From the NCBI GenBank assembly GCA_963744145.1, contig CAVUSO010000001.1, positions 1,806,831-1,870,830 of the forward strand: 64,000 nucleotides of DNA, in the 5' to 3' direction. Shown here piece by piece: positions 1-64,000 of the stretch; position 1 is the stretch's first letter; every line of letters begins with the position of its first letter. Both the position numbers and the translations under genes were made by a program. Below the pieces are notes generated by a model. That model ran no database searches and was not told where the DNA came from. It worked only from the letters and a program-made list of their open reading frames with translations. This stretch comes from an uncultured cyanobacterium (lineage in GTDB: Bacteria > Cyanobacteriota > Cyanobacteriia > Cyanobacteriales > CAWUOF01).

Positions 1-382
1 CTGATGATTCTAATCGCTCTAGACTGCCAAAACTGTTACGAATTATTCTCTGGCTTTCATAGACTAAGCTATCAAACCGAGAAGTTACATCATCCATCCG
101 CTCAGTTAAACTATCCATTCGCTTAGTTAGTTTGCCGATCGCTATAGTATTATGCTGTTGTTGTTCAGATACTTGATCCAGTCGATCGGATACTTGATTC
201 AGTCGATCGGATACTTGATCAAGTCGATCGGATACTTGATCAAGTTTCCTTGTTGTAATCTGTTGTTGTTCAGATACCTGATTCAGTCGATCAGATACTT
301 GATTAAGTGTGGCTGTGGTAATTTGTTGTTGTTGGGCAAGACTACCTAATATCTCCTCGATTCTGTCTAGTCTTTCACTCAT
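1..382 (-). CDS. Partial CDS (3' end lies upstream of the window), hypothetical coiled-coil protein with heptad repeats VSDRL(D/N)Q encoded by a 21-bp tandem DNA repeat
   Basis: Reverse-complement translation from ATG (complement of cat at 380-382) gives MSERLDRIEEILGSLAQQQQITTATLNQVSDRLNQVSEQQQITTRKLDQVSDRLDQVSDRLNQVSDRLDQVSEQQQHNTIAIGKLTKRMDSLTERMDDVTSRFDSLVYESQRII... open to the window edge. It is absent from the ORF track because it runs off the edge. Confidence 0.45.
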   Translation of the reverse strand, partial: MSERLDRIEEILGSLAQQQQITTATLNQVSDRLNQVSEQQQITTRKLDQVSDRLDQVSDRLNQVSDRLDQVSEQQQHNTIAIGKLTKRMDSLTERMDDVTSRFDSLVYESQRIIRNSFGSLERLESS

Positions 383-1027
383 GGACTTAGTACCTCTTTT
401 TGATGTTTTTCTAGCAGTTTGCTCTATTATAAAACTTAGTTATTCAAAGATCAATACTCCTTTCAACTAAATTTATTACTTTCTGATGCGATCGCCTGAA
501 CTAAATTATATTTTCCTCGCTCAAATTGGTTCTAATAACTATCTTATAATCACTGTTAAATTCAATTGGTTTGTGATTGATCTGTTGGTGAGGGTGGGTT
601 TTTATTATTGGCTGGTTTATGTCAATAATCCGGGTGAACCCGTCCCTACGGCGATCGCACGTTGTCAATGAATCGCACGTTGTCAATCAAATTGATCTTC
701 TATTGTTAATTTTGTCGGGGTGGGTTTACTAATCAACTTTGTTACTCACAAATCACCTATCTAAACCTACCCCCACCTAGCCGATCAGCTATCTATGATA
801 TAATTATGTGATTGTTGAGATATTTGCTTAATGGGATTTATGAAGATTTGCAGCGAACTATTGACATTTTCTCAAACTTAAGCAATAATCATATTATCGT
901 AGCCAAGCTAGCACCACACCATCACAATTAAATAACCAGGTTACCTTTTTCCCAAAAAAATTTTCTCCCTTCGCTCGGGGGCTAAATCAAGAAAGGGTAA
1001 AGGGCAAGAGGGCAAAAGAGCCAAGGG

Positions 1028-2908
1028 CTAAGAATTCCACCCAACCGAGCAGACAACCCGAAAGCCGATGCTGCGGTAGCGGTCGCCCGGGCCATAATAG
1101 TTGCGACAGGCAGAACGACAATTCCGCGGATTATCGTTCCACGAACCACCACGCACCACACGATGTTGAGAATTATTTCTATTAGTATTCCAAGCACTTC
1201 CATCTGTGGGCGCACCTTGGTAATTTTCATGCCAAAAATCTGCACACCATTCCCATACATTTCCGTGCAGATCGTATAAGCCAAAACCATTGGGCGGAAA
1301 ATTTCCTACCTCTGTTGTTTGTCCGAGATACTCTCCTTTTACTTCATTAGCGTAAGTATAACTAGCGTTATAATTAGCTAACTTACTGGTAATCGTTTCT
1401 CCAAAGTGAAACGGTGTTGTTGTTCCTGCTCGACAAGCATATTCCCATTCCGCTTCCGTCGGTAACCGATAGTTTTTACCTGTCTGTTTAGATAGTCTCG
1501 CACAAAATTCTCCAGATTCATCCCAATTTACTTGTTCTACAGGTAGATTTTCACCTTTAAAATAAGAGGGGTATGGATTTAAATCTATATTTATTTTAGG
1601 TAATTTGGCAACTGCACGCCATTGGGCTTGTGTTACTGCACATTTTCCTAAATAAAATGATTCTACTGTTACATCATGTTGGGCTTCTTCATTATCATAT
1701 CTATCCTTTTCATCCCTTGGTGAACCCATCTTAAACTTATCGCTCGGAATTTTTACCATCTCTAAAGTCGTACCGCTTCCCAGATTTTCTCTAAAAAATT
1801 CCGCTTGTTCCTGACGACTATTAATTTTCTGACCCCGTGCATCTACGGTTATTACTTCAAAAGGAAAGGTAGATATTGGTTTAGGAGGAATTGGACCTTT
1901 CGGACGCTCATTTTCGCCGATTATTGACTTAATTATCAAAGAACCAACTATTCCGACTCCGATCCACTTAACAAAATTTCTTCGCGTTGGTGAAGGTGCA
2001 ATAACTACCTGCGTTTGCGGAGAACCTGTTGGTGGTTGGGGTGGTGGTGGTGGTGCGGATGGTGCTGCGGATGGTGGTGGTGCGGATGGTTGTCCAGTTA
2101 ATGCTTGTAATGTTTCCTCTGCTGTTTGATAGCGATCGCAAAGATTATAACGAGTCATTTTCGTTAAGATCATTTTTAAGAAATCACTTACAGGGACTAA
2201 ATGTTGCCAGAGAATTTCCCTCGTGTTTGGATCTTTAGATAAATTACCAGGATATATTCCAGTTAAAGCTTGGATTGCTACCATTCCTAACGCATAAAGA
2301 TCGCTATTAGTATGAGGTTGACCTCCTGCTTGTTCTATGGGCATATAACCAGGAGTACCGATCGCAATAGTCAAATTAGTCCCTCCTTGGGTGGTGGAAC
2401 TAGCTTGCTGCCATTTTTGCTTAATTGCGCCAAAATCAATTAACACTAACTGCTCATCGGAATGGCGACGCATGAGATTATCAGGTTTGATGTCACGATG
2501 GATCACCTTGTGCTGATGCACAAAAACTAAAATTTTCAATACCTCAATTAACATTTCTCTGATCTTGGCTTCTGTCCATCGTTGACCTGATGACAGTTCG
2601 CGACTGAGAGGATGTCCGTTAATCAATTCTTGTACTAAGTAAAATTCTTGATTTTCTTCAAGAAAAGCTAAAAGTCTAGGAATATTGGGGTGTTCGCCAA
2701 GTTCGTGTAATATTTTCGCTTCTTGGTTGAATAAACGTCTAGCTATTTTTAAATTTTGAGGATCTGTACTAATCGGGTTGAGATGCTTGAGCACACATTG
2801 AGGATGACCGGGAAGTTGGGTGTCTTCCGCAATGTAGGTTTCCCCAAAACCACCTCTAGCCAAAAATTTGATAATTTTGTAACGATTTGCTATTATTTGT
2901 CCAATCAT
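1028..2908 (-). CDS. Ser/Thr protein kinase fused to a C-terminal FGE-sulfatase (formylglycine-generating-enzyme-like, DUF323) domain; Pro-rich linker
   Basis: Kinase motifs HRDIKPDNLMRR, DFGAIKQ, GTPGYMPIEQ. C-terminal motifs RLPTEAEWEYACRAG, GLYDLHGNVWEWCAD, RVVRGGSWNDNPRNCRSACR are typical of FGE/SUMF1-like domains. Linker PPPSAAPSAPPPPPQPPTG. Confidence 0.85.
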   Translation of the reverse strand: MIGQIIANRYKIIKFLARGGFGETYIAEDTQLPGHPQCVLKHLNPISTDPQNLKIARRLFNQEAKILHELGEHPNIPRLLAFLEENQEFYLVQELINGHPLSRELSSGQRWTEAKIREMLIEVLKILVFVHQHKVIHRDIKPDNLMRRHSDEQLVLIDFGAIKQKWQQASSTTQGGTNLTIAIGTPGYMPIEQAGGQPHTNSDLYALGMVAIQALTGIYPGNLSKDPNTREILWQHLVPVSDFLKMILTKMTRYNLCDRYQTAEETLQALTGQPSAPPPSAAPSAPPPPPQPPTGSPQTQVVIAPSPTRRNFVKWIGVGIVGSLIIKSIIGENERPKGPIPPKPISTFPFEVITVDARGQKINSRQEQAEFFRENLGSGTTLEMVKIPSDKFKMGSPRDEKDRYDNEEAQHDVTVESFYLGKCAVTQAQWRAVAKLPKINIDLNPYPSYFKGENLPVEQVNWDESGEFCARLSKQTGKNYRLPTEAEWEYACRAGTTTPFHFGETITSKLANYNASYTYANEVKGEYLGQTTEVGNFPPNGFGLYDLHGNVWEWCADFWHENYQGAPTDGSAWNTNRNNSQHRVVRGGSWNDNPRNCRSACRNYYGPGDRYRSIGFRVVCSVGWNS

Positions 2909-5201
2909 ATTTTAATTTAGTAGGGGCGTTCGCGTAGCGTGCCGGAGGCATAGCATTCGGGCGAAAATTTATCACTGACAACCGATAATATTATATCCGA
3001 ATGCTTCGCCCAGTCCTGCCCGAGATCCCCAAAAACCTTCTTAACTGAACCAGATTGAATCATCTAGTCGATCAATGTGTTGCATAAATGGCCGAGGGCA
3101 AAGCATTCCGGTTTTGGTTCTCTCCGTTGCAGCGATCGCTTTCCGCCGGAATGCTTTGCCCCTACAAATCCGCATATAATTATGTTTATAATCGATCGAT
3201 TTGATTCATAAATGGCTAATCAGATTTTAATTTGGTTCACCGTAGGGGCGAAGCATTCGGGCGAAAATTTATCACTGATAACCGATAATATTATATCCGA
3301 ATGCTTCGCCCAGTCCTGCCCGAGATCCCCAAAAACCTTCTTAACTGAACCAGATTGAATCATCTAGTCCTACGAATCCGGATCTAATTATGTTTATAGT
3401 TGATCGATTTGCTGCATAAATGGCCGAGGGCAAAGCATTCCGGTCTTGGTTCTCTCCGTTGTATCGATCGCTTTCCGCCGGAATGCTTTGCCCCTACAAA
3501 TCCGCATATAATTATGTTTATAATCGATCGATTTGATTCATAAATGGCTAATCAGATTTTAATTTGGTTCACCGTAGGGGCGAAGCATTCGGGCGAAAAT
3601 TTATCACTGACAACCGATCATATTATATCCGAATGCTTCGCCCAGCTCTGCCCGAGATCCCCAAAAACCTTCTTAACTGAACCAGATTGAATCATCTAGT
3701 CGATCGATGTGCTGCATAAATGCCCGAGGGCAAAGCATTCCGGTTTTGGTTCTCTCCGTTGCAGCGATCGCTTTCCGCCGGAATGCTTTGCCCCTACAAA
3801 TCCGCATATAATTATGTTTATAATCGATCGATTTGATTCATAAATGGCTAATCAGATTTTAATTTGGTTCACCGTAGGGGCGAAGCATTCGGGCGAAAAT
3901 TTATCACTGACAACCGATAATATTATATCCGAATGCTTCGCCCAGTCCTGCCCGAGATCCCCAAAAACCTTCTTAACTGAACCAGATTGAATCATCTAGT
4001 CCTACGAATCCGGATCTAATTATGTTTATAGTCGATCGATTTGCTGCATAAATGGCCGAGGGCAAAGCATTCCGGTCTTGGTTCTCTCCGTTGTATCGAT
4101 CGCTTTCCGCCGGAATGCTTTGCCCCTACAAATCCGCATATAATTATGTTTATAATCGATCGATTTGATTCATAAATGGCTAATCAGATTTTAATTTGGT
4201 TCACCGTAGGGGCGAAGCATTCGGGCGAAAATTTATCACTGATAACCGATCATATTATATCCGAATGCTTCGCCCAGCTCTGCCCGAGATCCCCAAAAAC
4301 CTTCTTAACTGAACCAGATTGAATCATCTAGTCGATCGATTTGCTGCATAAATGGCCGAGGGCAAAGCATTCCGGTCTTGGTTCTCTCCGTTGTATCGAT
4401 CGCTTTCCGCCGGAATGCTTTGCCCCTACGAATCCGGATCTAATTATATGTTTATAGTCGATCGATTTGATTCATAAATGGCTAATCAGATTTTAATGTG
4501 GTTCACCGTAGGGGCGAAGCATTCGGGCGAAAATTTATCACTGATAACCGATAATATTATATCCGAATGCTTCGCCCAGTCCTGCCCGAGATCCCCAAAA
4601 ACCTTCTTAACTGAACCAGATTGAATCATCTAGTCCTACGAATCCGGATCTAATTATGTTTATGGTCGATCAATTTGCTGCATAAATGGCCGAGGGCAAA
4701 GCATTCCGGTCTTGGTTCTCTCCGTTGTATCGATCGCTTTCCGCCGGAATGCTTTGCCCCTACGAATCCGGATCTAATTATGTTTATAGTCGATCGATTT
4801 GTTGCATAAATGGCTAATCAGATTTTAATGTGGTTCACAGTAGGGGCGAAGCATTCGGGCGAAAATTTATCACTGACAACCGATCATATTATATCCGAAT
4901 GCTTCGCCCAGCTCTGCCCGAGATCCCCAAAAACCTTCTTAACTGAACCAGATTGAATCATCTAGTCGATCGATTTGCTGTATAAATGGCCGAGGGCAAA
5001 GCATTCCGGTCTTGGTTCTCTTCGTTGTATCGATCGCTGATCTGCCGGAATGCTTTGCCCCTACGAATCCGGATCTAATTATGTTTATACTCGATCGATT
5101 TGCTGCATAAATGGCCGAGGGCAAAGCATTCCGGTCTTGGTTCTCTTCGTTGTATCGATCGCTGATCTGCCGGAATGCTTTGCCCCTACGAATCCGGATA
5201 A
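2909..5201. repeat. Non-coding higher-order tandem array of paired hairpin modules, fills the whole 2.3-kb intergenic region. About 7 copies of an ~630-bp unit made of ~340- and ~290-bp sub-repeats; each module has a 15-16-bp perfect inverted repeat
   Basis: Unit A occurs at ~2921, 3241, 3581, 3871, 4201, 4501, 4841 (gtaggggcgaagcattcgggcgaaaatttatcactga(c/t)aaccgat(a/c)atattatatccgaatgcttcgcccag). Unit B occurs at ~3091, 3431, 3721, 4051, 4351, 4681, 4991, 5111 (gccgagggcaaagcattccgg...cgatcgctttccgccggaatgctttgcccctac). There is no ORF other than one spurious 61-aa frame. Confidence 0.9.
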
Positions 5202-5924
5202 TTAATTAATTAATTTATTGGTAATTATCCGAGTTATTCCTAGTTGTGTTAGTCTTTCTAAATCTTGGATATTATCTACAGTCCAAACAACTATATCTAC
5301 ACCCTGTTTTCGGGTCAGTTCAATTAGGTTGGGATCTTCTAAAATGACTTGATAGTCACTGACCATAATCGTGTTTTCCCTTGTTGCTGCTTTGGCTAAA
5401 CGACTCAAATATTCGGTCTTAGTATCAACTGCATATCCAATTCTGATGTTACTATTGGCTGCACTGATGCGATCGATAAATAATTCGTCAAAGGAACAAA
5501 CTATACTTTTATTTTGCCAACCTGTATCAATTAATATTTGAATAAAGTTATCCACATCAGGATCAGACCAATGCTCAGGATATTTGACCTCTGCATAGAT
5601 AAACTGTTTAAGTTTCTGGTTAAGATAGGAGAGGGTTTCTGTTAAGGTGGGTATGGTTTCTTGGGCAAATTTTTGATCAAACCAAAGTCCCGCATCGAGT
5701 TGTTTTAATTGGGCTAAATTTAGTTCTTTTACTTTACCTGTTATCCCAGTAGTTCTCTGCAATGTCGTATCATGGATGATCACTGGTATTCCATCAGCGG
5801 AAAGTTGCACATCAAATTCGATCGAATCGGCTTGATGCTCAATTGCTGCGGTAAAAGCTGCTATAGTATTTTCTGGTGCTATGCTGGAAAATCCGCGATG
5901 AGCAATTATTTCTAATTTATTCAT
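5202..5924 (-). CDS. ugpQ: Glycerophosphodiester phosphodiesterase (GDPD family)
   Basis: IIAHRGFSSIAPENTIAAF...EFDVQLSADGIPVIIHDTTLQRTTG matches the GDPD catalytic signature. 240 aa. Confidence 0.8.
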   Translation of the reverse strand: MNKLEIIAHRGFSSIAPENTIAAFTAAIEHQADSIEFDVQLSADGIPVIIHDTTLQRTTGITGKVKELNLAQLKQLDAGLWFDQKFAQETIPTLTETLSYLNQKLKQFIYAEVKYPEHWSDPDVDNFIQILIDTGWQNKSIVCSFDELFIDRISAANSNIRIGYAVDTKTEYLSRLAKAATRENTIMVSDYQVILEDPNLIELTRKQGVDIVVWTVDNIQDLERLTQLGITRIITNKLIN

Positions 5925-5956
5925 TGTCTGTCTTGTTTGATTAATTGAAATGAACT

Positions 5957-7384
5957 ATGAGTAATACTACCTCTGGAGATGACATCCGTTCTGCTTTCCA
6001 ACGAATTTGGGGATATCAGGATTTTCGTCCACCCCAGCAGGAAATTATTCAATGTTTGCTATCCCAGCAGGATGCTTTAATTATTATGCCAACTGGTGGT
6101 GGTAAGTCAATCTGTTTTCAGTTACCTGCTTTGTTACAAACTGGGTTAACTTTGGTGGTTTCTCCCTTAGTTGCTTTGATGGAAAATCAGGTGCTAGAAT
6201 TGCGTCAGCTCCAGTTACCTGTGGGAATGTTGCATAGTGAATTATCCAGTATTCAGAAAAGACAAACTTACCAAGCTTTGCAACAAAATAGGTTAAGATT
6301 ACTTTATTTATCACCAGAAACTTTGTTGAGTAAATCGGTATGGGAACGGTTGTGTGATCCGGAAGTAAAGATTAATGGTTTAATTTTAGATGAAGCACAT
6401 TGTTTAGTTCAATGGGGAGATGTATTTCGTCCTGCTTATCGTCGTTTAGGGGAAGTCCGATCGCATTTACTCAAATCAAAGTCAGGAGCAAATAAAATCC
6501 CGATCGCTGCTTTTACCGCAACTGCTGATCCGCGATCGCAACAGTTAATCCAAACAGTATTAAAATTACAAACCCCAGCAGTTTTTCAGCTTAGTCCTTA
6601 TCGAGCTAATTTACATTTAAAAGTTGAATATGTCTGTACTCCGCGATCGCGAAGACAAAAGTTGTTAAAATTTATTCAAAGTCACCCGAACCAATGTGGA
6701 TTAATTTATGTCCGTACTCGTCAAGATAGTGAGTTTTTAGCAGAGTGGTTAGCAGAGAAAGGATATCATACAGCAGCTTATCATGCTGGATTAGGTGCTA
6801 ATTTACGTCGATCGATAGAAAAAGCTTGGTTGAGTGGAGAATTAAAATTTGTGATTTCCACCAGTGCGTTTGGAATGGGGGTAAATAAGTCTGATGTGCG
6901 TTGGGTTGCTCATTTTCATCCACCTTTAATTCTATCGGAATATATTCAAGAAATTGGTCGTGGGGGAAGAGATGGAGAAAAAGCAGAAGCTTTAACTTTA
7001 ATTTGTGAACCAACCGGATGGTTATATCCTGAAGATCAACAAAGACAAAAGTTTTTTGAGGAAAGATTAGATGAACAATATCGTTCAGCATTACAACTAG
7101 CAAAACAATTACCACATCAAGGTCAAATCAATGAAATAATCAAAGAATTTCCTGATGCTGCGATCGCGTTATCCTTACTACATAGTACCAATCAACTGAT
7201 CTGGAAAAGTCCGTTTGAGTATGAAATCAAATCTTTAAAAAATGTTCAATCTTCAACTCAACTGGAAGCAATTAAAATGATGAATCAGTATCTATATACT
7301 AGAGAATGTCGATGGAGATTTTTATTAAGAGTATTTGGTTTTGCCAAACCGATGTTACGGTGTGGTTGTTGTGATAATTGTTAG
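5957..7384 (+). CDS. recQ: RecQ-family ATP-dependent DNA helicase
   Basis: GYQDFRPPQQEIIQCLLSQQDALIIMPTGGGKSICFQLPAL (motif I), DEAHCLVQWGDVFRPAYRRLG (DEAH box), helicase C motifs. Confidence 0.85.
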   Translation: MSNTTSGDDIRSAFQRIWGYQDFRPPQQEIIQCLLSQQDALIIMPTGGGKSICFQLPALLQTGLTLVVSPLVALMENQVLELRQLQLPVGMLHSELSSIQKRQTYQALQQNRLRLLYLSPETLLSKSVWERLCDPEVKINGLILDEAHCLVQWGDVFRPAYRRLGEVRSHLLKSKSGANKIPIAAFTATADPRSQQLIQTVLKLQTPAVFQLSPYRANLHLKVEYVCTPRSRRQKLLKFIQSHPNQCGLIYVRTRQDSEFLAEWLAEKGYHTAAYHAGLGANLRRSIEKAWLSGELKFVISTSAFGMGVNKSDVRWVAHFHPPLILSEYIQEIGRGGRDGEKAEALTLICEPTGWLYPEDQQRQKFFEERLDEQYRSALQLAKQLPHQGQINEIIKEFPDAAIALSLLHSTNQLIWKSPFEYEIKSLKNVQSSTQLEAIKMMNQYLYTRECRWRFLLRVFGFAKPMLRCGCCDNC

Positions 7385-7400
7385 TAACGCCAATTTTATT

Positions 7401-7516
7401 CTTGCTCCCCTTTCCTCTTAGGAGAGGGGTTGGGGGAGAGGTCAATCTGCACTAGTAATAATAGACAACACTTGCTCCCCTTTCCTCTTAGGAGAGGGGT
7501 TGAGGGAGAGGTCAAT
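7401..7516. repeat. Two tandem copies of a ~46-bp palindromic dispersed element (cttgctcccctttcctcttaggagaggggttgggggagaggtcaat) between the convergent recQ and trpA genes; probable bidirectional terminator
   Basis: Copies at 7401-7446 and 7471-7516. The same element occurs at 59979-60024 and degenerate at 56553-56598. It contains the inverted repeat ctcccctttcctc / gagaggggttggggga. Confidence 0.7.
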
Positions 7517-8311
7517 TTAAACTATAGCAGCTTTAAGACTTCGACAAAAGTCGCCAATTTCTTTTAGTCCTTGTGCGGGAGAATGATCAGCTAAACGTTT
7601 AACTAAAGCACTACCAACGATCGCCGCATCAGCACCCCATTGTTTAACTTGGAGAGCTTGCGCTGGTGCAGAAATCCCAAAACCAACACCGATCGGTTTA
7701 TCAGTTACTTCTCGTAATTGTTTAATTAATCCCGGTACTCTTGCTTCCATTTGGGTTCTCATCCCCGTTACTCCAGTCACGCTGACTAAATAAATAAATC
7801 CTTGAGATTTAGCCGCGATCGCTTTAATTCGTTCTGGAGAACTGGTGGGAGCAACTAATAAAATTACTTCGATCCCCTGTGCTGCTGCTGGTTCTAATAA
7901 TGTTTCTGCTTCTTCTAAGGGTAAATCTGGCACCACTAAACCTTTGACACCAGAATTCTCGATTTGCTTTAAAAAATTAGTGATGCCACGATTGAGGATC
8001 GGATTATAGTAGCTAAAGAGAATAATTGGCGATCGCACAATTTTAGTGGTATGACTAACTATTTCTAGGACTTGTTCTAATTTTGTGCCCCGTTGGAGGG
8101 AACGGGTCGCAGCAGCTTGAATTACTGGACCATCAGCGAGGGGGTCAGAATAAGGGACACCTAGCTCAATTAAGTCTGCACCATGATCATCTAAAATTTT
8201 TATCGCCTGAGCTGTGGTCTCTAAATCCGGATCACCAGCAGTGATAAAGGGAATTAGGGCACATTCATGAGCGTCGCGTAAAGATTTAAAGCAATGGGAA
8301 ACCGAAACCAT
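7517..8311 (-). CDS. trpA: Tryptophan synthase alpha subunit
   Basis: [55 protein letters not shown] is the canonical TrpA N-terminal signature. 264 aa. Confidence 0.9.
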
Positions 8312-8332
8312 AGTTTATTGTTTTTGAGCCAA

Positions 8333-8638
8333 TTAAGAGTCTTTTTGCTGCTCTATTTCTGCTTGAACTTGAGCTAGTTCTTCTGGGGTCATTTCTGCAA
8401 ACCTTTTGCTGATGACTGTCTCTTCGTAATCTTTTAACTGTTGGTTGTAAGTCATTTTCTGGGTAAATGCTCGGATCACATAAGTAAGCAGCCAGCCAAT
8501 TAAACCACCGACCAGCAATACTTGACTCCAAATCCCAGCAGTAAGGTGATCTAGTCCTGCTCCTTGCAAAATCACATTAGCTAGACCACCAGCTAAAAAT
8601 ATACCGAAACCAATTCCCAAAGCGTCAATTCGTCGCAT
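8333..8638 (-). CDS. DUF3007-family small membrane protein (conserved cyanobacterial neighbour of trpA)
   Basis: 101 aa with two TM helices and a C-terminal acidic coiled-coil tail. Recognised by family resemblance and synteny only. Confidence 0.55.
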   Translation of the reverse strand: MRRIDALGIGFGIFLAGGLANVILQGAGLDHLTAGIWSQVLLVGGLIGWLLTYVIRAFTQKMTYNQQLKDYEETVISKRFAEMTPEELAQVQAEIEQQKDS

Positions 8639-8664
8639 AGCGGGACTTTCCTTGAGAATTAAGT

Positions 8665-8877
8665 TTAGCTAGGAATTTGACGACGTTGGGGCCGAAAATT
8701 TAAGAAGGGGGCTAAAAGTAATAACCCTGGAAAAAAGAAGGAAAGTAAGAAATACATAAAAGCCCGCTCGAAGGAACTAGCGACATACCAACGCTTTTGC
8801 AGGTACATATAAACTAGGAATGGGACGACGATGAGGTAGGCTCCAGCCAAAATTAGATATAGCAAGGGAATGATCAT
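8665..8877 (-). CDS. ndhL: NAD(P)H-quinone oxidoreductase (NDH-1) subunit L
   Basis: [67 protein letters not shown] closely matches cyanobacterial NdhL (…[13 protein letters not shown]…KQRWYVASS…FFFPGLL…NFRPQRRQ). Confidence 0.8.
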
Positions 8878-9140
8878 AGTATGGATATTTTGGGACGCAG
8901 GTATGTGATGAAGATGATCGGAACTATTCAGGATGAAGTCAGTCTACACTGCCTGATTAGTATGCTCGCGCTTGATCATACCGCGTTTTTAGATTTTTCT
9001 ACCAATGGGATCTGGTGGGTTAAATATCTGGCCCAAAAAAAATCTGAAAAAAAAATGTGATTTTAGTTGCATAAATCATGTAAATCGTGATAAATACTCT
9101 AAGAGTGATGTTTTTTCGGGATCGAGAAAGCAACCACGAT

Positions 9141-9482
9141 GGGGGCGTGGCGGAATGGTAGACGCTACGGACTTAAAAAAATGAGCACTGGTAAAGAAAT
9201 TTATCAAGTGAATGCTCTCAAATTCAGGGAAACCTAAAGCTGAAAACAGATAAGGCAATCCTGAGCCAAGCCGAATCGATTTGTGATTCAATAAAAGGTA
9301 AAATGAATCATAGATCCACAATTCGGAAGGTGCAGAGACTCGACGGGAGCTACCCTAACGTAAAGTCGAGGGTAAAGGGAGAGTCCAATTCTCAACACCA
9401 TGAGGTAGTAGCGAAAGCTACAGGAGAATGAAAATCCGTTGACTGTAAAAAGGTCGTGAGGGTTCAAGTCCCTCTGCCCCCA
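9141..9482 (+). tRNA. trnL-UAA: tRNA-Leu(UAA) interrupted by a 256-nt group I intron (5' exon 9141-9174, intron 9175-9430, 3' exon 9431-9482)
   Basis: 5' exon gggggcgtggcggaatggtagacgctacggactt ends at U34 of the cuUAAaa anticodon loop. The 3' exon aaaatccgttgactgtaaaaaggtcgtgagggttcaagtccctctgcccccA restores the anticodon stem, long variable arm, T-arm and acceptor stem. The intron carries conserved group I core segments (ggaaggtgcagagactcgacgggagctaccctaacg; gagagtccaattctcaa; gtagcgaaagct; ...gagaatg|aaaatccgt). Confidence 0.85.
9175..9430 (+). ncRNA. Group I self-splicing intron within the tRNA-Leu(UAA) anticodon loop
   Basis: Inserted between U34 and A35. Its sequence is highly similar to the well-known cyanobacterial/plastid trnL intron core (P3, P7 elements). 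Confidence 0.8.
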
Positions 9483-9740
9483 CTACTAACCAGTTGTTAT
9501 TGATGACATAAAAAAAATCGGGAACCCTGTTGATTAAAAAAAATAATTAGCATGGTAATTCCGTTTTTTCAACCCGAGGAAATGTATCAAATTTTAAGTA
9601 TTGTCCGACGGTCGAAGTGACAAAAATCACCTCTCTAGGGATAGATCGTCATATTGTTCTTCTGTTAGCGATCGCTGACTAGAACCATAAAATCGGACAT
9701 ACTCATCAGAATTACTGAGTTCAGAGTCAAGATAATTCAG

Positions 9741-11186
9741 ATGTCTAAAACCCAAACTACTATCAACCCCAAAAATTTCGTCGTTTCCCAGGGTGCATCG
9801 ATGACTATGCTTAATGATACTTTAACCACTGATTTACAGAATGGTGATACTGTTATTCAAGTAACTCAGTCTCAGTCTAAGCGATCGCTTCAGCAAGACC
9901 AAGAAATAATTTATGATTTTCTGCTCAAAATAGTTAAAGAATGGTCTCCTCCAGATGTTTTGCTAGAATTTAAGCGGTTATTTATTGATACTTTTCATCC
10001 GGAAAAAAATGATGCCTTAGAATCTCTTTATCATATTGCTTTTATCAATGATGAGCAAGAATTTACCAATACTCTCAAACGTTCTTGCTATATCATCGTT
10101 AACTATTGGGAAGTAAATCGACAGCATCATTATATTCAAGAATTAATTAATTTATTTTATAGTGACAACCTAAATAATAGTACGCTATCACCAGTTTTAA
10201 TTAGGTTACGTCGGTGGATTGCGGCTTTTATTCATAGCAAAGATTTTGATGATTTGAAAATTTTTGCCCAGAAAAATGACACAGAAATCAAGGAAAATAA
10301 TTGGAGTAGTCGTTATAATTCTTATTTATTAGTTAGTCAGTATCTCGACTTTAATAATCCTTTTGAGCAAAGAGAAGCAGCGAGAAGAATGGCAAAAAAA
10401 CTGAAAGATCAGTTTAAGTTTGATTTAGCTATGTATACGGCTTTTTATCCTTCTCATGATCCGAAAAGACAAATAAAAAATCCAACGGTCTTAGGAGACG
10501 AAGTGCTACGTTTGATTAAAAAGATTATTTTGAAAAAAAGTCCTTTTAGTTATAAAAGTTTAGCTAATATTTTCCTATCTCAAACTGAAAATAGTTTTTA
10601 TGAAGATTTTAAAAGCAGTTTAGAAACTTATCTAATCTATGGAATCGAGAAAGCTGATTTTGTGGAAACCTTACAAAAAAACTTGTCAAAAAAATTAAAT
10701 AGTTTATATGAAAATTACAATGACCAAGTTATTACAGATGCACTATTACTCAGAACTTGTAATCGGGTAATTGAATATTTAACTACTGAAGATGGTGAAC
10801 GTCCTTCTTTACTGTTTGTGTTACTTCTAACTCAAGCAAACCCTCTCACTTTAGTGATTGTACTCCTCAAAATTATTCTCATCTGTAAAGCTGCTCGGAC
10901 TCACTTAGAAGTTTGTATTGCCAAATTAGTTAAATATTACAATCATAATTCCTCTGAGGAATGTCAATGGATCATTAACTTTTTTGAAGTGTTTAATATT
11001 ACTTTTGCAATTTACGCAGAAAATACTCAATTTACTCTGATCAAAGTCAACAATAATCAGACCGAATTTGAATTAGATACTTATCGAATTTTTTCTCAAA
11101 CCAAAATTAAGCTCGATCTGGAAGCAGAACCAGAAAATTTAGAAATGGAAACAGAAATGGAAACAGAAACAGCATTTCCTGATTAA
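9741..11186 (+). CDS. Hypothetical protein (481 aa), AT-rich, with an acidic low-complexity C-terminus (LEMETEMETETAFPD)
   Basis: Long ORF with a consistent frame and no recognisable motifs. Convergent with the downstream membrane-protein gene (4-bp overlap). Confidence 0.5.
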   Translation: MSKTQTTINPKNFVVSQGASMTMLNDTLTTDLQNGDTVIQVTQSQSKRSLQQDQEIIYDFLLKIVKEWSPPDVLLEFKRLFIDTFHPEKNDALESLYHIAFINDEQEFTNTLKRSCYIIVNYWEVNRQHHYIQELINLFYSDNLNNSTLSPVLIRLRRWIAAFIHSKDFDDLKIFAQKNDTEIKENNWSSRYNSYLLVSQYLDFNNPFEQREAARRMAKKLKDQFKFDLAMYTAFYPSHDPKRQIKNPTVLGDEVLRLIKKIILKKSPFSYKSLANIFLSQTENSFYEDFKSSLETYLIYGIEKADFVETLQKNLSKKLNSLYENYNDQVITDALLLRTCNRVIEYLTTEDGERPSLLFVLLLTQANPLTLVIVLLKIILICKAARTHLEVCIAKLVKYYNHNSSEECQWIINFFEVFNITFAIYAENTQFTLIKVNNNQTEFELDTYRIFSQTKIKLDLEAEPENLEMETEMETETAFPD

Positions 11187-12163
11187 TCTTTATATGGAGA
11201 AGGAGATTGGGATAATAGTAAAGTAGCTGAAGCCGCACCAATGGTTTCAGCTAGGATACTAATGAGACGGTAAAATGCAACAGTGCTAATTAATACAGTC
11301 GGAGAAAAATTTCCCTCTAAAAGTGCGATCGCACTTGCTTCAAATACACCCACTCCTCCTGGTGCTCCAGGAATAACGAAACCTAATAACCAAGCTAAAC
11401 TAAAGTCACTATATACTAAAGGAATTTGTCCCCAAGTAACAGAGTGAAATGCTAATAAAGTCAGTAAAAATCCTGTACCTCGACACCATAAAAAACCTAA
11501 TTCTCCTAAAATAGGTATCCATAAAAAGCGTTCTATTTTGGCAACTTTTTCTGGAAGTGAAGGATCATTACTTTTTTCAGGTTTTTGTTTCCAATTACTT
11601 AAAACTTGAATTAAATAGTTTAAACTTTGGGGATGGAGGATAATTAAAACTGTAACCAAACTTAAAATACAGATGATTAAGCGTAATTCAACGGACAATA
11701 CTGGGAAAATATTAATTAATTTCGTTCCTAACAGTTGACTACCAATTAAACTAATTAATAAGGCATTTGCTGCCATTAAAATCGGTTCTAATAAGATACT
11801 TAGAGTTGCAACACTCTGGGAAACTCCTACTGATGTCATTGACCAGACTCGACCGTAATAATGCCAAATATTACCGGGTAAATATTTAGCAACATTAGTT
11901 TTTAAATAAATTTGCACTACCCAACTAATTTTCACGGGCTGGTTAAATTCTCGGAGGATCAAACTCCAAACATATCCAGCCCAGATATGAGCAATGAGAG
12001 TTATGATTAAGCCACCAATCAGAATCGTCCATGCTGTACTATTAATGCTAATCGTTCCTACTTCAGCAGCATGATCTTTAATTGTTTTAGCTAAAAAAAA
12101 GATGGTAATCCCAAAAATTACCCAACGGAGATAGGGTTTAACCTTAACCAAAATTTGTTTCAT
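11183..12163 (-). CDS. Polytopic membrane protein, UPF0104 / lysylphosphatidylglycerol-synthase-TM-region-like family
   Basis: 326 aa, 7-8 predicted TM helices, N-terminal MKQILVKVKPYLRWVIFGITIFFLAKTI. The family assignment rests on resemblance only. Confidence 0.5.
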   Translation of the reverse strand: MKQILVKVKPYLRWVIFGITIFFLAKTIKDHAAEVGTISINSTAWTILIGGLIITLIAHIWAGYVWSLILREFNQPVKISWVVQIYLKTNVAKYLPGNIWHYYGRVWSMTSVGVSQSVATLSILLEPILMAANALLISLIGSQLLGTKLINIFPVLSVELRLIICILSLVTVLIILHPQSLNYLIQVLSNWKQKPEKSNDPSLPEKVAKIERFLWIPILGELGFLWCRGTGFLLTLLAFHSVTWGQIPLVYSDFSLAWLLGFVIPGAPGGVGVFEASAIALLEGNFSPTVLISTVAFYRLISILAETIGAASATLLLSQSPSPYKD

Positions 12164-12169
12164 GCACTG

Positions 12170-12850
12170 TTATTTAGTTAGTCCATGTTCTAAAGCATAA
12201 CGAACTAATTCAGTCCGACTACTTGTACCAGTTTTGCTAAATAAGCGACTCACATATTTTTCCACATTCCGAACGCTAGTATCAAGCCGACGGGCAATTT
12301 CTTTATTCATTAATCCTTCCGCAACTAGATCCATCACGCTTTGTTCACGAGGAGTTAAGTCGATTTTGATCAGATTTGGTTTAGGTGTAATCCCATTACG
12401 TCCGGTTAAAAGTGCTTTAATTTCTGCAATCTGATTAGCTAATTCCGCAATATTTAGGGTTTCAGCACTTTCCGTATTAGCACGTCGTTCGAGGAGATTT
12501 TCAATAATCGCGATTAATTCATCAGGATCGAATGGTTTAGAAATATAAGCATCACAACCTGCTTGATAACCTTGGATGCGATCGGATGTCATTCCTCGAG
12601 CTGTTAAAAAAATGACGGGTAATGTTTTAAAACGTGGATCTTCCCGCATTTGTTTGAGAAATTCATACCCATTTACCTGGGGCATCATCACATCGGTAAT
12701 CACCAATTGGGGTGGATTTTGTTGTAATAATGCCCATCCTTCCGGGGCGTTATTAGCAGTATTTACCGTAAACCCACTATCTTCTAAATAGGCTTTTACT
12801 GCTTCTCTTAATCCTAGTTCATCATCAACCAATAATAATTGTGCTGACAT
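12170..12850 (-). CDS. Two-component response regulator, NarL/FixJ family (REC + LuxR-type HTH)
   Basis: Likely start MSAQLLLVDDELGLRE (the track ORF extends to 12931 with an implausible N-terminal extension). The receiver has D/K residues. The C-terminal LuxR HTH is MNKEIARRLDTSVRNVEKYVSRLFSKTGTSSRTELVRYA. Confidence 0.8.
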   Translation of the reverse strand: MSAQLLLVDDELGLREAVKAYLEDSGFTVNTANNAPEGWALLQQNPPQLVITDVMMPQVNGYEFLKQMREDPRFKTLPVIFLTARGMTSDRIQGYQAGCDAYISKPFDPDELIAIIENLLERRANTESAETLNIAELANQIAEIKALLTGRNGITPKPNLIKIDLTPREQSVMDLVAEGLMNKEIARRLDTSVRNVEKYVSRLFSKTGTSSRTELVRYALEHGLTK

Positions 12851-13000
12851 TGATGTTATTGCTCCTCCCAAAAAACATACCCCATCTAAACTGATTTTTC
12901 TATCCTCACAACTTGATTTAACTAGTTGCAAATTTTTTTCTGATCATAACATATTTTTCAGTTCTGCTCTAGTCCGCAATTTCGAGATTATATATTTGCT

Positions 13001-13918
13001 ATGATGACAAAAGAGTTTTCCATTTTGAGAAAAATGTCAGTATTTATGTTAGTCAAGAAAATGGCGATCGCTATCGATAACCAAACCAGAAAGGGACTAG
13101 CTAGTCAAGCGATAATAGTCTTGATCTTACTAGGATTACCGGTTTTTGCTCAAGATCAGCCTAGTGTTACTCAATTAATTAACTCGAAGGAATGTGAACA
13201 GTGTGATCTCCGAGGTGCCAATTTGCAAACATTGGCCTTAAATAATGCTAAATTGAAAGGGGCTGACTTAAGAGGGGCCAATCTGAGTGGTTCTAACCTG
13301 ACTAATGCGGACCTAGAAAACGCGGATCTCCGAGGTGCCAATTTACTTGGTGCCGACTTTAAAAATACTATCCTGATTAATTCAAATATGAGTAGTGCTA
13401 ACTTAGCCCAGATCAAACTTAAAAATGCCAATATGGCAAATGTTAATCTGCGTGGTACTGATTTAAGTGCGCTATACTTAGAAGATTTGAATTTAAGTGG
13501 TGCTGATTTAAGTGGGGCGAAACTGATCCAAACTGATTTAACTGCTGCTAATTTAAATGATACCACTTTTGTCGGTGCTGATTTGACAAGTGCTAACTTG
13601 CAAAATGCTAGTTTACGAGCTGTAAATCTAAGTGGAGCTGTCTTATTTGGTGCCACTCTGAGAAATGCCCATTTAAGTGCGGCAATTTTGAGAGGTGCTA
13701 CCTTAGAACAGACAGATCTAAAAGGTGCTGATCTAGCTGGAGCGGATTTCCGAGGCGCTAATTTAAAAAATACTAACTTAATTAATACTATTCTCCGAGA
13801 AGCAAATTTAGAAAACGCTGATTTAAAAAATGCTAACTTAGATGGCACTGATCTATGCCATGCAATTATGCCAGATGGAAAAATCCACGATTGTTTAGCA
13901 ATTGATCAAAGTAAATAG
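13001..13918 (+). CDS. Pentapeptide-repeat protein with N-terminal signal/TM segment
   Basis: Continuous A(N/D)L(x)x pentapeptide repeats (ANLQTLALNNAKLKGADLRGANLSGSNLTNADLENADLRGANLLGADF...). Confidence 0.8.
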   Translation: MMTKEFSILRKMSVFMLVKKMAIAIDNQTRKGLASQAIIVLILLGLPVFAQDQPSVTQLINSKECEQCDLRGANLQTLALNNAKLKGADLRGANLSGSNLTNADLENADLRGANLLGADFKNTILINSNMSSANLAQIKLKNANMANVNLRGTDLSALYLEDLNLSGADLSGAKLIQTDLTAANLNDTTFVGADLTSANLQNASLRAVNLSGAVLFGATLRNAHLSAAILRGATLEQTDLKGADLAGADFRGANLKNTNLINTILREANLENADLKNANLDGTDLCHAIMPDGKIHDCLAIDQSK

Positions 13919-14319
13919 AAATTCATCGGCTTTTACTAAAAGTTTGATCAAATGCGTTCTCCGAGCATAAATTTTTATTTATGTCAATGATAATCATCGC
14001 CAAAGCTTAATCACTTAATCACGAGTGAGCTTAGATATGGATCACATCATCTGAGTCCCCTAACTCAACATAATGAGGATAAATACTGATTTAAATCCAA
14101 GATTATGTATAGCGATGATCAATTTTCCGTAGAAAATATATCGGGTGAAATTCTTTTTTCAGGTAAAATTACTCGCTCTCATCGACACCAATTGCGATCG
14201 GTCTTATTAACCGAGTTCCTCAGTCCAGGAGACCATATTTTAATTGACAGGTTATTTTATGGAGTCAGAAAAGGACTCGTGAAAATAGAAGATTAAATTT
14301 TCCCAGAACCAAAGCAGGA

Positions 14320-16509
14320 TCAAGGCATTTGCCAAACTTTAATCGTGCTATCCTGACTCCCACTAACGAGGGTCTTCCCATTATGGCTAATTGCGACTGA
14401 AGTCACATCACCTTCATGGCCAACTAAAGTTCGTAATAATTTACCACTGCTAACTTCCCATAACATCACCGTATTATCATTACCAGCACTCACCAGATAC
14501 TTACCATCAGGACTAAAAGCCACAGCCAAAACCGCACCTGAATGTTCAGCTAAAGTCCTGATGCGTAAAAATTTGCTACCACTAATCTTCCAGAAAATTA
14601 CCTTATTATCACCAATCCCACTAGCGAGAGTTTTGCCATCAGGACTAAAAGCTAAGGCAAAAACCGCACCACCAAGACCTTTATTCAAGAATCGTAATTT
14701 GCCAGTATTAAAATCCCAAACTTGAATCGACTTATCCTTAGTACCAGTGACAATCGTTTGGCTATCCGGGCTAATTGCTACCGAGAGAACCGCACCCGAA
14801 TGCCCACCGATCGTCTCCACTAAATCCCCACTTTGGAAATCCCAAATTTTGGTAGTTTGGTCATTACTACCAGTCACAACATATTTACCATTGGGGCTAA
14901 TTGCCACGGCATTAATTGCTGCGGTATGACCAGTGCGAGTGAGCATCCGTGCCCCGGTTTTGAGGTCCCAAATTTTAATACTCTTATCATCACTAGCTGT
15001 AACTAACTTTTGACCATTAGGGCTAATCGCGATCGCACCAATCCGGTCAAAATGGGCATCAATTGGCTCTAACTGTTGACCAGTCTTTAAATTCCACAAC
15101 CGAACTTTGCCAACAGTCCCAGTCCCAGCCACCAGAGTTTGGTTATCGGGAGTAATGGCCACACAATTAATATTGCCAAAATTGCCAAACAAACTTCTGG
15201 CTAAAAAAATACTACTAGGTAAAGCTGAAACCAGAAAAATTGGATCACTGAGCAACAATCCATAGCGAAAATACCCATAGACTTGAGTACCTAGAAGTCC
15301 AACTATCAACAAACTAATCACAGCCAGTAATTTATTTTTTGACTTACCCTCACTAGATGTCCGTTTAATTCCTTGTCCACTGAATTGATTAGGAGTCCCT
15401 GAGCGACTGGTACTCGCCGAACCATATTGAGTCCGACTTCCCGGTCGATTACCTACCGAACTAGATTGAGAGCGAGTTCCCGGTCGATTTACATCTACCT
15501 CATTAGTGAAAGAGCGCCCGATTTTCGTACTGCTCGACTCCCCAGGAGCGTTGGCTCTCCTGGCCATTGTATTCCCATAAGTTGATTGATTGGACTGATT
15601 CATGGGCATCGTTGGGTCAGTTTCCGCCAGACACTGCAAAATCATCTGGGCATTTTGCGGTCGCTTACCTGGGAAAGGAGCCATCAGGTAATCAATCACA
15701 TCTGCCATTGACTTACCAATATGATTAGCGCGATCGCGCCAAATCAATTTGCCACTGCGCGGATCTTCGGGAAATTCATTAGGAGACTTACCAGTCAGCA
15801 AATAAACAAAGGTGCGTCCGAGGGCAAAGAAATCGGACTGAGGCACTGCTTTCCCATTTACCTGTTCTGGGGGTGTATATCCTGGTGAAACAATCCCAGT
15901 AACGTTTTGTCCTTGACCAACTTTCGCCAAATAAGTACCCGTTACTTCCCGGGCTGTCCCAAAATCAATTAAAGCCAATTGACCATCAGGGCGACGCATG
16001 ATGTTATTGGGCTTAATATCCCGGTGGAAATAATTTTGTTGATGAACTTGATCTAAAATATCGGCCAATTGCTTCAGCCATTCCATCGCCAAAGCTTGAG
16101 TAATTGGCTGATTATCTCGTTCTTTCAGCCAATCCTGTAAGTTTAGCCCTTCAATTTTCTCCATCACCAAACAATGGACTGGTTCACTCGCATCCTGGGG
16201 AAAACAAGTAAAATAAGCATCCTTATCTACTTTAGGAATCCCTGGATGACGCAAGCAAGCCAATACGGCTGCTTCCTGCTGAAATAGAGACACTGCTTTG
16301 GGATGGTCTTTGAGCAGCACTTTCAGGACTTTTACGGTGCCCTGATCGTCTACCTCAAAAGTCTGGCCAAATCCACCGCCACCTAGCGGTCGAAGAACAC
16401 GATAGCGCCCTTGCAGTAGCAGCTCTGTGCCACAGTTGCGACAATTCCGTCTGTTTTCATTAGACGGGTCAGAGGGCTTAGGGCAGTTGGGATTAATGCA
16501 ATAACTCAC
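14320..16509 (-). CDS. Ser/Thr protein kinase with N-terminal Zn-ribbon and C-terminal WD40 repeats (about 7 blades)
   Basis: CINPNCPKP...CRNCGTEL zinc ribbon. HRDIKPNNIMRR, DFGTA, SPGYTPPEQ. TM segment LLAVISLLIVGLLG. WD repeats GHTAAINAVAISPNGKYVVTGSNDQTTKIWD etc. Confidence 0.85.
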   Translation of the reverse strand: MSYCINPNCPKPSDPSNENRRNCRNCGTELLLQGRYRVLRPLGGGGFGQTFEVDDQGTVKVLKVLLKDHPKAVSLFQQEAAVLACLRHPGIPKVDKDAYFTCFPQDASEPVHCLVMEKIEGLNLQDWLKERDNQPITQALAMEWLKQLADILDQVHQQNYFHRDIKPNNIMRRPDGQLALIDFGTAREVTGTYLAKVGQGQNVTGIVSPGYTPPEQVNGKAVPQSDFFALGRTFVYLLTGKSPNEFPEDPRSGKLIWRDRANHIGKSMADVIDYLMAPFPGKRPQNAQMILQCLAETDPTMPMNQSNQSTYGNTMARRANAPGESSSTKIGRSFTNEVDVNRPGTRSQSSSVGNRPGSRTQYGSASTSRSGTPNQFSGQGIKRTSSEGKSKNKLLAVISLLIVGLLGTQVYGYFRYGLLLSDPIFLVSALPSSIFLARSLFGNFGNINCVAITPDNQTLVAGTGTVGKVRLWNLKTGQQLEPIDAHFDRIGAIAISPNGQKLVTASDDKSIKIWDLKTGARMLTRTGHTAAINAVAISPNGKYVVTGSNDQTTKIWDFQSGDLVETIGGHSGAVLSVAISPDSQTIVTGTKDKSIQVWDFNTGKLRFLNKGLGGAVFALAFSPDGKTLASGIGDNKVIFWKISGSKFLRIRTLAEHSGAVLAVAFSPDGKYLVSAGNDNTVMLWEVSSGKLLRTLVGHEGDVTSVAISHNGKTLVSGSQDSTIKVWQMP

Positions 16510-16681
16510 GGAAGCTACATAACCCTGATTCAGACTGCCGGATCAAGACCACTATAGCTTAGACTCATCTGCATTAACTGTAGGGTCATGCCAAGCTTTT
16601 TTTTTCCAGCCGCCATAACCTGATTTTTGAGCAAAAATTAGGTTTAACGGTACTACTAATCAAAATAACAGTTATAAAAAA

Positions 16682-19600
16682 TTAAATCGGGATTTCAATC
16701 CAAAATTCTGCACCAGATCCAGGTTCAGACAAACATTTTAATACCCCTTTATGCTTTTGAACAACTATTTCGTAACAGATCGCTAACCCTAACCCGGTTC
16801 CTTTGCCCACTGGTTTGGTGGTAAAAAATGGGTCAAATAATTGTTTTTTCACCGCATTGGTCATTCCTGGTCCGTTATCGATCAGCCGAATTACCACTCG
16901 TTTATTTTCCAGCACTTCGGTACAAATCCGAATCTGAGGCTGAAAATCTGGTTGACCATCTGGGGAGATATTTTCCTGGTTAGGTTCCATCATTTCAAAC
17001 GCATCGATCGCATTGCTCAGAATATTCATAAAGACCTGATTCAGTTGACCCGCATAACACTGAACTTTCGGTAATTGACCATATTCTTTGTGAATTTTAA
17101 TCTTGGCTTTTCCCTCAAAAATTGTCAATCGATGTTGTAAAATCAATAGAGTATTGTCAATGCCCTCATGGATATCTACTTCTTTAACAAAACTTTCATC
17201 TAAACGGGAAAAATTCCGCAAGCTCAAGACAATCTGACTAATTCGTTCCGCACCGATTTTCATCGACTCCAACACTCTCGGTAAATCCTCGGCTAAAAAT
17301 TCCAATTCGATCAAATCGGTTTCTTCCTGAACCTCTGACACTGGCTCTGGATAATGTTTTTGATAGAGGTTTATTAACCCAAGCAAATCTTGCAGATAAT
17401 TAGTGGCGTGAGTGATATTACCGGTAATGAAGTTAACCGGGTTATTAATTTCATGGGCGATCCCAGCGACCATCTGACCCAGACTAGACATTTTTTCACT
17501 TTGGATTAGTTGGGCTTGAGTATTGCGGAGTCCGTTTAAAGCCCCTTCTAATTGTTTAGCTTGGGCTTGAGCTTGTAAGGCTGTAATCCGCATTTGAGCA
17601 TAGAGATCCGCTTGGTTAATGGCGATCGCCAGTTGAGATACTACGGCTTGTAATAATTCGACTTCACTAATACTCCATTCCCTAGGTTGATAACAATGAC
17701 TACAAACCACTGCTCCCATTTGACCTAATTGAGTATGTAAAGGTAAGAGTAATACGGAATTAATTCCATTATTAATCAATAATTCTTTTTGGGATTCATC
17801 TAATTTCAGGGTGGTCGCGACATTATTAATTTTAACTGTTTCTAAATTTCGGACTTTTTCAATTAAAAATATTACTTGTTCGCTAGTATAGTCACCTAAA
17901 AGACTGGGTAAATTGGGGTGATGTGCTTCATGACTAACTGCTATAGTTGGTGGTAATTGTGGAGGTAAGCACCAGAGAAAGTGACAACTATCAATTTGTA
18001 ATAAACTTTTAATTTCCTGAACTGCGGTTTCCAGAATATCATTTAATTCGAGGGAATTGCGGATTTGACTAGCTAATTCAAATAGTAAGGCTTCGCGACG
18101 ACTCAGTAAAGCTTCTCTTGCCCAAAATCGATCAATTGCTACAGCGATCGCATTCGCTACCCAACCTAACATCGCACAAGCATCTTCCGTATAAGGAACA
18201 CGACTCATAATCGCGATCGTTCCCACTAACCGTTCTTCTACTACTAAAGGATAACCAGCAAAAGCCACTACTTGTCCAGTTTTTTGATTTTCCCCATCTT
18301 GGGTTTTGACAGTGACATAAGATTGACGATTTTTAGCAACAGTACCGATAATTGATATCCCTAAAGGAATGCGATCGCCAAATTCTGCTTCTTGGGGTTG
18401 TTCACCACTATAGGAACATAATTCTAAAAAGTTGTTTTGGTGATTAAAAGTCCAAATCCCTACAAAAGCTGCGTCTAAATGCTTGACTAAAGCTTGAGTA
18501 CAAATTTCTAGGATTATTTCGAGATTCCCTCTTTGTCCTAAAGCGACACCAACTTCAGCTCCTAAGGTAGATAGACGGGAACGTTCGAGCATAATTGCTT
18601 CTGCTTGTTTACGTTCAGTAATATCAAAAAAGGAAGTTAGAATCGCTTGCTCACCATTAAAGATCAGATATCTTAGAGAGACAATCACCCAAAAAGGTGC
18701 ACCATCAATTTGTTTGATTCGCATCTCATAATCTGAAACAAATCCCTCTTGTTTGAGGAGTGCTAATACCTTAGCACTTTCACCATAATCATCATAAAAA
18801 TCATTAATTTTTCGACCAACAATCTTGTCTGTTGTCAATCCAATCATGACCGCGATCGCGGGATTAGCATATAACATCACCCCATCACTATAGCGACTAA
18901 TCATAATCGGTACAGGTGTGGCTTGGGCGATCGCTCGAAATCTTTCTTCACTTTCCCGTAATGCTGCTTCTGAGCGCTTACTTTCAGTTACATCCTGAAC
19001 TAAGGATGCTACTCCAATCAGGTGATCACTTTCATCGACTAAAGGAGTATTGTACCAATCACAAATAATCTTTTGTCCAGATTTAGTAATATTTTCCGTT
19101 GTGCTGTGAGTCCCATCCCGTTGACTGAGTAAATTATTCCAGATTTCATCGATTCGCGCTTTCGCACTTAGGGGGACAATCAACCCAATTGCATGATTAC
19201 CGATCGCTTCACTTCTACTATAACCAAAAATCTTTTCCGCCGAGGGATTCCATTCAGTTACTTCAAAATTCACACTCCATTCGATTACAGCTAAGGGAGT
19301 TTTCTGAAAATGTAGTGCTAATTTTTGTTCTGATTTTCTCAGTGCTTCTTCTGAGAGTTTGCGTTCGGTAATATCCATCAGCAATCCATCTGATAGGATA
19401 TCTCCATTCCCTTGGACTTCTGGACGTGAAGCTCCTTGAAACCATTTCAGATTACCCGAGGGGGTAATAAACCTTCCTTCCCATTTCCAAGGTTCCAGGG
19501 TTTTCGCGGAGATCGTAATTGAGTCATCGTAACTTTGTTTATCATCGGGATGAAGGAGCTGCTGGAATAAACTAGCATCTCGTTTGAGTTCTTCTGGATC

Positions 19601-20209
19601 TAACTCACAAAAGTCTCCACAACTGGAATTTATATAAGGAAAAGATATAGAACCATCAGGAGCTTGTAAAGCTTGAAAAATGATCCCTGGTAAGTTACTA
19701 GCTAACTTTTGAAACTTTGTTTCCGATTGTTGTAGTGCTGTTTGCTCTTGGTGACAACTGGTAATTTCCTCAAAAACTACTAGGTATTGACTCGTTGTCC
19801 CCATCTCGGAACAGCAGGTCGCACTCATTAATAAATCTAATATTTCGTGATTTTTTTTGATCACCTGTACAGGTATATTTTGACAGCATCCCCTTTCCAA
19901 CAATTGGGGGAAAACTGTTTCTTGAAAATATTCAGCCGATTTAACAGTGAGAATTTCCCGGAAATTACGACCAATGGTTTCACTTTTCGATCGCTGTAGT
20001 TTTTGTAACCAATAGTCACTCACCATGACCACATTACCATCACGATCCCAAGCTGACAACATGATCGGGGTCTTTTCATAAACGCTACGATAGGATTCAG
20101 CTTGTCTTTGCCACCATTTTTCTGATTTGAGCATTAAGCATAAGATCATCACCCAAGCAACACCTAAGAAAATGGTCAGCCAATTATGCTCAAATAACAA
20201 CATATTCAT
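16682..20209 (-). CDS. Multi-sensor signal-transduction histidine kinase (TM, multiple PAS, GAF, HisKA, HATPase_c), 1175 aa
   Basis: PAS blocks ending ...DITERK..., a GAF, H-box SEKMSSLGQMVAGIAHEINNPVNFITGN, ATP lid DNGPGMT...GTGLGLAI. Confidence 0.85.
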   Translation of the reverse strand: MNMLLFEHNWLTIFLGVAWVMILCLMLKSEKWWQRQAESYRSVYEKTPIMLSAWDRDGNVVMVSDYWLQKLQRSKSETIGRNFREILTVKSAEYFQETVFPQLLERGCCQNIPVQVIKKNHEILDLLMSATCCSEMGTTSQYLVVFEEITSCHQEQTALQQSETKFQKLASNLPGIIFQALQAPDGSISFPYINSSCGDFCELDPEELKRDASLFQQLLHPDDKQSYDDSITISAKTLEPWKWEGRFITPSGNLKWFQGASRPEVQGNGDILSDGLLMDITERKLSEEALRKSEQKLALHFQKTPLAVIEWSVNFEVTEWNPSAEKIFGYSRSEAIGNHAIGLIVPLSAKARIDEIWNNLLSQRDGTHSTTENITKSGQKIICDWYNTPLVDESDHLIGVASLVQDVTESKRSEAALRESEERFRAIAQATPVPIMISRYSDGVMLYANPAIAVMIGLTTDKIVGRKINDFYDDYGESAKVLALLKQEGFVSDYEMRIKQIDGAPFWVIVSLRYLIFNGEQAILTSFFDITERKQAEAIMLERSRLSTLGAEVGVALGQRGNLEIILEICTQALVKHLDAAFVGIWTFNHQNNFLELCSYSGEQPQEAEFGDRIPLGISIIGTVAKNRQSYVTVKTQDGENQKTGQVVAFAGYPLVVEERLVGTIAIMSRVPYTEDACAMLGWVANAIAVAIDRFWAREALLSRREALLFELASQIRNSLELNDILETAVQEIKSLLQIDSCHFLWCLPPQLPPTIAVSHEAHHPNLPSLLGDYTSEQVIFLIEKVRNLETVKINNVATTLKLDESQKELLINNGINSVLLLPLHTQLGQMGAVVCSHCYQPREWSISEVELLQAVVSQLAIAINQADLYAQMRITALQAQAQAKQLEGALNGLRNTQAQLIQSEKMSSLGQMVAGIAHEINNPVNFITGNITHATNYLQDLLGLINLYQKHYPEPVSEVQEETDLIELEFLAEDLPRVLESMKIGAERISQIVLSLRNFSRLDESFVKEVDIHEGIDNTLLILQHRLTIFEGKAKIKIHKEYGQLPKVQCYAGQLNQVFMNILSNAIDAFEMMEPNQENISPDGQPDFQPQIRICTEVLENKRVVIRLIDNGPGMTNAVKKQLFDPFFTTKPVGKGTGLGLAICYEIVVQKHKGVLKCLSEPGSGAEFWIEIPI

Positions 20210-20350
20210 TGTTGATTTTTGGGGTTTTACTATATTACTATCAATAGGTTAAATCTATTCGTCTAGAGGTTATGTTTGCATAAATTTTTAATTAACAAAA
20301 CACCTCCAAGCACAATATGCTAATTTTTCCACCCTGATTCTAAACTAAAA

Positions 20351-23300
20351 TTACCAATTTTGTCTAATGGGGAGTTCAATCCAAAATTCGGCACCTTCTC
20401 CGGGAGAAGAAAAACATTGCAGAGTCCCACCATGTTGGTCTACCACGATTTTATAACTAATTGATAGACCGAGACCTGTCCCCTTCCCAACTGGTTTAGT
20501 GGTAAAAAACGGGTCAAATAAACGACTTTTAACTGCTGCGGTCATTCCTGGGCCATTATCACGGATTTTAATTAATACAGAACCAGAAGTGAGTGGAGCA
20601 GTTACTGTCTGGACAGATGTACTTGGCTGAGTACCTCCATTCATTTGATCATGTCTAAAATTTTCTTCCATTGGTTTGGGAGCAATTACCTGGGTGGTAA
20701 TGGTAATCACTCTTGGGTCTGGATGATTTTCGAGAGCATCGATCGCATTACTGAGAATGTGCATAAATACCTGATTTAACTGACCAGGATAGCAAGCAAG
20801 TGGGGATAAATTCCCATATTCCTTAATTATTTCAATCTCAGCACCGTCTTCCATCGGGTTAAGTCGATGTTGCAGAATCAATAGAGTATTATCAATTCCT
20901 TCATGAACATCAACTGGTTTCATGTCTGCTTCATCAAGACGGGAAAAATTGCGTAAACTTAGGACAATTTGTCTGATCCGTTCAGCCCCCATCTGCATTG
21001 ATTCCAATACTTTTGGGATATCTTCGGTCAAAAATTCTAAGTCGATCGCTTCTGCTTCTGCTTGGAGTTCAGCCACTGGGACGGGATAATAGGTCTGATA
21101 TAAGCGTAATAAATTTAACAAATCTTCAAAATAAGTAGTCGCATGGGCCAGATTTCCCGTAATAAAAGTCACTGGATTATTAATTTCATGAGCAACACCA
21201 GCGACCATCTGACCCAAGCTGGACATTTTTTCACTTTGCACTAATTGGGCTTGAGTTTGTTGTAACTCATATAAAGCTGAACTCAATTGTTGAGCTTGGG
21301 CCTGGGCTGCGGCAGCGGTGGCCCGAGTTTGGGCATAAAGTTCTGCTTGGTCAATCGCGATCGCTAATTGATCGACGACTCCGGCTAATAATTCTACTTC
21401 CCGATCGCTCCAAGGACGAATTTCCCGACTATGACTACAAAACACTGCACCCAAGTGACCCGAATGAGTGATTAAGGGTAGTAGTAAACCTGCTCTTACC
21501 CCAAAATTACTTAACAATTCTTGAATGTGACGATCTACGGGTGCTGCTGTTTGAATATCATCAATCCGAATCAGCTCTAAATGTTGGATTTTGGCGATTA
21601 AAGCCGAAATTTGTGCTGGTTGAGGGGACAAAAATTCAGAAGTAGCCTCAGAGCGGGGCCAATCTCCTAATAAACTCGAGCGATCGCTATGTTGAGATTC
21701 GTGACTAACGGTAATTTTCGATTCAGTTAATGATGCACGACACCATAAAAAATGACAACGGTCAATCTGTAATAAACTCCGAATTTTCTGAACCGCAGTT
21801 TCCAGGATTGTATCTACATCTAGGGAGTTACGAATTTGACTGGCTAAACGATTGAGTAATTCCTTTTGTTGGGCGAGATTTTGATAGCGAAATTGAGACT
21901 GTCTTAATTCTTCTTCAGTCTGCTTACGCACGGCAATTTCTCCTTGTAATTGCCCAATTGCTGCTTTTAATTCCGTTGTGCGTTCTTCCACCCGAATCTC
22001 TAACTCTTCATTAGCTTTTTGGAGTGCTTCTGCGGCTTTTTTCCGTTGGGTAATATCGAGAATTGTCCCAAATATTTTAATAATTTGATCATGTTCATTA
22101 AAAATTGGTTGTCCTTTAATTGAAGCATAGCCAATGGCACCATCTTGACGGAGAATGCGATAGTCAAATTCGCAAAAATTTCCCTGAAGTGCTTGTTCAG
22201 TAAAAGTAAACCAAAGTGCTTGATCGTCGGGATGAATTAATTGTGAAATATCATGAGCGTGAGGTAGAGGATAACTAGGATTAAGACCAAAAATCCGAAA
22301 AGCTTCATCAGACCAAGTGATGGTATTAGCAATTACATCAAATTCCCAACTACCGACATGGGCAACTTTTTGCGCTTCTGCTAGTCTCGCTTCACTTTTC
22401 CGTAATGCTTCTTCAGCTAATTTACGTTCGGTAATATCCATCACCAAACCATCCCACAGAATATCACCATTCGCCAGCTTTTCTGGTCGGGATGCAGCTT
22501 GAATCCATTTCATTTTTCCTGAAGGTACAATAATACGTCCTTCCCATTTACAGGGTTGTAAAGTTTCGGCTGAAATAGCAATACTTGTTTGAAAGCTTTC
22601 TCGATCTTCAGGATGGGGCATTTCTAGCACTTGGGCAGGATTTTGCTGGATTTCTTCCGGTTCTAATTCGTACAGTTGACGACAACTAGAACTGACAAAG
22701 GGAAAAGATTCTACCCCATCCTTGGATAAGCAAAATTGATAAATTATTCCCGGTACATTGGTAGCAAGTTTTTGAAATTTACTTTCAGATTTTCGCAGGG
22801 ATTCTAATGCTTGTTTAGTGGGAGTAACATCGTAAAAAACGATCAAAATTGCTGGTTGACTATTAAAGGTTAGCGATCGCATGGATACTTGTACCCATCG
22901 AATTTCTCCTGCGGGTTGTTTAATTTTTACCTCATAATTGCTGAGAAATCCTTCTTTTAAAAAGATTTCTAGCATCGCCGCTTGATCGTCGGGATTATCA
23001 TAAAATTCTAAGGTTTTTCGTTTGAGAATTTCTGCTGCTGATATCCCCAATGTTGCTCCGGCTTGCAAGTTAGCATATAAAATGGCATTATCAGCTATTC
23101 TAGTAATAATAACTGGCATCGGTGTCGCTTCAACAATGGCACGAAACCGTTCCTCACTTTCCCGCATCGCTGCTTCCATTTGCACCCTTTGGGAAATATC
23201 TAAACCAATAAAAACCGCAGCTTGTCTTTGTAAATATTTTTGAGCGACAATTAAACAGCGACGACGATTTAGTAAAGGTGAAGAGGTTCCTGGTTTGGTT

Positions 23301-24187
23301 TCTATATCAACTTCCTGAGATGCAGAGATTGCAGGACTCGCAAAAAATTGTTGCACTAAATTAACAAAATTGGTATTAACTTGACTTAGAAAACCAATTT
23401 CTTTACCATAAAAATCTTCTGGAGATAACCCAAAACTAGCTGCTAAGTTGTGATTTACTCCCATATATCGTAGGTCAGAACTCATCCAAGAAACATATCC
23501 TGGTACTGCTTCTAAAACTGCTTGGAGTTGTTCATTAGCTGCTTTGATCGCTGCTTCTGCGTGTTTGGTTTCGGTAATATCATTTAAGGTGCAAACTAAT
23601 TGTTCTACTTTACCCGTGGCTGAATTTTGGGGATAAACGTTGACCATCAGCCATTTATCAGCATTTTGGCGATTGTTATGATAGGCTGGAGGAAAGTAGA
23701 AATTGTGCATTCTTTGGGGTGTTCGGTTAGTCTGGGTTGTTTGGGTTTGGCTAAATTTAATCCCAATAATTGCATTTCGGACTGGTTCTCCACTCGCGAT
23801 CGCTTGCTCTATGGGTCTAAACTCCTGGGCTAAAAATTTTCCCTCTTCGTCTATGATTTCCCATTCTGATGGAAAGGCAATTTGACCCACTACTGATTCG
23901 ATATCTAGAAGTTGATTATTTTTCTCTAAGGCGGTAAAATTTAAACTTCCCTTAATTATTTCTAAAGCAGCTTGGTTAGTAAATAAAATTTCTCCCCTTT
24001 GTCCCAATAATAATACCCCTATTTCCATCTGTAGGATCAGATTTTGGAAAATATTTGACCTGGGTAAATTTGCTGTGGGGATCTGGGACGGTAAGGTTGA
24101 TTTTAGCTGTTGAATGAACAAAAGCAGAAAAATAGCCATTCCGATCGCAATAACGATTTCGTAGATGTCTAATGTGTTGATGACCAT
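20351..24187 (-). CDS. Multi-sensor histidine kinase paralogous to the downstream one (TM, >=4 PAS, GAF, HisKA, HATPase_c), 1278 aa
   Basis: Same H-box SEKMSSLGQMVAGVAHEINNPVTFITGN and C-terminal catalytic core as the neighbour. PAS/PAC repeats and a coiled-coil linker. Confidence 0.85.
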   Translation of the reverse strand: MVINTLDIYEIVIAIGMAIFLLLFIQQLKSTLPSQIPTANLPRSNIFQNLILQMEIGVLLLGQRGEILFTNQAALEIIKGSLNFTALEKNNQLLDIESVVGQIAFPSEWEIIDEEGKFLAQEFRPIEQAIASGEPVRNAIIGIKFSQTQTTQTNRTPQRMHNFYFPPAYHNNRQNADKWLMVNVYPQNSATGKVEQLVCTLNDITETKHAEAAIKAANEQLQAVLEAVPGYVSWMSSDLRYMGVNHNLAASFGLSPEDFYGKEIGFLSQVNTNFVNLVQQFFASPAISASQEVDIETKPGTSSPLLNRRRCLIVAQKYLQRQAAVFIGLDISQRVQMEAAMRESEERFRAIVEATPMPVIITRIADNAILYANLQAGATLGISAAEILKRKTLEFYDNPDDQAAMLEIFLKEGFLSNYEVKIKQPAGEIRWVQVSMRSLTFNSQPAILIVFYDVTPTKQALESLRKSESKFQKLATNVPGIIYQFCLSKDGVESFPFVSSSCRQLYELEPEEIQQNPAQVLEMPHPEDRESFQTSIAISAETLQPCKWEGRIIVPSGKMKWIQAASRPEKLANGDILWDGLVMDITERKLAEEALRKSEARLAEAQKVAHVGSWEFDVIANTITWSDEAFRIFGLNPSYPLPHAHDISQLIHPDDQALWFTFTEQALQGNFCEFDYRILRQDGAIGYASIKGQPIFNEHDQIIKIFGTILDITQRKKAAEALQKANEELEIRVEERTTELKAAIGQLQGEIAVRKQTEEELRQSQFRYQNLAQQKELLNRLASQIRNSLDVDTILETAVQKIRSLLQIDRCHFLWCRASLTESKITVSHESQHSDRSSLLGDWPRSEATSEFLSPQPAQISALIAKIQHLELIRIDDIQTAAPVDRHIQELLSNFGVRAGLLLPLITHSGHLGAVFCSHSREIRPWSDREVELLAGVVDQLAIAIDQAELYAQTRATAAAAQAQAQQLSSALYELQQTQAQLVQSEKMSSLGQMVAGVAHEINNPVTFITGNLAHATTYFEDLLNLLRLYQTYYPVPVAELQAEAEAIDLEFLTEDIPKVLESMQMGAERIRQIVLSLRNFSRLDEADMKPVDVHEGIDNTLLILQHRLNPMEDGAEIEIIKEYGNLSPLACYPGQLNQVFMHILSNAIDALENHPDPRVITITTQVIAPKPMEENFRHDQMNGGTQPSTSVQTVTAPLTSGSVLIKIRDNGPGMTAAVKSRLFDPFFTTKPVGKGTGLGLSISYKIVVDQHGGTLQCFSSPGEGAEFWIELPIRQNW

Positions 24188-24595
24188 AGCACCGTTTTCC
24201 CTGTAGGAGATGAAGACTAAAAAAAATTAGCCCATTTTTCTTGAACAAGTAATTTCATCTTAGTAAAAATCCATTCCGTTCCCTTGTCAGAAGCTTAATC
24301 TATTTTATTGTGATGATCAGACAAAAGAAGCGAGGAGCTAACCGACGACCATAGTTCAACGGTTTTAGGATACTGGTCAAAATAATCTGTTCTAGTCCTG
24401 ATGGGAATAGTTTTGCTCGTTCCTGGGATAGAGAACTTATATGTATCTGGTTATCTTGGGTCAGAGAAAGCTTCTGTTCGAGCTGGTCTTTCGCGATCGT
24501 CTGCGGTAATAGCATCAAGATTGAAGCGATCGGGTTTAGCTTGACATCAATATTACTCAATAATTAATCTAGTAAAGACTAAAACCCAAAACTTA

Positions 24596-25156
24596 TTAAT
24601 ATTCACCGACAAATTGAGGATGTACCCACAAAAATTCCCGTCGTTTGTTTTGGACTCGGATCAGTCCCCCAAAATCAGGATCTTTTTCTTTAAGTAAAAC
24701 ATGAATTTTTCTGAGGGTGGAACCTTCAGCACGAATCAGTTTACCTTGTGCTAATTCAGGAGGATCTGGTTTGGGTTGGGAATCTAGAGCCATATCGCTA
24801 CTTTTTAAAGCAAAGTCAAGACTCTTTTCACCTAAATCTAGTTCTTTTTCAAAGCTTTTGTAAGTTGCATCATCTAGTGCTAATTGGGTAACTGATGTTG
24901 CTAGGGGTAAAACCAAAGTTAGTGTTTTAGTCAAAGCTTTTAAGTAGGGAATTGCTCCCGTCACCCATTCACGATTTATTTCAAATTCATAAACACCCGT
25001 TTTAGTGTCTGGGTAATTTAGAAAAGGAAGTGGTTGACGAGAGTGTTCACACCAGAGGGTAAGTTTACACTTGATACTCATCCATTTGGGGCGATCGAAA
25101 AACCCTGGATCAATTAGTTTAATACTAAATAATCTTGGTCCAATCTTTAGCTTCAT
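24596..25156 (-). CDS. Hypothetical protein (186 aa), overlaps the ROCO gene stop by 32 bp (possible translational coupling)
   Basis: ORF only; no recognised motifs. Confidence 0.35.
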   Translation of the reverse strand: MKLKIGPRLFSIKLIDPGFFDRPKWMSIKCKLTLWCEHSRQPLPFLNYPDTKTGVYEFEINREWVTGAIPYLKALTKTLTLVLPLATSVTQLALDDATYKSFEKELDLGEKSLDFALKSSDMALDSQPKPDPPELAQGKLIRAEGSTLRKIHVLLKEKDPDFGGLIRVQNKRREFLWVHPQFVGEY

Positions 25157-28100
25157 CGATAAATGTTTGGATTACACCTTCATAATGTGCGTCGATCTGG
25201 CTTAGAATAGCACTACTCTCTTTAGATAACGTTGTTTTAATTTCATCAACAATATTTCGGACTTTTTCAGCATTAATATCTGGAGATAGTGGTTTAGATG
25301 TTGATGCGTTAGAAAGCATTTTATCAATGTCTTGCCATTCATCACAGCCTGTAATTGGACAGGGATAATCATGACGATTTTTCTTTTTACTTTCAATCAG
25401 CTTTTCTACTTCAAATAATCCTTGTCCTGGTGCTTTTCTTCCGCAAGGTTCAACGCAAGACACCATCACATTACACCGTAATCCTTCCCAGAAATGTTCG
25501 ATTAACCATTTCACCTCTTCTGTTAAATAGGAGAGAAATCTCTCTGGATAAGCAGCCCGTACTGTAATTTTGATATCTGTACCAATATATTCTAACAAAG
25601 CACGACCATTGTAATCATTATCAAGCATTAAGCCTCGTTGCCAGTGAATGCTGTCTTGGTATTTCTCACGTCCCAGAGAATATTTGTGCAAGCGAACAAT
25701 AAGTTGATAAAACAATCCTTCTGCATTAGCAAATTGTCCGCGATCGTCCACAATGCGGCAAATTTGTACTTGTTGTCTATCTCCTGGTGCTGGTAGTTCA
25801 CCCCAATCAGGAAATAGCTCTGGACGTTGGTCTGGTACTAATTGAGCAATCAAACTGGTGTTACTGGGTTCATTTGGGTCAAATACAACTTTGTAGGATA
25901 AATCGAAGCGTTCCATTAGTCGTAAAAACACTGGATGGAGTTCTTTTGGATAGCCCTTCTCATTTGCAAAGGGAGGATAGCTCCATAAATTGCTGAGGTG
26001 ATCAAAGTTCACCAATCCGTTCTGTTCGCGGGTGGTTTTATCATCTAAAACAAAACTGATTGCTTTGGCTAACCAGTCAGGTTTGAGAATCACAATATCC
26101 TGCAAAATGGGATCATAATGATAATGGATTAAATACCCTAGCGTGTGAGAAACCCGCACAAATAGTTCAGCAGCAAATCCCTTTAGACCTTGTTCCTCAC
26201 AAATTGCAATTACATCTTTGTATGGTAAATGGGTTTTGTTCGATTGTTCCAAAAGTTTCTGAATTTGTTGCCATTTCTGGGGAACTGTTCGACCTACACC
26301 AGGTAAGGTAATAGCTATTTTAGCAATTGTCTCTTTCAATTCTGCAATTCCAGAGCAAGACTGGTTTTCTAGATGAGGTTTGCTATCAATATGGAAGAAA
26401 TCAATAATAGTTTCACGACCAAATAGGTCAAATAATTCTTGGCGATCGATATCGGGCTGGCGCTGTCCAGGTCCACCGTGGGTTGCTACTACTAGAATCT
26501 TCGCATCTGGTTCTCGGTGTTTAATCAGAGTAATCCACTCTTTGACAAAGCCCTGTTGTGGTCCTTCCCGTGGTTTCCAGACTACTAAATATACCGCAGG
26601 GGCACTAAAAAACAACTGATGAGTAGGACGATAAACTCTTTGTCCGCCAAAATCCCAACCATTTAGGGTGATTTCTGTGTTGCAATCAGGAGTTTTAACA
26701 ATGACAGGTTTAATTTCAATTCCATGAGTTGTCGGACGACCATCTATCCATTGATCGCCGCGTAATGCTCCCAATAAACAACTTTTACCTACCTCTCCCT
26801 CTCCTACCAAAATTAACTTGGCTTCATTTAAAGTTACTTCTCCCTCTGCTTTTGCCCGTAGGTATTGCATGACTGCTTCTATACCTTGTTCATTAGCAGC
26901 AGCAAAATCAGGATTAAGCGGATTCTTGTCAAGCTTAAGTTCAGTTAGCTTAATAAGCTTTATTAAACTATGGGGCACTTCCGTCAATTGGTTATTGGAG
27001 AGGTAAAGCCTTTGCAACTGTGTGAGGGCTGCGAGCGCCGCTGGCACTTCCGTCAATTGGTTATTGGAGAGGTCAAGCCATTGCAACTGTGTGAGAGCTG
27101 CGAGCGCCGCTGGCACTTCCGTCAATTGGTTTTTGGAGAGGTCAAGCGCTCGCAACTGTGTGAGAGCTGCGAGCGCCGCTGGCACTTCCGTCAATTGGTT
27201 TTTGGAGAGGTCAAGCCATTGCAACTGTGTGAGAGCTGCGAGCGCCGCTGGCACTTCCGTCAATTGGTTTTTGGAGAGGTCAAGCCATTGCAACTGTGTG
27301 AGAGCTGCGAGCGCCGCTGGCACTTCCGTCAATTGGTTTTTGGAGAGGTCAAGCCATTGCAACTGTGTGAGAGCTGCGAGCGCCGCTGGCACTTCCGTCA
27401 ATTGGTTTTTGTTGAGGGAAAGCAATTGCAACTGTGTGAGGGAAAATATTACCTCTGGCACTTTTGTCAATTGGTTTTTGTCGAGGTAAAGCGCTCGCAA
27501 CTGTGTGAGAGCTGCGAGCGCCGCTGGCACTTCCGTCAATTGGTTATTGTCGAGGTAAAGCGCTCGCAACTGTGTGAGGGAAAATATTACCTCTGGCACT
27601 TCCGTCAATTGGTTATTGTCGAGGGAAAGCGATTGCAACTGTGTGAGGGCTGCGAGCGCCGCTGGCACTTCCGTCAATTGGTTTTTGTTGAGGGAAAGCG
27701 ATTGCAACTGTGTGAGGGAAAATATTACCTCTGGCACTTCCGTCAATTGGTTATTGTCGAGGGAAAGCGATTGCAACTGTGTGAGGGCTGCGAGCGCCGC
27801 TGGCACTTCCGTCAATTGGTTATTGTTGAGGGAAAGCGATTGCAACTGTGTGAGGGCTGCGAGCGCCGCTGGCACTTCCGTCAATTGGTTATTGTCGAGG
27901 TCAAGCCATTGCAACTGTGTGAGGGAAAATATTACCTCTGGCACTTTTGTCAATTGGTTTTTTGAATCTTTCCAAAATTTTCCACCAAGATTAAGTTTTT
28001 GCAAATTGGTAAGTTGACCGATCGCCTCTGGCACTTCCGTCAATCCCATATCGCTAAGATCAAGTTCTGTAGCTCCATTTTCCAGTGCTGCTTCAATGCG

Positions 28101-28157
28101 CCGTTCAGCTTCCCGATATGCTTCATCCCGTGCCATCGTCAACCTCTGCTTGCTCAC
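25125..28157 (-). CDS. ROCO-family protein: about 15 leucine-rich repeats + Roc (Ras-of-complex GTPase) + COR domain
   Basis: 23-aa LRR units NNQLTEVPAALAALTQLQSLSLD repeated. Roc P-loop LILVGEGEVGKSCLLGAL, DFGGQ switch II, followed by a COR-like region. Confidence 0.85.
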   Translation of the reverse strand: MSKQRLTMARDEAYREAERRIEAALENGATELDLSDMGLTEVPEAIGQLTNLQKLNLGGKFWKDSKNQLTKVPEVIFSLTQLQWLDLDNNQLTEVPAALAALTQLQSLSLNNNQLTEVPAALAALTQLQSLSLDNNQLTEVPEVIFSLTQLQSLSLNKNQLTEVPAALAALTQLQSLSLDNNQLTEVPEVIFSLTQLRALYLDNNQLTEVPAALAALTQLRALYLDKNQLTKVPEVIFSLTQLQLLSLNKNQLTEVPAALAALTQLQWLDLSKNQLTEVPAALAALTQLQWLDLSKNQLTEVPAALAALTQLQWLDLSKNQLTEVPAALAALTQLRALDLSKNQLTEVPAALAALTQLQWLDLSNNQLTEVPAALAALTQLQRLYLSNNQLTEVPHSLIKLIKLTELKLDKNPLNPDFAAANEQGIEAVMQYLRAKAEGEVTLNEAKLILVGEGEVGKSCLLGALRGDQWIDGRPTTHGIEIKPVIVKTPDCNTEITLNGWDFGGQRVYRPTHQLFFSAPAVYLVVWKPREGPQQGFVKEWITLIKHREPDAKILVVATHGGPGQRQPDIDRQELFDLFGRETIIDFFHIDSKPHLENQSCSGIAELKETIAKIAITLPGVGRTVPQKWQQIQKLLEQSNKTHLPYKDVIAICEEQGLKGFAAELFVRVSHTLGYLIHYHYDPILQDIVILKPDWLAKAISFVLDDKTTREQNGLVNFDHLSNLWSYPPFANEKGYPKELHPVFLRLMERFDLSYKVVFDPNEPSNTSLIAQLVPDQRPELFPDWGELPAPGDRQQVQICRIVDDRGQFANAEGLFYQLIVRLHKYSLGREKYQDSIHWQRGLMLDNDYNGRALLEYIGTDIKITVRAAYPERFLSYLTEEVKWLIEHFWEGLRCNVMVSCVEPCGRKAPGQGLFEVEKLIESKKKNRHDYPCPITGCDEWQDIDKMLSNASTSKPLSPDINAEKVRNIVDEIKTTLSKESSAILSQIDAHYEGVIQTFIDEAKDWTKII
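26940..27965. repeat. Near-perfect tandem 69-bp repeats (about 15 units) encoding the LRR solenoid of the ROCO protein
   Basis: Direct reading: ggcacttccgtcaattggtt(a/t)ttg(g/t)(a/c)gaggt(c/a)aagcc(a/t)ttgcaactgtgtgag(a/g)gctgcgagcgccgct reiterated. The long + strand ORFs here are shadow frames. Confidence 0.9.
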
Positions 28158-28487
28158 TCAATCCTCTACAAACTCAGTTATACTTTAATTTTGGCAAAAA
28201 ATTATAACCACAAATAGGATAATATTGATAAATATTCTCAAAAGATGGTGGTGCAGAAATTTCTACTTTAGTAGAATTATTAGATACAAGCTTGTTTTCC
28301 GATCGCGATCGCACCTCCCCCCTGAAACCTTAACATGATCTAATCAAATAGACGCAAAAATACTAATATATGAATTGTTAAATGCGCTGGTTTTTAGAAG
28401 AGCGATCGCACCTAAAAATTTAGACAAGCGATCGCACCTAAAAATTTAGACAAGCGATCGCCAACAATCTAGTTCTGATCTATGAAA

Positions 28488-29351
28488 TTAGGCATCTGCA
28501 TCAGGATCAATCCCCATTGCCCGTAGGCGTTCTGCAAGTCTTGCTGCTTTAATTTCAGCTTGTTCTGCCCGTTGATCCGCCTGGATAGCCCGTTGATCCG
28601 CTTGGATGGCCCGTTGATCCGCTTGGATGGCTCGCTGACGTTCCTGTTCAGCTTGCAGTTTTTCTAGCTCGGCTTTTTCATTGCCAATCAGTAATAGATT
28701 ACCTTCATGATCCCACCATCGCAACCAGATTTGCGTTTGGTTTTGATAAGTTCCTTGCCATAGCCCTAGTTCTACTCCTAATGGCTCAATCAAATAATGG
28801 TTACGTTCATTCGGCTCTAATTTTCGATAGGAAAAATCTACTAAGTGATACACTTCTAACTTGGCAGTTTTGATTTCATAGATGCCATAATAGGGAATCC
28901 GAATGATTTGTTCATACACCCAAAATTTCCCTGGTTTAATTTTCTTACCGTCGGGAGAAATGGCAAGTGGAGTTCGATCTCGTTCTTCTTCACCATTACC
29001 ACTAGCAAACTCTAAGGCAATCAATGGGGCTCTTAATTCCCGCCAAAACACATAGGAACGGCGGATCTCTCCATCAAGATTAGGTGGGACATTTGGCACA
29101 TAGAACCAATCGGGAGCTTCAGCACCTTTTTCGGGAGGATCAGTTTCCAGCCAGTAGATGCCACTATCTTGTCCAATACAATAATATCCATCTGGATGCA
29201 ATTGTTGTAAAATTTGCCCAATCGAGTCCGTCAGGATCAGACTCTGGGGATGTTCCTGAAAATTTTTCACAAATGTACCGTCTTCGTCTGGCAGTTGGGT
29301 ATGATCTGGGAAGGAGGAATGGCGATTTACTTGGGTTAATGTTTCTGTCAT
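28488..29351 (-). CDS. Uma2-family (DUF820) putative endonuclease with C-terminal coiled coil and AIQADQR x3 repeat; copy 1
   Basis: Uma2 signature blocks APDWFYVPNVPP..., PLIALEFASGNGEEERD..., GKFWVYEQIIRIPYYGIYEI... (PD-(D/E)xK-like), C-terminal ...LRAMGIDPD. Confidence 0.7.
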   Translation of the reverse strand: MTETLTQVNRHSSFPDHTQLPDEDGTFVKNFQEHPQSLILTDSIGQILQQLHPDGYYCIGQDSGIYWLETDPPEKGAEAPDWFYVPNVPPNLDGEIRRSYVFWRELRAPLIALEFASGNGEEERDRTPLAISPDGKKIKPGKFWVYEQIIRIPYYGIYEIKTAKLEVYHLVDFSYRKLEPNERNHYLIEPLGVELGLWQGTYQNQTQIWLRWWDHEGNLLLIGNEKAELEKLQAEQERQRAIQADQRAIQADQRAIQADQRAEQAEIKAARLAERLRAMGIDPDADA

Positions 29352-29510
29352 AATTTTAATCTTATTGCCGCTGATGTTAACTATAGCTTGAATAAATTAT
29401 GAACGATAGTGGTGCAGAAATTTCTAGTTTGGTGGAGTGATTAGATTCATGCTGGTTTTTGGATTGCGATCGCGCCTATTATTAAAATACTAATCTGATC
29501 TAATCAATTC

Positions 29511-29855
29511 ATGGAAGCGAGACCGAGAGAAATTCAAAACTACCTAACGACAGAGGGAAAAAGTCCTTATGAAGAATGGGTCGAATCATTTCGCGATCGC
29601 CAAACTAGATCTCAAATCGATAAGAGACTTAAACGAGTTAAATTAGGTAATCTAGGAGATTATCGATCTGTTGGAAAAGGAGTTTTTGAGCTTAGAATAG
29701 ATCAATGTCCGGGCAATCAGATTTATTTTGGTCAAATTGGATTAACCATAGTGCTGCTACTCTGTGGTGGAGATAAAAGCACCCAAGAACAGGATATTGG
29801 TAAAGCTAAGGAATATTGGAGAGATTATGAAAGACGTAAAAATACCAACCCATAG
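29511..29855 (+). CDS. Addiction-module killer protein (RelE/ParE superfamily, TIGR02683-like toxin); copy 1, intact
   Basis: KRVKLGNLGDYRSVGKGVFELRIDQCPGNQIYF...CGGDKSTQEQDIGKAKEYW matches the conserved block of the killer-protein family. Confidence 0.7.
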   Translation: MEARPREIQNYLTTEGKSPYEEWVESFRDRQTRSQIDKRLKRVKLGNLGDYRSVGKGVFELRIDQCPGNQIYFGQIGLTIVLLLCGGDKSTQEQDIGKAKEYWRDYERRKNTNP

Positions 29856-30150
29856 AAGTTACGACGAATATTTTATTTCTGCTCTGAAAAACTCCGATCG
29901 AGCGGCTGGGTATATCGAAGCTATTTTGGAACCAGAAGAACCTGATTCTGAACTATTGCGATCGGGAATCAAAGATGTAATCGAAGCTCGCGAACAGATG
30001 AATAGTCTCTCGGATGAAGCCAAACAGAAATGGGAGAAATTTGACCAAATGTTATCCAAAGATGGTGGTGCAGAAATTTATAGTCTGGTAGAATTATTAG
30101 ATGCTCTTGGGTTTCGGATCGCGATCGCTCCCAAGGAAACAAATCTGTAA
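29827..30150 (+). CDS. Addiction-module antidote protein (TIGR02684-like, DNA-binding); copy 1; start MKDVKIPTH overlaps the toxin stop
   Basis: Overlapping gene pair with the upstream toxin. Conserved C-terminus SDEAKQKWEKFDQMLSKDGGAEIYSLVELLDALGFRIAIA shared with copy 2. Confidence 0.65.
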   Translation: MKDVKIPTHRSYDEYFISALKNSDRAAGYIEAILEPEEPDSELLRSGIKDVIEAREQMNSLSDEAKQKWEKFDQMLSKDGGAEIYSLVELLDALGFRIAIAPKETNL

Positions 30151-30354
30151 TTGACAGCCTGTAAATTAAGCTGAATCAGCATCACATCAACATTTCTCTC
30201 AATCTACTTTGCGATGATTAACTATGATGCTGCTGCTTGAATTTAAGTCTCATTTTCTAATAATTCTGATAGTTGTTTGTAATTAACTTGAAGCCGAACT
30301 ACCTGAACATTTTTCCATTGTGTTTCGTCACGGATTGGAAGTTGAATTTGGAAT

Positions 30355-30789
30355 TCATAAAACCCTGATTCTAAACTTGTGAAAACTTGCAGCATTAGGT
30401 CGTTTCTCATATTGTAAAAGTAAATTGGCAAATTTTGTAGCCCACCAACCATTTTCTGCTTGAATAACAAATCCAGCAGCCGTTTGAGCTATTTCTAGAT
30501 TTACCATACTAAGCGCCCAGAGGTAAACAGCCAAAGCAGTATCCCAAGGATTCTCATATTCTAAATTAATTTCATTGCGTGAAAGATCAACAGCTCTTTT
30601 AAAAACCAACCAGATATTTTCAGGAGAGTCTTGAAGTTGCTTGACCAATTCTTTTGTCACCAATTCTTTCGATGCAGCACCCAAGAAGACTTTAAAACTG
30701 CTAGCAATATTCAACATAGCAGCAAATTCATGGCTTTCTACTTGAATCATAAGTTTTTTTAACACTAGCTTGTCCTCCTGTCTGTCCAA
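30355..30789 (-). CDS. Hypothetical protein (144 aa, TTG start) between the two Uma2-TA modules
   Basis: ORF only. Confidence 0.3.
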   Translation of the reverse strand: MDRQEDKLVLKKLMIQVESHEFAAMLNIASSFKVFLGAASKELVTKELVKQLQDSPENIWLVFKRAVDLSRNEINLEYENPWDTALAVYLWALSMVNLEIAQTAAGFVIQAENGWWATKFANLLLQYEKRPNAASFHKFRIRVL

Positions 30790-31006
30790 AATTCTCTGAT
30801 TGTTCCATAAGGTTCTGGGACTTCATCAATTAAGTGAATGTACTCACCATCAGCTCCCCATTGACTGATCACAGTAATCTCAAAAGATGCTTTTCTGATA
30901 TCTGGTTCCTTTTTGACTACTACAGCAACATGAGAATACTCGTCACCGATCGCTCCTAAAAATACTTAGATGAGTGTGCGCCAAGCATCTAGTCCAATAT
31001 GTAAAA

Positions 31007-31849
31007 TTAGTCATCCGTATCAGGGTCAATCCCCATTGCCCGTAGACGTTCTGCAAGTCTTGCTGCTTTAATTTCAGCTTGTTCTGCCCGTTGATCCGAT
31101 TGGATTGCCCGTTGATCCGCCTGGATGGCTCGCTGACGTTCCTGTTCAGCTTGCAGTTTTTCTAGCTCGGCTTTTTCATTGCCAATCAGTAATAGATTAC
31201 CTTCATCATCCCACCATCGTAACCAGATTTGCGTTTGGTTTTGATAAGTCCCTTGCCATAGCCCTAGTTCTACTCCTAAGGGCTCAATCAAATAATGGTT
31301 ACGTTCATTCGGCTCTAGTTTTTGATAGGAAAAATCTACTAAGTGATACACTTCTAATTTGGCAGTTTTGATTTCATAGATGCCATAATAGGGAATCCGA
31401 ATAATTTGCTCATACACCCAAAATTTCCCTGGTTTGATCTTTTTACCGTCGGGAGAAATTGCCAGCGGAGTTCGATCTCGTTCTTCTTGACCATTACCAC
31501 TAGCAAACTCTAAGGCAATCAATGGGGCTCTTAATTCCCGCCAAAACACATAGGAACGGCGGATCTCTCCATCAAGATTAGGTGGGACATTTGGCACATA
31601 GAACCAATCGGGAGCTTCAGCACCTTTTTCGGGAGGATCAGTTTCCAGCCAGTAGATGCCACTATCTTGTCCAATACAATAATATCCATCTGGATGCAAT
31701 TGTTGTAAAATTTGCCCAATCGAGTCCGTCAGGATCAGACTCTGGGGATGTTCCTGAAAATTTTTCACAAATGTACCGTCTTCATCTGGCAGTTGGGTAT
31801 GATCTGGAAATGAGGAATGGCGATTTACTTGGGTTAATGTTTCTGTCAT
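31007..31849 (-). CDS. Uma2-family putative endonuclease, copy 2 (about 97% identical to copy 1; AIQ(A/S)DQR x2)
   Basis: Collinear with 28488..29351, differing by one heptad-repeat unit and a few substitutions. Confidence 0.7.
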   Translation of the reverse strand: MTETLTQVNRHSSFPDHTQLPDEDGTFVKNFQEHPQSLILTDSIGQILQQLHPDGYYCIGQDSGIYWLETDPPEKGAEAPDWFYVPNVPPNLDGEIRRSYVFWRELRAPLIALEFASGNGQEERDRTPLAISPDGKKIKPGKFWVYEQIIRIPYYGIYEIKTAKLEVYHLVDFSYQKLEPNERNHYLIEPLGVELGLWQGTYQNQTQIWLRWWDDEGNLLLIGNEKAELEKLQAEQERQRAIQADQRAIQSDQRAEQAEIKAARLAERLRAMGIDPDTDD

Positions 31850-31997
31850 AATTTTAATCTTATTGCCGCTGATGTTAACTATAGCTTGAATAAATTATGA
31901 ACGATAGTGGTGCAGAAACTTCTAGTTTGGTAGAATTATTAGATGCTCTTGGGTTTCCGATCGCGATCGCACCTACTAATGAAAAACCGATCTGATC

Positions 31998-32353
31998 TAA
32001 TCAAATCATGGAAGCACAACCGAGAGAAATTCAACGTTACCTAACCCGCGAAGGTAGAATTCCTTTTGCTGAATGGCTGTATTCTATTCGAGAATCTTAA
32101 AACTAGAGCTAAAATCGATCATAGAATTAAGCGAGTCAAATTAGGTAATCTGGGAGATTATCGATCTGTTGGAGAAGGAGTATTTGAACTGAAGATCAAT
32201 TATGGCCCCGGCTACAGAGTTGATTTTGGTCAAATCGGATTAACCATCATAATTCTTCTATGTGGTGGAGATAAAAGTACCCAAGAACAGGATATTTGTC
32301 AGGCTAAGGAATATTGGAGAGATTATGAAAACCGTGAAAATTCCGACCAGTGA
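31998..32353 (+). pseudogene. Addiction-module killer protein, copy 2, disrupted by a +1 frameshift near 32090-32100 (N-terminal MEAQPREIQRYLTREGRIPFAEWLYSIRES* then out-of-frame continuation ...KIDHRIKRVKLGNLGDYRSVGEGVFELKINYGPGYRVDF...)
   Basis: Aligned with copy 1: the N-terminal 33 codons are in frame 1 and the conserved remainder is in another frame. The downstream antidote is intact. Confidence 0.6.
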
Positions 32354-32642
32354 TAGTTGGCAAGAAGCATTAATTGAATCTTTAAAAAATCTTGAATATG
32401 CTGCCGCTTATCTAGAGACTGCACTAGAAGAAAAAGAATCCGAACCAGAATTCTTGCCAGCTATAATCAAAGATGTAATCGAAGCTCGCGAACAGATGAA
32501 TAGTCTCTCGGATGAAGCTAAACAGAAATGGGAGAAATTTGACCAAATGTTATCCAAAGATGGTGGTGCGGAAATTTATAGTCTGGTAGAATTATTAGAT
32601 GCTCTTGGGTTTCGGATCGCGATCGCATCTAAAAATACCTAG
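32325..32642 (+). CDS. Addiction-module antidote protein, copy 2 (start MKTVKIPTS)
   Basis: C-terminal half is identical in protein to copy 1 (SDEAKQKWEKFDQMLSKDGGAEIYSLVELLDALGFRIAIA). Confidence 0.65.
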   Translation: MKTVKIPTSDSWQEALIESLKNLEYAAAYLETALEEKESEPEFLPAIIKDVIEAREQMNSLSDEAKQKWEKFDQMLSKDGGAEIYSLVELLDALGFRIAIASKNT

Positions 32643-32751
32643 ATGAGTGTATGCTAAGAATGTGGGAATATGTGAAAGTAGTCATCCGCATCAGGGTCAA
32701 TGGCTATTACTCACAGATATTCTGATGTTTAGAGCAACTCAAGGTATAATC

Positions 32752-33804
32752 ATGGATTGGAAACCAGAAACCACTTTAATTTTTGCCGTAGGAATTTTGA
32801 CATGGGAAAACTCGGATGTTTGGCCATCTTTTCCCGAAGCAATTCCAGGACGTTTTGATCAAAAATTGGTTGATTTTTTTCGCGCTCAAGGAGTTCCTGA
32901 AGCGCAAATTGTTTATTTACAAGATGCCAAGGCGACTCTGGCAGAAATTCAATCAACTCTACCAGAATTTTTAGCTAATCATAGTGATGAAGATTACCTA
33001 CTAATTTTTTATTTTGCTGGTCATGGAGATTGGGATAAAGAAACAGGTGAACATTATTTTATAAATTACGATGCTGATGGCGATGATCGAGATAATTATT
33101 GGTCAGTCACTTCGATTTTTGGTGATATTGAAGATAATTTTAAAGGTTCTAAGGCTTTGTTATTAGCTGATTGTTGCTTTTCAGGTGGTTTAATTGATCA
33201 GGTAAAGGAAGGAGATGATTTAGAGATTTCCTATGCTTGTATCAGTTCAGCTTATACCCATAACTTTTCGACCGGGAATTGGACTTTTACAGAAGCTTTG
33301 TATCAAGGATTGCTGGGAGATCCTGTAGTTGATTTAGACGGCGATCGCGAGATAACTTTATATGATTTTGCTCGTTATGCAGAATTAGAAATGGCTTTCA
33401 TTGAATCTCAGAAATCGATGTTTGTGACTACTAAAGATTTTGATCCTCAGATGGTGTTAGCAATTGTATCTGATGATATTCCAGCGATCGAAGGAAAGCG
33501 GGTCGAAGTAGAATATGAGAATGAGTGGTACAAAGCTAAGACTTTAGAAAGAGAAGGAGATCAAGTTTTAATCAAATATGTTGAGGATGATGAGGAACCA
33601 GCATGGGTAACCAATGATCAGATTCGTCCCTATCAACCAGAGCTGTTTGCTATTGGAGAAAAAGTAGAAGTTGAATCAGAAGAAGAATGGTGTTCAGCAA
33701 CGGTTTTAAAAGCTTGGTATGGGTTGCATTTGATTAGTTATGACGATTATGATGAGTCCTATAATGAATGGGTAGGAAGCGATCGCATTCGTCCTCAACA
33801 GTAG
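32752..33804 (+). CDS. Orthocaspase (peptidase C14 caspase-like domain) with two C-terminal Tudor/Agenet-like domains
   Basis: Catalytic dyad context YLLIFYFAGHGDWD (His) and KALLLADCCFSGGLID (Cys). Two repeats GKRVEVEYENEWYKAKTL...VLIKYVEDDEEPAWVTNDQIRP and GEKVEVESEEEWCSATVL...HLISYDDYDESYNEWVGSDRIRP. Likely start MDWKPE at 32752; the track start 32647 lies in repeat-derived sequence. Confidence 0.65.
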   Translation: MDWKPETTLIFAVGILTWENSDVWPSFPEAIPGRFDQKLVDFFRAQGVPEAQIVYLQDAKATLAEIQSTLPEFLANHSDEDYLLIFYFAGHGDWDKETGEHYFINYDADGDDRDNYWSVTSIFGDIEDNFKGSKALLLADCCFSGGLIDQVKEGDDLEISYACISSAYTHNFSTGNWTFTEALYQGLLGDPVVDLDGDREITLYDFARYAELEMAFIESQKSMFVTTKDFDPQMVLAIVSDDIPAIEGKRVEVEYENEWYKAKTLEREGDQVLIKYVEDDEEPAWVTNDQIRPYQPELFAIGEKVEVESEEEWCSATVLKAWYGLHLISYDDYDESYNEWVGSDRIRPQQ

Positions 33805-34250
33805 GAATACTAATCTAATCCTGAATGGCGATTAATAATATGCGCTCGTTACTCAAACAGAATTAGCAAGAGCGAGCGCTAGCAATAAATCAACAGCGAA
33901 GATTTAGTTAAACCAGCAAAGAGAATTTTTAGGAATTAGGACTGTCTGTTTGATTAGCGATCGCTGGTGATGTCTAAAGACCTAATTGATATCTACTTTT
34001 GTGTGAGTTTACTTGGGTAGCAACGTGGAAAAGGTTGTTAATACCAACAGGATCTGTTACAATTATCACTAAAATTAGTTCCAAATTGCTCATCTTTGCC
34101 ATCATTTGCTCTTTCTGGTCTAATCGGTCACTTTCCTTGACAACTGTGAGCAAGAGAGTGAGCATTAAGACTTAAGCTAGATCGACTGTCCATGAGTCTT
34201 GCGGTTTAACCCTATATAATATTGGAATAACTTGGGGAGATGAATAGATA

Positions 34251-37200
34251 ATGACTGTCTATGTTTATATCACCGAGCAATGTAAAAATGACGCTAGCAG
34301 ACATGGTGCCATCAATGATATTGAGAAATTCAAGGAAAAGCTAGAAAATGACCAAAGTGCTCGTCTGCTCACTCGTCTTGATTATCGATATCACAGAAGG
34401 GTCATGGGGACGAATAGTAGCGCAAGATTGGTGATTGAAGAATATCGTACTGATCACGACACCATCGTTTTGTGTTTTGTAGGATATCATATCCGGAGTA
34501 GCGCTGATTACAGTTTATTACTAAACAGTCCAAACACTTACTACGAACGATATGGGGTAACAGATGAAGAAATTGAAGCATTTCTCAAAGAGAAAACTAT
34601 AAATCCAATCAAGAAAAAGCCACAACTGACAGAATTTGAATCTGAGTATCTTCAGTCTGCAAGCGGATACGATTACACTAATGATGGTGCCTTTTTAGAA
34701 AGTTACGACTGGGTTGAGCGCATTTCTGAAGATTGGGCTAAAAGCTACTTAAATCGTTACCATGATCTGATTTTTAAGTTGACAGAGGAAGTTGAAAGTT
34801 GTATAAGTCATGTAGGGATAGACACGCTTTCCCATGATAAGAACCCAAATATAAAAATAATTTTCCGGAGTTTTCCTGAACATAGACGAATTTTCCTGAT
34901 CGCTCCTATTAATTGGCAGAAAGATAGCGATGAAAAAAATATCCGTGAGCAATACGCCGATTTATTAACAGCAAACTCACTCAAAATGGAAGACCTAATC
35001 CGCAACAGTCTTCGCGCATATCCAACAATTATTATCTATGATGAAGATATTTGGATGCGAGTAGAAAATACTACAGAAGCAAATCTAGCCCTGTCACCAG
35101 AAGAAGAATGTGTTCTTGGATCTGTAAAAAGTCGAGTTAGCAATGGGGCTAAGTATCCTCTATTTATTAATGGTCGTCCTGGGAGCGGAAAATCTACAAT
35201 TCTTCAGTATTTATTTGCAGAACAGCTAGCTAATTTTATTAAATTGCTTAATAATTCAAACATCAATAATCCTCCACTTTATCTTACTTATAGTACGCCC
35301 TTGTTAGAAGAAGCCCGCGAATTAGTCAAAAAAATTTTAACTTGTGGAATTCGCCATGTAGAGGATGAAAGTATACAAGCATTTGTCACAGATTATAACA
35401 AACTGCATTCATGTTTCCGTAATTTTCGTGAGTTTTTGCGCTCATTACTACCACTCGAAATTCGCGATCGCTTTGTCCAAGCTAATTATGTAGACTTTGC
35501 TCGTTTTCGCAAACTTTGGGAAGACAAGCGTGGTAAACATCCGCAGAAGGAAGTCCGCAGCATTGGGCCGGAACTAGGGTGGCACGCAGTGAGAACTTTC
35601 ATTAAAGGTATGCAATCGGAATCGGGAATTGTGGTAGACCCTGATTATTATCGAGATGAGCTAGCGCGAGACAGTAAATCCATTTCCGATCAGACTTTTG
35701 AAATCATTTACGAGCATATTTGGAAGAAGTGGTATGAGCCTCTTTGTAAGAATGAAAAGTATTGGGATGACCAAGACTTAGCACTTGAGGTTCTGATTAA
35801 TGTAGGGGAACAATTATCGGGTTATCCAGCGGTGTTTTGCGATGAGGCTCAAGATTTCACCACGATTGAGCTAGGACTGATTGAGCGGCTTTCAGTCTAC
35901 TCTGGGAAAGAAATACATAGCTTTTGGGTAAAGAATGTACCCTTTGCCTTTGCTGGTGATCCGTTTCAGACTCTGAATCCAACAGGGTTTAATTGGAGTG
36001 CCATGCAATCTAATTTTTATGACAATATTATTAAGCAGTTAGATCCTAGGGGCATAGCGAAGCTAGAGTTTAATTTTCAGGAGCTAGCATTTAACTATCG
36101 ATCGGCAGAACATATTGTCAAACTCGCTAATCTGATTCAATTACTACGTGCTGTCTTACTTCGGATTAAGGGAATTCGTCCTCAATATAGCTGGACTCGT
36201 AAAATTACCAACAGTCCTGTTTATTTTCGGTGGGATGATATTAACTGCCGCGCCAAACTCCGTGAACAAGATGAATTAGTTATGATTGTTCCTTGTCAGG
36301 AAAATGGTGAATTTGAATATGTAAAAGAAAATGAATTTCTGACATCGATCGCGATTAATCAGGCTGGAGAAATATCTAGAAACATTCTCAGTCCAGCCAG
36401 GGCTAAGGGCTTAGAGTATGATCGGGTTGTTCTCTATGGATTTGGTGATGAAGCAGGAAAGCGTTTTCCAGATTTACTAGCACAGATCAATGATCCTAGT
36501 AAAGATCCGCCGGATCTAGAACAAAGATTATCATGGGAGTATTTTCTCAATCAGTTTTATGTGGCGATTAGTCGTCCCCGTAAGCGATTATTTATAGTTG
36601 ATTCAGATGAATCATTGAAAAATTTCTGGTTGTTCACTGCTCCTCTAAAACAAAAAGTATTGCTCAGTCTCTATGATCTTTATCAACCTAATCATAATTG
36701 GAGTTTAGATGAACTGGGAGGTATGCTGGAAGGGGATAATTCAAGTTGGTTAGACGATCGAGACGATCCTTTAGAATTAGCTTCTCAATGGCGAGATCAG
36801 GGTCAGCTTCAGCGTGATCCTTATTTATTACGTCTGGCTAAAGATAACTTCTATCGGGCTGAGCGTTTTGAGGACGCAAGTTTGTGTGAAGCTAAACAAT
36901 ATGAATATGAAGGTGAGTTTAAAAAAGCTGCGGAACTATTTATTAATCTTGGTCAATCTGGTGAAGCTTGTCGTTGTTACTGGACAGATCGAGATGCTAA
37001 CTCGGTCGTTCGTTTGGTTGAAAAGTTTCCTAAGATTACAACTGATCTACGTTTTATTGCTGCGGGTTCTATTGTGAGAGAGCGCAATACAGTATTCCAG
37101 CTTAATCACGTACTGACAGCACTCGAACAAACCCCCCCATCATTGACAGAGCTACCGGAGGAAGTGGAGGGGTGGCGCTGGTTTTTTAGTTGTTTTGCAG

Positions 37201-38723
37201 ACAAGATCAGTGAAGAAATCTTAGCTTCTGACCGCGCAACAGCAGAATGGAAACCCTATATTGAACGTTTGATTCAAACTATTAAACGGTTTGAATTACC
37301 TCTGAGCGCTTATCCAGAAATTGCTAAACTCCTTTATTTGTCTGGAGATGCAAGAGTCGCGATCGATCACTGGAATCGGTACTGTCGGGATTATAAATCC
37401 GATCGACCGGGAGAAAAATGGCTCACTCAAGCCCGAGCAGAAACAGAAGCATATCCTACAAATATCCGTTTTTACCATGAACTGGGTGATTATCAAACGG
37501 TTATTAATCAATGGACATTAGCCGATCGCATCATCGATAGCGATACACCAGTAAGTTTGCTACTTGATAGCGCCGCTAGGTTGAATGATCTTACAGCACT
37601 GCGAGCTATATTACCAGCAACTGACGATCTTAACAAATTGAATCGGGCGCTTAGTCTGCTTAATGACAAGACTATTCTCTCTTTAGAGGGAGCATTATGC
37701 GTTGCAATTACCCACTCAATGGAATCTTATGGTGATGGGGAAAAAATTATCCAGTTTGTGGTCAACAAAACCACCTCAAACAAAGAGCTAGATGCGAGAA
37801 TTAAAAATGCAGGAATCGCATGGAAAGGTAAAGTGTTAATAGCTGCGGCAGTTCGAGCTATAGCCCGTTCAGAGCGATTATTCCAAGATCAGGTTAAAGC
37901 TCAAAAAATATCTGAATTTTTGAAGCAAGTTCTAATTTTAGAAAAAGATGCAAATCCCAATAAACAAAATCGAGTCAAGTCGGTTTTGGAATTAATAGAT
38001 ATTACCGAGGCTGGAGCAGCATTTGAAAGAGGATTTCGTCGGTTAAATTATGCACTGGATTTTTATGAACAATTCTTTGAAAATAGCTATCTTGCTTATC
38101 GTGTACTAAATCCTTCTCAGGAGCAAACTGAGTTTGCTAAACTACGATGGATTTTTTGCAAGCGTCGTTTAGCTGATATCACCAGGGATAATAAATATAG
38201 GACTGAGGCTGACAATCGGGGACGTGAGTGGAATATTTCAACTAATCAAAAACCTGATTCTCTAAACCTTCAGCCCATCAGTGAGCTAAAGCTTTCTATT
38301 CCTGGACTAGCTGCTCCATCATCCAGTCCTTCAGCTAGTGAAATAACCAAACAAAAACAACCATTACCAACCAAAATTAAACCATTAGATAAAAGTAAGA
38401 AAACGATTATATTCAAATTAGATAACCAGCAAATAAAAGTGGAAGCTTTTCCCCTGAAAAAGCGAATTATTTTGACTGATTATGAAACTCAAAACCAAGT
38501 AAAATGCGAGTTTCAAAATGTGACAAGTGAAGATATTGAGATTAAGGAGGAAGTCTCTGTCTCTGAACAGATCCGAATCTGGAATATTTCTGATTGGGGA
38601 CTTCGATGTGAAATGGAAGCTAAAGAAGATTTAGCGACAATCCGTTTTCGTCTTCCTCATGGAGTGGTAAAGGAATTTAGATTTATCGTGAATAAAAAAG
38701 TCGAAGATAAAGATCACCCCTAG
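34251..38723 (+). CDS. Giant (1490 aa) UvrD/Rep-like SF1 helicase fusion protein with an unknown ~280-aa N-terminal region and a ~650-aa C-terminal alpha-helical/TPR-like plus beta-rich extension
   Basis: Motif I FINGRPGSGKSTIL, II VFCDEAQDF, III FAGDPFQTLNP, IV FNYRSAEHIV, V ARAKGLEYDRVVLYGF, VI YVAISRPRKRLFIVD. Confidence 0.7.
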   Translation: MTVYVYITEQCKNDASRHGAINDIEKFKEKLENDQSARLLTRLDYRYHRRVMGTNSSARLVIEEYRTDHDTIVLCFVGYHIRSSADYSLLLNSPNTYYERYGVTDEEIEAFLKEKTINPIKKKPQLTEFESEYLQSASGYDYTNDGAFLESYDWVERISEDWAKSYLNRYHDLIFKLTEEVESCISHVGIDTLSHDKNPNIKIIFRSFPEHRRIFLIAPINWQKDSDEKNIREQYADLLTANSLKMEDLIRNSLRAYPTIIIYDEDIWMRVENTTEANLALSPEEECVLGSVKSRVSNGAKYPLFINGRPGSGKSTILQYLFAEQLANFIKLLNNSNINNPPLYLTYSTPLLEEARELVKKILTCGIRHVEDESIQAFVTDYNKLHSCFRNFREFLRSLLPLEIRDRFVQANYVDFARFRKLWEDKRGKHPQKEVRSIGPELGWHAVRTFIKGMQSESGIVVDPDYYRDELARDSKSISDQTFEIIYEHIWKKWYEPLCKNEKYWDDQDLALEVLINVGEQLSGYPAVFCDEAQDFTTIELGLIERLSVYSGKEIHSFWVKNVPFAFAGDPFQTLNPTGFNWSAMQSNFYDNIIKQLDPRGIAKLEFNFQELAFNYRSAEHIVKLANLIQLLRAVLLRIKGIRPQYSWTRKITNSPVYFRWDDINCRAKLREQDELVMIVPCQENGEFEYVKENEFLTSIAINQAGEISRNILSPARAKGLEYDRVVLYGFGDEAGKRFPDLLAQINDPSKDPPDLEQRLSWEYFLNQFYVAISRPRKRLFIVDSDESLKNFWLFTAPLKQKVLLSLYDLYQPNHNWSLDELGGMLEGDNSSWLDDRDDPLELASQWRDQGQLQRDPYLLRLAKDNFYRAERFEDASLCEAKQYEYEGEFKKAAELFINLGQSGEACRCYWTDRDANSVVRLVEKFPKITTDLRFIAAGSIVRERNTVFQLNHVLTALEQTPPSLTELPEEVEGWRWFFSCFADKISEEILASDRATAEWKPYIERLIQTIKRFELPLSAYPEIAKLLYLSGDARVAIDHWNRYCRDYKSDRPGEKWLTQARAETEAYPTNIRFYHELGDYQTVINQWTLADRIIDSDTPVSLLLDSAARLNDLTALRAILPATDDLNKLNRALSLLNDKTILSLEGALCVAITHSMESYGDGEKIIQFVVNKTTSNKELDARIKNAGIAWKGKVLIAAAVRAIARSERLFQDQVKAQKISEFLKQVLILEKDANPNKQNRVKSVLELIDITEAGAAFERGFRRLNYALDFYEQFFENSYLAYRVLNPSQEQTEFAKLRWIFCKRRLADITRDNKYRTEADNRGREWNISTNQKPDSLNLQPISELKLSIPGLAAPSSSPSASEITKQKQPLPTKIKPLDKSKKTIIFKLDNQQIKVEAFPLKKRIILTDYETQNQVKCEFQNVTSEDIEIKEEVSVSEQIRIWNISDWGLRCEMEAKEDLATIRFRLPHGVVKEFRFIVNKKVEDKDHP

Positions 38724-39065
38724 TCAGAGTTGGTTTGAGCTGCTGTCGATGACTTTTCTGCCGAAGTTGAGGGATTGAGTTAAAATCAGAAATTTATGGA
38801 TTTTTTGGCGATCGCTACCCCTTGACAAATCAAGACAGTATCTACCAATTTTATCCTCAATTTGCGGATTTCTGTAGGGGCAGGTTCACCAATCAATTCT
38901 GTCACCAATAGATCATTATTATAAACCTGCCCTGGCCTAACCGATCAACCTCAGATTAAGTGCATTTTCTCTGACCAAAGTGACAAAATAGGGATTAGCC
39001 ATTAGTTGATCATTGATTGATTAGCGATCGCAATTATTAAATCATTAATTCAGTTTTTCGGTAAG

Positions 39066-42000
39066 TCAAAATAAAAGTTGACTTTCTTGGGAGCGAGAGG
39101 GCAATGACCAGCTCTTGACTTTACCCAAGGTGACCGGCATCGGCAGGGCCACATCAATAGTAAAGCGGAAGACCTTACGCCCCCGACGACTATTATCTGG
39201 GTCGTAAAACTCGAGTTTGATATCCCAACAGTCACTGTTGATGCGACAGAAGGGGCTTTTTTCAACTTGAATGGTGTCAAGTTGACGACCCTCGGCGATC
39301 GCTAGAGCAAAGGTTAAAGCCGCTTGGAAGATATTGGTAGCAGCGAAATTAAGAGCGCGATCGCGGGAAGTCTGCCCTACATTGCGTAAATCATTGTAGA
39401 CTCGGTTAAGGAAGATGATCAGAGCTTGTCGAACCAAGGGTTCTTGGGCTGCATCCACTCGATTGGAAATGGCTGTCATTGCCGCGTTTACCAGAGTATT
39501 TACTTTCCATCCATACATTCCCCGCACATCATGGACTTTCACCACAGGCAAAACCTGACCTGAGAAGAGTTCCACCGTGCGGTTGGTGCGTCGGGCTGGT
39601 ATGCTAATTCGCTCTACAAATTCATCACTGGTTTCTGGTTCGAGTTGCCCCACCAACATCAGCAAAAACATCTCGTAGATATCTGATGAAAACGCTCCTG
39701 TTGGTTCAAGGGCATAAATAGTATCGCCATCAAGGCTCAAAGTCCAGATGAGGGAACGGCTCTCATCTGGGTGGCGATCGAGATGCTCGACCATCTGACG
39801 GACATCGTAGGGGTCAGGCGGAACCATTATCCCGTTAACTTCAGTCGGAGCCATCATTTGCTTGAAGGTATCGCAGCGGGCTTCATCTCCAAAGTCGTAG
39901 TTAATAGTCCCTAAAACGTAAACGTTGCCAGAGAAAGCCGTGCTAGCTTCGATCGTGCCTAGCTCTGCGGTAGTCTCAGCTACTGTAAGGGATATTTCAG
40001 TTGGTGTGGCAGATGCGGTGAGTGGCATGGCTAAACTGGTGGTTATAGCAGTGCTGATCCTTGTCTGGGCAGCAATAGCGCTAGGAACAGCATATCCACC
40101 ACGCTCTGTACGGGTGACTTGGTCACCTGCAAAGGAAATGGTGACAGATGGTTGCCCAAACAGCACCTTCATCGTGCCCGGTATATTGACAAAACCGCGC
40201 ATACAGCGTTCGGATTCTTCTACAATCTTTGGATCGCAAGGAATCGCAGTATTGAGCAATGCCGTTCGGATCGCTTCAGCATCGACGGGTTTACCCTCTT
40301 GTAGCTGCAAACTCATCATTAGTGCAGAGATTCCGGTCACGATCGGAGCAGCTCCACTGGTGCCCGTTCTGAGCCTCGGTTTCTCAGTTGCTAATTGTGC
40401 GCCCCAAATGTCGTCACCAGGAGCCATAATCCCTTCTTCAGTATAATTGCCTCCCCAATTATTGTAGTGGGCTGGTGGGTTGCCTAGATCCATTGCTCCT
40501 ACAGGAAGAGTTCCTGGCAATACACCAGGTAAACACCAGTATTCACCCAAACCGTTACCCGCAGGCCCGACAATCAAAATATTGTTATCTAGGCACTTCT
40601 GTACAGCTTGGGTAAACAACTCTTCTCCTTGACAAGTTTGGGTGGGGCGACATATTCCACAATGAATGATATTTGCCCCCAAATCCAGGGCCAGTTCAAA
40701 AGCACGGGCTAGATTAAGGGGAGAGGCAAGTTCCTCCGCCATCTCTATGCTGTCAAGTGGTAGATTAATTAGGCGACAGTTAGGAGCAATACCAGCAGCA
40801 GGGGTATTTTCTTGACCCACAATGATACTGGTGACATGGCAAGTATGGTCATCAATTTTAAGACGTGCGATCAGAGGTTCCGGAAAACTAGCCCTGAGTT
40901 CTGCTTCTTTCTCCTGCTTGGTGCGATCGCTGTCTTCAATAGCTCGGAAGGTGGCGTACTGTTCTGAAGAAATTGGCCCTGGAGTCTCGTGCCAGTAAGG
41001 AAAGACTTTAGAAATTGCAGCTCCCTGGAAACAGGACAACGAGTGGTCGGGGTTGCCTTCGAGAACCACAATAGTGATGCGAGGGTCGCCGAGAGTTTGG
41101 TTGCGGAGTTCAGCCAGTCCCGGGATGCGATCGTCAAGGTCGTGGGGATGAAGTGCCATAGAAACATCTTGTGCTGTCGCCTCAACTGTGCTCGTTGAAA
41201 CGGTTGCAGATGAACTCAAGGATGCGAGCAAATCTGACTCTTCGTCAACCGAAACACCAGTCTGCGTTGCTTCAGTTATTAGTTGTGCTGATGTAGAAAC
41301 ATCTACAGATCCAGCCCCATTCACCACAACCTCCGTGGTATAGTCATTCTCCTCAAGTTCGTAGGATGCCACTTCACTAGCCGAAACTTCTACTGACCTA
41401 AGCTTGTTCCAGCCAGCTACTGTAGCTGAACTCGCATCACTTGTACCCACAGCATGGTTTGGTAACGACCCCAACATGAACTCACCCACAGCCGACTCTT
41501 TCACATAATCCAGACCTGCTAATTGCCCAAAACCGTCGCTATCTCCACCTCCCAACGCGCAGGGAGCAAGACCCATATTAGTAGACACTAAATAGAGATT
41601 TTGCTGTAGCACTCCAACATCTTTCAACACCAACGAATAGGCTACAGAGCGATACTTGCGGAACAGCCTGCCAAACCTTGCCGTAATCACAAGAAGAACT
41701 TGTGGTTGGGGTTTGTAATAAATATAAGGTTCTAGAGCAAGGACATCCTGGGATGCAGCAATCTGCTCCAATTGATGATTTATTGGATCGTAGTGATACA
41801 ATCCTGTGTCTAGTCCTTGACAAAGTCGCACCACTGGATAAATTTCTAGCTCATACATTGCTCCGCTACCAGGATAAGGCCGACTACCTAGCTCACCATA
41901 GTCAATATCCGCGTCAAAGCCGAGTATTTTCCGCCAATTTTCACCAAGCCACTCCTCCTCTCGAAGAATATTTTTGACACGGGCAGTGCGATAAAGAAGT

Positions 42001-42932
42001 TCACCGAGTTGTTCTATCGTGATAGGATGTGCATCGTCGTGTTCTCGAATCGATTTCCGTCTCTCAATCACTTCTGTGAGTGTAGCATCGTTACATTGCA
42101 ATGCCTCCAAGTTTGGACGCGGTAGAGACACAACTTTGTCGCTCATGGGTGGCTTTACCACCGGAAAATCAGACCACTGTTCGATGTTGATATCTCCTAC
42201 TGGATAGTCATGGCGGCCTAATCTGCTCCGGCTGTGGAACAACAGGTTGTGAAAGTCCCAAAGTTGGAGCGAGGGGGTTTCAGGGTCAGCCGTCAGAAAT
42301 CCTGATGCCCACAGCAATTTGAGAAACTGATAGGCTGTTTCTGGACCTAGGTAGGGTGGTGGTGTCAGTGTGCCCAGAGATTGGGGTTGGGCAAGTTGAG
42401 CCAGAATAGCACTTGCCCGCCAGTCGAGAAGTTTAACCCGAAACTTTGAGAGGGGGGACTCCAGCACCATGGTGCCGTCGTGGGGATGCTGATAGGCAAA
42501 GCGGGAGAGGGTGATATTTGTTTGTGTCCAGTAGGGTTCGGTCAGATTTAGCTCGGCAGATTCCACCATCGGGATCGCTAGTGCTAGGGGCAACACAGCA
42601 TAACTCAACCAACCCCGCTGATCCAATTGTTGTAGCATTAGGGCGAACTGTTCCCCTGCTATCCGACCATCAAGTTCGACTAACCCTTGCACAAGTGATT
42701 CATTGGTAGAGTTGCCTACCTTGAGAAGATCAAGAGCCATACTGATTCCAGGTGTTGTTGCTAGGGTGAGCAAATCATTGGGATTGGATTCTGCTGATGA
42801 ACGTAGAATATAGTGGTCTTCGGTACTTGTCACTTGGACAAAAGGATTGAGGAAAATATTGAAGGGATGGTTGCTCATAGCAAATGATAATGGGAAACAA
42901 TGATTAGGCAAGTGAGTCAATGGCAATAGCAA
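39066..42932 (-). CDS. patG: PatG-like cyanobactin maturation protein: N-terminal SagB-type FMN dehydrogenase (azoline oxidase), subtilisin-like (S8) protease/macrocyclase domain, and the PatA/G C-terminal DUF
   Basis: SRPYPGSGAMYELEIYPVV (SagB/nitroreductase motif). S8 blocks ITIVVLEGNPD, ILIVGPAGNG, GTSGAAPIVTGISALM. C-terminal ~230 aa is about 60% identical to the C-terminus of the PatA-like protein (…LNFAATNIFQAALTF…EKSPFCRINSDCWDIKLEFYDPDN…). Confidence 0.8.
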   Translation of the reverse strand: MLLPLTHLPNHCFPLSFAMSNHPFNIFLNPFVQVTSTEDHYILRSSAESNPNDLLTLATTPGISMALDLLKVGNSTNESLVQGLVELDGRIAGEQFALMLQQLDQRGWLSYAVLPLALAIPMVESAELNLTEPYWTQTNITLSRFAYQHPHDGTMVLESPLSKFRVKLLDWRASAILAQLAQPQSLGTLTPPPYLGPETAYQFLKLLWASGFLTADPETPSLQLWDFHNLLFHSRSRLGRHDYPVGDINIEQWSDFPVVKPPMSDKVVSLPRPNLEALQCNDATLTEVIERRKSIREHDDAHPITIEQLGELLYRTARVKNILREEEWLGENWRKILGFDADIDYGELGSRPYPGSGAMYELEIYPVVRLCQGLDTGLYHYDPINHQLEQIAASQDVLALEPYIYYKPQPQVLLVITARFGRLFRKYRSVAYSLVLKDVGVLQQNLYLVSTNMGLAPCALGGGDSDGFGQLAGLDYVKESAVGEFMLGSLPNHAVGTSDASSATVAGWNKLRSVEVSASEVASYELEENDYTTEVVVNGAGSVDVSTSAQLITEATQTGVSVDEESDLLASLSSSATVSTSTVEATAQDVSMALHPHDLDDRIPGLAELRNQTLGDPRITIVVLEGNPDHSLSCFQGAAISKVFPYWHETPGPISSEQYATFRAIEDSDRTKQEKEAELRASFPEPLIARLKIDDHTCHVTSIIVGQENTPAAGIAPNCRLINLPLDSIEMAEELASPLNLARAFELALDLGANIIHCGICRPTQTCQGEELFTQAVQKCLDNNILIVGPAGNGLGEYWCLPGVLPGTLPVGAMDLGNPPAHYNNWGGNYTEEGIMAPGDDIWGAQLATEKPRLRTGTSGAAPIVTGISALMMSLQLQEGKPVDAEAIRTALLNTAIPCDPKIVEESERCMRGFVNIPGTMKVLFGQPSVTISFAGDQVTRTERGGYAVPSAIAAQTRISTAITTSLAMPLTASATPTEISLTVAETTAELGTIEASTAFSGNVYVLGTINYDFGDEARCDTFKQMMAPTEVNGIMVPPDPYDVRQMVEHLDRHPDESRSLIWTLSLDGDTIYALEPTGAFSSDIYEMFLLMLVGQLEPETSDEFVERISIPARRTNRTVELFSGQVLPVVKVHDVRGMYGWKVNTLVNAAMTAISNRVDAAQEPLVRQALIIFLNRVYNDLRNVGQTSRDRALNFAATNIFQAALTFALAIAEGRQLDTIQVEKSPFCRINSDCWDIKLEFYDPDNSRRGRKVFRFTIDVALPMPVTLGKVKSWSLPSRSQESQLLF

Positions 42933-43439
42933 GTGGTGAAATCATCAGTAAGGGATAGAAATTAAATAACTAGCTTGCTTGTAGTAACACATCAGAGCGA
43001 AGACAGCGCTTACTACGAACCAAACCGTCAAGTTATTTATTTTTCATTCCTAATGGCATCTTATATGTTGTTAAAAATTCGATCCCGTATAACTTTAAAA
43101 GGTTAGGTTTTTTTGGACGGTTCAACAATTGTTTTATCCGCTAACTATAACAAAAGATTTATTATGTTCGATCGCCCTCAACATCGCAATTAGGCTCAAT
43201 CCCACACAAACCTTCTATTCCAAGAACAGCTTCTTCAAATAAAGGAATCGGAAAACTAGGTTCTACATCAAAAGCATCTCGGTGAGCCCGCATAAACCGA
43301 AGACGGTGTTCTCGTAGATAATTATGTAAAAATCCAGAATTTATCGTCATAATCGTATTTCCTCATCCAACACTTTTTAAGTTATCTGCTGCAAATTATA
43401 TGCACCCATTCAGAATAGGTTTTGAGTTTGGATGCACTT

Positions 43440-45233
43440 TCATTTTATCTTGTTCACAAAATTATTTATTTCGTAGTACATTTTTACTCTCTGAATTGAA
43501 TCAATATAAAACTCAGATTCAGGAATACCTAAATACAGCCTCTTAAAGACTCGATTCCGGTAATAAGCATGGACTTTATTCACCATCTCATTGCCCAAAT
43601 ATTCAACAGCACTATTGGGAGATTTGAAATTAGTGAAATAAAGGACATCACTATCGTTCTCATTGCTAATACCGATTTGAACAACTCTACTCTCATAGAA
43701 AAGAGGAAGTGCTCTAGCAGGTAATCTCGAAGTTAAATATGCTTGTACATCCAGGCGATCGAGATCGGCAGGATAAAAAGTAGGATAGACTTCTACCGCC
43801 GCTTTATTGTTAAAGAAAAAGTCAAACCCTACTAATAAAGTCCCATTGATAATTAATTTCTCCCAGTCTCGCTTTTCTCCGCAAAGTGCGATGGCAATTG
43901 CTATCTTTTCTGGATAATCCCTGATGCTAAGAAATAACTTTATTCGTGAACGTTTTAGTTCTGGACGAACATCGACACCGACAGACACCATATCTACTTT
44001 ATGAGGGTCTATACCTGTAGCTAAAAACTGCTGAAGTAAACTGCGATCAAGCTGAATTTCTGGACTTCCTTCTATCAAACGAGAGAAAGAGAGGAAATCT
44101 TCAATATCAAGCAATTTCACTACTGGATCGGGAACACCAACTTCAGAGAGATAAGTAAAACGAGCTGGATAAAAACAATCTTTTTCAATATTGCAGCAAC
44201 AGGCAATACAACCTCCTTGATCTTTTCTCTGCTTACCGATAAATTCTGCAAATAAATTTAATGGATAAGAATTTTCAATATTAAAAACTTGTTTGTGTTC
44301 TTCAAAATAACGCAAATTTTCTTCATGGCGATTCAATCCGAAACTGGACTTCACACCAGAAAAATGCTTTTGGGGTTCAACTTTTATTCTGGCAGGTTTG
44401 ACCGCTTTAATATCAGCAAAAAATAAGGGTAAATTGGGGTGAAGGAAATTTGCAGAAGCTAGACGTAGAGCTAGTGATGGCATCTTAACTGTTTGGTTTT
44501 CATCATATTCAATAGATTGGAAACCAGCCTCATGAACAAGCTCAACTAAGTTCTTAAGAGGAATAACATGGCTGTTTTGGAGTTCTTGCTGGTTGATTTC
44601 ATCCATTGCTTTTTGCTCTAGTGGAGAAAGGGGTGGCTCTTTAACAAAGAGACCCGTAATATATAGAGTTCCCCCCGGATTTAGCACGCGTCTGGCTTCA
44701 GCAAGGACTTGGGATACCCGATTAGAATACTTGATGCTGTCGTTGAAAAACACTACATCAAATACTTCATTGGGAAAAGGTGGGAAATGAAAATCACCTA
44801 CTTGGACCCGCACCCGATCAACCAAGTTAGCTTGGGCAATCCGAATTTGGGCTTCTGCCGCTTCCACCTCAGAAATTGTTAGACCCTCAATCCGGGTTCC
44901 TGGAAACAACTGAGCAATATGAATCGCCGGAATTCCTGCTCCACAACCAGCATCAAATATATAGTTTCCGGGCTTTATCCCCATGCGATCTGCTAGACTA
45001 AGGTTGTGTGATCTAGCTACTGCATCAGGAACCATCCGACTAAAGTTGATGGAGTGCTTATTATAAAAAGTGCGAACTTCTTCGACTTCGGGCGTAGGGT
45101 TAGGTTGAATAGGAGCACTTGGACTGATGTAGTTATTTTGCATGATGTTCGATAGGGATAACTGGCGGAAAGAAAAGTCTGGATGACTTGATGGTGAGCT
45201 TAAGTGCATCTTCAACAGTAAAGACAAGACCAA
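43440..45233 (-). CDS. Class I SAM-dependent methyltransferase fused to a C-terminal domain occupying the PatF (cyanobactin prenyltransferase family) position; putative bifunctional MT-PT
   Basis: MTase motif I IFDAGCGAGIPAIHIA, post-I acidic residue, motif II/III region. ~350-aa C-terminal domain of PatF-like size immediately downstream of the precursor gene. The PT call is positional/inferential. Confidence 0.5.
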   Translation of the reverse strand: MVLSLLLKMHLSSPSSHPDFSFRQLSLSNIMQNNYISPSAPIQPNPTPEVEEVRTFYNKHSINFSRMVPDAVARSHNLSLADRMGIKPGNYIFDAGCGAGIPAIHIAQLFPGTRIEGLTISEVEAAEAQIRIAQANLVDRVRVQVGDFHFPPFPNEVFDVVFFNDSIKYSNRVSQVLAEARRVLNPGGTLYITGLFVKEPPLSPLEQKAMDEINQQELQNSHVIPLKNLVELVHEAGFQSIEYDENQTVKMPSLALRLASANFLHPNLPLFFADIKAVKPARIKVEPQKHFSGVKSSFGLNRHEENLRYFEEHKQVFNIENSYPLNLFAEFIGKQRKDQGGCIACCCNIEKDCFYPARFTYLSEVGVPDPVVKLLDIEDFLSFSRLIEGSPEIQLDRSLLQQFLATGIDPHKVDMVSVGVDVRPELKRSRIKLFLSIRDYPEKIAIAIALCGEKRDWEKLIINGTLLVGFDFFFNNKAAVEVYPTFYPADLDRLDVQAYLTSRLPARALPLFYESRVVQIGISNENDSDVLYFTNFKSPNSAVEYLGNEMVNKVHAYYRNRVFKRLYLGIPESEFYIDSIQRVKMYYEINNFVNKIK

Positions 45234-45403
45234 AGAAGGAACATAGGACTTTAAAAAAGTTTTTTATCTAAGCCTCCTTGGCCTTGTCTGTAGTCTCAAG
45301 CCTATCAACGTTTAATCCCGATATTTAGGGCAGTAAACTGCAATTTTACCGGATTTGGAAGGCTTAAGATGCAATTTGCTGGCCATTCGCAAATTGGAAG
45401 AAT

Positions 45404-45646
45404 TTAGGCATCACCATCGAAGGAACAGATGCATATGATAGCTGCATCTACACCATCGAAGGAACAAATGGTTGGAACGAAAGCTGCATCTACACCATCG
45501 AAGGAACAGATGCATATCATAGCTGCATCTACACCAGCACCACCGAGAGCTTCCTCAGATAGTTCAGCCAAGTGGCTGGGGAGTTGACCATTGGTAATGC
45601 GGAGTACGGGTTTGGCTTGTTGGGGCAGGATATTTTTCTTATTCAT
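45404..45646 (-). CDS. patE: Cyanobactin precursor peptide (PatE-like), 80 aa: conserved leader + three core cassettes
   Basis: Leader MNKKNILPQQAKPVLRITNGQLPSHLAELSEEALGGA is PatE-like. The rest is GVDAA-MICIC-SFDG-VDAA-FVPTIC-SFDG-VDAA-IICIC-SFDGDA. The DNA shows three cassette repeats at 45420-45540. The track ORF (to 45745) has a spurious N-terminal extension. Confidence 0.8.
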   Translation of the reverse strand: MNKKNILPQQAKPVLRITNGQLPSHLAELSEEALGGAGVDAAMICICSFDGVDAAFVPTICSFDGVDAAIICICSFDGDA

Positions 45647-45780
45647 GGAACTAATCCTTATTTTGTTGCTTGGTTTGTTGACCCGTTTAGGTGGGTTAAT
45701 CCTCTCCTTCATTGAGAAGAAGGCTGATGAAGCAACATCTGGCACGTAGAGAAGCCCGTTGCCTGCAAACTTTAAAAGAC

Positions 45781-48129
45781 TTAGAATGGTATATTCATAG
45801 GATTCATTTCTGCCTCAGCCAGGGGTAAAATTTGCCACCCTAACTGCACCGGAACATCATAAAGCCGCCCGGGAGCAAACCGCGACCATAAACCTCTCAT
45901 TCCGGGTATAATCACTTTGACGACATTCAAGCCAATGTCCGGTCGCGTTTGGTCTAATACCAAAGTTTCTAGCCCTACTGTTTGAGCTATCCCTACACAA
46001 GTCATCACATCTGTATAGATATCATCACTCCAACGTTTCGGGTAATCATTGGCAGTCTTCATCGGCTGTGTTTGATCGGGAAGTAGACAAGGATGACTAG
46101 ATCGAGTCACTTCTAAAAACCAGTCTTTCGACTCATCTTTGAGTTGCTCGTCAGGAATTTTGTCAAGTTCCAGTCCAACCTGACTCACCTCAGTCAAACT
46201 GCGAAGAATAGCAATCTTCGGGTCTAGATGCGCCCCAAAACCGACGATCACCCGCTCTGAACTTCCTACTGTGCGATACGATATACCCGCAAACGCCGGA
46301 ATTCCCAGGTCAGCAGTTAAATCCAGCACCCAAAGTTCTCGGTTCCGCTCCTGGTAGAACTGCTGCAACTGGAGAAAATAAGGCTCATCAAAGCTGCTGA
46401 GATCCACCCCTGGACGTCTAAGGCGGTTGTACCACCACAGGGCTACGCTATCACGCTCCACCAGTTCCATAAACCCTTGCAATATTGCCTCTTCAAGGGT
46501 ATTGCCCGCCGCGTTACCGTTGGAATCTGCCTTACAGAAACGATTGGTTTCTGGGATGGGATAGTGGTAGTAGCAAAAGGCAGTGGGAAGGTATTTGTGT
46601 GTCTGTGCAGTCAATGACCATACTGGTGTCCAGTCAATGGCTTGACTGGCATCAAACCGATGGGGAATCCAGCGATAGGCTGCTTCTGTCCCTTGAGCGT
46701 TTAGGGCTTCTCGATTAGCATACTGCCCATCGCTAAAGTACAAACACTGCTCCGGATGAATTGCCAAGTCTCCTAGTTCTGCTAGAGTTGCCCGTTTACG
46801 GGGTTCATCTCCCTGAAAGATCCCTGAATAGCGTTCCACTGCCTCACATAACCCACTTGCCCGCGATTGGCTATCGGTTTTGCCCTTGCCCGAACTCTTG
46901 TGGCGGAGGGTATTACGTAGTCCCCGCAGGGATATAGCACTACCAAAACTATGCCCTGCCCGGTAAGTATGAACCAATTGGTTGGCTGGATCGGTGATTC
47001 GCACTAGTTCTGTCACTACCCCTGTAATCGGGCTGATCAGGTGTTGGTATTTCTGAACAGTCTGTTCCGGGGTAACAGCGCGGTGACCACCATCAGCCGT
47101 GAAGTGCTTGGGGCGCGATTCTAGCTGTAGCGGTTCAAATCCCCGTCGTTGCAGGATACCTGAGTCGCCACAGGTCGGACATTGAGGTCGCTTAATCAAG
47201 ATATGACTTTTCAAGTCCAGAATCGTCTGGTTAAAGGTGATAATCTTGCCGTCTAGGGTAGGGAAGAGCGCAGTTCCTGGTGCAGTTTTATTGGCATAGT
47301 GCTTGACAATCCACTTGGCAATTTCAGTTGCTGCAAACTGTAACCCCGTTTGTAAGGTTGAAGGTAGTGTTGCCCGTGCTGTGGGGAGGCAACCTACCAC
47401 CCGCACTTTTTGGCCATTGCGCTCTTGTTGGGCTTGTTTTTGCCGCAAGACCGACGACTCAACTTCTCGATTGCCCCGCAATCGCTGGGCAAGACAGTCC
47501 CAACACCCCGTCTTTCCAGGAACAAACACCGGACCTAACCAGAGAACACTGCCCACTGGCTTGATTAGTAGCCAAGCTTGTTGGTGTTGCAGAGCCTGTT
47601 GGTTAATTGCCCCTAGTTCGGGCTGTAAATAATCATCAGTCAAAACTATGTTAATTACTGCGGAGGAACCCGCATCTGTGGGTTTTTGTACCGCAATACC
47701 CATCTCCTGCAACGCATTGGTGAGAGCAGTAGCAGTTACTTCATTGATGTTCTCCCCCACTGTTGTCAGCGTGACCGGCTGATGTAGTCCCTGTGCTGCA
47801 ACAGCGGGTGAAATCCCTAACTCGCTCCAAAATGCCGCCACTTCTGGGGATAAAATCGGGGCAGCCTCGGTGAGGTATCCCTTCTCTGCCAGGCGATTGA
47901 GCACATAGTCAATATATTCTGGTGGAACTTCCCCATCCAGCTTTTCGACAATCTGCATCTGGGTATATTGCCCATCCAACAGAGGCAATATTTGGCAGTA
48001 GAGTTGCCCTGTGAGGACATAGTTAGCCTGTTCGCCAAGTAGATAAACTTGCTTTGGCTCAATGATCTCGACATGAAAGTGGGGCTTAATTTGCAGCAGT
48101 GTGGTAGATTGCATGGAGCGAACAGTCAT
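45781..48129 (-). CDS. patD: PatD-like cyanobactin heterocyclase (E1-like docking domain + YcaO cyclodehydratase), 782 aa
   Basis: Size and domain order as PatD/TruD. Cys-x-x-Cys pairs (CWDC, CPTC) in the N-terminal zinc-tetrathiolate region. YcaO-type C-terminal domain. Located directly upstream of the precursor. Confidence 0.8.
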   Translation of the reverse strand: MTVRSMQSTTLLQIKPHFHVEIIEPKQVYLLGEQANYVLTGQLYCQILPLLDGQYTQMQIVEKLDGEVPPEYIDYVLNRLAEKGYLTEAAPILSPEVAAFWSELGISPAVAAQGLHQPVTLTTVGENINEVTATALTNALQEMGIAVQKPTDAGSSAVINIVLTDDYLQPELGAINQQALQHQQAWLLIKPVGSVLWLGPVFVPGKTGCWDCLAQRLRGNREVESSVLRQKQAQQERNGQKVRVVGCLPTARATLPSTLQTGLQFAATEIAKWIVKHYANKTAPGTALFPTLDGKIITFNQTILDLKSHILIKRPQCPTCGDSGILQRRGFEPLQLESRPKHFTADGGHRAVTPEQTVQKYQHLISPITGVVTELVRITDPANQLVHTYRAGHSFGSAISLRGLRNTLRHKSSGKGKTDSQSRASGLCEAVERYSGIFQGDEPRKRATLAELGDLAIHPEQCLYFSDGQYANREALNAQGTEAAYRWIPHRFDASQAIDWTPVWSLTAQTHKYLPTAFCYYHYPIPETNRFCKADSNGNAAGNTLEEAILQGFMELVERDSVALWWYNRLRRPGVDLSSFDEPYFLQLQQFYQERNRELWVLDLTADLGIPAFAGISYRTVGSSERVIVGFGAHLDPKIAILRSLTEVSQVGLELDKIPDEQLKDESKDWFLEVTRSSHPCLLPDQTQPMKTANDYPKRWSDDIYTDVMTCVGIAQTVGLETLVLDQTRPDIGLNVVKVIIPGMRGLWSRFAPGRLYDVPVQLGWQILPLAEAEMNPMNIPF

Positions 48130-48163
48130 TGATTAAGTGGACAAAAACCAAACATCCCATTAA

Positions 48164-48763
48164 TTAAGCCCAGATGCGACCCCGTCGGAAGTCCTTGGGC
48201 TGCTGTTCAGGGGTTTTGGCAGATCTTTTGGCATAATCCCACCAATAGGAATAATCTTGCAGCCCGGTCTGGGAAGTGGGCACATAAGACTTTTTCGGTT
48301 CAGGGGTTGAGGAGACTTCCGAGGTTGTTGGTGTTGGTGTTGGTGTTTTCTTAGCCATCGTTTTTTTAGTTTCCTTGGGTGTTTCGGGTGTTTGGGAGGT
48401 TGGCGGTAGCTGGAGATTAACCACTCCCTCTAGCTTGAGGTAGTCGATCCGGTGTACTCCATCTCCCGACCCTTTAACAGTGGTCAGGGTTAGGGTATGT
48501 TGCCCAGCACTGAGGGCTGGTAAGGGAATCTGGGTTTGGGTTGGCTTGCCTGACCCGACGCCGACCAGTTCGGTTACTAGTTCACCATCAACCCAGAGGG
48601 TGTCAACTTCAGAGCCAAAAAAGTTATAAAAGAGTGTAAGTTCGCCTGTACTGTAACTTTGGGTTAGGGTGAATTGAATATTTAGTTTGTCGGTGGAAAA
48701 AAGCTGTTTTCCTTTGTGCTGTGGTTTCTTCTTGCGACCTGGAACCAAGAGCAACGATGGCAT
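48164..48763 (-). CDS. Hypothetical protein (199 aa) in the PatC position of the cluster, Thr/Pro-rich linker
   Basis: Positional only. TPETPKETKKTMAKKTPTPTPTTSEVSSTPEPKK low-complexity segment. Confidence 0.35.
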   Translation of the reverse strand: MPSLLLVPGRKKKPQHKGKQLFSTDKLNIQFTLTQSYSTGELTLFYNFFGSEVDTLWVDGELVTELVGVGSGKPTQTQIPLPALSAGQHTLTLTTVKGSGDGVHRIDYLKLEGVVNLQLPPTSQTPETPKETKKTMAKKTPTPTPTTSEVSSTPEPKKSYVPTSQTGLQDYSYWWDYAKRSAKTPEQQPKDFRRGRIWA

Positions 48764-48939
48764 ATGTGGATGGTTAATGGGTTCTGGATCTGACCCAACA
48801 ATGTAGGTAAATTCCTTTTGCCAGCCACCTACCTGCGAAAACTCTTGCCCTCCTTTACCAGGATGACCAATTTGCCATAGAGTTTCAGTTTGCTGAGGTA
48901 TGGTGATGAGCGACTTATCAGTGGCTCTTTAGTGGCTTA

Positions 48940-49191
48940 TTAATAAAATCCTCCCATACCCGCAAAGCCGCCCCAGCCCTGGCTGGATGTACTCTGGCTA
49001 GTACTAGAGTGCATCACCTGGTTGAAACTGCGGTTGGCAAAGGCTGGAGGATCGTTATAGTTAGCGGCATGGAGTAGATCCATCCGAATACCTACCAAAT
49101 CATCAGGACTACCATTTTCCACATCCACACACAACGCTGGTTGGATGAAATGGGGACGTTTAACGGGAGGAGACAATATAGGAAGTCGCAT
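48940..49191 (-). CDS. Hypothetical small protein (83 aa) in the PatB position
   Basis: Positional only. Confidence 0.3.
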   Translation of the reverse strand: MRLPILSPPVKRPHFIQPALCVDVENGSPDDLVGIRMDLLHAANYNDPPAFANRSFNQVMHSSTSQSTSSQGWGGFAGMGGFY

Positions 49192-49296
49192 GGTTGAGGA
49201 TTCTCCGTATGAATATTATGGATAGGATCAACAAACTTAGATGTCTGGACGAGAGTGCATTTGGTTTTTGCACTCTCATGCAAATTGTATTTCCTT

Positions 49297-51249
49297 TTAA
49301 TACGGTGAAGACCAGCTGCGAACTTCGCCCAAGGTAACTGGAATCAAATCGCTCACATCAATGGTGAAGCGGAAAATCTTCTTGGCGCGGCGGTTGTTTT
49401 CCGGGTCGAAGAACTTCAGTTTCACATCCCAACAGTCGCTATCCACACGACAGAAAGGACTCTTCTCCACGGTGATGCTGTCAAGTTCCATGCCCACTGC
49501 TACCGCTTGACTGAAGGTTTGTGCGGCTTGGAAAGCGTTGGTAACTGCGAAGTTGAGAGCGCGATCTTGAGATGTGGTTCCCAAGTTGCGGAGGTCGTAG
49601 TAGATGCGGTTGAGGAAACCATCCAAAGTCCTGCGAATCGTTTCTTCGTCAGCATCCCCAGTTTCCGCTTGAACTGCTGCCAATGCCGCACTCACCAGGT
49701 TGTTGACTTTCCATCCATAGATACCGCGGGTACTTTGGGGTTCAATGACTGGAACAATTTGACCGGAGTAGAGCTTGACCGTGCGTTTGGTTAATATACC
49801 TGGTATGCTGACGCGCTCAACGTATTCGGTATTAGATTCAGGTTGGATTTGACCTGATAGCAGTTCGTGAAGGGCTCGGTAGGATTCAGCACCGAAGGGA
49901 CCTGTGGGGTCGATCGCGTATACTGGAGTTAATTCAATGTTGAGTGTCCAAATTAGCGATCGCGCCTCCGAAATATTATCGTTCAGGTAGTCCACCATCT
50001 GGCGAGCATCGTAGGGGTTAGCCGGGACCATCACCCCTCCCCCCAAGTCAAACGGTGGCATCAGTTGCTTAAATGAGTCCCTCCGGGCTTCAGTTCCGAA
50101 GTCATAGCCGAGGGTGCCCAGGGAATAGACCAGCTGACCGAGATCGGCAAGTTCGCTGGGGGCTTGGCTGGCGGTGACAGAGTTAGCAGTGAAGTTGGGC
50201 ATCGTTGGTGGTTGGGTGATAGGGTTAGGAAAGGATTGAATCAATTCTTGCAAGTTGGGGGTGTTGCTGGGGACAGCTCCAACCGCTCCGGGCGTGGCAG
50301 CGATCGCTTCACTGGTGTTGGTTAAGCCACCAGTACAACCGCAACCTCCCGCTTCTACTGATGAGGCATCTACTGATGCAAATTCCTCAGCCATTTTTCC
50401 TCCTTTTAATAACGTTATGGCACCAGGGATGTTTAGTTTGCCTGCCAGACACCGTTTAGTGTCTGGCAAGTCTGGGTCGTCGCAGGGTAAGGCACTCTGC
50501 AACAAAATTTGCCGAATTTTGTGGGAGTCTGGGGTTTCTCCCTCCTCCTGCTGCATACTCAGCAAGACCGCTGCTACACCTGAAACGATAGGAGTAGCGA
50601 AGCTCGTACCACTCAGGCGCTGGGTGCCGCCCCCAGGTTTAGCCCCCAGGATATCCTCCCCTGGGGCAAGAATACCTTGTTCTTGGTAGGTTTCGCCCCA
50701 GTTGCTAAAATCCAGGGGTTTACCATTAGCATCCATAGCTCCCACCGCTAGTACATCGGGCAAGGCAGCGGGCACATGTAAGCAATCACAACCATTGTTG
50801 CCAGCGGCAGCGACCAGCAAAACATTGTTCTTTTGGCACAAACGAATGGCATTCTGAAGCCAGCCATCGGATTCGCCAAAATCAGTCAGTTGACCCCCAC
50901 TGATGTTGATCACATGGGCTCCAGCATTGATCGCTTGCTCTATTCCTCGCGCCAAATCTAGCTGAGAGGTCTTGCGCCGATCGTCGGCAAAAACCGGTAC
51001 AATTATTCCCTTACATTGGGGCGCAATCCCCTGGACTGGACTCCCCGGTTGCCCAAATATAATGCTGGCAACGTGGGTTCCGTGGGTGGACATACTGCCA
51101 TCGCTCTTTGCTTTTTCTTGCACCAATGTGGGTAGATACTTAATGTCTGCGCCTTGGAAGCAAGCATGAGTCTGATCGACAGGACCATCCAAAACTGCTA
51201 TACAAATACTGCTATCTCCCTGAGAGATGCTACGCAATTTATCTAGCAT
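49297..51249 (-). CDS. patA: PatA-like cyanobactin N-terminal protease: subtilisin (S8) domain + C-terminal PatA/G DUF
   Basis: ICIAVLDGPVDQTHACF (Asp), STHGTHVASIIFG (His), AAAGNNG (oxyanion Asn), LSGTSFATPIVSG (Ser). C-terminal domain homologous to the PatG-like C-terminus. Confidence 0.85.
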   Translation of the reverse strand: MLDKLRSISQGDSSICIAVLDGPVDQTHACFQGADIKYLPTLVQEKAKSDGSMSTHGTHVASIIFGQPGSPVQGIAPQCKGIIVPVFADDRRKTSQLDLARGIEQAINAGAHVINISGGQLTDFGESDGWLQNAIRLCQKNNVLLVAAAGNNGCDCLHVPAALPDVLAVGAMDANGKPLDFSNWGETYQEQGILAPGEDILGAKPGGGTQRLSGTSFATPIVSGVAAVLLSMQQEEGETPDSHKIRQILLQSALPCDDPDLPDTKRCLAGKLNIPGAITLLKGGKMAEEFASVDASSVEAGGCGCTGGLTNTSEAIAATPGAVGAVPSNTPNLQELIQSFPNPITQPPTMPNFTANSVTASQAPSELADLGQLVYSLGTLGYDFGTEARRDSFKQLMPPFDLGGGVMVPANPYDARQMVDYLNDNISEARSLIWTLNIELTPVYAIDPTGPFGAESYRALHELLSGQIQPESNTEYVERVSIPGILTKRTVKLYSGQIVPVIEPQSTRGIYGWKVNNLVSAALAAVQAETGDADEETIRRTLDGFLNRIYYDLRNLGTTSQDRALNFAVTNAFQAAQTFSQAVAVGMELDSITVEKSPFCRVDSDCWDVKLKFFDPENNRRAKKIFRFTIDVSDLIPVTLGEVRSWSSPY

Positions 51250-51590
51250 TTAAAAATGTTTATTCCCAAAATTAATAAATATAATCGCATACTTGTTCAG
51301 ATGAGCAACCTGGTAGTGATTGGGCATGACTCTCCTTTAAGTTAACTAGCTATTAAGTTTTTTGGCCAGTTGTTGTTTATAATACAAAGCGATAAAATTA
51401 TTTAAGCATACTAAATTGCTTATCGTACCAGGGAATAAAAAAAAATACAAAACTTTACAATTAACATCTGGTTGACTTTGATCACCAAATAGGTTATTAA
51501 AAATATCTTCCTTCAACTCCAATCTGAGTTTGGGATCATCCATATTACCCATAGAGACCTATTGTTCTTACGCCCCTACTAAAAGTTATC

Positions 51591-51840
51591 CTTGATAATA
51601 TTGGATAAATCGAGCGGGAATTTCTGGAGATATTCCCCAATGGAGATGAATATAGGAAGCGTATAATTGATATATTTGCCATCCTTCATATTCAATGACA
51701 CTTTGACGAGAATAACCCCCTGTTTTTAACAGAGGACTTGCTGAATTTTCACTTAAATGCGATCGATGAAATTCATGCCCAAATGCCCAAAAATATTTGT
51801 TCCTTGCTAATTATTATTTCTTCAGATCAAATCATGGCGA
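51591..51840 (-). repeat. Displaced ~250-bp copy of the 3' end of cobB (last ~80 codons) abutting the stop of the hybrid kinase gene
   Basis: Reverse complement encodes ...GYSRQSVIEYEGWQIYQLYASYIHLHWGISPEIPARFIQY.., matching the cobB C-terminus at 60064-60300. Confidence 0.75.
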
Positions 51841-54015
51841 TCGCATCATCGGTTCCAGGAATTTAAGAATACCAGCATCATCAAAATTATCGACAAAATT
51901 AATTAAACGAGTAGCAAAAGATTTATACTCAGAATTCAACTGCTCTAACCGATAAGCTTCATTTATTACTAGATCCATATCACCAATTCTACTAGCTTGA
52001 TAGATCTGCTCAAGTTCAACTACCGGTGGAAATATTACTTCTGGCTGGTTTACTACTTCTATTTCTTCATAATTCCACGTAATTTGTAAATACTTTGCTA
52101 AGAGATTAAATAAATATTGGGCATTAACTGGTTTAGCTAAAAAGCCATCAGCACCAGCATCGAAACTCATTTGTTGATCTACTTTTGCTACTGAAGCTGA
52201 GGAAACTACTACTTTTAGATGTTTGAAATTTTCATCATTTCTTAATTGTTTAATAAAATCAAAACCATCCATTACCGGCATAGCTAGGTCTGTAATTATT
52301 AAATCTGGTAAGTTCTCTCTGATTTTTTCTAAACCAACCTTTCCATTTTCTGCCTCACTAAGTATAAAGCCAATGGGTTCTAATAGACTTACAAGTACCG
52401 CTCTATTTGCCCAGCGATCGTCTATGATTAATATATGTTTTTGATCTCCATTATAACTAATAATATTACCAGCTCTATTAGAGTTAGTAATATTACTCGT
52501 CTGATCTAGTGCCGATTCGACATTGAGCGGTAATGCTAATTTAAAAAAGAATTTACTTCCTACTCCTAATTTACTCTCTATTTTAATCTGTCCGCCCATT
52601 AATTGTACTATTTGCTGACTAATGGCTAATCCTAATCCGGTTCCTTCAGTTTGACGAGAATGATCGCCTACTTGTTGAAAAGCTTGGAATAATTTATTGA
52701 TATTTTCTTCACTAATCCCGACTCCAGTATCGATCACAGAAAAATTTAGGGAAATAAAGGAATTTCGATCAATATTTGAGTTTAATCGTTCAATTTTTAG
52801 GGTAACACTACCTTGATCAGTAAATTTAATCGCATTACCTAAGAGATTAATTAATACCTGTCGTAATCGTTTCTCATCAGCAATAACCCCTTGAGGTAAA
52901 TTAGCATCTGGAGTATAATAAAAATCAAGTTTTTTTTGTTTAGCGCGGATTTGGGCGATTTCCACAACACTTTGCACTAACGCTGGTAAATTCACAGCAC
53001 TCGGTGCTAGTTCAAGTTTACGAGCTTCTATTTTGGAGATATCTAGAACGTCATTGATTAGATCTAGTAAATGAGAACCACACTGATGGATAACGTTAAT
53101 TCCATTTTTTTCGTTATTGGGAATAGCTTTAGAACGTCCTAGAATTTGGGTATAACCTAAGATTCCATTTAGAGGTGTTCTTAATTCGTGGCTCATGTTA
53201 GCGAGGAATTCACTTTTAGCTTTATTAGCATTATCCGCTAATTGTTTAGCAAGTTCTGCTTCTTCTTTAGATTTTTTCAGTGCGCTAGTGCGTTCTTCTA
53301 TTCGTTCTTCTAGTTCATTATTAGCTTGGGATAAGAGCTTAAATGCGTCATCAACTTGAATAGTTTTTAAATTTAATTTTTTTCCGAGGTCTAAGAGTAA
53401 ATATGCCACCAATACAGCGATAATTATAATTACCATAACTCCTAAATTTATTAAGCTAATAAACCACTGTGTTTCATCATTACTGAATCTCAACAAATTT
53501 TTCTCAAATTCAGCTAATTCGTTATTTATTTTCTCGAATTCTCCCAAGTTACTTTTTGATTCCTTCAGATATAAATCTATTGCTTCTTTTAGCTTACCTT
53601 CTTCTCTCAAGCGAAAAGTTTTGTCGGCAAGGTTTTCATATTCATTCTCTAGTTGTATCATTTTAACAATTTTTTCTTTTTCTTGAAAATCAGGATCTTC
53701 TTCTACCAGACTTTTTAAGTTTTCTTTAGCTTTTAAATAATTACCTCTTTCTCTTTCATAGGTTCGTATAGCACCCTCAGCATTACCCACAAGTAGATAA
53801 CCACGAACTTGCCTAGCCATCAAAGCTACTCTCAAAAGCATATTATTTGCTTCCAGAACAGTATCTTGAGTTATTCTTGCTTTCTTATAAACTTGACCTA
53901 AGTGAATAACACTTAGATATACTATCCCGCTAAACATTATCAATACTATAAATAAGATCGCTGGCAGCAAAGAACTAGGGATGAAGTATTTTTGGAAGTT
54001 ATTTTTTTCAACCAT
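51832..54015 (-). CDS. Hybrid sensor histidine kinase with CHASE3-like periplasmic domain, HisKA, HATPase_c and C-terminal receiver
   Basis: TM-flanked sensor, coiled coil, H-box SEFLANMSHELRTPLNGILGYTQIL, G-boxes, REC HILIIDDRWANRAVL...DLAMPVMDG. Confidence 0.8.
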   Translation of the reverse strand: MVEKNNFQKYFIPSSLLPAILFIVLIMFSGIVYLSVIHLGQVYKKARITQDTVLEANNMLLRVALMARQVRGYLLVGNAEGAIRTYERERGNYLKAKENLKSLVEEDPDFQEKEKIVKMIQLENEYENLADKTFRLREEGKLKEAIDLYLKESKSNLGEFEKINNELAEFEKNLLRFSNDETQWFISLINLGVMVIIIIAVLVAYLLLDLGKKLNLKTIQVDDAFKLLSQANNELEERIEERTSALKKSKEEAELAKQLADNANKAKSEFLANMSHELRTPLNGILGYTQILGRSKAIPNNEKNGINVIHQCGSHLLDLINDVLDISKIEARKLELAPSAVNLPALVQSVVEIAQIRAKQKKLDFYYTPDANLPQGVIADEKRLRQVLINLLGNAIKFTDQGSVTLKIERLNSNIDRNSFISLNFSVIDTGVGISEENINKLFQAFQQVGDHSRQTEGTGLGLAISQQIVQLMGGQIKIESKLGVGSKFFFKLALPLNVESALDQTSNITNSNRAGNIISYNGDQKHILIIDDRWANRAVLVSLLEPIGFILSEAENGKVGLEKIRENLPDLIITDLAMPVMDGFDFIKQLRNDENFKHLKVVVSSASVAKVDQQMSFDAGADGFLAKPVNAQYLFNLLAKYLQITWNYEEIEVVNQPEVIFPPVVELEQIYQASRIGDMDLVINEAYRLEQLNSEYKSFATRLINFVDNFDDAGILKFLEPMMRSP

Positions 54016-54310
54016 AATAATTATAGCTCTATTAGGAAGATAAATGCAAAGTTAACTATCGCTTCGATCGCTTGCTCAAAAAAGCCAACCACATCACATT
54101 ATTGACGATGACAAGTTCTGGAGTAAACACTCTTTTCGCAACTTTAACATATTACCTTAATTTTTAATTCATATTTCGCACATTTTTAGGTTTCATTACA
54201 TATTTTAATCTTATGGCGAAAATGGCATAAACTTAAACTAACCTTAAATTCTTTTACGCGCCATCATGGTATCAAAGGTTAGAGTTAAGAGTTTTTAACC
54301 CAGCAAATCC

Positions 54311-54430
54311 GTGACAATATTGGATAAATCGAGCGGGAATTTCTGGAGATATTCCCCAATGTAGATGAATATAGCAAGCGTGTAACTAATATATTTGTCA
54401 TCCTTCATATTCAATGACACTTTGACGAGA
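54311..54430 (-). repeat. Degenerate ~120-bp copy of the cobB 3' end (contains an in-frame stop)
   Basis: ttggataaatcgagcgggaatttctggagatattccccaatgtagatgaatatagcaagcgtgtaactaatatatttgtcatccttcatattcaatgacactttgacgagaataac aligned to 60071-60190. Confidence 0.7.
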
Positions 54431-54580
54431 ATAACTATTCCACTCCAATTACATTTACCCACTAAATTTAGTTTAGTAATTGGTATAAGTCTTCACCCAG
54501 AAGGGAAAACAGCACTGTTGCACATTAGTCAATTACAGCTTGAAATACGGGTTCAGTTTCCTAGAGATCCTGTGTCATAC

Positions 54581-56281
54581 CTAAGTGGTAAATCTTTGGT
54601 CAATATACTCCCCACCTTGAATAGCCAACCCCAACTCCAAAAGCTTTTCTAAAGCGATCGCTTGAGCCTGATGTATTTGACTATAGCTAAACAGAGCGGG
54701 AATCTCGGCAGGTAATAGAGGGACTAATTCTTGCCAAATGTATGGGCTACCGTAGAGGATCAGCGCTTGTAATTGTCCCGCATTTAGTAAGGACTCTAAC
54801 CAGAGCCGCGCTAGATCGATCAAACCCCTCGTATTCTGAAAGGGGTTAGCCTGGATAAACAGTTGCAGTAACGTGGGCTGAAGATCTTTGATAGATTCGA
54901 TCGCAGGCACTTGACTATCAACCCATTGCCAGCGATAGCCCCATCCTTGCGGTACTCTAATGGCAGGAGCGTGTATTCCTAGAAAACTAGCTTGCAATAA
55001 GTTGTCAACTACAATCAGATTTGTACCTTGCACGTTTGGGTTAGAGCTTGAAGGCGATCGCTGTAGCGGTTGGCGCAAATCGATCGTTGACGGAGCGTGA
55101 ATTGTCAGGGATTGCTCTAGAACGATGCGGCAAAATTCATCGGCTTGAGGTTGGGCTACCCTCTCAAACCAAGGGAGACTAGACTCGTTAACGGCTCGCT
55201 TTTCCTCTGACTTTTCAGTTGAGCGGAAAACCTGCTGTTTAGCTTGCCAAATCCGCTCCAGGGAGGCATAAATTCTTTCCCGACTCAAACGCCCTGTTTG
55301 CACAGCTTCATAAATTGCCTCAATTGTCCCAGGTGGATCAACGGGCATGAGAACGACATCTGCACCAGCCGCCAATGCCATAATGGGAGCTTCTAATGCT
55401 CCATAATGCCGAGTAATCGCTTGCATCACCAGCCCATCGGTCACAATCAACCCGTCAAACCCCATCTCTTGGCGCAATAACTTAGTCAACACTAAAGATG
55501 AGAGAGTAGCAGGATAATCTGGGTCTAAAGCAGGTACTTGTAGGTGTGCAGTCATCACCGAACTTACCCCTGCCGCAATTGCCGCTCGAAAAGGAGCTAA
55601 TTCTACCTGGTCTAGACGTTCTCGTGAATGAGGAATCAGTGGTAAGTCCAGGTGGGGATCGGTGGCAGTGTCCCCATGTCCCGGAAAGTGTTTAGCCGTT
55701 GTCAAAACCCTGTAGTCTTGGGTGCCTTGGATAAACGCCTCAATTAAAGGAATGACAATTTCTGGTGTTTCTCCAAAAGCTCGCAAACTAATTGCCGGAT
55801 TTTCCGGGTTATTATTCACATCAACAATAGGAGCCAGCAGCCAGTTGAGACCAACAGCTTGAGCTTCCTGAGCGCTAATAGCTCCCATCACTCTTGCATA
55901 CTGGCAAGCTTGGGTCAAATCAGATTGAGCGATCGCACCCAGAGCCATTGCTGGGGGCATCCAGGTAGCACCGGAGAACCGTTGACCTACTCCTTGCTCA
56001 ATGTCCGCTGCCATCAGCAGGGGAACTTGCGCCCAGCTTTGCATCTGTTCAATTCGTACAGCTAGTTCAGCGGTGCTTCCTCCCAGGAGAATCACACCCC
56101 CCACCCCCAGATCCTCAATCCAATGTCGTAGTTTGGCTGTAGGCGCTTCCCACTGTGGGTAACGGATTTCGCGATCGAAGAGATGCCCACAGGTCCGCAC
56201 CACTACCAGTTGTGCTACCTGTTGCTTTAGGCTCAATTCCTGCCAGGGAGGTAGGGAACGGTCGTATACGAAGTCACTCAA
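54581..56281 (-). CDS. Glycoside hydrolase family 3 (NagZ/beta-glucosidase-like) protein with C-terminal extension; TTG start inside repeat R1
   Basis: GH3 N-terminal domain blocks GVGGVILLGG, KHFPGHGDTATDPHLDLP, GFDGLIVTDGLVMQAI. Confidence 0.75.
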   Translation of the reverse strand: MSDFVYDRSLPPWQELSLKQQVAQLVVVRTCGHLFDREIRYPQWEAPTAKLRHWIEDLGVGGVILLGGSTAELAVRIEQMQSWAQVPLLMAADIEQGVGQRFSGATWMPPAMALGAIAQSDLTQACQYARVMGAISAQEAQAVGLNWLLAPIVDVNNNPENPAISLRAFGETPEIVIPLIEAFIQGTQDYRVLTTAKHFPGHGDTATDPHLDLPLIPHSRERLDQVELAPFRAAIAAGVSSVMTAHLQVPALDPDYPATLSSLVLTKLLRQEMGFDGLIVTDGLVMQAITRHYGALEAPIMALAAGADVVLMPVDPPGTIEAIYEAVQTGRLSRERIYASLERIWQAKQQVFRSTEKSEEKRAVNESSLPWFERVAQPQADEFCRIVLEQSLTIHAPSTIDLRQPLQRSPSSSNPNVQGTNLIVVDNLLQASFLGIHAPAIRVPQGWGYRWQWVDSQVPAIESIKDLQPTLLQLFIQANPFQNTRGLIDLARLWLESLLNAGQLQALILYGSPYIWQELVPLLPAEIPALFSYSQIHQAQAIALEKLLELGLAIQGGEYIDQRFTT

Positions 56282-56639
56282 CTGTCTTTTACCGAAATTA
56301 CAATTTTGCCATTATTCCCTATTATTGTAGGCTAAGTTGAGAGAGATTCCTCGAAAATCTATTTAATATGTCCCTCGCGATCGCAAAGAAGGACTCTCAA
56401 TTTTTGGCGATCGGGCTTTCTGCGCTCAAACGAAAAACCTAACCCCCTAACCCCCTTCCCTAGGAGGGAATGGGGAGTAAGAGAATTATTGAGCGCGTTT
56501 TCTTCGCTGCAAAGAGCATTTTTATGATACAATGGAAAAATAGATCTAAGAATTCTTGCTTCCCTTTCCTTTTAGTAGGGGGGCTGGGGGAGAGGTCAAT
56601 ATCCGCGATCGCTACATAACTATTCTTACCCCCCTTTCC

Positions 56640-57668
56640 TCATCCTTGACAATATTGGATAAATCGAGTAGGAATTTCTGGAGATATTCCCCAATGGAGA
56701 TGAATATAGGAAGCGTGCAATTGATATATTTGCCATCCTTCATATTCAATGATACCTTGACGAGAATAGCTCCTTGTTTTTAACAGAGGACTTGCTGAAT
56801 TTTCACTTAAATGCGATCGATGAAATTCGTGCCCAAAAATATTTGTTCCTTTCGATAATAATGGACTATCTTGTAAAGCAACTGCTTGTCGATAACCTAA
56901 GATCAAGCGAGAACTCATTACGGCTATAGTTGGTAATATTCCCACCATTTCCCAAGATTTACCGTTAAAGTCTACTATAGCTTGACACAAATACATTAAA
57001 CCACCACATTCAGCATAAGTAGGAATCCCATTAGCGATCGCTGATTTAATTGCATCACATCCAGCTCGATTAGCAGATAACTGCTCTGCAAAAACTTCGG
57101 GAAAACCCCCACCAAAGTATAATCCTTGTACTCCCTCTGGTAAAGCTGAATCGGTGAGGGGACTCCAAAATACTAATTCAGCTCCAAGCTGTTCTAATAA
57201 ATCTAAATTATCTTGATAATAAAAACTAAAAGCTCGATCGCGCGCGATCGCAATCCTTACTTTAATTGGTGATGTGAATTTTACTGCTACCGACGGTCTA
57301 CTCACTACATTTTTGAGCAAAGGTAAAAGCAGTTCCCAATTAAAACACTCCTTACCTAGATGAGCAATTTTATCAATAATAGTTTCTAAATTTAGCATTT
57401 CTGCCACAGGAACTAAACCCAAATGGCGATCGGGAATAGTAATCTGATCCTGTCGTCGAATTACACCTAAAATTGGTAACTGTAAAGACTCTAAAGCATC
57501 ACTGAGTAATTCCAAATGCCGATCGCTACCAACCCGATTCAGAATCACCCCAGCTAACTTAATCCGCGCATCAAAAAAACGATAACCAAACGCGATCGCA
57601 GCTACCGATCCAGACAAATGACTACAATCGATCGCCAAAACCACAGGTAAATTCAACAATCGAAACAT
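56640..57668 (-). pseudogene. Truncated paralogous copy of cobB (lacks ~120 N-terminal codons incl. the P-loop); part of a 1.4-kb segmental duplication
   Basis: ~97% nt identity to 60064-61085. Translation MFRLLNLPVVLAIDCSHLSGSVAAIAFGYRFF... equals CobB residues ~120-461. Confidence 0.7.
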
Positions 57669-57718
57669 TTCTTGTAACTAGATAACAGAGCCAATATTTG
57701 GATCTAAAAAATCAGTAA

Positions 57719-58795
57719 TCATAGATCGTCACATGGGCCAATTCCTGCTGAATCAGTGCCAGCCGTGCCGACGATTTCATCTAACGCCGCCCCCAACTGC
57801 TCAATACTTGGCAAAACATCCCGCAACCCCTCTGGAAGCTCCTGTTGGTATCGAGCAACCGCGATAGGTTTATTCACATCTCGTAAAGCATACTCCACAA
57901 TGGTTTGATTGCGAGACTTGCACAAAATCAGCCCGATCGTCGGTTGATCATTCGAGCGACATAGTAAATTATCCGCCACCGACACATAAAAACTCATCTT
58001 GCCCGAATACTCCGGCTTAAACTCTCCCATCTTGAGGTCAATTACCACATAGCAATGCAACCACAAATGGTAAAACAGCAAATCCAAATAAAAATCCTCA
58101 CCGCCCACTTCTAAATGGTACTGACTGCCCACAAAGGCAAACCCCACTCCAAGCTCTAATAAAAAATCCCGAATTCTTTCCAATAAAGCCTTCTCTAAAT
58201 CCCGTTCCTTCGCTTCTGCTCCCAAACTAAGAAAATCAAAAGTGTACGGATCTTTGAGTAGTTGATTGGCTAAATCTGATTGGGGCTTGGGTAACGTTGC
58301 CTCAAAATTTGTGATCGCCTTGCCCTGCCGCTGGTACAGTTTCGTCTCAATTTGATGCTCCAAAACCGCCCGACTCCAGCCATAGGCGATCGTTTGTTGG
58401 ATGTACCATATCCTTTCCTCTGGTTGTTTTACCTTGTCCAGCAAGATGCAGTTATGGAACCAAGGAATTTGTGCAGCAAGTTGCTGCACAATTAACTCAT
58501 CCCCCCATGACTCAGCAAAAGCCCTCATGTACTTGAGGTTGCGAGATGAGAACCCTTTCAGATCGGGGAACTCATGCTTTAAGTCTTTAGCTAGGCGTTC
58601 GATCACCTTGGAACCCCAGCCCTCCTGCTCCTGCTGTGTCAGAATTTCCCGCCCAATTTGCCAGTAGAGCAACACCAACTCTCGATTAACGGCTAGAGAC
58701 GCCCGAACCTGCACTGATCGGATTTGCTCCTTGATGTCAGCTAGCAACGCCCCGTAACCTTCCGGCACCATTTCAGAGGTCCTATCCAAAGTCAC
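57719..58795 (-). CDS. PDDEXK-nuclease-domain protein of the DUF1016 / YhcG family; GTG start inside repeat R1'
   Basis: N-terminal wHTH-like region plus C-terminal nuclease-like core (…DLLFYHLWLHCYVVIDLKMGEFKPEYSGKMSFYV…), typical of DUF1016. Confidence 0.65.
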   Translation of the reverse strand: MTLDRTSEMVPEGYGALLADIKEQIRSVQVRASLAVNRELVLLYWQIGREILTQQEQEGWGSKVIERLAKDLKHEFPDLKGFSSRNLKYMRAFAESWGDELIVQQLAAQIPWFHNCILLDKVKQPEERIWYIQQTIAYGWSRAVLEHQIETKLYQRQGKAITNFEATLPKPQSDLANQLLKDPYTFDFLSLGAEAKERDLEKALLERIRDFLLELGVGFAFVGSQYHLEVGGEDFYLDLLFYHLWLHCYVVIDLKMGEFKPEYSGKMSFYVSVADNLLCRSNDQPTIGLILCKSRNQTIVEYALRDVNKPIAVARYQQELPEGLRDVLPSIEQLGAALDEIVGTAGTDSAGIGPCDDL

Positions 58796-59064
58796 TCAAC
58801 TGTTTACCGAAATTACAATTTTGCCATTATTCCCTATTATTGTAGGCTAAGTTGAGATCGATTCCTCGACAATCTGGTTCTTTTAAACTAGAGAGCGTTA
58901 TCCACAATTGATTTGGCAAGATTTAGCGGATTCCAAGTTAATGAAGTACAGTCAGTTCTCTCGTTTGGTTGGGCAGGTTTATGAGTGGGACAGGCAAGAT
59001 GCCTGTCCGTAATCTGTTTGGAGCAGAATTGATTGGTGAACTGGCCCAACCAAATCCTGGTTGA

Positions 59065-59514
59065 TTGTCAATTGAATATGAGTCTATCTTTATGCAACTA
59101 CTTGAGCAAATCAATGAAAAGACAAGTAGTGGATATATTAAAGGCTTTTTATTCAGCAACAATATTACAGAAACTGAATTATTAGCTTGGTTAAAACGCC
59201 ATAGTACAAAATGGGAAGAAACCCCAGAACAATATGAAAAATTAGGACAAAAATTGATAAATATTAGCAAAGTTGCTAGGAGAGAATTGACAATATTTGC
59301 TGGAGAAGTTGGCCAGAAATTAGTTAAATCTCCTAATGAGAATCCTCCAGAAAATATTTTAGATGATGCAGAAGAATGGTTCAACAAAGGTAATAAACTA
59401 TATGATCAAGGTGATTTTCTAGGTGCGATCGCCGCCTACGACCACGCGATCGCCATTAAACCCGACTTTTACGAAGCTTGGAATAACAAGAGCTTGGCGC
59501 TGAATTACTTATAA
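59065..59514 (+). CDS. Hypothetical protein ending in a single TPR unit; probably a gene fragment within a ~900-bp insertion
   Basis: AEEWFNKGNKLYDQGDFLGAIAAYDHAIAIKPDFYEAWNNKSLAL is a TPR repeat cut by the stop. Confidence 0.3.
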   Translation: MSIEYESIFMQLLEQINEKTSSGYIKGFLFSNNITETELLAWLKRHSTKWEETPEQYEKLGQKLINISKVARRELTIFAGEVGQKLVKSPNENPPENILDDAEEWFNKGNKLYDQGDFLGAIAAYDHAIAIKPDFYEAWNNKSLALNYL

Positions 59515-60063
59515 TCCGAATTATGTTTTGCTAATCCCTACTTTTGGAGTGCATACATTCTGATCGGATTATAATACAATATGGTTCAGTTAACGATGTT
59601 TTGGGAGATCTCGGCTTTAGAAGGGTGAAGATGTTTTGGGAGATATCGATTCAGAACTGGATGAAGATGTTTTGGGAGATCTCGGCTTTAGAAGGGTGAA
59701 GCATTCGGATATAATATTCCTAGTTTGATTGTTCAATTGTCGCCCGAATGCTTCACCCCTACAATTAACTGAACCTGATTGGATGATAATATGTCCTTCG
59801 CGATCGCAACGAAGGAATATCAATTTCTAGCGATCGGGTTTTCTGCGCTCATAAGAAAGACCTAACCCCCCAACCCCCTTCCCTAAGAGGGAATGGGGAG
59901 TAAGAGAATTATTGAGCGCGTTTTCTTCGCTGCAAAGAGAATTTTTATGATACAATAGAAAAAATAGATATAAGAATTCTTGCTCCCCTTTCCTCTTAGG
60001 AGAGGGGTTGGGGGAGAGGTCAATCAACCCGATCGCTCCATCACCATTCTTACCCCCCTTTCC

Positions 60064-61449
60064 TCATCCTTGACAAAATTGGATAAATCGAGTAGGAATT
60101 TCTGGAGATATTCCCCAATGGAGATGAATATAGGAAGCGTGTAACTGATATATTTGCCATCCTTCATATTCAATGATACCTTGACGAGAATAACTCCTTG
60201 TTTTTAACAGAGGACTTGCTGCATTTTCAGTTAAATGCGATCGATGAAATTCATGCCCAAAAATATTTGTTCCTTTCGATAATAATGGACTATCTTGTAA
60301 AGCAACTGCTTGTCGATAACCTAAGATCAAGCGAGAACTCATTACGGCTATAGTTGGTAATATCCCCACCATTTCCCAAGATTTACCATTAAAGTCTACT
60401 ATAGCTTGACACAAATACATTAAACCACCACATTCAGCATAAGTAGGAATCCCATTAGCGATCGCTGATTTAATTGCATCACATCCAGGACGATTAGCAG
60501 ATAACTGCTCTGCAAAAACTTCGGGAAAACCCCCACCAAAGTATAATCCTTGTACTCCCTCTGGTAAAGCTGAATCGGTGAGGGGACTCCAAAATACTAA
60601 TTCAGCTCCAAGCTGTTCTAATAAATCTAAATTATCTTGATAATAAAAACTAAAAGCTCGATCGCGCGCGATCGCAATCCTTACTTTAACTGGTGATGTG
60701 AATTTTACTGCTACCGACGGTCTACTCACTACATTTTTGAGCAAAGGTAAAAGCAGTTCCCAATTAAAACACTCCTTACCTAGATGAGCAATTTTATCAA
60801 TAATAGTTTCTAAATTTAGCATTTCTGCCACAGGAACTAAACCCAAATGGCGATCGGGAATAGTAATCTGATCCTGTCGTCGAATTACACCTAAAATTGG
60901 TAACTGTAAAGACTCTAAAGCATCACTGAGTAATTCCAAATGCCGATCGCTACCAACCCGATTCAGAATCACCCCAGCTAACTTAATCCGCGCATCAAAA
61001 AAACGATAACCAAACGCGATCGCAGCTACCGATCCAGACAACCGACTACAATCGATCGTCAAAACCACAGGTAAATTTAATAATCGAGCTACATGAGCTG
61101 TACTCGCAAAATCAGCAGCACCAGGATTCTGCTCTCTATCATCAGGGGAGTTAACTAAATTAGTTTCTACCCCATCAAACAAACCCATCACCCCTTCCAC
61201 CAAAGCCAATTCTACCTGAGAACTATGCAGAGCAAAACATTCCTGTACATAACTCTCAGAAGTCAAAATCGGGTCTAAATTGCGACAAGGACGACCAGTA
61301 ACATAATGATGAAACATCGGGTCAATATAATCCGGACCAACCTTAAACGATTGTACCGACATCCCCCGACGCTGTAAACAAGATAAAAGGGCGAGAGTAA
61401 TCGTTGTTTTTCCCGCCCCACTGCGATCGCCAGCAATTACAATTGCCAT
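60064..61449 (-). CDS. cobB: Cobyrinic acid a,c-diamide synthase
   Basis: MAIVIAGDRSGAGKTTITLALLSCLQRRG (P-loop), ...FKVGPDYIDP..., C-terminal glutamine amidotransferase-like domain with GGFPE. Confidence 0.85.
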   Translation of the reverse strand: MAIVIAGDRSGAGKTTITLALLSCLQRRGMSVQSFKVGPDYIDPMFHHYVTGRPCRNLDPILTSESYVQECFALHSSQVELALVEGVMGLFDGVETNLVNSPDDREQNPGAADFASTAHVARLLNLPVVLTIDCSRLSGSVAAIAFGYRFFDARIKLAGVILNRVGSDRHLELLSDALESLQLPILGVIRRQDQITIPDRHLGLVPVAEMLNLETIIDKIAHLGKECFNWELLLPLLKNVVSRPSVAVKFTSPVKVRIAIARDRAFSFYYQDNLDLLEQLGAELVFWSPLTDSALPEGVQGLYFGGGFPEVFAEQLSANRPGCDAIKSAIANGIPTYAECGGLMYLCQAIVDFNGKSWEMVGILPTIAVMSSRLILGYRQAVALQDSPLLSKGTNIFGHEFHRSHLTENAASPLLKTRSYSRQGIIEYEGWQIYQLHASYIHLHWGISPEIPTRFIQFCQG

Positions 61450-61465
61450 TACTAAACTTGATTCA

Positions 61466-62836
61466 TCATCGATTTGACAAACGTAGAATTTGCCCGGTCA
61501 CTGCTAAACTTTCTTCAAACAACACATCACGACCCCATTGACGTAATTGCTGACTTAACAAAAACTCTGGTTTTTGATCAGATAAAGGAGTTACCTCCTG
61601 AATCCGACAAGATTGAGCACCACCACCAGCTTCCATCCGCATACAACCAGTAGTTTCTGAACACAAAATCGTACAACAGTCAGCATTGACATTACTAGAA
61701 GTCAATTTAATCGCAATCAAATCACCGGGAATTTCTCCCCAATCAGCAGTAGGAATACCGGCTAATTCTGCTTCTACTGGATGGCGATCGGCAGTTAGTA
61801 AACGAACCTTTCTGAGATCGTATTCCCCACCTTCTTTTTGATAAGATACAGGATGCCAATTCAGGCGACTAGCGAGCCAACCCAAAAACATCAGTGCTTG
61901 AGTTGGATTACCTTTTTCATAATTAATCGTTACCTGATCAACTTCCGATAGAGCTGCACGACGTTCGGGAGGGTCAAAAGCTTCTGCTGTCAATTCTTGC
62001 CAAGCAGCCAAACGACGCCAGTTAAGATCAGCGATTTGAATACCTTGCTCCAGCAGAGTAATTAATCTGGCTAAATCATTTTCCGGTTCACTGAAGTTAC
62101 TCGAATCAACAATCACAGTAGTACACTGAGCAGCTAGTCGTTTAAACAGACTAGATTCCGGATCAGGTGTTGCTTTCCACCAGATAAACTTAGGTAGATC
62201 ACTAATCATCAACTCCGAAACCACACCACCAACTCGTTCCAGAGCAGAAGCCGTACCTCGCAGAGTAATATATTCGCAACAGATCAGAGTATTGGAACTT
62301 TGCTTATTGATCGGACAATAGGCTGATACTTGGGCAGTAACACCTTCATCTTCGCCTGATACAGGACATAGAGCAATAATCCGACAAGGATTAGCCGAAG
62401 CGATCGCATCAGCTACGACAAAACCGCGTGAATGTAAATCTTGTAATTTATTACTCGTATCAACTACTACGGACGGAGTTGCACGTCGCTGGGCAAAATC
62501 TTCCCGGAGACGCTCTAAAGTTTCCGCATTAATTTTCCCTGTTCTTGGTAGTCCGTAAGCTTTTTGAGCAGCTTTAATCCCTCTCATGGTCAGAGGTCCA
62601 CTAATCCCATCAATCGGACCAGTATAAAAGCCTAATGCTGCCAATAACTGTTGAGTTTCCTCTGGTTCATAAACCAGAAAGGTAAAAGTTGTTGCTCTTG
62701 TGGCACCAGGAAAATCTCCATTTTCATTATTGGTATTATAACTTTGCCAGATCCCACTCAGCACCCCTTCAATGTCAGCGATCGACACATCTTTAGGGGG
62801 TTGTAAGGAAAATATCGGTGGAGCTTGTGCAACCAT
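61466..62836 (-). CDS. opcA: Glucose-6-phosphate dehydrogenase assembly protein OpcA, with an inserted peptidoglycan-binding-like domain
   Basis: Immediately downstream of zwf. PG_binding_1-like segment LGFYTGPIDGISGPLTMRGIKAAQKAYGLPRTGKINAETLERL. Confidence 0.75.
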   Translation of the reverse strand: MVAQAPPIFSLQPPKDVSIADIEGVLSGIWQSYNTNNENGDFPGATRATTFTFLVYEPEETQQLLAALGFYTGPIDGISGPLTMRGIKAAQKAYGLPRTGKINAETLERLREDFAQRRATPSVVVDTSNKLQDLHSRGFVVADAIASANPCRIIALCPVSGEDEGVTAQVSAYCPINKQSSNTLICCEYITLRGTASALERVGGVVSELMISDLPKFIWWKATPDPESSLFKRLAAQCTTVIVDSSNFSEPENDLARLITLLEQGIQIADLNWRRLAAWQELTAEAFDPPERRAALSEVDQVTINYEKGNPTQALMFLGWLASRLNWHPVSYQKEGGEYDLRKVRLLTADRHPVEAELAGIPTADWGEIPGDLIAIKLTSSNVNADCCTILCSETTGCMRMEAGGGAQSCRIQEVTPLSDQKPEFLLSQQLRQWGRDVLFEESLAVTGQILRLSNR

Positions 62837-62887
62837 GTTTTTAGTCCTTTGCTAATTGAAAACTTACTCAAAAGATCGTCAAAACCT

Positions 62888-64000
62888 TTATACTCTGCGC
62901 CAACGACGACCATCTTGATTAATCAGAAATTCTGCTTCTGCTGGTTCCCATGTTCCAGCTTCATACTGGGGAACCAAAGCTGGATTACTAGGTGCATCCC
63001 AAGTTGCTAACGCTGGAGTAACTACCCTCCAAGCTTCTTCAACTTCATCAGCGCGAGTAAACAAAGTTTGATCTCCACGCATACAGTCTAGCAACAGGCG
63101 ATCGTAAGCATCTGTTGTTGCCATTCCAAAAGAACTTCCATAACTAAAATCCATATCTACTGAACGAGTTCGCAGTTCAGTTCCGGGCATTTTAGCTTCA
63201 AACCTGAGTGAAATTCCCTCATTCGGCTGAATCCGCATGGTCAATACATTGGGATTTGCTTGTTGAGCCGCAGATTGGAAGATTAATAATGGTACTTCCC
63301 GAAACTGGATGGCAATTTCTGATACTTTTTTCGGTAATCGTTTCCCGGTTCTTAAGTAAAATGGTACTCCTTTCCAGCGCCAGTTATCAATCAAAAATTT
63401 CATTGCTACATAGGTTGGGGTAGTTGAGTTTGGATCAACACCAGGTTCCTGACGATATCCAGGTACTGGTTTACCTTTCATCCATCCGGCTGAATATTGT
63501 CCGCGCACTGCTGAAAATTCTAGATTATGTTCGTCAGCTAAATGTGTTGCTTGCAACACTTTCATCTTTTCTGTCCGAATACTATCTGCATCCAGGGAAT
63601 TAGGTGCTTCCATTGCGGTTAAACAGAATAGTTGCATCAGGTGGTTTTGCAGCATATCTCGCAATGCTCCTGATGTTTCATAATAACCAGCTCTGTCTTC
63701 TACCCCTACTGTTTCTGCTACGGTAATTTGGACGTGATCAACAAATTGTCGATTCCACAATGGTTCAAAAATCGCATTTGCGAACCGAAAAACTAACAGA
63801 TTTTGAACTGTTTCTTTACCCAGATAGTGGTCAATCCGATAAACTTGTTGCTCTTTACAAACTTGAGTTACTACTCGATTTAGAGCTTGAGCTGAACTTA
63901 AGTCACGTCCAAAAGGTTTTTCAATGACTAAGCGGTTTTTAATCGGATCGTCCAGCATTCGGGCTGAACCTAATTGACGAATTGCTTCTGGGAAAAATTT
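62888..64000 (-). CDS. zwf: Glucose-6-phosphate 1-dehydrogenase, C-terminal ~370 codons (the N-terminus lies beyond the window end)
   Basis: [30 protein letters not shown] and the rest of the G6PD C-terminal domain. The frame stays open upstream of the track's internal Met at 63958 through to 64000. Confidence 0.9.

Follow-up and report, generated by a model that had tools for sequence, protein, structure and literature searches.

The 64,000-nucleotide stretch of DNA analysed here (the window) carries, at 39066-51249 on the minus strand, what is most probably a functional cyanobactin cluster of the aeruginosamide/viridisamide (age/vir) type, whose products would be short linear peptides, not macrocycles. 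The genes patA, patB, patC, patD, patE, MT-PT and patG are all collinear and, in profile searches, each of the seven scores far above the cut-offs of curated HMMs. Clusters for linear, prenylated and methylated cyanobactins are a kind already known, since the age/vir family, known from a 2013 description, has a biochemically characterised MT-PT (PMC4663559, PMC10496146); the locus in the window is real and intact. Judged by its sequence, it appears to be a further member of this kind, with its novelty in the predicted cores. We infer in the same way that its products are linear, prenylated and methylated. The features are the following, with core coordinates checked by translation and active-site positions taken from alignment to 4AKS and 4AKT and from a multiple alignment, with the codons checked.

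49297..51249, minus strand: patA homologue, 650 aa, N-terminal S8 protease with PatG_D/PatG_C (DUF) domains
48940..49191, minus strand: patB homologue, 83 aa, no assigned function; TIGR04220 122 bits (cut-off 55)
48164..48763, minus strand: patC homologue, 199 aa; TIGR04447 57 bits (cut-off 30)
45781..48129, minus strand: patD homologue, 782-aa ORF, fused E1-like/leader-binding and YcaO cyclodehydratase
45404..45646, minus strand: patE-type precursor, 80 aa; TIGR03678 71.5 bits (cut-off 39.6), DUF5837 89 bits
45506..45520, minus strand: putative core 1, MICIC, precursor residues 43-47
45464..45481, minus strand: putative core 2, FVPTIC, precursor residues 56-61
45425..45439, minus strand: putative core 3, IICIC, precursor residues 70-74
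43440..45143, minus strand: MT-PT, 567 aa from ATG, AgeMTPT homologue (MT ~50-245, PT ~274-560)
43162..43350, minus strand: remnant of a stand-alone PatF-like second gene (F2), 62 aa; DUF5838 positions 1-48 of 289 only
42941..43169, no strand: 229-nt AT-rich stretch, 32% GC, replacing ~852 nt (F2 body and spacer) of relatives
39066..42878, minus strand: patG homologue, 1270 aa from ATG, ThcOx/SagB oxidase, S8 protease and DUF (PatG_D/C)
41058..41060, minus strand: GAA codon for Glu607 of G, which aligns with the catalytic Asp548 of PatG
40845-40847, minus strand: His678 of G, catalytic, retained
40356-40358, minus strand: Ser841 of G, catalytic, retained

The gene content agrees with the published definition of cyanobactin clusters (PMC4663559). 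A and G are two subtilisin-like proteases, each with a C-terminal DUF; homologues of patB and patC are recognised by TIGR04220 and TIGR04447; the precursor is of the PatE type, its leader conserved and its cores lying between recognition sequences; and the optional heterocyclase and thiazoline oxidase are found as the YcaO domain of D and the ThcOx/SagB domain of G. Gene order is identical in nine related loci, and the arrangement A-B-C-D-E-MTPT-(F)-G occurs in Crocosphaera (L002), Microcoleus (L003), Microcystis PCC 9432 (L004), Nostoc (L007 and L010), Planktothricoides (L009) and L012. An earlier note on this DNA had proposed a cyanobactin cluster in patA-to-G order on the minus strand, and curated HMMs, PDB matches and the nine homologous loci all agree with it. 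Its individual assignments, an S8 protease with DUF (A), an E1-like/YcaO heterocyclase (D), an 80-aa precursor with a PatE-like leader and an oxidase-protease-DUF protein (G), likewise hold by the profile matches given here; the YcaO/PatD and PatA/PatG likenesses and the PatE-type leader, on which it had made its reading depend, are all present. Promoter and terminator scans of the cluster gave no signal above chance, and an operon structure is therefore an assumption from strand and spacing.

The A protein matches the PatA/PatG protease profile TIGR03895 with 944 bits (cut-off 421) and Peptidase_S8 with 135 bits, retains the triad aspartate (IAVLDGPVD) and shares 78-84% identity with its counterparts in L002, L003 and L004; B is 84% identical to the B proteins of L003 and L004. 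In C, the TIGR04447 match is confined to the last 34 residues (166-199), and the Pfam profile search yielded no match to the protein. Ahead of the PatC domain lies an N-terminal extension of ~130-165 aa without a known domain, which has an alignable counterpart in C of L002 and L003 but is missing in Microcystis AgeC (75 aa). The two small ORFs that had been noted at the B and C positions are thus indeed B and C, although at 199 aa the latter is not small. D combines YcaO (332 bits), the TOMM leader-binding profile TIGR03882 (135 bits) and a winged-helix domain (126 bits); its best match among PDB structures is LynD (1471 bits), and TruD scores 1375 bits. The LynD heterocyclase is not known to act on residues other than cysteine. 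The start of D is likely the ATG at 48114, giving 777 aa, since relatives align from residue 6 and the gene call in L001 is of this length.

Read directly, the precursor consists of a leader with the motif LAELSEEAL and three GVDAA-core-SFDG cassettes, a repeat also detected as direct repeat D1; no second precursor gene was found in the window. We assigned the core boundaries by analogy with AgeE (FFPC/FFPVC) and VirE (FIC). The resulting cores all end in cysteine between recognisable cleavage sites, as in age/vir precursors, and are 5-6 residues long, compared to 3-5 in described members (PMC4663559). None of the three occurs in any of the 119 other precursor homologues examined. The precursor shares its cassette grammar and its ...DGDA tail with AgeE, VirE and further precursors encoded at MT-PT loci.

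The earlier note had taken the patellamide/trunkamide clusters as the paradigm. As the closest known system they give way to the age/vir family, the defining feature of which is the MT-PT fusion; the window protein is 78% identical over its full length to AgeMTPT of Microcystis PCC 9432. As the note had recognised, a methyltransferase is fused to a domain in the PatF position: one ORF (567 aa, or 597 aa from an upstream TTG) joins a class I SAM methyltransferase domain (Methyltransf_11, 63 bits) to a PatF/LynF-type prenyltransferase domain (DUF5838, 348 bits; TIGR04445, 299 bits; F-type prenyltransferases of the PDB, up to 205 bits). Patellamide and trunkamide clusters have a stand-alone F and no methyltransferase fusion; here, the sole complete F-family domain in the window is the fused one, and the stand-alone copy is truncated. 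Bimodular MT-PT clusters yield linear peptides whose N-terminus is prenylated and whose thiazole-bound C-terminus is methylated, and the fusion is a marker of this linear family (PMC4663559); AgeMTPT carries out both terminal modifications (PMC10496146). The MT-PT of the window retains 206 of the 211 columns invariant in 21 homologues, its five deviations falling in the family range of 0-12, and by this measure is evidently intact.

By homology, the pathway would begin with D, which may bind E via the LAELSEEAL leader and convert cysteines to thiazolines with the use of ATP, followed by oxidation to thiazoles by the FMN oxidase domain of G. Since two of the cores contain two cysteines each, an internal thiazole is assumed in these. 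Protease A would cleave after every GVDAA, leaving a free N-terminal amine on each core, and the S8 domain of G before every SFDG, where hydrolysis would leave a free C-terminal thiazole carboxylate. MT-PT would then prenylate the N-terminus with DMAPP and methyl-esterify the C-terminus with SAM, the dual activity documented for AgeMTPT. The predicted products are prenyl-Met-Ile-Thz-Ile-Thz-OMe (calculated [M+H]+ 624.271), prenyl-Phe-Val-Pro-Thr-Ile-Thz-OMe (741.400), given here with an unmodified threonine that might also be heterocyclised, and prenyl-Ile-Ile-Thz-Ile-Thz-OMe (606.314).

The G protein, whose 1288-aa ORF begins at a TTG upstream of the ATG, comprises a ThcOx/SagB FMN oxidase (~12-472), an S8 domain with capping-helix insert (~573-909) and the DUF (~975-1260). 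Profile matches (ThcOx 109 bits, TIGR03605 150 bits, TIGR03895 762 bits) and PDB matches (PatG macrocyclase domain 4AKS, 517 bits; CyaGox, 332 bits; PatG DUF 4UVQ, 420 bits) cover these domains, and the protein is 71-74% identical to G of L002, L003 and L004. Patellamide-type G proteases combine capping helices with a canonical Asp548-His618-Ser783 triad (PatG numbering from PMC4979651). In the window protein the helices, His678 and Ser841 are present, and Asp548 is Glu607. Glutamate occupies this position in the G proteins of the window and of 7/7 close MT-PT relatives (8/8 clusters), including AgeG; among 137 related representatives of the S8 proteases, 136 have aspartate there. Glutamate for Asp548 is an empirical signature from these sequence comparisons. 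Compared to PatG, the residue adjoining the catalytic histidine is threonine (Ala619), the one adjoining the catalytic serine is glycine (Met784), both changes being found in AgeG as well, and Phe747 is tyrosine; all four changes are present without exception in the close MT-PT clusters compared. We consider it possible, if rather doubtful, that through this remodelled active site a transamidating macrocyclase of the PatG type has become a plain hydrolase, the site being the switch between cyclic and linear products. If so, the locus would be a natural test case, with a G hydrolase facing cyclisable 5-6-residue bis-azole cores.

The cluster has evidently lost most of an accessory second F gene. 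The remnant of 62 aa, compared to ~322-326 aa for the whole gene product, ends in two stop codons and matches the F2 proteins of L002, L003 and L004 over their residues 1-61/65 with 70-83% identity. Nucleotide homology with relatives is unbroken except over F2, that to L003 ending at 43170 and restarting at 42940. Further pieces of F2 and a second copy of the intervening 229 nt were both sought in the window, without a match. The claim that the cluster is complete therefore stands for the seven genes, but not for the F gene beside MT-PT. In age/vir loci, which have the order A-B-C-D-E-MTPT-F-G, an intact stand-alone F was treated as an accessory and not as a defining feature; the window keeps the order, with F2 as a stub. 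Relatives have no stand-alone F copy beside MT-PT (L008), one (L002, L003, L004, L009) or two (L007, L010, L012), so its loss need not disable the pathway, although it could alter the prenylation pattern or reduce the yield.

The truncation of F2, with unrelated AT-rich DNA in its place, the lack of the canonical triad aspartate in G and the chance-level promoter and terminator signals could together be read as pseudogenisation of a decaying or silent cluster without a mature product. We regard this as improbable: the seven other genes are all open over their full length, free of frameshifts and alignable end to end with their relatives at 71-84% identity, MT-PT keeps nearly all invariant columns, the three precursor cassettes are intact and mutually different, F copy number varies among relatives, and the glutamate, shared with the aeruginosamide producer, is not a lesion of this copy. 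Improbable, too, is a macrocyclic cluster of the patellamide/trunkamide kind, in which G would be a transamidating macrocyclase joining the core ends (calculated [M+H]+ 524.182, 641.312 and 506.225 for the head-to-tail macrocycles) and MT-PT would act on side chains or have another role: the S8 domain of G shares 63-64% identity with the macrocyclase domain of PatG and has retained the insert with the capping helices (PYWHE...), histidine and serine, the cores end, like macrocyclase substrates, in cysteine followed by (S)FDG, and PatG ring sizes of 5-22 residues are reported (PMC4979651), but the MT-PT fusion marks the linear family (PMC4663559), the substrates of AgeMTPT have the free N- and C-termini that macrocycles lack (PMC10496146), G departs from PatG at Asp548, Ala619 and Met784 as does AgeG of a linear producer, and the ...DGDA tail is that of MT-PT-locus precursors. 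The earlier remark that no known patellamide-type macrocycle is encoded here also agrees with the evidence.

From A to G, the cluster forms a compact block within a lower-GC cyanobacterial chromosome. Its GC-richness, from which the earlier note had argued for horizontal acquisition, is real overall (mean GC of 1-kb windows 0.471 within the cluster and 0.401 outside, Mann-Whitney p = 8e-8) but does not extend to the MT-PT/F stretch, which at 0.37-0.41 is level with the host flanks; both this region and the F2 remnant had been overlooked. A matching GC mosaic is seen in all three relatives for which GC was measured, with flanks of 34-44% GC, and thus belongs to the cluster family. The higher GC is a family trait that fits lateral spread and does not speak for a recent event in this particular genome.

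For genome biology the locus is ordinary, one more case of a cyanobactin cassette that has spread laterally, here in a cyanobacterial chromosome of filamentous type. Its interest lies in three predicted new thiazole peptides of linear form, of which two would be bis-thiazoles, from a family that includes reported cytotoxic members (PMC7551963), and in an MT-PT that would be a ready-made variant of the AgeMTPT "peptide protectase" used in biocatalysis (PMC10496146). The assembled loci also offer a clean sequence signature that tells macrocyclases apart from the G proteases of linear systems, testable by site-directed mutagenesis.

Among known systems, the aeruginosamide cluster of Microcystis aeruginosa PCC 9432 (L004; Leikoski et al. 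2013, summarised in PMC4663559) shares with the window the gene order, precursor grammar and ...DGDA tail, the glutamate in G and the GC mosaic, with protein identities of 83% for A, 84% for B, 80% for D and 72% for G besides the MT-PT value given above. It differs in its cores (FFPC, FFPVC), its recognition sites (G(M/A)DAS and SYDG instead of GVDAA and SFDG), a whole F2 (324 aa) and a C protein without the N-terminal extension. The MT-PT of the viridisamide producer Oscillatoria nigro-viridis PCC 7112 (P0008) is 76% identical to that of the window. In its near relative Microcoleus sp. F4-D5 (L003), nucleotide homology of ~80% begins 17 nt upstream of A and continues, but for F2, to the end of G. 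C is of the long form, as in the window; VirE, however, carries four copies of the tripeptide FIC, and the L003 precursor has IVPCIC three times beside an intact F2 (326 aa). The pat/tru clusters of Prochloron share the A, B, C, D, E and G families and the leader motif, as the matches of G to PatG and of D to TruD illustrate, but they differ in their separate F and in the Asp548 of a G protease that makes macrocycles of 7-8 residues (PMC4979651, PMC4663559), whereas the products of the window are predicted to be linear. The muscoride (mus) system resembles age/vir-type clusters such as this one in making linear, terminally protected azole peptides; MusD matches D with 993 bits, and MusH (P0043) has the methyltransferase domain in common (46% identity over 42% of the MT-PT query). 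There, however, the fusion partners of the methyltransferase are PatA/G DUF domains instead of a prenyltransferase, and the C-terminal follower is removed via an acyl phosphate by the YcaO enzyme MusD, with no G protease (PMC10885120).

Seven collinear open reading frames, all on the minus strand, occupy positions 39066 to 51249 (ORF listing). We assigned their identities with curated HMMs, cross-checked against solved structures. They are listed here together with the remnant of a second, stand-alone PatF-like gene (F2); letters denote homologues of the corresponding pat genes, and MT-PT is a SAM methyltransferase fused to a PatF-type prenyltransferase.

49297-51249, minus: A, 650 aa; PatA/PatG-family protease (TIGR03895, 944 bits, cut-off 421) with PatG_D and PatG_C
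48940-49191, minus: B, 83 aa; TIGR04220, 122 bits
48164-48763, minus: C, 199 aa; PatC domain (TIGR04447, 57 bits) in the last 34 residues only
45781-48129, minus: D; winged-helix, TOMM leader-binding and YcaO (332 bits) domains
45404-45646, minus: E, the precursor peptide, 80 aa; TIGR03678, 71.5 bits
43440-45143, minus: MT-PT, 567 aa from ATG; class I methyltransferase and PatF/LynF-type domain (DUF5838, 348 bits; TIGR04445, 299 bits)
43162-43350, minus: F2 remnant, 62-aa ORF between MT-PT and G; positions 1-48 of 289 of the PatF family model only
39066-42878, minus: G, 1270 aa from ATG; ThcOx/SagB oxidase, S8 protease and PatG_D/C

Among solved structures, D matched LynD (1471 bits) and TruD (1375 bits), the C-terminal half of MT-PT matched F-type prenyltransferases (up to 205 bits), and G matched the PatG macrocyclase domain (517-534 bits), CyaGox (332 bits) and the PatG DUF (420 bits). 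The claim of the earlier note, that a complete patA-to-G cyanobactin cluster lies on this strand, is confirmed for all seven genes by the HMMs and the structures, and the similarities it had made decisive are present: D resembles YcaO/PatD, A and G resemble PatA/PatG, and the leader is of the PatE family. Scans for promoters and terminators found nothing stronger than in the shuffles.

The Microcystis homologue AgeMTPT performs both N-terminal prenylation and C-terminal methyl esterification (reviewed in PMC10496146). Because of the MT-PT fusion, we assign the cluster to the linear cyanobactins of the age/vir (aeruginosamide/viridisamide) type. For comparison we used nine related loci:

L001: Logan contig (run ERR11571142) with 100% identity to the window across 6,910 nt
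L002: Crocosphaera XPORK-15E
L003: Microcoleus F4-D5
L004: Microcystis PCC 9432, age cluster
L007 and L010: Nostoc
L008: Leptolyngbya PCC 7376, divergent
L009: Planktothricoides SR001
L012: metagenome-assembled genome GCA_050262755.1, contig JBLNEP010000059.1

The order A-B-C-D-E-MTPT-F-G is found in every fetched locus but the divergent L008. Compared with L002, L003 and L004, A shares 78-84% protein identity, D 80-81%, MT-PT 74-78% and G 71-74%. Nucleotide homology to L003 begins 17 nt before the start codon of A and extends to within about 40 nt of the G stop, with a single gap, at F2. MT-PT shares 78% identity, over its full length, with its homologue in Microcystis PCC 9432; it is 76% identical to the protein of O. 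nigro-viridis and 42% to that of Leptolyngbya. Of 211 columns that do not vary among 21 homologues, it differs in 5, which is inside the leave-one-out range of the family (0-12), and we therefore judge it intact. C carries an N-terminal extension of about 130-165 residues with no Pfam or NCBIfam match; the C proteins of both L002 and L003 align with this extension, and it is missing from Microcystis AgeC (75 aa). In L008, a 730-aa Laminin_G_3 protein is encoded between MT-PT and the small gene following A.

The precursor reads MNKKNILPQQAKPVLRITNGQLPSHLAELSEEALGGAGVDAA-MICIC-SFDGVDAA-FVPTIC-SFDGVDAA-IICIC-SFDGDA. Delimited by the cassette grammar of the aeruginosamide precursor AgeE (...DAS-FFPC-SYDG..., -FFPVC-, -FFPC-SYDDGDA) and of the viridisamide precursor VirE (four copies of FIC, with SVDGDA at the end), its putative cores are MICIC, FVPTIC and IICIC. 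All three are absent from the 119 other precursor homologues examined; they are carried only by the window's own protein, which the identical contig L001 encodes as well. Closest to them come IICMC (Microcoleus B9-D4), IVPCIC (L003), FITIC (L002) and FVPCC (Planktothricoides), and the ...DGDA tail or a close variant of it recurs among the precursors of MT-PT loci. Assuming an age-type pathway, MICIC would yield prenyl-Met-Ile-Thz-Ile-Thz-OMe ([M+H]+ 624.271; Thz, thiazole), FVPTIC is predicted to give prenyl-Phe-Val-Pro-Thr-Ile-Thz-OMe ([M+H]+ 741.400), and the expected product of IICIC is prenyl-Ile-Ile-Thz-Ile-Thz-OMe ([M+H]+ 606.314).

The catalytic triad of PatG is Asp548-His618-Ser783 (PMC4979651). 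Aligned to the PatG macrocyclase domain, the window G has Glu607 (codon GAA, 41058-41060, minus strand) in the position of Asp548, while keeping His678, Ser841 and the capping-helix insert. The motif V[VI][LI]EGNPD, with Glu at position 548, occurs in all seven close MT-PT relatives (L002, L003, L004, L007, L009, L010, L012), AgeG of the aeruginosamide producer included; the divergent L008 has Gly. Asp occupies the position in every motif-bearing A or G protease from outside MT-PT loci. Of 137 related S8 protease representatives covering it, one for each 50%-identity cluster, 136 have Asp too. This survey is based on the fetched loci and the representative library, as a search for homologues of the G protease domain gave mostly fragments and no full-length G proteins. 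Since Glu at 548 is family-wide in close MT-PT clusters, the non-canonical triad is no defect of the window copy. At 17 further positions, six Glu-type sequences share a residue that none of the nine Asp-type macrocyclase-like sequences compared has; among these changes are A619T, adjacent to the catalytic His, M784G, beside the catalytic Ser, and F747Y (PatG numbering). The active-site changes may be the reason for release of a linear acid rather than a macrocycle, and the signature deserves a bench test. A literature search for 'AgeG' returned no match, the primary AgeG papers being outside its reach.

A patellamide-like macrocyclic outcome, with which the retained capping helices and the length of the cores (5-6 residues) would agree, is unlikely, because MT-PT works on free termini, the active site of G agrees with that of linear-pathway enzymes and the precursor tail agrees with those of MT-PT loci. 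The earlier note had likewise held that the product is no known patellamide-type macrocycle.

An orphan G fragment, a 648-aa oxidase-protease, is present in Coleofasciculus sp. E2-BRE-01 (L011, 5006-6952) and has Asp at position 548 within an otherwise age-like motif (ILDGNPD). Its 14.8-kb contig has no gene calls for A, D or MT-PT, and no LAELSEE-type precursor was found on it; it looks like a cluster remnant.

The F2 remnant shares 70-83% identity with the N-terminal 61-65 residues of the stand-alone F proteins that follow MT-PT in relatives (322-326 aa). Homology to L003 ends at 43170 and restarts at 42940, about 852 nt of L003 being replaced in the window by 229 nt of unrelated DNA with 32% GC. 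This filler repeats no other window sequence, and tblastn found no further pieces of F2 in the window. Decay of the cluster as a whole is unlikely, since everything but F2 is full-length and conserved. Stand-alone F genes beside MT-PT number none in L008, one each in L002, L003, L004 and L009, and two each in L007, L010 and L012; given this variation, the gene appears to be accessory.

Mean GC in 1-kb windows is 0.471 inside the cluster and 0.401 outside (Mann-Whitney p = 8e-8), so that the higher GC content remarked on in the earlier note holds on average. The pattern within the cluster is nevertheless a mosaic, with GC at 0.49-0.52 in A, B, C, D and G and at host level (0.37-0.41) in the MT domain, PT domain and F2 stub. 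The same split recurs in L002, L003 and L004, whose flanks have 0.34-0.44, and the composition is thus a trait of the cluster family. The earlier note took it to suggest horizontal acquisition; it is consistent with lateral spread of cyanobactin clusters, a theme that appears in the title of a paper which PMC7551963 cites, but does not mark a recent arrival here. A repeat search revealed neither direct nor inverted repeats flanking the cluster, and no transposase, integrase or other mobile-element genes were found adjoining it; we therefore claim no insertion mechanism.

The close relatives of the cluster are all cyanobacterial except for one metagenome-assembled genome labelled Actinomycetota. 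This is L012, where the age-type cluster is complete and its MT-PT (P0024) is labelled by NCBI as 'MAG: Actinomycetota bacterium'; its contig is probably a mis-binned cyanobacterial one. The L012 precursor cores, WAT/WTT, have no Cys. In the window, a tRNA-Leu(UAA) gene (9141-9483, plus strand) is split by a 256-nt group I intron (Rfam RF00028, 85.5 bits, 9165-9406); ARAGORN missed this gene by default and found it with introns allowed. The trnL(UAA) group I intron is a classic cyanobacterial and plastid feature, and together with the relatives of the cluster it supports a cyanobacterial origin of the window.

Elsewhere in the window, a gene at 25125-28157 (minus) encodes a 1010-aa LRR-Roc-COR protein (ROCO-type GTPase) and raises GC locally to a maximum of 0.51 at 27-28 kb. 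Two Uma2-family putative endonuclease genes and a caspase-domain/Agenet-domain protein (28488-29351, minus; 31007-31849, minus; 32647-33804, plus) lie upstream of a 1490-aa protein with only a weak UvrD_C match, and the region could be a defence-type neighbourhood.

Among described compounds, the aeruginosamides of Limnoraphis CCNP1324 are ruled out as products, as their Pro-Pro-Cys-derived ends do not match the window cores (PMC7551963), and so is the predicted Planktothricoides product (PMC5460452). The precursor of Planktothricoides sp. SR001 has three copies of FVPCC, and its F2 is whole. The identification of the cluster is correct, and it is a member of an already known cyanobactin kind; what is new are the core peptides as a set, the lost F2 and the family-wide active-site signature of G.

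Follow-up and report, generated by a model that had tools for sequence, protein, structure and literature searches.

The locus described here raises the question of whether a single gene in a cyanobactin cluster encodes an enzyme that acts on both ends of a peptide, and whether the peptides made by this cluster would be linear or macrocyclic. An earlier note on the same stretch of DNA (64,000 nucleotides, hereafter the window) had read the open reading frame (ORF) at 43440-45233 as a methyltransferase (MT) fused to a PatF/LynF-type prenyltransferase (PT), and had predicted linear peptides protected at both termini. By our analysis, the product of the gene, hereafter MTPT, is very probably a bifunctional 'peptide protectase' of the AgeMTPT type that serves an aeruginosamide-like pathway to linear cyanobactins, its activity being assigned by orthology.

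Gene model of the fusion protein

A reading-frame check of the window found an uninterrupted ORF at 43440-45233 on the minus strand, with 597 codons counted from a TTG. The frame given by the earlier note is thus real, but its probable start lies 90 nt further downstream, at an ATG. Residue 1 of AgeMTPT aligns with position 45143 in tblastn, the equivalent of this ATG is the start in 21 of 21 aligned homologues, and the database gene call (P0001), which is 100% identical, has 567 aa. Because these three lines agree, we discarded the upstream TTG (45233) as a start, and the true coding sequence is most likely the following:

43440..45143, minus strand: MTPT coding sequence, 567 aa plus stop, from a conserved ATG (homologue starts, P0001 and AgeMTPT alignment)

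Across the window as a whole, the HIP1 element (GCGATCGC) occurs in 62 copies, against about 0.4 expected, which marks the DNA as cyanobacterial.

Two conserved domains

Three parts can be delimited in the protein:

44505..44996, minus strand: class I SAM-dependent methyltransferase domain, core Pfam match (Pfam, NCBIfam, alignment, Foldseek)
44334..44387, minus strand: inter-domain linker, residues 253-270 of the 567-aa protein (pLDDT <50, low identity)
43470..44324, minus strand: LynF/TruF/PatF-family (DUF5838, ABBA-type barrel) prenyltransferase domain (Pfam, NCBIfam, structure matches)

The profile matches of both domains in Pfam and NCBIfam are far beyond chance. Five Methyltransf families of Pfam exceed their cut-offs in the MT domain (ORF residues ~80-243), with Methyltransf_11 at E 5e-17 and 62.7 bits against a cut-off of 21.2. 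The PT domain is matched by DUF5838 (PF19156; ORF residues 304-588, E 7e-104, 347.8 bits against 28.8) and by the NCBIfam model TIGR04445, 'LynF/TruF/PatF family peptide O-prenyltransferase' (residues 306-588, E 5e-89, 298.6 bits against 140).

The motif IFDAGCGAGIPAIHIA, quoted by the earlier note, is present at residues 92-107 of the 597-codon ORF. The MT domain carries YIFDAGCGAGIPAIH (motif I), VGDFHFPPF and FDVVFFNDS; FDAGCGAG, VGDFH and FDVVFFNDS are invariant in the 21 homologues, and the SAM-binding motif GxGxG is kept, as are all other family-invariant positions. The domain thus combines a Rossmann-like fold with motif I (D/E-x-G-x-G-x-G) and the downstream acidic/aromatic motifs of class I enzymes, and in Foldseek its model matches the class I methyltransferases MitM, RebM and TleD. 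Since these nearest solved methyltransferases act on unrelated substrates, at N, O or C atoms, it is through AgeMTPT orthology alone that carboxyl O-methylation is assigned here. The term 'C-methyl' used earlier should be replaced, as the expected product is an O-methyl ester of the C-terminal carboxylate and not the result of C-methylation.

Solved structures with sequence similarity to the PT domain include KgpF (8ye0, E 2e-59), PagF (5tty, E 9e-37) and PatF (4bg2, E 3e-11). The AlphaFold model of MTPT (mean pLDDT 83) consists of two well-folded domains joined by a linker that is predicted to be disordered and is poorly conserved (23-32% identity among orthologues, where the domains themselves reach 73-84%); most of the PT domain has a pLDDT of 88-97. 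Foldseek comparison of the PT model, with TM scores normalised to the target, gave 0.93-0.95 for KgpF (rmsd 1.8 A), 0.87-0.90 for LimF, 0.85-0.86 for PagF and 0.83 for PatF, and KgpF, LimF, DciF, PagF, PirF and PatF were all matched at a probability of 1.00, as befits an ABBA-type barrel. Profiles, sequence and predicted fold therefore bear out the PatF/LynF-type assignment and speak against a non-ABBA fold without similarity to PatF, LynF or AgeMTPT, an outcome by which the earlier note would have been overturned. The other such outcome, an MT domain lacking its SAM-binding residues, is contradicted by the retained GxGxG motif.

Orthology to AgeMTPT and state of the prenyltransferase

AgeMTPT of Microcystis aeruginosa PCC 9432 (P0006, CCH92966.1) is 78% identical to MTPT over 95% of the ORF (80% in the MT and 79% in the PT domain), with no indels outside the C-terminal tail, and its counterpart in the viridisamide cluster of Oscillatoria nigro-viridis PCC 7112 is 76% identical over its full length. 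In an alignment of 21 MT-PT fusions, 123 columns do not vary, and MTPT agrees with every one of them. Judged by these alignments, MTPT is a clear AgeMTPT orthologue and an ordinary addition to a known family. We also tried to map onto MTPT two engineered AgeMTPT residues named in a review, 'Glu215' and 'Tyr263'. AgeMTPT has a single Glu/Tyr pair with this spacing of 48 residues, E362/Y410, and both residues are conserved in MTPT, but the attempt was dropped because the shift in numbering has no evident explanation.

We also considered whether the PT domain might be a catalytically dead PatF-like scaffold, in which case only the methyltransferase would work and the products would be C-terminal methyl esters without an N-prenyl group. 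In the aligned segment, GVD391VRPELKRSRIK402 of MTPT stands against GVDARRELADSRVK of KgpF and GVHLGSKLEDSSVM of PatF, so that Asp391 and Lys402 occupy the positions of a His and a Met in PatF; KgpF, AgeMTPT and AgeF1 likewise have Asp/Lys. These positions reportedly serve in prenyl diphosphate binding (Bent et al. 2013), and PatF itself is held to be inactive. The existence of such a member in the family, the unusually low GC content of the PT half of the gene (0.36) and the decay of the AgeF1 copy described below, by which prenylation may be under relaxed selection, would fit a dead domain. Nevertheless, Asp and Lys stand at both sites, every family-invariant residue is kept, the gene is free of frameshifts and stops, and the domain shares 79% identity with its equivalent in AgeMTPT, for which activity has been reported (PMC10496146). 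It is thus highly improbable that this domain is inactive.

The surrounding cluster

All eight age proteins were located in the window by tblastn, in the same order and on the same strand (A-B-C-D-E-MTPT-F1-G). Besides MTPT and the precursor gene, the cluster contains:

49297..51249, minus strand: PatA/AgeA-type N-terminal protease, 650 aa (83% identity to AgeA)
48940..49191, minus strand: PatB/AcyB/McaB-family protein, 83 aa (84% identity to AgeB)
48164..48763, minus strand: PatC-family ORF, start codon uncertain (likeness to AgeC confined to the C-terminal ~48 aa; TIGR04447 at residues 166-199)
45781..48114, minus strand: PatD/AgeD-type YcaO cyclodehydratase, 777 aa (80% identity to AgeD)
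43162..43350, minus strand: remnant of an AgeF1/PatF-type stand-alone prenyltransferase, 62 codons (72% identity to AgeF1 residues 1-61, followed by a stop)
39066..42878, minus strand: PatG/AgeG-type protein, 1270 aa (72% identity to AgeG)

The G protein comprises a ThcOx/SagB-type azoline oxidase, a subtilisin-like C-terminal protease/macrocyclase and DUF (PatG_D/PatG_C) domains. MTPT is therefore encoded between the precursor and a patG-type gene, in the company of an A protease, a YcaO heterocyclase and an oxidase-containing G. What sets linear cyanobactin clusters apart, according to PMC4663559, is the gene for the MT-PT bimodular protein; the earlier note likewise took such a fusion in the F position to be the hallmark of linear pathways.

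In seven of the seven other loci (L002, L005, L006, L007, L008, L009 and L011), the MT-PT gene is followed by an intact stand-alone AgeF1-type gene of 303-325 aa. Beside MTPT in this window we found no intact gene of this type but only the remnant, in which codons 1-61 remain and about 900 bp are missing. MTPT is thus the only intact prenyltransferase of the cluster. Downstream of the F1 stop, likeness to related clusters is lost over ~220 bp (c. 43168 to 42940) and regained just upstream of patG. This stretch lies in an AT-rich spacer (GC 0.34) separating the F1 stub from patG; a repeated mobile element was rejected as its identity, no second copy being present in the window.

With F1 gone, the cluster could be in the first stages of decay. 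Taken further, the whole cluster might be a decaying, non-expressed relic of which the F1 pseudogene is the first sign, leaving MTPT without a current function. The truncation of F1 would be in keeping with this, as would repeated fragments of a neighbouring gene around the cluster, which suggest rearrangements or insertions. We consider it improbable, as A, B, D, E (66% identity), MTPT and G each match the corresponding age protein over the whole length in a single uninterrupted frame, and the flanking sites of all three precursor cassettes are intact.

Precursor cores and predicted products

The substrates of the cluster are encoded immediately upstream of MTPT:

45404..45646, minus strand: PatE/AgeE-type precursor peptide, 80 aa (leader with LAELSEEAL, three cassettes)
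core 45506-45520, minus strand: cassette 1, GVDAA-MICIC-SFDG
core 45464-45481, minus strand: cassette 2, GVDAA-FVPTIC-SFDG
core 45425-45439, minus strand: cassette 3, GVDAA-IICIC-SFDGDA

The Cys-terminated cores of 5-6 aa noted earlier are therefore present, within the 3-6 aa typical of short cores of this kind, and their Cys residues would presumably form thiazoles. MICIC, FVPTIC and IICIC were absent from the 119 other precursor homologues retrieved. Comparable short Cys-terminated cores occur in precursors adjoining MT-PT genes in Crocosphaera (FITIC), Microcoleus (IVPCIC) and Nostoc (VYC and YVC).

By analogy with known pathways, the leader would be bound by the YcaO cyclodehydratase D, which, as in the PatD/AgeD family, would convert the core Cys residues to thiazolines. 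Protease A would then cleave after GVDAA to free the N-terminus of the core, and the G protein would oxidise the thiazolines to thiazoles and cleave before SFDG. Where a core is too short for ring closure, the acyl-enzyme would be hydrolysed to give a free C-terminal thiazole carboxylate, which the SAM-dependent MT domain would convert to a methyl ester. This step and the prenylation are both predicted from the 78% identity to AgeMTPT, an enzyme reported to isoprenylate the N-terminus and methyl-esterify the C-terminus (PMC10496146); together with the two-domain architecture, this identity favours the bifunctional reading. From the three cores one would expect N-prenyl-Met-Ile-Thz-Ile-Thz-OMe ([M+H]+ 624.271), N-prenyl-Ile-Ile-Thz-Ile-Thz-OMe ([M+H]+ 606.314) and N-prenyl-Phe-Val-Pro-Thr-Ile-Thz-OMe ([M+H]+ 741.400), and bis-prenylated forms may also occur.

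The claim that the products are linear and not macrocyclic holds unevenly across the three cores: linear products are likely from the two pentapeptides and less certain from the hexapeptide FVPTIC, because the G protease retains a PatG-type macrocyclase domain. This domain aligns with the PatG macrocyclase structures 4H6X and 4AKS (E 1e-154 to 1e-159) closely and almost gap-free, with single indels of 2 residues and of 1 residue, including the macrocyclase-specific insertion region, and its sequence is therefore compatible with macrocyclisation. The 6-residue core is of particular concern here: in related precursors, cores of this length are often those of macrocyclic families, and among the homologues, precursors of the microcyclamide/tenuecyclamide type commonly have 6-residue cores that end in Cys. 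The fusion could thus be genuine while some or all of the products are macrocycles: G would cyclise FVPTIC in the manner of PatG, a product that offers MTPT no free termini, and MTPT would act only on the pentapeptides or prenylate a side chain, for instance at Thr-O. Such an outcome seems unlikely. Two of the three cores have 5 residues, and AgeG is equally PatG-like (72% identity to the G protein here), yet the products of the age pathway are linear (PMC4663559). Moreover, 6-residue cores (IVPCIC) are also encoded in another MT-PT cluster, that of Microcoleus F4-D5.

Possible significance

Returning to the linear pathway, a plausible reading, which we put forward tentatively, is that it has been naturally minimised: the AgeF1-type prenyltransferase has been deleted, MT-PT alone protects both termini, and the products include the previously unseen bis-thiazole, proline-free, aeruginosamide-like prenyl-MI-Thz-I-Thz-OMe and prenyl-II-Thz-I-Thz-OMe, while the same G also faces a hexapeptide core. 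If this is true, pentapeptide and hexapeptide cores in one precursor would provide a natural test of the boundary between hydrolysis and macrocyclisation. If the cluster is active, F1 would be dispensable for the maturation of linear cyanobactins, and the N-terminal residues handled by an AgeMTPT-type enzyme would extend to Met and Ile.

MTPT leaves the understanding of the AgeMTPT family unchanged, and the locus represents one more, apparently unannotated, case of an aeruginosamide/viridisamide-type pathway. Enzymes of the AgeMTPT type have a practical appeal, since they can serve to protect peptides at the N- and C-terminus. MTPT, a natural variant with 78% identity whose native substrates differ, is thus a reasonable candidate for biocatalysis.

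Comparison with known systems

The closest characterised system is the aeruginosamide pathway. AgeMTPT (CCH92966.1 / WP_002754528.1) shares the domain order of MTPT, with 571 aa against 567 aa here, and its gene, too, stands after that of the precursor and ahead of G, in a cluster with the same order of genes (A-B-C-D-E-MTPT-F1-G). The main differences concern F1, which is intact in the age cluster of Microcystis PCC 9432 and a 62-codon stub here, and the precursor. The cores of AgeE, short, Cys-terminated and bounded by PatA- and PatG-type flanks like those here, are FFPC/FFPVC, whereas two of the cores here have two Cys and no Pro; the residue to be prenylated is Met, Phe or Ile, against only Phe in AgeE, and the protease flanks deviate slightly (GVDAA/SFDG here, G(M/A)DAS/SYDG in AgeE). 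The MT-PT protein of the viridisamide cluster (WP_041622606.1 / AFZ08007.1) has the same architecture, and its two annotations, 567 aa in RefSeq and alternatively 613 aa, parallel the ambiguity of the start codon here. That cluster differs in its precursor cores and has a separate putative prenyltransferase gene (PMC5460452).

In the cyanobactin MT-DUF fusions (for example MusH of the muscoride cluster and 'PatA/PatG family' proteins of Microcoleus and Gloeothece; P0030-P0039), an MT domain 45-68% identical to that of MTPT is joined to PatG_D/PatG_C DUF domains and not to a prenyltransferase, and by this identity the MT domain of MTPT belongs to a cyanobactin-associated methyltransferase clade. 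KgpF (PDB 8YE0; 39% identity), LimF, PagF (29% identity), PirF and DciF share fold and family with the C-terminal domain, but are stand-alone single-domain enzymes without a fused methyltransferase. They modify side chains (Trp, His, Tyr, Arg), mostly on macrocyclic peptides. PatF (PDB 4BG2) belongs to the same family, yet its identity with the MTPT prenyltransferase domain is as low as ~19%; AgeF1, also of this family, matches PatF at E 6e-95, and the remnant beside MTPT is of this PatF/AgeF1 subtype.

Organization of the cyanobactin cluster

When the eight age-cluster proteins of Microcystis aeruginosa PCC 9432 (locus L002) were used as tblastn queries, all of them were found in the window, on the minus strand and in the same gene order as in Microcystis, with one unbroken alignment for each intact gene.

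Cyanobactin cluster genes and identity to their age counterparts (tblastn)
49297-51249, minus: A, 83%
48940-49191, minus: B, 84%
48164-48763, minus: C, 75% (C-terminal 48 aa)
45781-48114, minus: D, 80%
45404-45646, minus: E (precursor), 66%
43440-45143, minus: MTPT (methyltransferase-prenyltransferase fusion), 78%
43168-43350, minus: F1, residues 1-61 only, 72% to AgeF1
39066-42878, minus: G, 72%

The G protein comprises a ThcOx/SagB-type oxidase, a subtilisin-like domain and the PatG DUF (Pfam/NCBIfam). The PatC-family ORF (48164-48763, minus) encodes 199 aa, against 75 aa for its Microcystis counterpart and 243 aa for those of the Nostoc loci; conservation among these ORFs is limited to the last ~35-48 residues, and the N-terminal part is variable and rich in Thr, Pro and Lys. 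GC content is mosaic within 39066-51249 (0.47-0.52 in A, B, C, D, E and G vs 0.41 in the window; 0.39 in MTPT, with 0.36 in its PT domain; 0.34-0.40 in the F1 stub and spacer), a pattern that would fit if the core genes were acquired horizontally and the F region had its own history.

Reading frame, domains and fold of MTPT

The minus-strand frame 43440-45233 proposed in the earlier note is indeed open, with 597 codons counted from TTG, but the TTG at 45233 is probably not its start. P0001, a database entry with 100% identity, has 567 aa, the equivalent of MQNNY forms the first residues in all 21 aligned homologues, and AgeMTPT residue 1 aligns at 45143 (tblastn); thus, the CDS is most likely 43440-45143. 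The N-terminal methyltransferase assignment was borne out by several class I methyltransferase families at residues ~80-243 of the 597-codon ORF (Pfam; Methyltransf_11, E 5e-17), and the quoted SAM-binding motif IFDAGCGAGIPAIHIA is present in this part. For the C-terminal half, which the earlier note located at the position of PatF/LynF-family prenyltransferase genes, Pfam assigned DUF5838 to ORF residues 304-588 (E 7e-104), a region that NCBIfam recognizes as TIGR04445, 'LynF/TruF/PatF family peptide O-prenyltransferase' (298.6 bits; curated cut-off 140). Given these domain matches, the motif and the open frame, the original observation is confirmed; the annotation is correct but unsurprising.

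Sequence comparison with solved structures matched the C-terminal half to KgpF (8YE0, E 2e-59), PagF (5TTY, 9e-37) and PatF (4BG2, 3e-11), as well as SmiF, DciF, LimF and PirF, and the N-terminal half to the small-molecule methyltransferases MitM (9e-20) and RebM. An AlphaFold model built with 21 homologues (mean pLDDT 83) contains two well-folded domains joined by a disordered linker (residues 253-270). In Foldseek searches against the PDB, the PT domain superposed best on KgpF (TM 0.93-0.95 normalised to target, rmsd 1.8 A). Next came LimF, DciF, PagF, PirF and PatF (0.83), with a probability of 1.00 throughout, so the predicted fold agrees with the suggested prenyltransferase; the MT domain superposed on MitM, RebM, TleD and AtmM.

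Loss of F1

At 43162-43350 (minus), all that is left of an AgeF1/PatF-type prenyltransferase gene is an ORF of 62 codons closed by two stops; ~900 bp of F1 are missing. DNA similarity to other clusters continues from the 3' end of MTPT to F1 codon ~61, is lost for ~220 bp and returns just upstream of G; the dissimilar region is AT-rich and makes up ~220 bp of the spacer 42879-43161, downstream of the F1 stop. No second copy of the F1-G spacer was found in the window. In contrast, all seven other MT-PT loci compared (Microcystis, Crocosphaera, Microcoleus, two Nostoc genomes and two metagenomic contigs) keep either a single intact stand-alone F gene or two of them behind MTPT, with products of 303-325 aa. 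This difference was overlooked in the earlier note. With F1 reduced to a stub, MTPT is therefore the only intact prenyltransferase of the cluster.

Genomic surroundings

Features around the cluster
1028-2908, minus: Ser/Thr kinase fused to FGE-sulfatase domain
14320-16509, minus: Ser/Thr kinase fused to WD40 repeats
25125-28157, minus: LRR-Roc-COR (ROCO) GTPase
28488-29351 and 31007-31849, minus: paralogous Uma2-family putative endonucleases, 1.6 kb apart
32647-33804: caspase-like/Agenet-domain protein, adjoining the Uma2 genes
34251-38723: 1490-aa protein, weak UvrD_C match only, directly downstream of patG
51588-51805: CobB/CbiA-like 3' fragment, about 218 bp
51832-54015, minus: hybrid histidine kinase (CHASE3-HisKA-HATPase-receiver), GC markedly low (0.33)
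54307-54435: CobB/CbiA-like 3' fragment, about 129 bp
56640-57668: truncated CobB/CbiA-like copy, 342 aa
60064-61449: full CobB/CbiA-like gene

The 3' end of the CobB/CbiA-like amidotransferase gene occurs in four direct copies (the two short fragments at 91-94% identity), lying between the patA end of the cluster, the low-GC histidine kinase, a GH3 glycosidase and a YhcG-type nuclease. This looks like serial insertion at one site, the 3' end of that gene. The histidine kinase, with CobB-like 3' fragments on both flanks, is probably a separate inserted segment. These nearby rearrangements, together with the loss of F1, give a hint of a cluster in decay, yet every gene except F1 is intact.

The stretch with the Uma2, caspase-like and UvrD_C genes may represent a neighbourhood of defence genes or mobile elements. 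The ROCO GTPase and the two kinase fusions are eukaryote-like signalling proteins, of a sort typically encoded by filamentous cyanobacteria with large genomes. HIP1 is enriched in the window, which identifies the source as a cyanobacterium.

Precursor peptide and proposed pathway

The precursor reads MNKKNILPQQAKPVLRITNGQLPSHLAELSEEALGGAGVDAA-MICIC-SFDGVDAA-FVPTIC-SFDGVDAA-IICIC-SFDGDA, in agreement with the Cys-terminated cores of 5-6 aa noted before. AgeE differs in its cores (...GMDAS-FFPC-SYDGADAS-FFPVC-SYDGADAS-FFPC-SYDDGDA). Precursors near other MT-PT genes encode FITIC (Crocosphaera XPORK-15E, with the same 'AA' cleavage site as here), IVPCIC (Microcoleus F4-D5), and VYC and YVC (two Nostoc). 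MICIC, IICIC and FVPTIC were found in none of 119 other homologous precursors; the nearest core among them is IICMC of Microcoleus B9-D4, whose genome also has an MT-PT gene.

On the gene content and orthology established here, a pathway may be proposed by analogy with the PatD, PatA and PatG families and AgeMTPT. D would convert the core cysteines into heterocycles, protease A would cleave after GVDAA, and G would oxidize azolines to azoles and cleave before SFDG. The G protease domain aligns almost without gaps to PatG macrocyclase crystal sequences (E ~1e-154 to 1e-159), macrocyclase insertion stretch included, so that ring closure by G is compatible with the sequence, although it is realistic only for the hexapeptide FVPTIC; however, AgeG is equally PatG-like, and 6-mer cores are encoded in another MT-PT cluster too. 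Under the linear pathway, cores below cyclisable length would leave G as acids, the PT domain would transfer prenyl from DMAPP to the free alpha-amine, and the MT domain would use SAM to form the methyl ester on the C-terminal thiazole carboxylate. According to reviews, AgeMTPT carries out both N-prenylation of the alpha-amine and C-terminal methyl esterification (PMC10496146). Natural aeruginosamides bear zero, one or two N-prenyl groups, forward or reverse (PMC7551963).

Comparison with the AgeMTPT family

A database search revealed 29 protein clusters sharing the MT plus DUF5838 architecture. One of these contains AgeMTPT, and the suggested comparison with it gave 78% identity over the full length (P0006, CCH92966.1 / WP_002754528.1, from M. 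aeruginosa PCC 9432, the strain and cluster that yielded aeruginosamides B and C), or 80% in MT and 79% in PT, dropping to 32% in the linker; the protein of Oscillatoria nigro-viridis PCC 7112, the viridisamide strain, is 76% identical. Every one of the 123 positions that do not vary among the 21 aligned sequences is retained in MTPT. Its Asp391 and Lys402 (GVDVRPELKRSRIK) align to His and Met of PatF (GVHLGSKLEDSSVM), substitutions that reportedly, in the PatF structure paper, explain why PatF does not bind DMAPP; KgpF, AgeMTPT and AgeF1 have the same Asp/Lys pair as MTPT. With the invariant columns, the PT identity and this pair all conserved, a catalytically dead PT domain is unlikely.

Outside the window, relatives of the MT domain (P0030-P0039, 45-68% identical) are fused to PatG_D/PatG_C DUF domains in place of a prenyltransferase, examples being MusH from the muscoride cluster and 'PatA/PatG family' proteins of Microcoleus and Gloeothece, which suggests a cyanobactin-specific methyltransferase module fused to different partners.

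By every testable criterion, MTPT is a member of the AgeMTPT family and would be expected to work alike. The one accompanying feature of AgeMTPT family loci without a match here is an intact F1 neighbour, which to our knowledge is not a defining trait of the family. Descriptions of the gene family, of its role and of this type of cluster date back to 2013 and 2017; the novelty here lies in this instance of MTPT, its cores and the F1 deletion.

What the first reader, a model, noticed from the sequence alone, without database searches (positions are those of the whole stretch)
45404..45646. Precursor peptide with three short Cys-rich core cassettes and non-canonical recognition sequences
The translation is MNKKNILPQQAKPVLRITNGQLPSHLAELSEEALGGA | GVDAA MICIC SFDG | VDAA FVPTIC SFDG | VDAA IICIC SFDGDA.

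- **Leader.** Strongly PatE-like.
- **N-terminal recognition element.** GVDAA (canonical G(L/V)(E/D)(A/P)S has Ser in the last position).
- **C-terminal recognition element.** SFDG (canonical AYDG/SYDG).
- **Cores.** MICIC, FVPTIC and IICIC are only 5-6 residues, all end in Cys, and two carry a C-x-C pair. They are potential bis-thiazol(in)e products.

Such short cores are characteristic of linear aeruginosamide/viridisamide-type cyanobactins rather than 6-8-residue macrocycles. The three-fold DNA cassette repeat (45420-45540) indicates recent cassette duplication and diversification.
Basis: partly seen in the sequence, partly recalled or inferred. Interest (0 to 1): 0.85.

Follow-up and report, generated by a model that had tools for sequence, protein, structure and literature searches.

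The report
Precursor gene for linear cyanobactin peptides
This small gene encodes the precursor of a cyanobactin natural product, and its neighbouring enzymes mark it as a new but ordinary member of the known aeruginosamide/viridisamide family of short, linear, thiazole-containing peptides.

Summary
A minus-strand ORF (45646..45404) encodes the quoted 80-residue peptide: a PatE-like leader and three cassettes (cores MICIC, FVPTIC, IICIC) built on a 39-nt repeat. It lies in an intact cyanobactin cluster (A-B-C-D-E-F-G, 51249..39066).

Two independent features support a linear product:
- **F gene.** It is a methyltransferase-prenyltransferase fusion, 78% identical to the aeruginosamide enzyme and 76% to the viridisamide one.
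- **G protease domain.** It belongs to a distinct class found in all 12 fusion-bearing clusters examined and in none of 7 macrocycle-type proteases. There are 21 fixed differences, including Glu for catalytic Asp548 and Gly for Met784.

The "non-canonical" flanks are ordinary. SFDG occurs 40 times in 30 of 120 homologues, and Ala-ending N-terminal sites recur. Relatives with the fusion already carry IICMC, FITIC and IVPCIC cores. Six residues is the commonest macrocycle length, so core length alone is not diagnostic for FVPTIC.

Verdict: a new member of a known kind; products are predicted, not shown. The protease-class signature may merit follow-up. Interest 0.3.

The parts
45404..45646 (-). 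E gene: 80-aa cyanobactin precursor. Leader is aa 1-37 and includes LAELSEEAL. Three cassettes follow, each (G)VDAA | core | SFDG, then a C-terminal DA.
   Evidence: Translation. Pfam DUF5837 2.8e-25 and TIGR03678 2.8e-20. Exact match to P0001 on a 7,634,710-bp NCBI contig. AGGA Shine-Dalgarno-like motif 8 nt upstream of the ATG.
45506..45520 (-). Core 1: MICIC (ATG ATA TGC ATC TGT)
   Evidence: Read directly. In register with the cores of relatives.
45464..45481 (-). Core 2: FVPTIC (TTC GTT CCA ACC ATT TGT)
45425..45439 (-). Core 3: IICIC (ATC ATA TGC ATC TGT); one base different from core 1
49297..51249 (-). A gene: N-terminal (PatA-type) subtilisin-like protease plus DUF domains, 650 aa. 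Triad motifs are intact (LDGPVD, HGTHVA, GTSFATP).
   Evidence: TIGR03895 4.9e-284. Pfam Peptidase_S8, PatG_D and PatG_C. Motifs.
48940..49191 (-). B gene (PatB/AcyB/McaB family), 83 aa
   Evidence: TIGR04220 4.1e-36.
48164..48901 (-). C gene (PatC-like). Homologous to VirC over 252 aa at 78% identity. The canonical ATG ATG start is replaced by ACC ATA; the next ATG is at 48763.
   Evidence: tblastn. Translations and DNA. TIGR04447 1.3e-15 on the C-terminus.
45781..48129 (-). D gene: YcaO heterocyclase with an N-terminal winged-helix leader-binding domain, 782 aa (777 aa if started at 48114)
   Evidence: Pfam YcaO 4.5e-99 and DUF4423_like 7.3e-37. Full-length matches to LynD 4V1T (1471 bits) and TruD 4BS9 (1375 bits).
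43440..45143 (-). F1 gene: bimodular SAM methyltransferase plus PatF-type prenyltransferase fusion, 567 aa (AgeMTPT/VirF1 type)
   Evidence: Pfam Methyltransf_11 5.1e-17 (aa 94-192) and DUF5838 6.6e-104 (aa 304-588 of the longer ORF). TIGR04445 4.6e-89. 78% identity to the M. aeruginosa PCC 9432 protein and 76% to the O. nigro-viridis protein, both full length.
43162..43350 (-). F2 stub: the first 61 codons of a second PatF-like gene; the rest is deleted
   Evidence: tblastn with VirF2: residues 1-61 at 70% identity and nothing further. F2 ends at the same residue in L014 and L007.
39066..42878 (-). G gene: thiazoline oxidase plus C-terminal protease plus DUF, 1270 aa. The triad positions read Glu607 (= PatG Asp548, codon 41060..41058), His678 and Ser841, followed by Gly842 (= PatG Met784).
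   Evidence: Pfam ThcOx 2.6e-31, Nitroreductase 2.9e-09, Peptidase_S8, PatG_D and PatG_C. PDB matches 4H6X, 4AKS, 4UVQ and 5LQ4. Class analysis. Coordinates.

Best explanation
The ORF is the substrate (E) gene of a complete age/vir-type cyanobactin pathway.

**Predicted route**
1. The D heterocyclase binds the leader (LAELSEEAL region) and converts the Cys residues of each core to thiazolines. That is two in MICIC and IICIC and one in FVPTIC.
2. The oxidase domain of G aromatises them to thiazoles.
3. The A protease cuts after (G)VDAA and frees each core's N-terminus.
4. The protease domain of G cuts between the core-terminal heterocycle and SFDG. It releases the core by hydrolysis rather than by head-to-tail cyclisation.
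5. The F1 fusion enzyme then caps the free ends: prenyl on the N-terminal amine and a methyl ester on the C-terminal thiazole carboxylate.

**Predicted products ([M+H]+, mono-prenyl)**
- prenyl-Met-Ile-Thz-Ile-Thz-OMe, 624.2707
- prenyl-Phe-Val-Pro-Thr-Ile-Thz-OMe, 741.4004
- prenyl-Ile-Ile-Thz-Ile-Thz-OMe, 606.3142

**Shown here:** gene content, gene integrity, homology, cassette register and the protease class.

**Inferred from characterised homologues:** every chemical step, the linear outcome and whether the cluster is expressed.
For: - **Precursor identity.**
- **Complete cluster.** A, D, E, F1 and G have no internal stops. The cluster spans about 12.2 kb, against about 12.4 and 13 kb reported for age and vir (PMC4663559).
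- **F1.** It is a full-length MT-PT fusion, 78% and 76% identical to the PCC 9432 and PCC 7112 proteins. The review names this bimodular protein as the feature that predicted linear N-prenylated, C-methylated products.
- **Short cores travel with the fusion.** All 12 MT-PT clusters I could inspect have PatE-like precursors. Ten of them have cores of 3-6 residues: FIC, VYC, WAT, IVPC, FITIC, IICMC, YVPPC, FVPCC (twice) and IVPCIC. One pairs QCFVIC with an 11-residue core. Cores of 5 residues or fewer were seen only with MT-PT: 9 of 12 MT-PT clusters against 0 of 6 PatF-only clusters.
- **G protease domain.** It is 81-86% identical to those of the MT-PT clusters and 64-67% to those of PatF-only clusters. 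In contrast, A, D and the DUF domains are equally similar to both classes. It carries all 21 class-fixed substitutions, including D548E and M784G. The association is 12/12 against 0/7, Fisher p=2e-5.
- **The Glu form works.** The viridisamide producer PCC 7112 (L009) has the same Glu-containing G, so that form is compatible with making a linear product (product per PMC4663559).
- **Cleavage register.** P0009 carries the same core, TIPTVC, behind AEAA three times and behind VEAS once. Ala and Ser are therefore interchangeable at the last position of the A-protease site.
Against: - No chemistry or expression data exist for this organism, and I could not even name the organism.
- The G protease keeps the capping-helix insert of the PatG macrocyclase (single full-length alignment to 4AKS).
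- PatG is reported to cyclise 5-22-residue unnatural substrates (PMC4979651), so cyclisation of FVPTIC, or even of the pentamers, is not excluded.
- FVPTIC is longer than the 3-5 residues reported for characterised linear cyanobactins.
- Two accessory genes are eroded: the F2 stub and the lost patC start codon.
- I could not read the primary biochemical paper on AgeMTPT/AgeG (PMC5764894 is not held). The enzyme's substrate rules are therefore taken from reviews and from my own recollection.
Confidence: 0.72

Rival explanations
1. The products are head-to-tail macrocycles, as in patellamide, microcyclamide and tenuecyclamide-type cyanobactins. This could apply to all three cores or only to the six-residue FVPTIC.
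For: - Six residues is the modal core length of the family's macrocycles (125 of 181 distinct cores).
- SFDG is mostly found on six-residue cores of the macrocycle kind.
- The closest precursor homologues (P0002-P0004, 69-73% identity) sit in PatF-only clusters.
- G retains the macrocyclase capping-helix insert.
- PatG is reported to make 5-22-membered rings from unnatural substrates.
Against: - A macrocycle has no free termini for the intact, highly conserved MT-PT enzyme to cap.
- The G protease domain lacks the macrocycle-class residues at all 21 class-fixed positions and is only 64% identical to PatGmac, against 80-86% for macrocycle-type clusters.
- Other MT-PT clusters also carry six-residue cores (IVPCIC, QCFVIC).
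Confidence: 0.15
2. The cluster is silent or decaying and makes no mature product in this organism.
For: - F2 is reduced to 61 codons.
- patC has lost its canonical start codon.
- The DUF5829 gene and the C39-ABC transporter seen next to the vir cluster are absent.
- The catalytic Asp of G is Glu.
- No promoter-like or terminator-like signal above background lies around E.
Against: - A, D, E, F1 and G are full length with no stops, and their catalytic motifs are intact.
- The three cassettes keep identical flanks while their cores differ, which is the pattern expected under selection for processing.
- The Glu is shared by all 12 MT-PT clusters, including the viridisamide producer.
- F2 ends at the same residue in L014 and in Limnoraphis robusta L007, and DUF5829 and the ABC transporter are also missing from other MT-PT loci.
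- To my recollection, PatB and PatC are dispensable in heterologous patellamide production. I did not check this here.
Confidence: 0.1
3. The cleavage register differs: the A protease cuts after GVDA, so the cores are AMICIC, AFVPTIC and AIICIC (6-7 residues).
For: The canonical site ends in Ser, and here that position is Ala. Read alone, the sequence is ambiguous.
Against: - In P0009 the identical core TIPTVC follows AEAA in three cassettes and VEAS in the fourth.
- In the alignment, the second Ala occupies the Ser column of PatE, TruE1, McaE, TenE and VirE.
- AEAA precedes FITIC in an MT-PT cluster (L002).
Confidence: 0.03

Closest known systems
Aeruginosamide (age) pathway, Microcystis aeruginosa PCC 9432
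   Same: - The F1 methyltransferase-prenyltransferase fusion is 78% identical over its full length.
- The A-B-C-D-E-F-G organisation includes an oxidase-bearing G.
- The precursor has a PatE-like leader and several short Cys-terminal cassettes.
- The known products are linear, N-prenylated, C-terminal thiazole methyl esters (PMC4663559).
   Different: - The cores differ. The characterised aeruginosamides are tetra- and pentapeptides and, as far as I know, each has a single C-terminal thiazole.
- Here two cores have a second, internal Cys and one core has six residues.
- The C-terminal element is SFDG.
- F2 is only a stub.
- I did not retrieve the PCC 9432 locus itself. L014 (core IVPC) is the nearest age-like locus I inspected.
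Viridisamide (vir) pathway, Oscillatoria nigro-viridis PCC 7112 (L009)
   Same: - Same gene order.
- F1 is 76% identical.
- The G protease domain is 86% identical and carries the same Glu548/Gly784 class signature.
- VirC is 78% identical.
   Different: - VirE carries four FIC tripeptide cores joined by a fused SVDAS spacer instead of SFDG + VDAA.
- The vir locus has an intact F2, a DUF5829 gene and a C39-ABC transporter, all absent from the window.
Uncharacterised MT-PT clusters in sequenced genomes: Microcoleus sp. B9-D4 (IICMC), Crocosphaera sp. XPORK-15E (AEAA|FITIC), Microcoleus sp. F4-D5 (IVPCIC)
   Same: - Same cluster type.
- Five- or six-residue cores with C-x-C (IICMC, IVPCIC) or an Ala-ending N-terminal site (AEAA).
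- Three cassettes.
- G is of the linear class.
   Different: - Those clusters have three identical cassettes, whereas this one encodes three different cores.
- Their C-terminal element is SYDG/SYDD rather than SFDG.
- No product has been reported for any of them in the literature I could search.
Macrocyclic thiazole/oxazoline cyanobactin pathways (patellamide pat, microcyclamide mca, tenuecyclamide ten)
   Same: - The leader is 78% identical to PatE.
- The A, D and DUF domains are as similar to these clusters as to the linear ones, about 78-88%.
- xFDG recognition elements occur there, for example AFDG in McaE.
- The heterocyclase, oxidase and protease logic is the same.
   Different: - Those clusters have a plain PatF instead of the MT-PT fusion.
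- Their G protease domain belongs to the Asp548/Met784 class, 80-86% identical to PatGmac against 64% here.
- Their cores are 6-8 residues and the products are cyclic.
Muscoride (mus) pathway, another linear prenylated cyanobactin
   Same: - A linear, terminally protected cyanobactin (PMC10373908).
- The D heterocyclase is related (MusD 7U58, 993 bits).
   Different: - Mus uses separate MusF1/F2 prenyltransferases.
- Its methyltransferase is fused to DUF domains instead (MusH, 46% identity over 42% of F1).
- D here is much closer to LynD and TruD.

Membership tests
Cyanobactin precursor peptides (PatE-like; Pfam DUF5837 / TIGR03678) | Conserved ~35-residue leader containing the heterocyclase recognition motif LAELSEEAL | tested here: met
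   TIGR03678 2.8e-20 over residues 1-34. 29/37 identical to the PatE leader. The motif is invariant in alignment A3.
Cyanobactin precursor peptides (PatE-like; Pfam DUF5837 / TIGR03678) | One or more core cassettes, each flanked by an N-terminal protease site (G-x-[ED]-[AP]-S type) and a C-terminal site ([AS]-[YF]-D-G type), with a Cys/Pro at the last core position | tested here: met
   Three cassettes, VDAA|core|SFDG, each core ending in Cys. They are in register with PatE, TruE1, McaE, TenE and VirE. The variants xxAA (11 further occurrences) and SFDG (40 occurrences) are present in other family members.
Cyanobactin precursor peptides (PatE-like; Pfam DUF5837 / TIGR03678) | Encoded next to PatA-type and PatG-type proteases (and a YcaO heterocyclase when the cores contain Cys) | tested here: met
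   A, D and G flank E on the same strand.
Linear cyanobactin pathways of the aeruginosamide/viridisamide (age/vir) type | Bimodular SAM-methyltransferase / PatF-type prenyltransferase protein encoded directly after E | tested here: met
   567-aa F1 with both domains. 78% and 76% identical, full length, to the PCC 9432 and PCC 7112 proteins. The review identifies this protein as the family's hallmark.
Linear cyanobactin pathways of the aeruginosamide/viridisamide (age/vir) type | Short cores (3-5 residues reported) ending in Cys, giving a C-terminal thiazole | tested here: inconclusive
   MICIC and IICIC fit. FVPTIC has six residues, outside the reported 3-5 range, although uncharacterised MT-PT clusters also carry six-residue cores.
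Linear cyanobactin pathways of the aeruginosamide/viridisamide (age/vir) type | G protein with a thiazoline oxidase domain and a C-terminal protease domain of the class that co-occurs with MT-PT (my own operational criterion, derived here) | tested here: met
   ThcOx and Nitroreductase domains. The protease domain is 81-86% identical to 10 MT-PT clusters and 64-67% to 6 PatF-only clusters. All 21 class-fixed residues are of the linear type.
Linear cyanobactin pathways of the aeruginosamide/viridisamide (age/vir) type | Second PatF-like gene (F2) between F1 and G, as in the published age and vir clusters | tested here: not met
   Only codons 1-61 remain. F2 ends at the same residue in two other MT-PT loci, L014 and L007, so F2 is not universal in the family.
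Linear cyanobactin pathways of the aeruginosamide/viridisamide (age/vir) type | Products are linear, N-prenylated and C-terminally methyl-esterified | not testable with these tools
   This needs LC-HRMS/MS or heterologous expression.
Macrocyclic heterocycle-containing cyanobactin pathways (pat/mca/ten type) | PatG-type macrocyclase domain with the Asp548-His618-Ser783 triad (PMC4979651) | tested here: not met
   Position 548 is Glu (codon GAA, 41060..41058); His and Ser are kept; Met784 is Gly. Identity to PatGmac is 64%, against 80-86% for clusters of this type.
Macrocyclic heterocycle-containing cyanobactin pathways (pat/mca/ten type) | Stand-alone PatF-type gene and no terminal-capping enzyme | tested here: not met
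   F1 is the MT-PT fusion, and the stand-alone PatF-like gene is a 61-codon stub.

The most novel reading that the evidence does not exclude
The linear outcome is set by a separate subclass of G proteases, not by core length. In this subclass the catalytic Asp is Glu (a Ser-His-Glu triad), the residue after the nucleophile is Gly instead of Met, and the capping-helix Lys region is remodelled.

On this reading, the domain swapped into otherwise interchangeable cyanobactin clusters together with the MT-PT gene. It hydrolyses the acyl-enzyme even for a core of macrocycle length such as FVPTIC. This cluster would then produce the first linear cyanobactins with two thiazoles, and a linear hexapeptide.

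Probability: 0.3. Interest if true: 0.55.

Novelty: new member of a known kind. Interest (0 to 1): 0.3.

Why it matters
**For natural-product discovery.** The cluster predicts three new small, doubly capped thiazole peptides. Two of them carry an alternating X-Thz-X-Thz motif that has not been described among the characterised linear cyanobactins. Aeruginosamides are reported to be cytotoxic (PMC7551963, PMC8878463). This is incremental, because at least 11 other clusters of the same type exist in public data and some have near-identical cores.

**For enzymology.** The comparison made here is more broadly useful. The only enzyme domain that tracks the linear/cyclic divide is the G protease domain, and the divide includes a catalytic-triad substitution. 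That gives a short, testable list of residues for converting a peptide macrocyclase into a hydrolase and back, which is relevant to those who use PatG-type enzymes for peptide cyclisation.

Tried and rejected
- **Naming the organism: failed.**
  - The exact proteins are on an unannotated 7,634,710-bp NCBI/ENA contig with no names or accessions.
  - The genome-contig scan did not return the source genome.
  - Look-ups gave only a 6.9-kb Logan contig from run ERR11571142 and nothing for the D protein.
  - The window has no tRNA gene.
- **Primary papers: not accessible.** Sardar et al. 2017 on AgeMTPT (DOI and PMC5764894) and Koehnke et al. 2012 on PatGmac (PMC3462482) are not held. A search for 'AgeG' plus 'cyanobactin' found nothing. 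I therefore could not check whether the Glu548 signature is already described, or quote the PatG substrate contacts.
- **Third homologue search: weak.** The search with the G protease domain hit its candidate cap and returned mostly fragments. It did not return even the full-length self hit. I used it only to show Asp at 548 and Met/Cys/Leu at 784 in other G-type proteases.
- **Metagenome scan: small yield.** It added one full locus and one fragment.
- **Promoter and terminator scan around E: nothing above background**.
- **Literature search for the core strings: no relevant hit**.
- **Rejected: unusual recognition sequences.** The idea that the flanks imply unusual proteases is contradicted by their frequency in homologues.
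- **Rejected: shifted cleavage register.** A register with Ala inside the core is contradicted by P0009.
- **Left unresolved.** I did not try to decide whether Thr in FVPTIC is heterocyclised. D is closest to LynD and TruD, which I recall as Cys-selective, but no PatD sequence was available for comparison.
Full report
**1. The observation**

The plus-strand translation of 45404-45646 is meaningless.

MNKKNILPQQAKPVLRITNGQLPSHLAELSEEALGGA | GVDAA MICIC SFDG | VDAA FVPTIC SFDG | VDAA IICIC SFDG DA

- It matches Pfam DUF5837 over its whole length (E=2.8e-25). It also matches the NCBIfam microcyclamide/patellamide RiPP model, 72 bits against a cut-off of 39.6.
- Tandem Repeats Finder reports a 39-nt unit repeated 3.1 times at 45412-45536.
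- At the DNA level the parts encoding the flanking elements are identical in all three cassettes. Cassettes 1 and 3 differ in their cores by one base (Met/Ile). Cassette 2 differs only within the core and has one extra codon. This is the usual cyanobactin pattern of hypervariable cores between conserved flanks, and it fits recent duplication and diversification.
- It is the only such gene in the window.
- The same protein sequence is on record once in the protein collection, on an unannotated 7,634,710-bp NCBI/ENA contig, and the same gene also sits on a short Logan contig, L001.

The one addition is that the gene is on the minus strand.

**2. Surroundings**

The ORF lies inside a complete, co-directional cyanobactin cluster:

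| Gene | Coordinates (minus strand) | Product |
|---|---|---|
| A | 51249..49297 | N-terminal protease |
| B | 49191..48940 | PatB family |
| C | 48901..48164 | PatC-like |
| D | 48129..45781 | YcaO heterocyclase |
| E | 45646..45404 | precursor peptide |
| F1 | 45143..43440 | methyltransferase-prenyltransferase fusion |
| F2 | 43350..43162 | 61-codon stub |
| G | 42878..39066 | thiazoline oxidase + protease + DUF |

- A, D, E, F1 and G have no internal stops.
- The cluster has 47.2% G+C against 40.0% for the rest of the window, so it looks like an acquired island.
- The flanking genes are unrelated: a sensor kinase on one side and a large UvrD_C-containing protein on the other.

**3. What decides linear or cyclic: the F gene**

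That is not enough.

- Among 120 homologous precursors, six residues is by far the commonest core length (125 of 181 distinct entries), and those are the classic cyclic hexapeptides.
- A review reports that PatG can cyclise unnatural substrates of 5-22 residues (PMC4979651).

The stronger evidence is F1. It is a full-length fusion of a SAM methyltransferase and a PatF-type prenyltransferase.

- It is 78% identical to the Microcystis aeruginosa PCC 9432 protein and 76% to the Oscillatoria nigro-viridis PCC 7112 protein.
- The review PMC4663559 describes this bimodular protein as the feature that led to the discovery of aeruginosamides B/C and viridisamide A. These are linear peptides of 3-5 residues with a prenylated N-terminus and a methylated C-terminal thiazole.
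- PMC10373908 names AgeMTPT as modifying the amino terminus of linear cyanobactins.

**4. Comparative set**

I collected 12 clusters with the fusion (window; L002-L009, L014, L015, L018) and 6 with only a plain PatF (L010-L013, L016, L017).

- **Cores in the fusion-bearing clusters other than the window:** FIC, VYC, WAT, IVPC, FITIC, IICMC, YVPPC, FVPCC (twice), IVPCIC, and QCFVIC together with an 11-residue core.
- **Short cores.** Cores of five residues or fewer occurred only with the fusion. Six-residue cores occurred in both classes.
- **Consequence.** MICIC and IICIC are typical of the linear class, and FVPTIC is compatible with it. Neither internal Cys (IICMC, IVPCIC) nor an Ala-ending N-terminal site (AEAA|FITIC in Crocosphaera) is new.

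**5. The recognition elements**

- SFDG occurs 40 times in 30 of the 120 homologues.
- AEAA occurs 10 times and VEAA once. Only the exact string VDAA is private to this peptide.
- In P0009 the same core, TIPTVC, follows AEAA three times and VEAS once. This shows that Ala and Ser are equivalent at the last position of the A-protease site, and it fixes the cleavage register.
- In a formal alignment the cassettes are in register with PatE, TruE1, McaE, TenE and VirE. The core-terminal Cys and the Asp of the C-terminal element are invariant.

The flanks depart from the textbook consensus, but they are ordinary within the family.

**6. The G protease**

- **Alignment to PatG.** The protease domain aligns in one piece to the PatG macrocyclase structures, capping-helix insert included (4AKS, 4H6X).
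- **Triad substitution.** At PatG's catalytic Asp548 (triad Asp548/His618/Ser783 per PMC4979651) the window has Glu: IVVLEGNPD against IVIIDGDPD, codon GAA at 41060..41058. Met784, next to the nucleophile, is Gly.
- **Not an isolated defect.** All 12 fusion-bearing clusters share Glu548/Gly784. PatG and the 6 PatF-only clusters have Asp/Met (Fisher p=2e-5, though the clusters are not phylogenetically independent).
- **Other G-type proteases.** Those from a wider search have Asp at 548 wherever the region could be read, and Met, Cys or Leu at 784, never Gly.
- **Fixed differences.** In total 21 positions are fixed within each class and differ between the classes. They include F747Y and a remodelled capping-helix segment, GLKGK to DR(T/P)KQ.
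- **Identity to PatGmac.** It is 80-86% for the PatF-only clusters and 63-68% for the fusion clusters.
- **Domain specificity.** The split is confined to this domain:

| Window domain | Identity to fusion class | Identity to PatF-only class |
|---|---|---|
| A protease | 79% | 78% |
| A-DUF | 89% | 88% |
| D | 80% | 80% |
| G-DUF | 78% | 78% |
| G oxidase | 78% | 70% |
| G protease | 84% | 66% (ranges do not overlap) |

So the protease module travels with the capping enzyme. That is what one would expect if it had diverged in function from transamidation to hydrolysis.

PCC 7112, which makes viridisamide A, has the Glu form (L009). The Glu form is therefore compatible with product release.

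**7. Most likely mechanism**

Steps are inferred from characterised homologues unless marked.

1. D binds the leader and cyclodehydrates Cys to thiazoline. D is closest to LynD and TruD.
2. The oxidase domain of G makes thiazoles. The ThcOx and nitroreductase domains are present.
3. A cuts after VDAA.
4. The G protease cuts before SFDG and releases a free acid.
5. F1 prenylates the N-terminal amine and methylates the C-terminal carboxylate.

Predicted [M+H]+ values are 624.2707, 741.4004 and 606.3142 for the mono-prenyl methyl esters. Whether the Thr in FVPTIC is modified is open.

**8. Signs of erosion and their weight**

- F2 is cut to 61 codons. F2 ends at the same residue in L014 and in Limnoraphis robusta L007, so this is a shared F2-less architecture.
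- patC has ACC ATA where relatives have ATG ATG.
- The DUF5829 gene and the C39-ABC transporter next to the vir cluster are absent here, but they are also absent from several other fusion-bearing loci.
- None of these touches the core enzymes.

**9. Verdict**

The finding is real and was correctly interpreted. It is a new member of a known kind, not a new variant.

- Its flanks are ordinary.
- Near-identical cores already sit in sequenced relatives.
- The products are predictions.

Interest is modest (0.3). The part that might repay more work is the class-specific Ser-His-Glu protease domain as a candidate determinant of linear against cyclic release.

Noticed in passing
window 39066-42878 (-); Glu codon 41060..41058, Gly842 within 40364..40344; also L002-L009, L014, L015, L018: In all 12 clusters that carry the MT-PT fusion, the G protease domain has Glu at PatG's catalytic Asp548 and Gly at Met784, plus 19 further class-fixed changes. 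PatG and the 6 PatF-only clusters have Asp/Met. Only this domain separates the two cluster classes; A, D and the DUF domains do not. I could not establish whether this has been reported before.
   Followed up: yes
window 43162-43350 (-); L014 8797-8973; L007 12874-13056: The second PatF-like gene (F2) is truncated after codon 61 in the window. F2 ends at the same residue in two other MT-PT loci (L014, core IVPC; Limnoraphis robusta BA-68). This suggests a shared or recurrent deletion and that F2 is dispensable.
   Followed up: partly
window 48895-48910 (-): The patC-like gene is 78% identical to VirC over 252 residues, but the conserved ATG ATG start is ACC ATA here. The next ATG (48763) would remove 46 N-terminal residues.
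   Followed up: partly
window 39066-51249 against the rest of the window: The cyanobactin cluster has 47.2% G+C and the rest of the window 40.0%. This compositional island is consistent with lateral acquisition.
   Followed up: no
L006 (JBLNEP010000059.1, labelled 'MAG: Actinomycetota bacterium'): A complete MT-PT cyanobactin cluster, 69% identical in F1, sits on a contig binned as Actinomycetota. Its precursor cores are WAT/WTT, with no Cys at all. This is either a binning error or a transfer out of cyanobacteria, and the Thr-terminal cores imply a C-terminal oxazoline rather than a thiazole.
   Followed up: no
L004 9519-9746 (Microcoleus sp. B6-A1): An MT-PT cluster whose precursor carries QCFVIC and an 11-residue, four-Cys core, QCMPCVCVPVC. 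That is far longer than any characterised linear cyanobactin and would be a good test of whether the linear-class G protease ever cyclises.
   Followed up: no
L017 6514-9860: In this macrocycle-type cluster the D heterocyclase gene is split by an IS element (DDE_Tnp_1 transposase at 8074-8898), and the PatF-like genes are fragmented. It is an example of a decaying cyanobactin cluster.
   Followed up: no
window 25125-33804: This region holds two similar Uma2-family endonuclease genes (28488-29351 and 31007-31849, both minus). It also holds a 1010-aa LRR-Roc-COR protein (25125-28157, minus) and a caspase-Agenet protein (32647-33804, plus). Further upstream are large PAS/GAF histidine kinases and a Ser/Thr kinase-WD40 protein. 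This gene content is typical of a large filamentous cyanobacterial genome.
   Followed up: no

Follow-up and report, generated by a model that had tools for sequence, protein, structure and literature searches.

Serial additions of DNA downstream of cobB in an uncultured cyanobacterium, most likely by recombination that was not integrase-driven

An intact cobB gene (cbiA) is located at positions 60064-61449 on the minus strand of the window, a 64,000-nt stretch of DNA from an uncultured cyanobacterium (GCA_963744145.1 CAVUSO010000001.1:1806831-1870830) whose genome is 7.63 Mb. Its product, a 461-aa cobyrinate a,c-diamide synthase with the Pfam domains CbiA and GATase_3, shows 65-70% identity to its closest orthologues, 70% being the nearest among the available genomes. 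The intact gene, whose last 1021 nt were designated copy A, is followed by three copies of its 3' end in the same orientation. Copy B (56640-57663) is an open frame corresponding to cobB codons 122-461 and contains a partial CbiA and a full GATase_3 domain. Copy C (54307-54436) is a pseudogene fragment of the final 130 nt, and copy D consists of approximately the last 220 nt of cobB and approximately 20 nt of the original downstream DNA. In self-BLAST, 59787-61087 (A) and 56364-57663 (B) matched over 1301 bp (96.5%), 51588-51805 (D) and 60066-60275 (A) over 218 bp (91%), and 54307-54436 (C) and 60066-60195 (A) over 130 bp (92%); C and D were 94% identical over their 130-bp overlap. Exactly four cobB tails, and no fifth, were found in the window by nhmmer and tblastn. 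A 26-mer is invariant in all copies and occurs four times in the window against none expected from 100 shuffles; it had no match in the genome and metagenome collections. A sequence-only reading had placed four minus-strand cobB tails here, the three fragments lying downstream of genes for a DUF1016 nuclease, a GH3 protein and a CHASE3 hybrid kinase. Self-BLAST, nhmmer and tblastn bore out the copies, and Pfam the gene identities. Its coordinates were close, but B runs 277 nt past the stop codon, and D lies at 51565-51814 (approximately 220-250 bp, minus strand), not at 51591-51840.

The boundaries of the copies all differ. On the left, the downstream copies begin at arbitrary points of cobB, namely codon 122 for B (equivalent to 61087), nt 60195 for C and nt ~60275 for D (equivalent to ~60275-60286). 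On the right, B ends inside the GH3 gene (codon 7), C within the stop codon and D approximately 20 nt beyond it. No junction motif shared among the copies was found, and the fold of the 130-bp common core was not unusual on either strand (z -0.15 to 0.40 compared with shuffled sequences). Between one copy and the next lie 1.1-2.5 kb of unrelated DNA, so the copies do not abut head to tail as in a simple tandem duplication. The geometry is that of an H-X-H arrangement, in which direct copies of host sequence flank all three inserts.

Copies A and B are parts of a longer repeat, 1.3 kb plus a further ~100 bp (R2), that extends from cobB codon 122 to GH3 codon 7 and takes in the 277 nt of non-coding DNA beyond the cobB stop codon. 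The native cobB-downstream DNA, ds_A (59787-60063, minus strand), matches its second copy, ds_B (56364-56639, minus strand), at approximately 90%, with 24 substitutions and 3 indels. A palindromic dispersed element of approximately 210 nt, which matches its own opposite strand, occupies 59828-60038 in ds_A and is also present in ds_B; partial copies of it were found at 7397-7529. The element in ds_A has a predicted RNA fold of -105 kcal/mol (z -4.9), and ds_A also contains a small HIP1 hairpin. Unit A alone carries an extra segment of 911 bp (58876-59786), at which point unit B has just AAT. This segment contains a truncated ORF for a TPR protein on the plus strand (59065-59514, with TPR Pfam matches), 36-nt tandem repeats (59595-59701) and a MITE-like inverted repeat (59568-59593 and 59765-59790), and it is similar to an array at 2952-5115. 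The 3' end of unit A is R2_A (58778-58875, minus strand), a remnant of the foreign GH3 5' end that is 91% identical to R2_B (56260-56360). R2_A comprises the GH3 upstream region, homologous to that of loci L011-L013, and the first 7 codons, with an in-frame stop. Polarised against the GH3 outgroup, R2_A shows derived changes that R2_B does not share, and vice versa.

The GH3 segment (54581-56360, minus strand) consists of the coding sequence (54581-56281) and approximately 80 nt of upstream DNA, its first 100 nt being R2_B. It showed 87% nucleotide identity to loci L011-L014, which have no relation to cobB, over a stretch bounded exactly by position 56360 and the stop codon at 54581. The 144-nt linker between that stop codon and copy C (54437-54580, minus strand) had no similarity within the window or in the fetched loci. 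The insert carrying the gene of a DUF1016/YhcG PDDEXK nuclease (57664-58777, minus strand; coding sequence 57719-58771) showed 81% nucleotide identity to loci L008-L010, exactly over 58777-57719, and ends in a 55-nt tail of no assigned origin. Its homology begins at codon 3 of the donor gene, one base after the end of R2; the left junction thus joins GH3 codon 7 to DUF1016 codon 3, inside two coding sequences. In L008-L010 the DUF1016 gene sits within type I R-M operons, its usual setting, and the insert is an internal fragment of a foreign operon. DUF1016 genes are common on cyanobacterial plasmids, and a plasmid search gave only distant homologues. GC3 values were 0.44 for GH3 and 0.53 for DUF1016, compared with 0.24-0.32 in native genes, and the best homologues of the two genes were 82-87% identical, compared with 70% for the best CobB orthologue. 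The mapped homology ends and the atypical GC3 mark both segments, GH3 and DUF1016, as foreign, and their ends are placed to the base. The third insert is a hybrid histidine-kinase cassette (51815-54306, minus strand; coding sequence 51832-54015) with CHASE3, HisKA, HATPase_c and Response_reg domains, flanked by 290 nt upstream and approximately 20 nt downstream of the coding sequence. Its GC3 (0.23) is native-like, and the nearest relative of the kinase among GTDB representatives is only 58% identical.

Copy C contains two in-frame stops, and copy D contains an 8-bp frameshifting duplication and retains the stop codon TAA. C and D are thus decaying, in a neutral pattern. They retain ancestral residues (G419 and S424 in D) that were lost from A and B, which share the derived S419 and G424; C and D are accordingly older branches than A/B. 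Copy B differs from A at 17 of 1020 nt, with a dN/dS of 0.23, and the A/B differences are chiefly synonymous and non-coding. Within the 3' part of the coding sequence, synonymous sites differed by 6.5%, comparable to the 8.5% of non-coding DNA (P=0.64), whereas non-synonymous divergence was 1.2% (P=1e-4), and at the stop codon divergence rises abruptly, from 2.4% to 8.5%. Had B decayed neutrally, approximately 64 coding differences would be expected, against the 17 seen (P=3e-12); a half-neutral model was rejected only at P ~0.03-0.04, the signal being 17 differences. All three private changes of B in the polarisable region are synonymous. In addition, a 552-nt A/B tract with one difference (P=0.0005) shows the pair to have undergone gene conversion or mosaic recombination, and it weakens molecular-clock inferences on A and B. 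The pattern fits better with A and B having diverged as functional alleles before being joined, a comparison that turns on 17 differences with a conversion tract among them.

We judge the chances to be about even that the DNA downstream of cobB is a hotspot of gene gain, at which additive recombination, not driven by an integrase, occurred at least three times in succession. The foreign cargo, in its GC3, its homologue identities and the R-M and plasmid context of DUF1016, counts for a hotspot. So does a comparison with related cyanobacteria that had been proposed from the sequence: in the three relatives examined, different genes come after cobB, and fragments of it were not found. From the array we infer a recombination route with hypothetical donors among sister strains. 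Each time, a cobB 3' region would have come in with the new DNA, the source being either a related strain or else a plasmid or circularised fragment into which this region had earlier been taken up. This incoming copy would have provided homology for pairing at just one end; the other end would have found no homologous partner, so that the DNA was added, not swapped. This could have occurred by Campbell-type single crossover of a circular molecule or, alternatively, by bridging of two chromosome copies, of the kind seen in transformation-induced merodiploidy. The working end of the gene would thereafter have been the incoming one, and the resident end would have stayed downstream as a fragment. 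In a first step, arrival of the kinase cassette would have displaced D; in a second, cobB-downstream DNA and a foreign GH3 segment would have arrived, displacing C; and in a third, a unit with a DUF1016 operon fragment in place of GH3 from codon 8 on would have displaced B.

The H-X-H geometry with arbitrary starts and the illegitimate ends of DUF1016 (codon 3) and GH3 (stop codon) count for such one-sided additive recombination, and the copy order and the decay of C and D count for serial displacement. The A/B pattern of purifying selection may point to donor and recipient alleles. The native-like kinase cassette, the ends of which were not mapped, counts against the one-sided reading, as do the private changes of R2_A and R2_B, which fit in-situ divergence equally well.

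Classical homology-facilitated illegitimate recombination (HFIR) usually deletes, rather than duplicates, recipient DNA. Integration through one-sided homology is documented (PMC3240628), and Campbell-type insertion-duplication and HFIR resemble the cobB array: an arbitrary stretch of host DNA is directly duplicated around the insert, one side is homologous, one joint is illegitimate, and foreign genes have truncated ends. At cobB, arbitrary direct host duplication was found at all three inserts, together with foreign cargo with illegitimate ends. Such events are known mostly from laboratory constructs and transformation, whereas the cobB array is natural and records them three times at one locus. 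Bridging between chromatids that gives tandem duplications is also documented (PMC3784515). In transformation-induced merodiploidy (Johnston et al. 2013, PMC3784515), as proposed here, the donor bridges chromosome copies to give a tandem duplication with a donor-specified junction. However, the pneumococcal duplications are 100-900 kb long and bounded by IS-derived repeats, whereas those at cobB span 0.13-2.3 kb and have foreign DNA where they join. In tandem paralogue clusters, an evolutionary unit has been described that consists of a 3' part of an ORF, intergenic DNA and a 5' part of an ORF (Tsuru and Kobayashi 2008, PMC2568036). The A/B unit is of exactly this type (cobB 3' part, intergenic DNA, GH3 5' part), although the genes flanking it are unrelated and not tandem paralogues. 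A unit running from inside cobB to inside GH3 is as expected of an arbitrary homologous fragment and unlike an att site.

The main rival, a rather unlikely explanation, is that tandem duplications arose in situ three times near cobB, through template switching during replication or through joining of ends from different chromosome copies. Each would have trapped unrelated filler DNA (DUF1016, GH3 or kinase) at its junction, and B would later have been held close to A by gene conversion from the intact gene. DUF1016 lies exactly at the would-be duplication junction, with blunt, non-homologous ends in coding sequences, and the window holds another tandem duplication (a Uma2 unit with a period of 2518); the private derived changes of R2_A and R2_B and the 552-nt tract, as a sign of conversion, also agree with it. 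Yet conversion need not stop at a stop codon, which is where the divergence steps. The skew of the coding differences to synonymous sites, seen also in all three polarisable private changes of B, speaks against this explanation, which moreover needs three independent events of duplication and capture at one gene end. Local duplication with gene replacement, offered as a second possibility in the sequence-only reading, did not hold as worded and survives only if modified into this duplication with junction-captured DNA.

Serial integration by an integrase at the cobB 3' end, with later deletion of the integrases and most of the cargo, is improbable, although it could hold at least for the unit formed by C, the kinase and D. 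Same-orientation partial copies of a target 3' end between cargo, next to an intact target, are the hallmark of tandem islands such as tycheposons. As in integrative-element arrays, the newer arrivals adjoin the target, and the older ones are pushed outward with degenerate copies. Furthermore, C and D both end within approximately 20 nt of the stop codon, besides sharing their 130-bp overlap. On the other hand, Pfam scans of all window ORFs of at least 150 aa revealed no integrase (tyrosine or serine recombinase) or remnant of one, in agreement with the sequence-only reading. The left boundary is not common to the copies, and the repeats of 130 bp to 1.4 kb contrast with the att sites of approximately 40 nt in the tycheposon and genomic-island arrays of Prochlorococcus (bioRxiv 10.1101/2020.12.28.424599). 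The largest repeat crosses non-coding DNA and reaches the gene beyond it, the junctions fall within coding sequences, each cassette amounts to one gene or part of a gene, and the relatives have no cobB fragments. The sequence-only reading had proposed serial site-specific insertion and had named copies sharing no common boundary as evidence against it. Alignment gave no common boundary that could be a candidate att core, and the size of the repeat, the junctions in coding sequences and the lack of an integrase among the ORFs scanned and of an att- or attC-like fold likewise speak against site-specific integration. What stands of the proposal is the succession of additions, with the older ends further downstream.

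It is very improbable that copy B has been kept as a functional paralogue, serving on its own as the glutamine-amidotransferase half of CobB, and that the rest of the array is incidental. Its frame is open from an ATG at 57668 over 342 aa, includes the whole GATase_3 domain and has the low dN/dS given above, and its amino-acid differences fall mainly at variable positions. However, the first 121 CobB residues are missing, among them the ATP-binding P-loop, which makes selection on B itself unlikely. The start codon comes from a linker of no assigned origin, with no obvious ribosome-binding site, and R136H alters a residue that 10 of 12 orthologues share. Such a role for B would also leave C and D unexplained.

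More improbable still is a dedicated capture site, formed by the cobB tail and the downstream hairpin element, at which an unrecognised, integrase-independent but site-directed mechanism would time and again deliver single-gene cassettes. The 911-bp segment exactly re-uses the ds/GH3 junction, which would be a second sign of targeting. Chromosomal super-integrons contain cassette arrays with repeats of approximately 125 bp. The cobB array is similar in that single-gene units are split by a repeat of approximately 130 bp that is approximately 92% identical and in one orientation, and in that hardly any DNA precedes the gene in the DUF1016 unit. Unlike integrons, it has no IntI among the window ORFs scanned, its repeat is the tail of a coding sequence without hairpin potential (z ~0), and its cassettes end at inconsistent positions. 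If true, such a site would be a cyanobacterial analogue of the integron platform, with the 3' end of a housekeeping gene as the spacer repeat.

An assembly artefact from collapsed or mis-joined repeats is scarcely credible: 1.3-kb repeats at 96.5% identity can confuse assemblers, but divergence between the copies is 3.5-9%, their flanks are unique, and an independent Logan contig, L007 (run ERR11571142), is 100% identical to 58857-57588, including both DUF1016 junctions and B-specific variants, so that the A/B duplication is not an artefact.

The additions at cobB were most likely made by ordinary recombination, not driven by an integrase. The three leftover tails of this vitamin-B12 gene separate serially added DNA, and the array, although no new kind of system, offers a neat record of gene gain in nature.

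The cobB/cbiA gene at 60064-61449 (minus strand; Pfam CbiA and GATase_3) was intact and was accompanied by three extra copies of its 3' end in the same orientation. In self-BLAST, the 3' part of the gene with its downstream DNA (copy A, 59787-61087) matched copy B (56364-57663) over 1301 bp with 96.5% identity. Copy C (54307-54436) matched 60066-60195 of A (130 bp, 92%), copy D (51588-51805) matched 60066-60275 of A (218 bp, 91%), and C and D were 94% identical to each other. A 26-mer invariant across all four copies occurred four times, compared with zero times in 100 shuffles, and nhmmer and tblastn searches of the 64-kb window revealed no further cobB-tail copies. By Pfam, the genes 5' of the fragments encode a PDDEXK nuclease of the DUF1016/YhcG type, a glycoside hydrolase of family GH3 and a hybrid histidine kinase with a CHASE3 domain. 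An independent contig, Logan L007 from run ERR11571142, was 100% identical to 58857-57588, crossing both DUF1016 junctions and carrying the B-specific variants. The array structure is therefore real and no artefact of assembly. The self-BLAST, 26-mer and L007 results thus bear out the claim of the sequence-only reading that four cobB 3' ends lie in the same orientation, and the Pfam assignments agree with its statement that each fragment adjoins a different gene. The analysis covered 64 kb of the 7.63-Mb genome.

Copy B extends beyond the cobB stop codon through 277 nt of downstream DNA, where it directly abuts R2, a repeat present at 58778-58875 and 56260-56360 (about 91% identity). In unit A, a 911-bp segment (58876-59786) lies between the downstream DNA and R2; it contains tandem repeats of 36 nt, a MITE-like inverted repeat and, on the opposite strand, a truncated TPR ORF. 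DNA related to GH3 in four fetched loci (L011-L014, 87% nucleotide identity) aligned exactly from 56360, the left edge of R2, to the GH3 stop at 54581; R2 is thus the 5' end of the GH3 segment. Since the first 7 GH3 codons fall within R2, the A/B unit spans cobB codon 122 to GH3 codon 7. The 911-bp segment lies within 3 nt of the point where the native downstream DNA meets the GH3 segment at its left end; therefore, one junction was used twice. At the 5' edge of B there were 5 differences in 45 nt. Copy D has about 20 nt past the stop codon in common with A and B, and diverges at the start of a dispersed palindromic element in the DNA downstream of cobB, which forms a hairpin (about 210 nt; fold −105 kcal/mol, z −4.9). 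No similarity to the linkers was found among the window and the fetched loci.

The palindromic element is located just 3' of cobB at 59828-60038 (unit A) and 56406-56617 (unit B). Partial copies occur at 7397-7529, between convergent recQ-like and trpA genes, and the 50 nt at 7398-7447 are 100% identical to those at 59976-60025. A piece of the 911-bp segment (59669-59762) is related to a non-coding tandem array at 2952-5199, in which about seven units, 300-332 bp long and with 79-96% matches, each contain an internal inverted repeat (GGGCAAAGCATTCCGG / CCGGAATGCTTTGCCC).

The DUF1016 piece aligned to three related loci (L008-L010, 81% nucleotide identity) exactly over 58777-57719; the homology begins at codon 3 of the relatives, one base past the end of R2_A, the R2 copy of unit A. 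It is followed by a 55-nt tail of unmatched origin, which differs from the start of hsdS in L008 and gave no match in a plasmid search. The relatives in L008-L010 are embedded in type I restriction-modification operons, and DUF1016 homologues are common on cyanobacterial plasmids. These loci (Logan SRR254754xx) contain the closest homologues of DUF1016, each with a Uma2 gene on one side and hsdS on the other. The operons also hold PIN and YoeB/Phd toxin-antitoxin genes, and the stop of DUF1016 and the start of hsdS overlap as ATGA, an overlap that the window retains at its own DUF1016 stop. For GH3 and DUF1016, the best homologues showed 82-87% identity, compared with 70% for the best CobB orthologue, a gap that fits horizontal acquisition. 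GC3 was 0.24-0.32 in native window genes, 0.44 in GH3, 0.53 in DUF1016 and 0.23 in the kinase. GH3 relatives do not adjoin cobB, and a native cobB-GH3 adjacency was rejected, as the homologues occur in unrelated contexts and homology begins exactly at R2. The best relative of the kinase was 58% identical over part of the protein; its plasmid matches were at the domain level only, from which the cassette ends are not mappable.

Polarisation with orthologues showed that A and B have the derived residues S419 and G424 in common, whereas the ancestral residues are kept by D at both sites and by C at site 424; C and D therefore split from the working gene earlier. C contains two in-frame stops and D an 8-bp frameshifting duplication, and the mostly non-synonymous changes in both are as expected under neutral decay. 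In contrast to their non-coding DNA (24 substitutions and 3 indels in 277 nt), the coding parts of A and B had 17 differences in 1020 nt (9.5 synonymous, 7.5 non-synonymous; dN/dS 0.23), whereas neutral decay of B at the rate of the non-coding flank predicts about 64 (P = 3e-12); few substitutions underlie the statistical signals. Over the last 423 coding nt (3' end), synonymous sites had diverged by 6.5%, on a par with the 8.5% of non-coding DNA outside the palindrome (P = 0.64), and non-synonymous sites by 1.2% (P = 1e-4). The step in divergence rate was located at the stop codon of cobB. As the first 121 residues, among them the nucleotide-binding loop, are missing from B, selection acting directly on B is unlikely. 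Of the polarisable private changes, the three in B were all synonymous, and A had three non-synonymous and one synonymous; apart from R136H, a conservation test of the A/B amino-acid differences was uninformative. A 552-nt A/B tract with 1 difference (P = 0.0005) reflects gene conversion or mosaic recombination.

The nearest available relatives have psb28 (two loci) or a glycosyltransferase gene after cobB, and no cobB fragments were found in these three loci; psb28 is absent from the window. No strain-level relative was present in the collections searched, and a strain-level comparison of synteny was ruled out because the closest CobB is only 70% identical. At these three loci, the comparison of the cobB neighbourhood called for in the sequence-only reading came out in favour of its general picture of serial additions. 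The 26-mer had no exact match in GTDB representative genomes and JGI metagenomes, both of which lack the source genome. Within the 64 kb, a dispersed mobile repeat was rejected, as only four copies occur there, all at the cobB-tail locus; a wider spread would be compatible with these searches.

The array forms three nested structures of host segment, insert and host segment, with an arbitrary start position of the downstream copy in each. A single crossover with a circular molecule carrying a homologous segment would yield this structure. Alternatively, a linear fragment could recombine through homology at one end and be linked to a second chromosome copy at the other, either illegitimately or by alternative pairing (PMC3240628; PMC3784515). 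The signature of purifying selection is explained most simply if the A and B tails come from related strains and had diverged there as functional alleles before they were united; therefore, serial additive integration with the cobB 3' region as its anchor is the preferred reading, to which we give an even chance. Local duplication followed by gene replacement, an alternative raised earlier, is kept in the form of in-situ duplication that captured DNA at the junction, with later gene conversion. Such duplication, the main rival, accounts for the 552-nt tract and for the changes private to each R2 copy but leaves the synonymous bias and the rate step at the stop codon unaccounted for; it is less favoured than additive integration and rather unlikely. 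A conflict with a neutral clock (C versus D 6.2%, below A versus B non-coding 8.5-9.7%), first taken as counting against in-situ serial duplication, was not significant (P = 0.13) and was dropped.

The array resembles att-bounded island arrays, yet it is no member of that family. Alignment of the four copies gave no common boundary, and neither left and right boundaries nor a junction motif are shared, so the proposed site-specific integration at an att core is not supported. The repeats measure 130 bp-1.4 kb, compared with about 40 nt for a typical att site (bioRxiv 10.1101/2020.12.28.424599), one takes in intergenic DNA and the start of the following gene, and junctions fall within coding sequences. 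A search of window ORFs of at least 150 aa gave no integrase. Integrase-mediated integration, conceivable solely for the C-kinase-D unit with the element machinery wholly lost, is doubtful, and a dedicated integrase-independent capture site in the cobB tail is highly improbable. An integron was rejected (no IntI; 130-bp core without hairpin potential on either strand, z ~0), as were an RNA gene or regulatory RNA (sub-threshold, chance-level Rfam matches; no tRNA or tmRNA in the window) and a terminator or promoter module (nothing core-specific in consensus scans).

A complete cyanobactin gene cluster (39066-51249) begins about 340 nt after copy D. It encodes a PatA-like protease (49297-51249), a YcaO heterocyclase (45781-48129), a precursor (45404-45745, minus strand), a methyltransferase plus DUF5838 (43440-45233) and a ThcOx/PatG oxidase-protease (39066-42932). 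The precursor has the leader LAELSEEAL and three core repeats (MICIC, FVPTIC and IICIC), with SFDG after each. Its GC3 of 0.45-0.52, compared with the native 0.24-0.32, makes the cluster look like a horizontal acquisition. Elsewhere, a tandem duplication (28429-30128 / 30947-32626; 87.6% identity, period 2518 bp) with a Uma2-family gene in each unit (28488-29351 and 31007-31849) is another segmental duplication. A LRR-Roc-COR (ROCO-type GTPase) gene (25125-28157) contains 13.8 tandem copies of a 69-nt repeat in its LRR region (26974-27925, 89% matches). Adjacent paralogous multi-PAS/GAF histidine kinase genes (16682-20209, 20351-24187; about 70% nucleotide identity over parts) are further evidence of local gene duplication in the genome.

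Copy B (56640-57668) has its own entry in public protein sets, a 342-aa protein (P0001) clustered with full-length CobB. The entry probably bears the annotation of a second cobyrinate a,c-diamide synthase, even though the ATP-binding N-terminus is missing; it is most likely a displaced cobB tail, with a risk of mis-annotation. The array is well resolved and is best filed as natural repeated insertion-duplication at a gene-gain hotspot. If the preferred reading of serial additive integration holds, it would be a clean natural case of genes gained singly beside a housekeeping gene without obvious mobile-element machinery, with the older cobB tails serving as dated markers of each gain. Look-alikes of att islands could then arise from ordinary homologous and illegitimate recombination, which would call for caution where pipelines rely on partial repeats of a target gene only to call integrative elements. 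The DNA downstream of cobB, including the cyanobactin cluster, is largely compositionally foreign; therefore, the site may merit monitoring as a hotspot in related strains.
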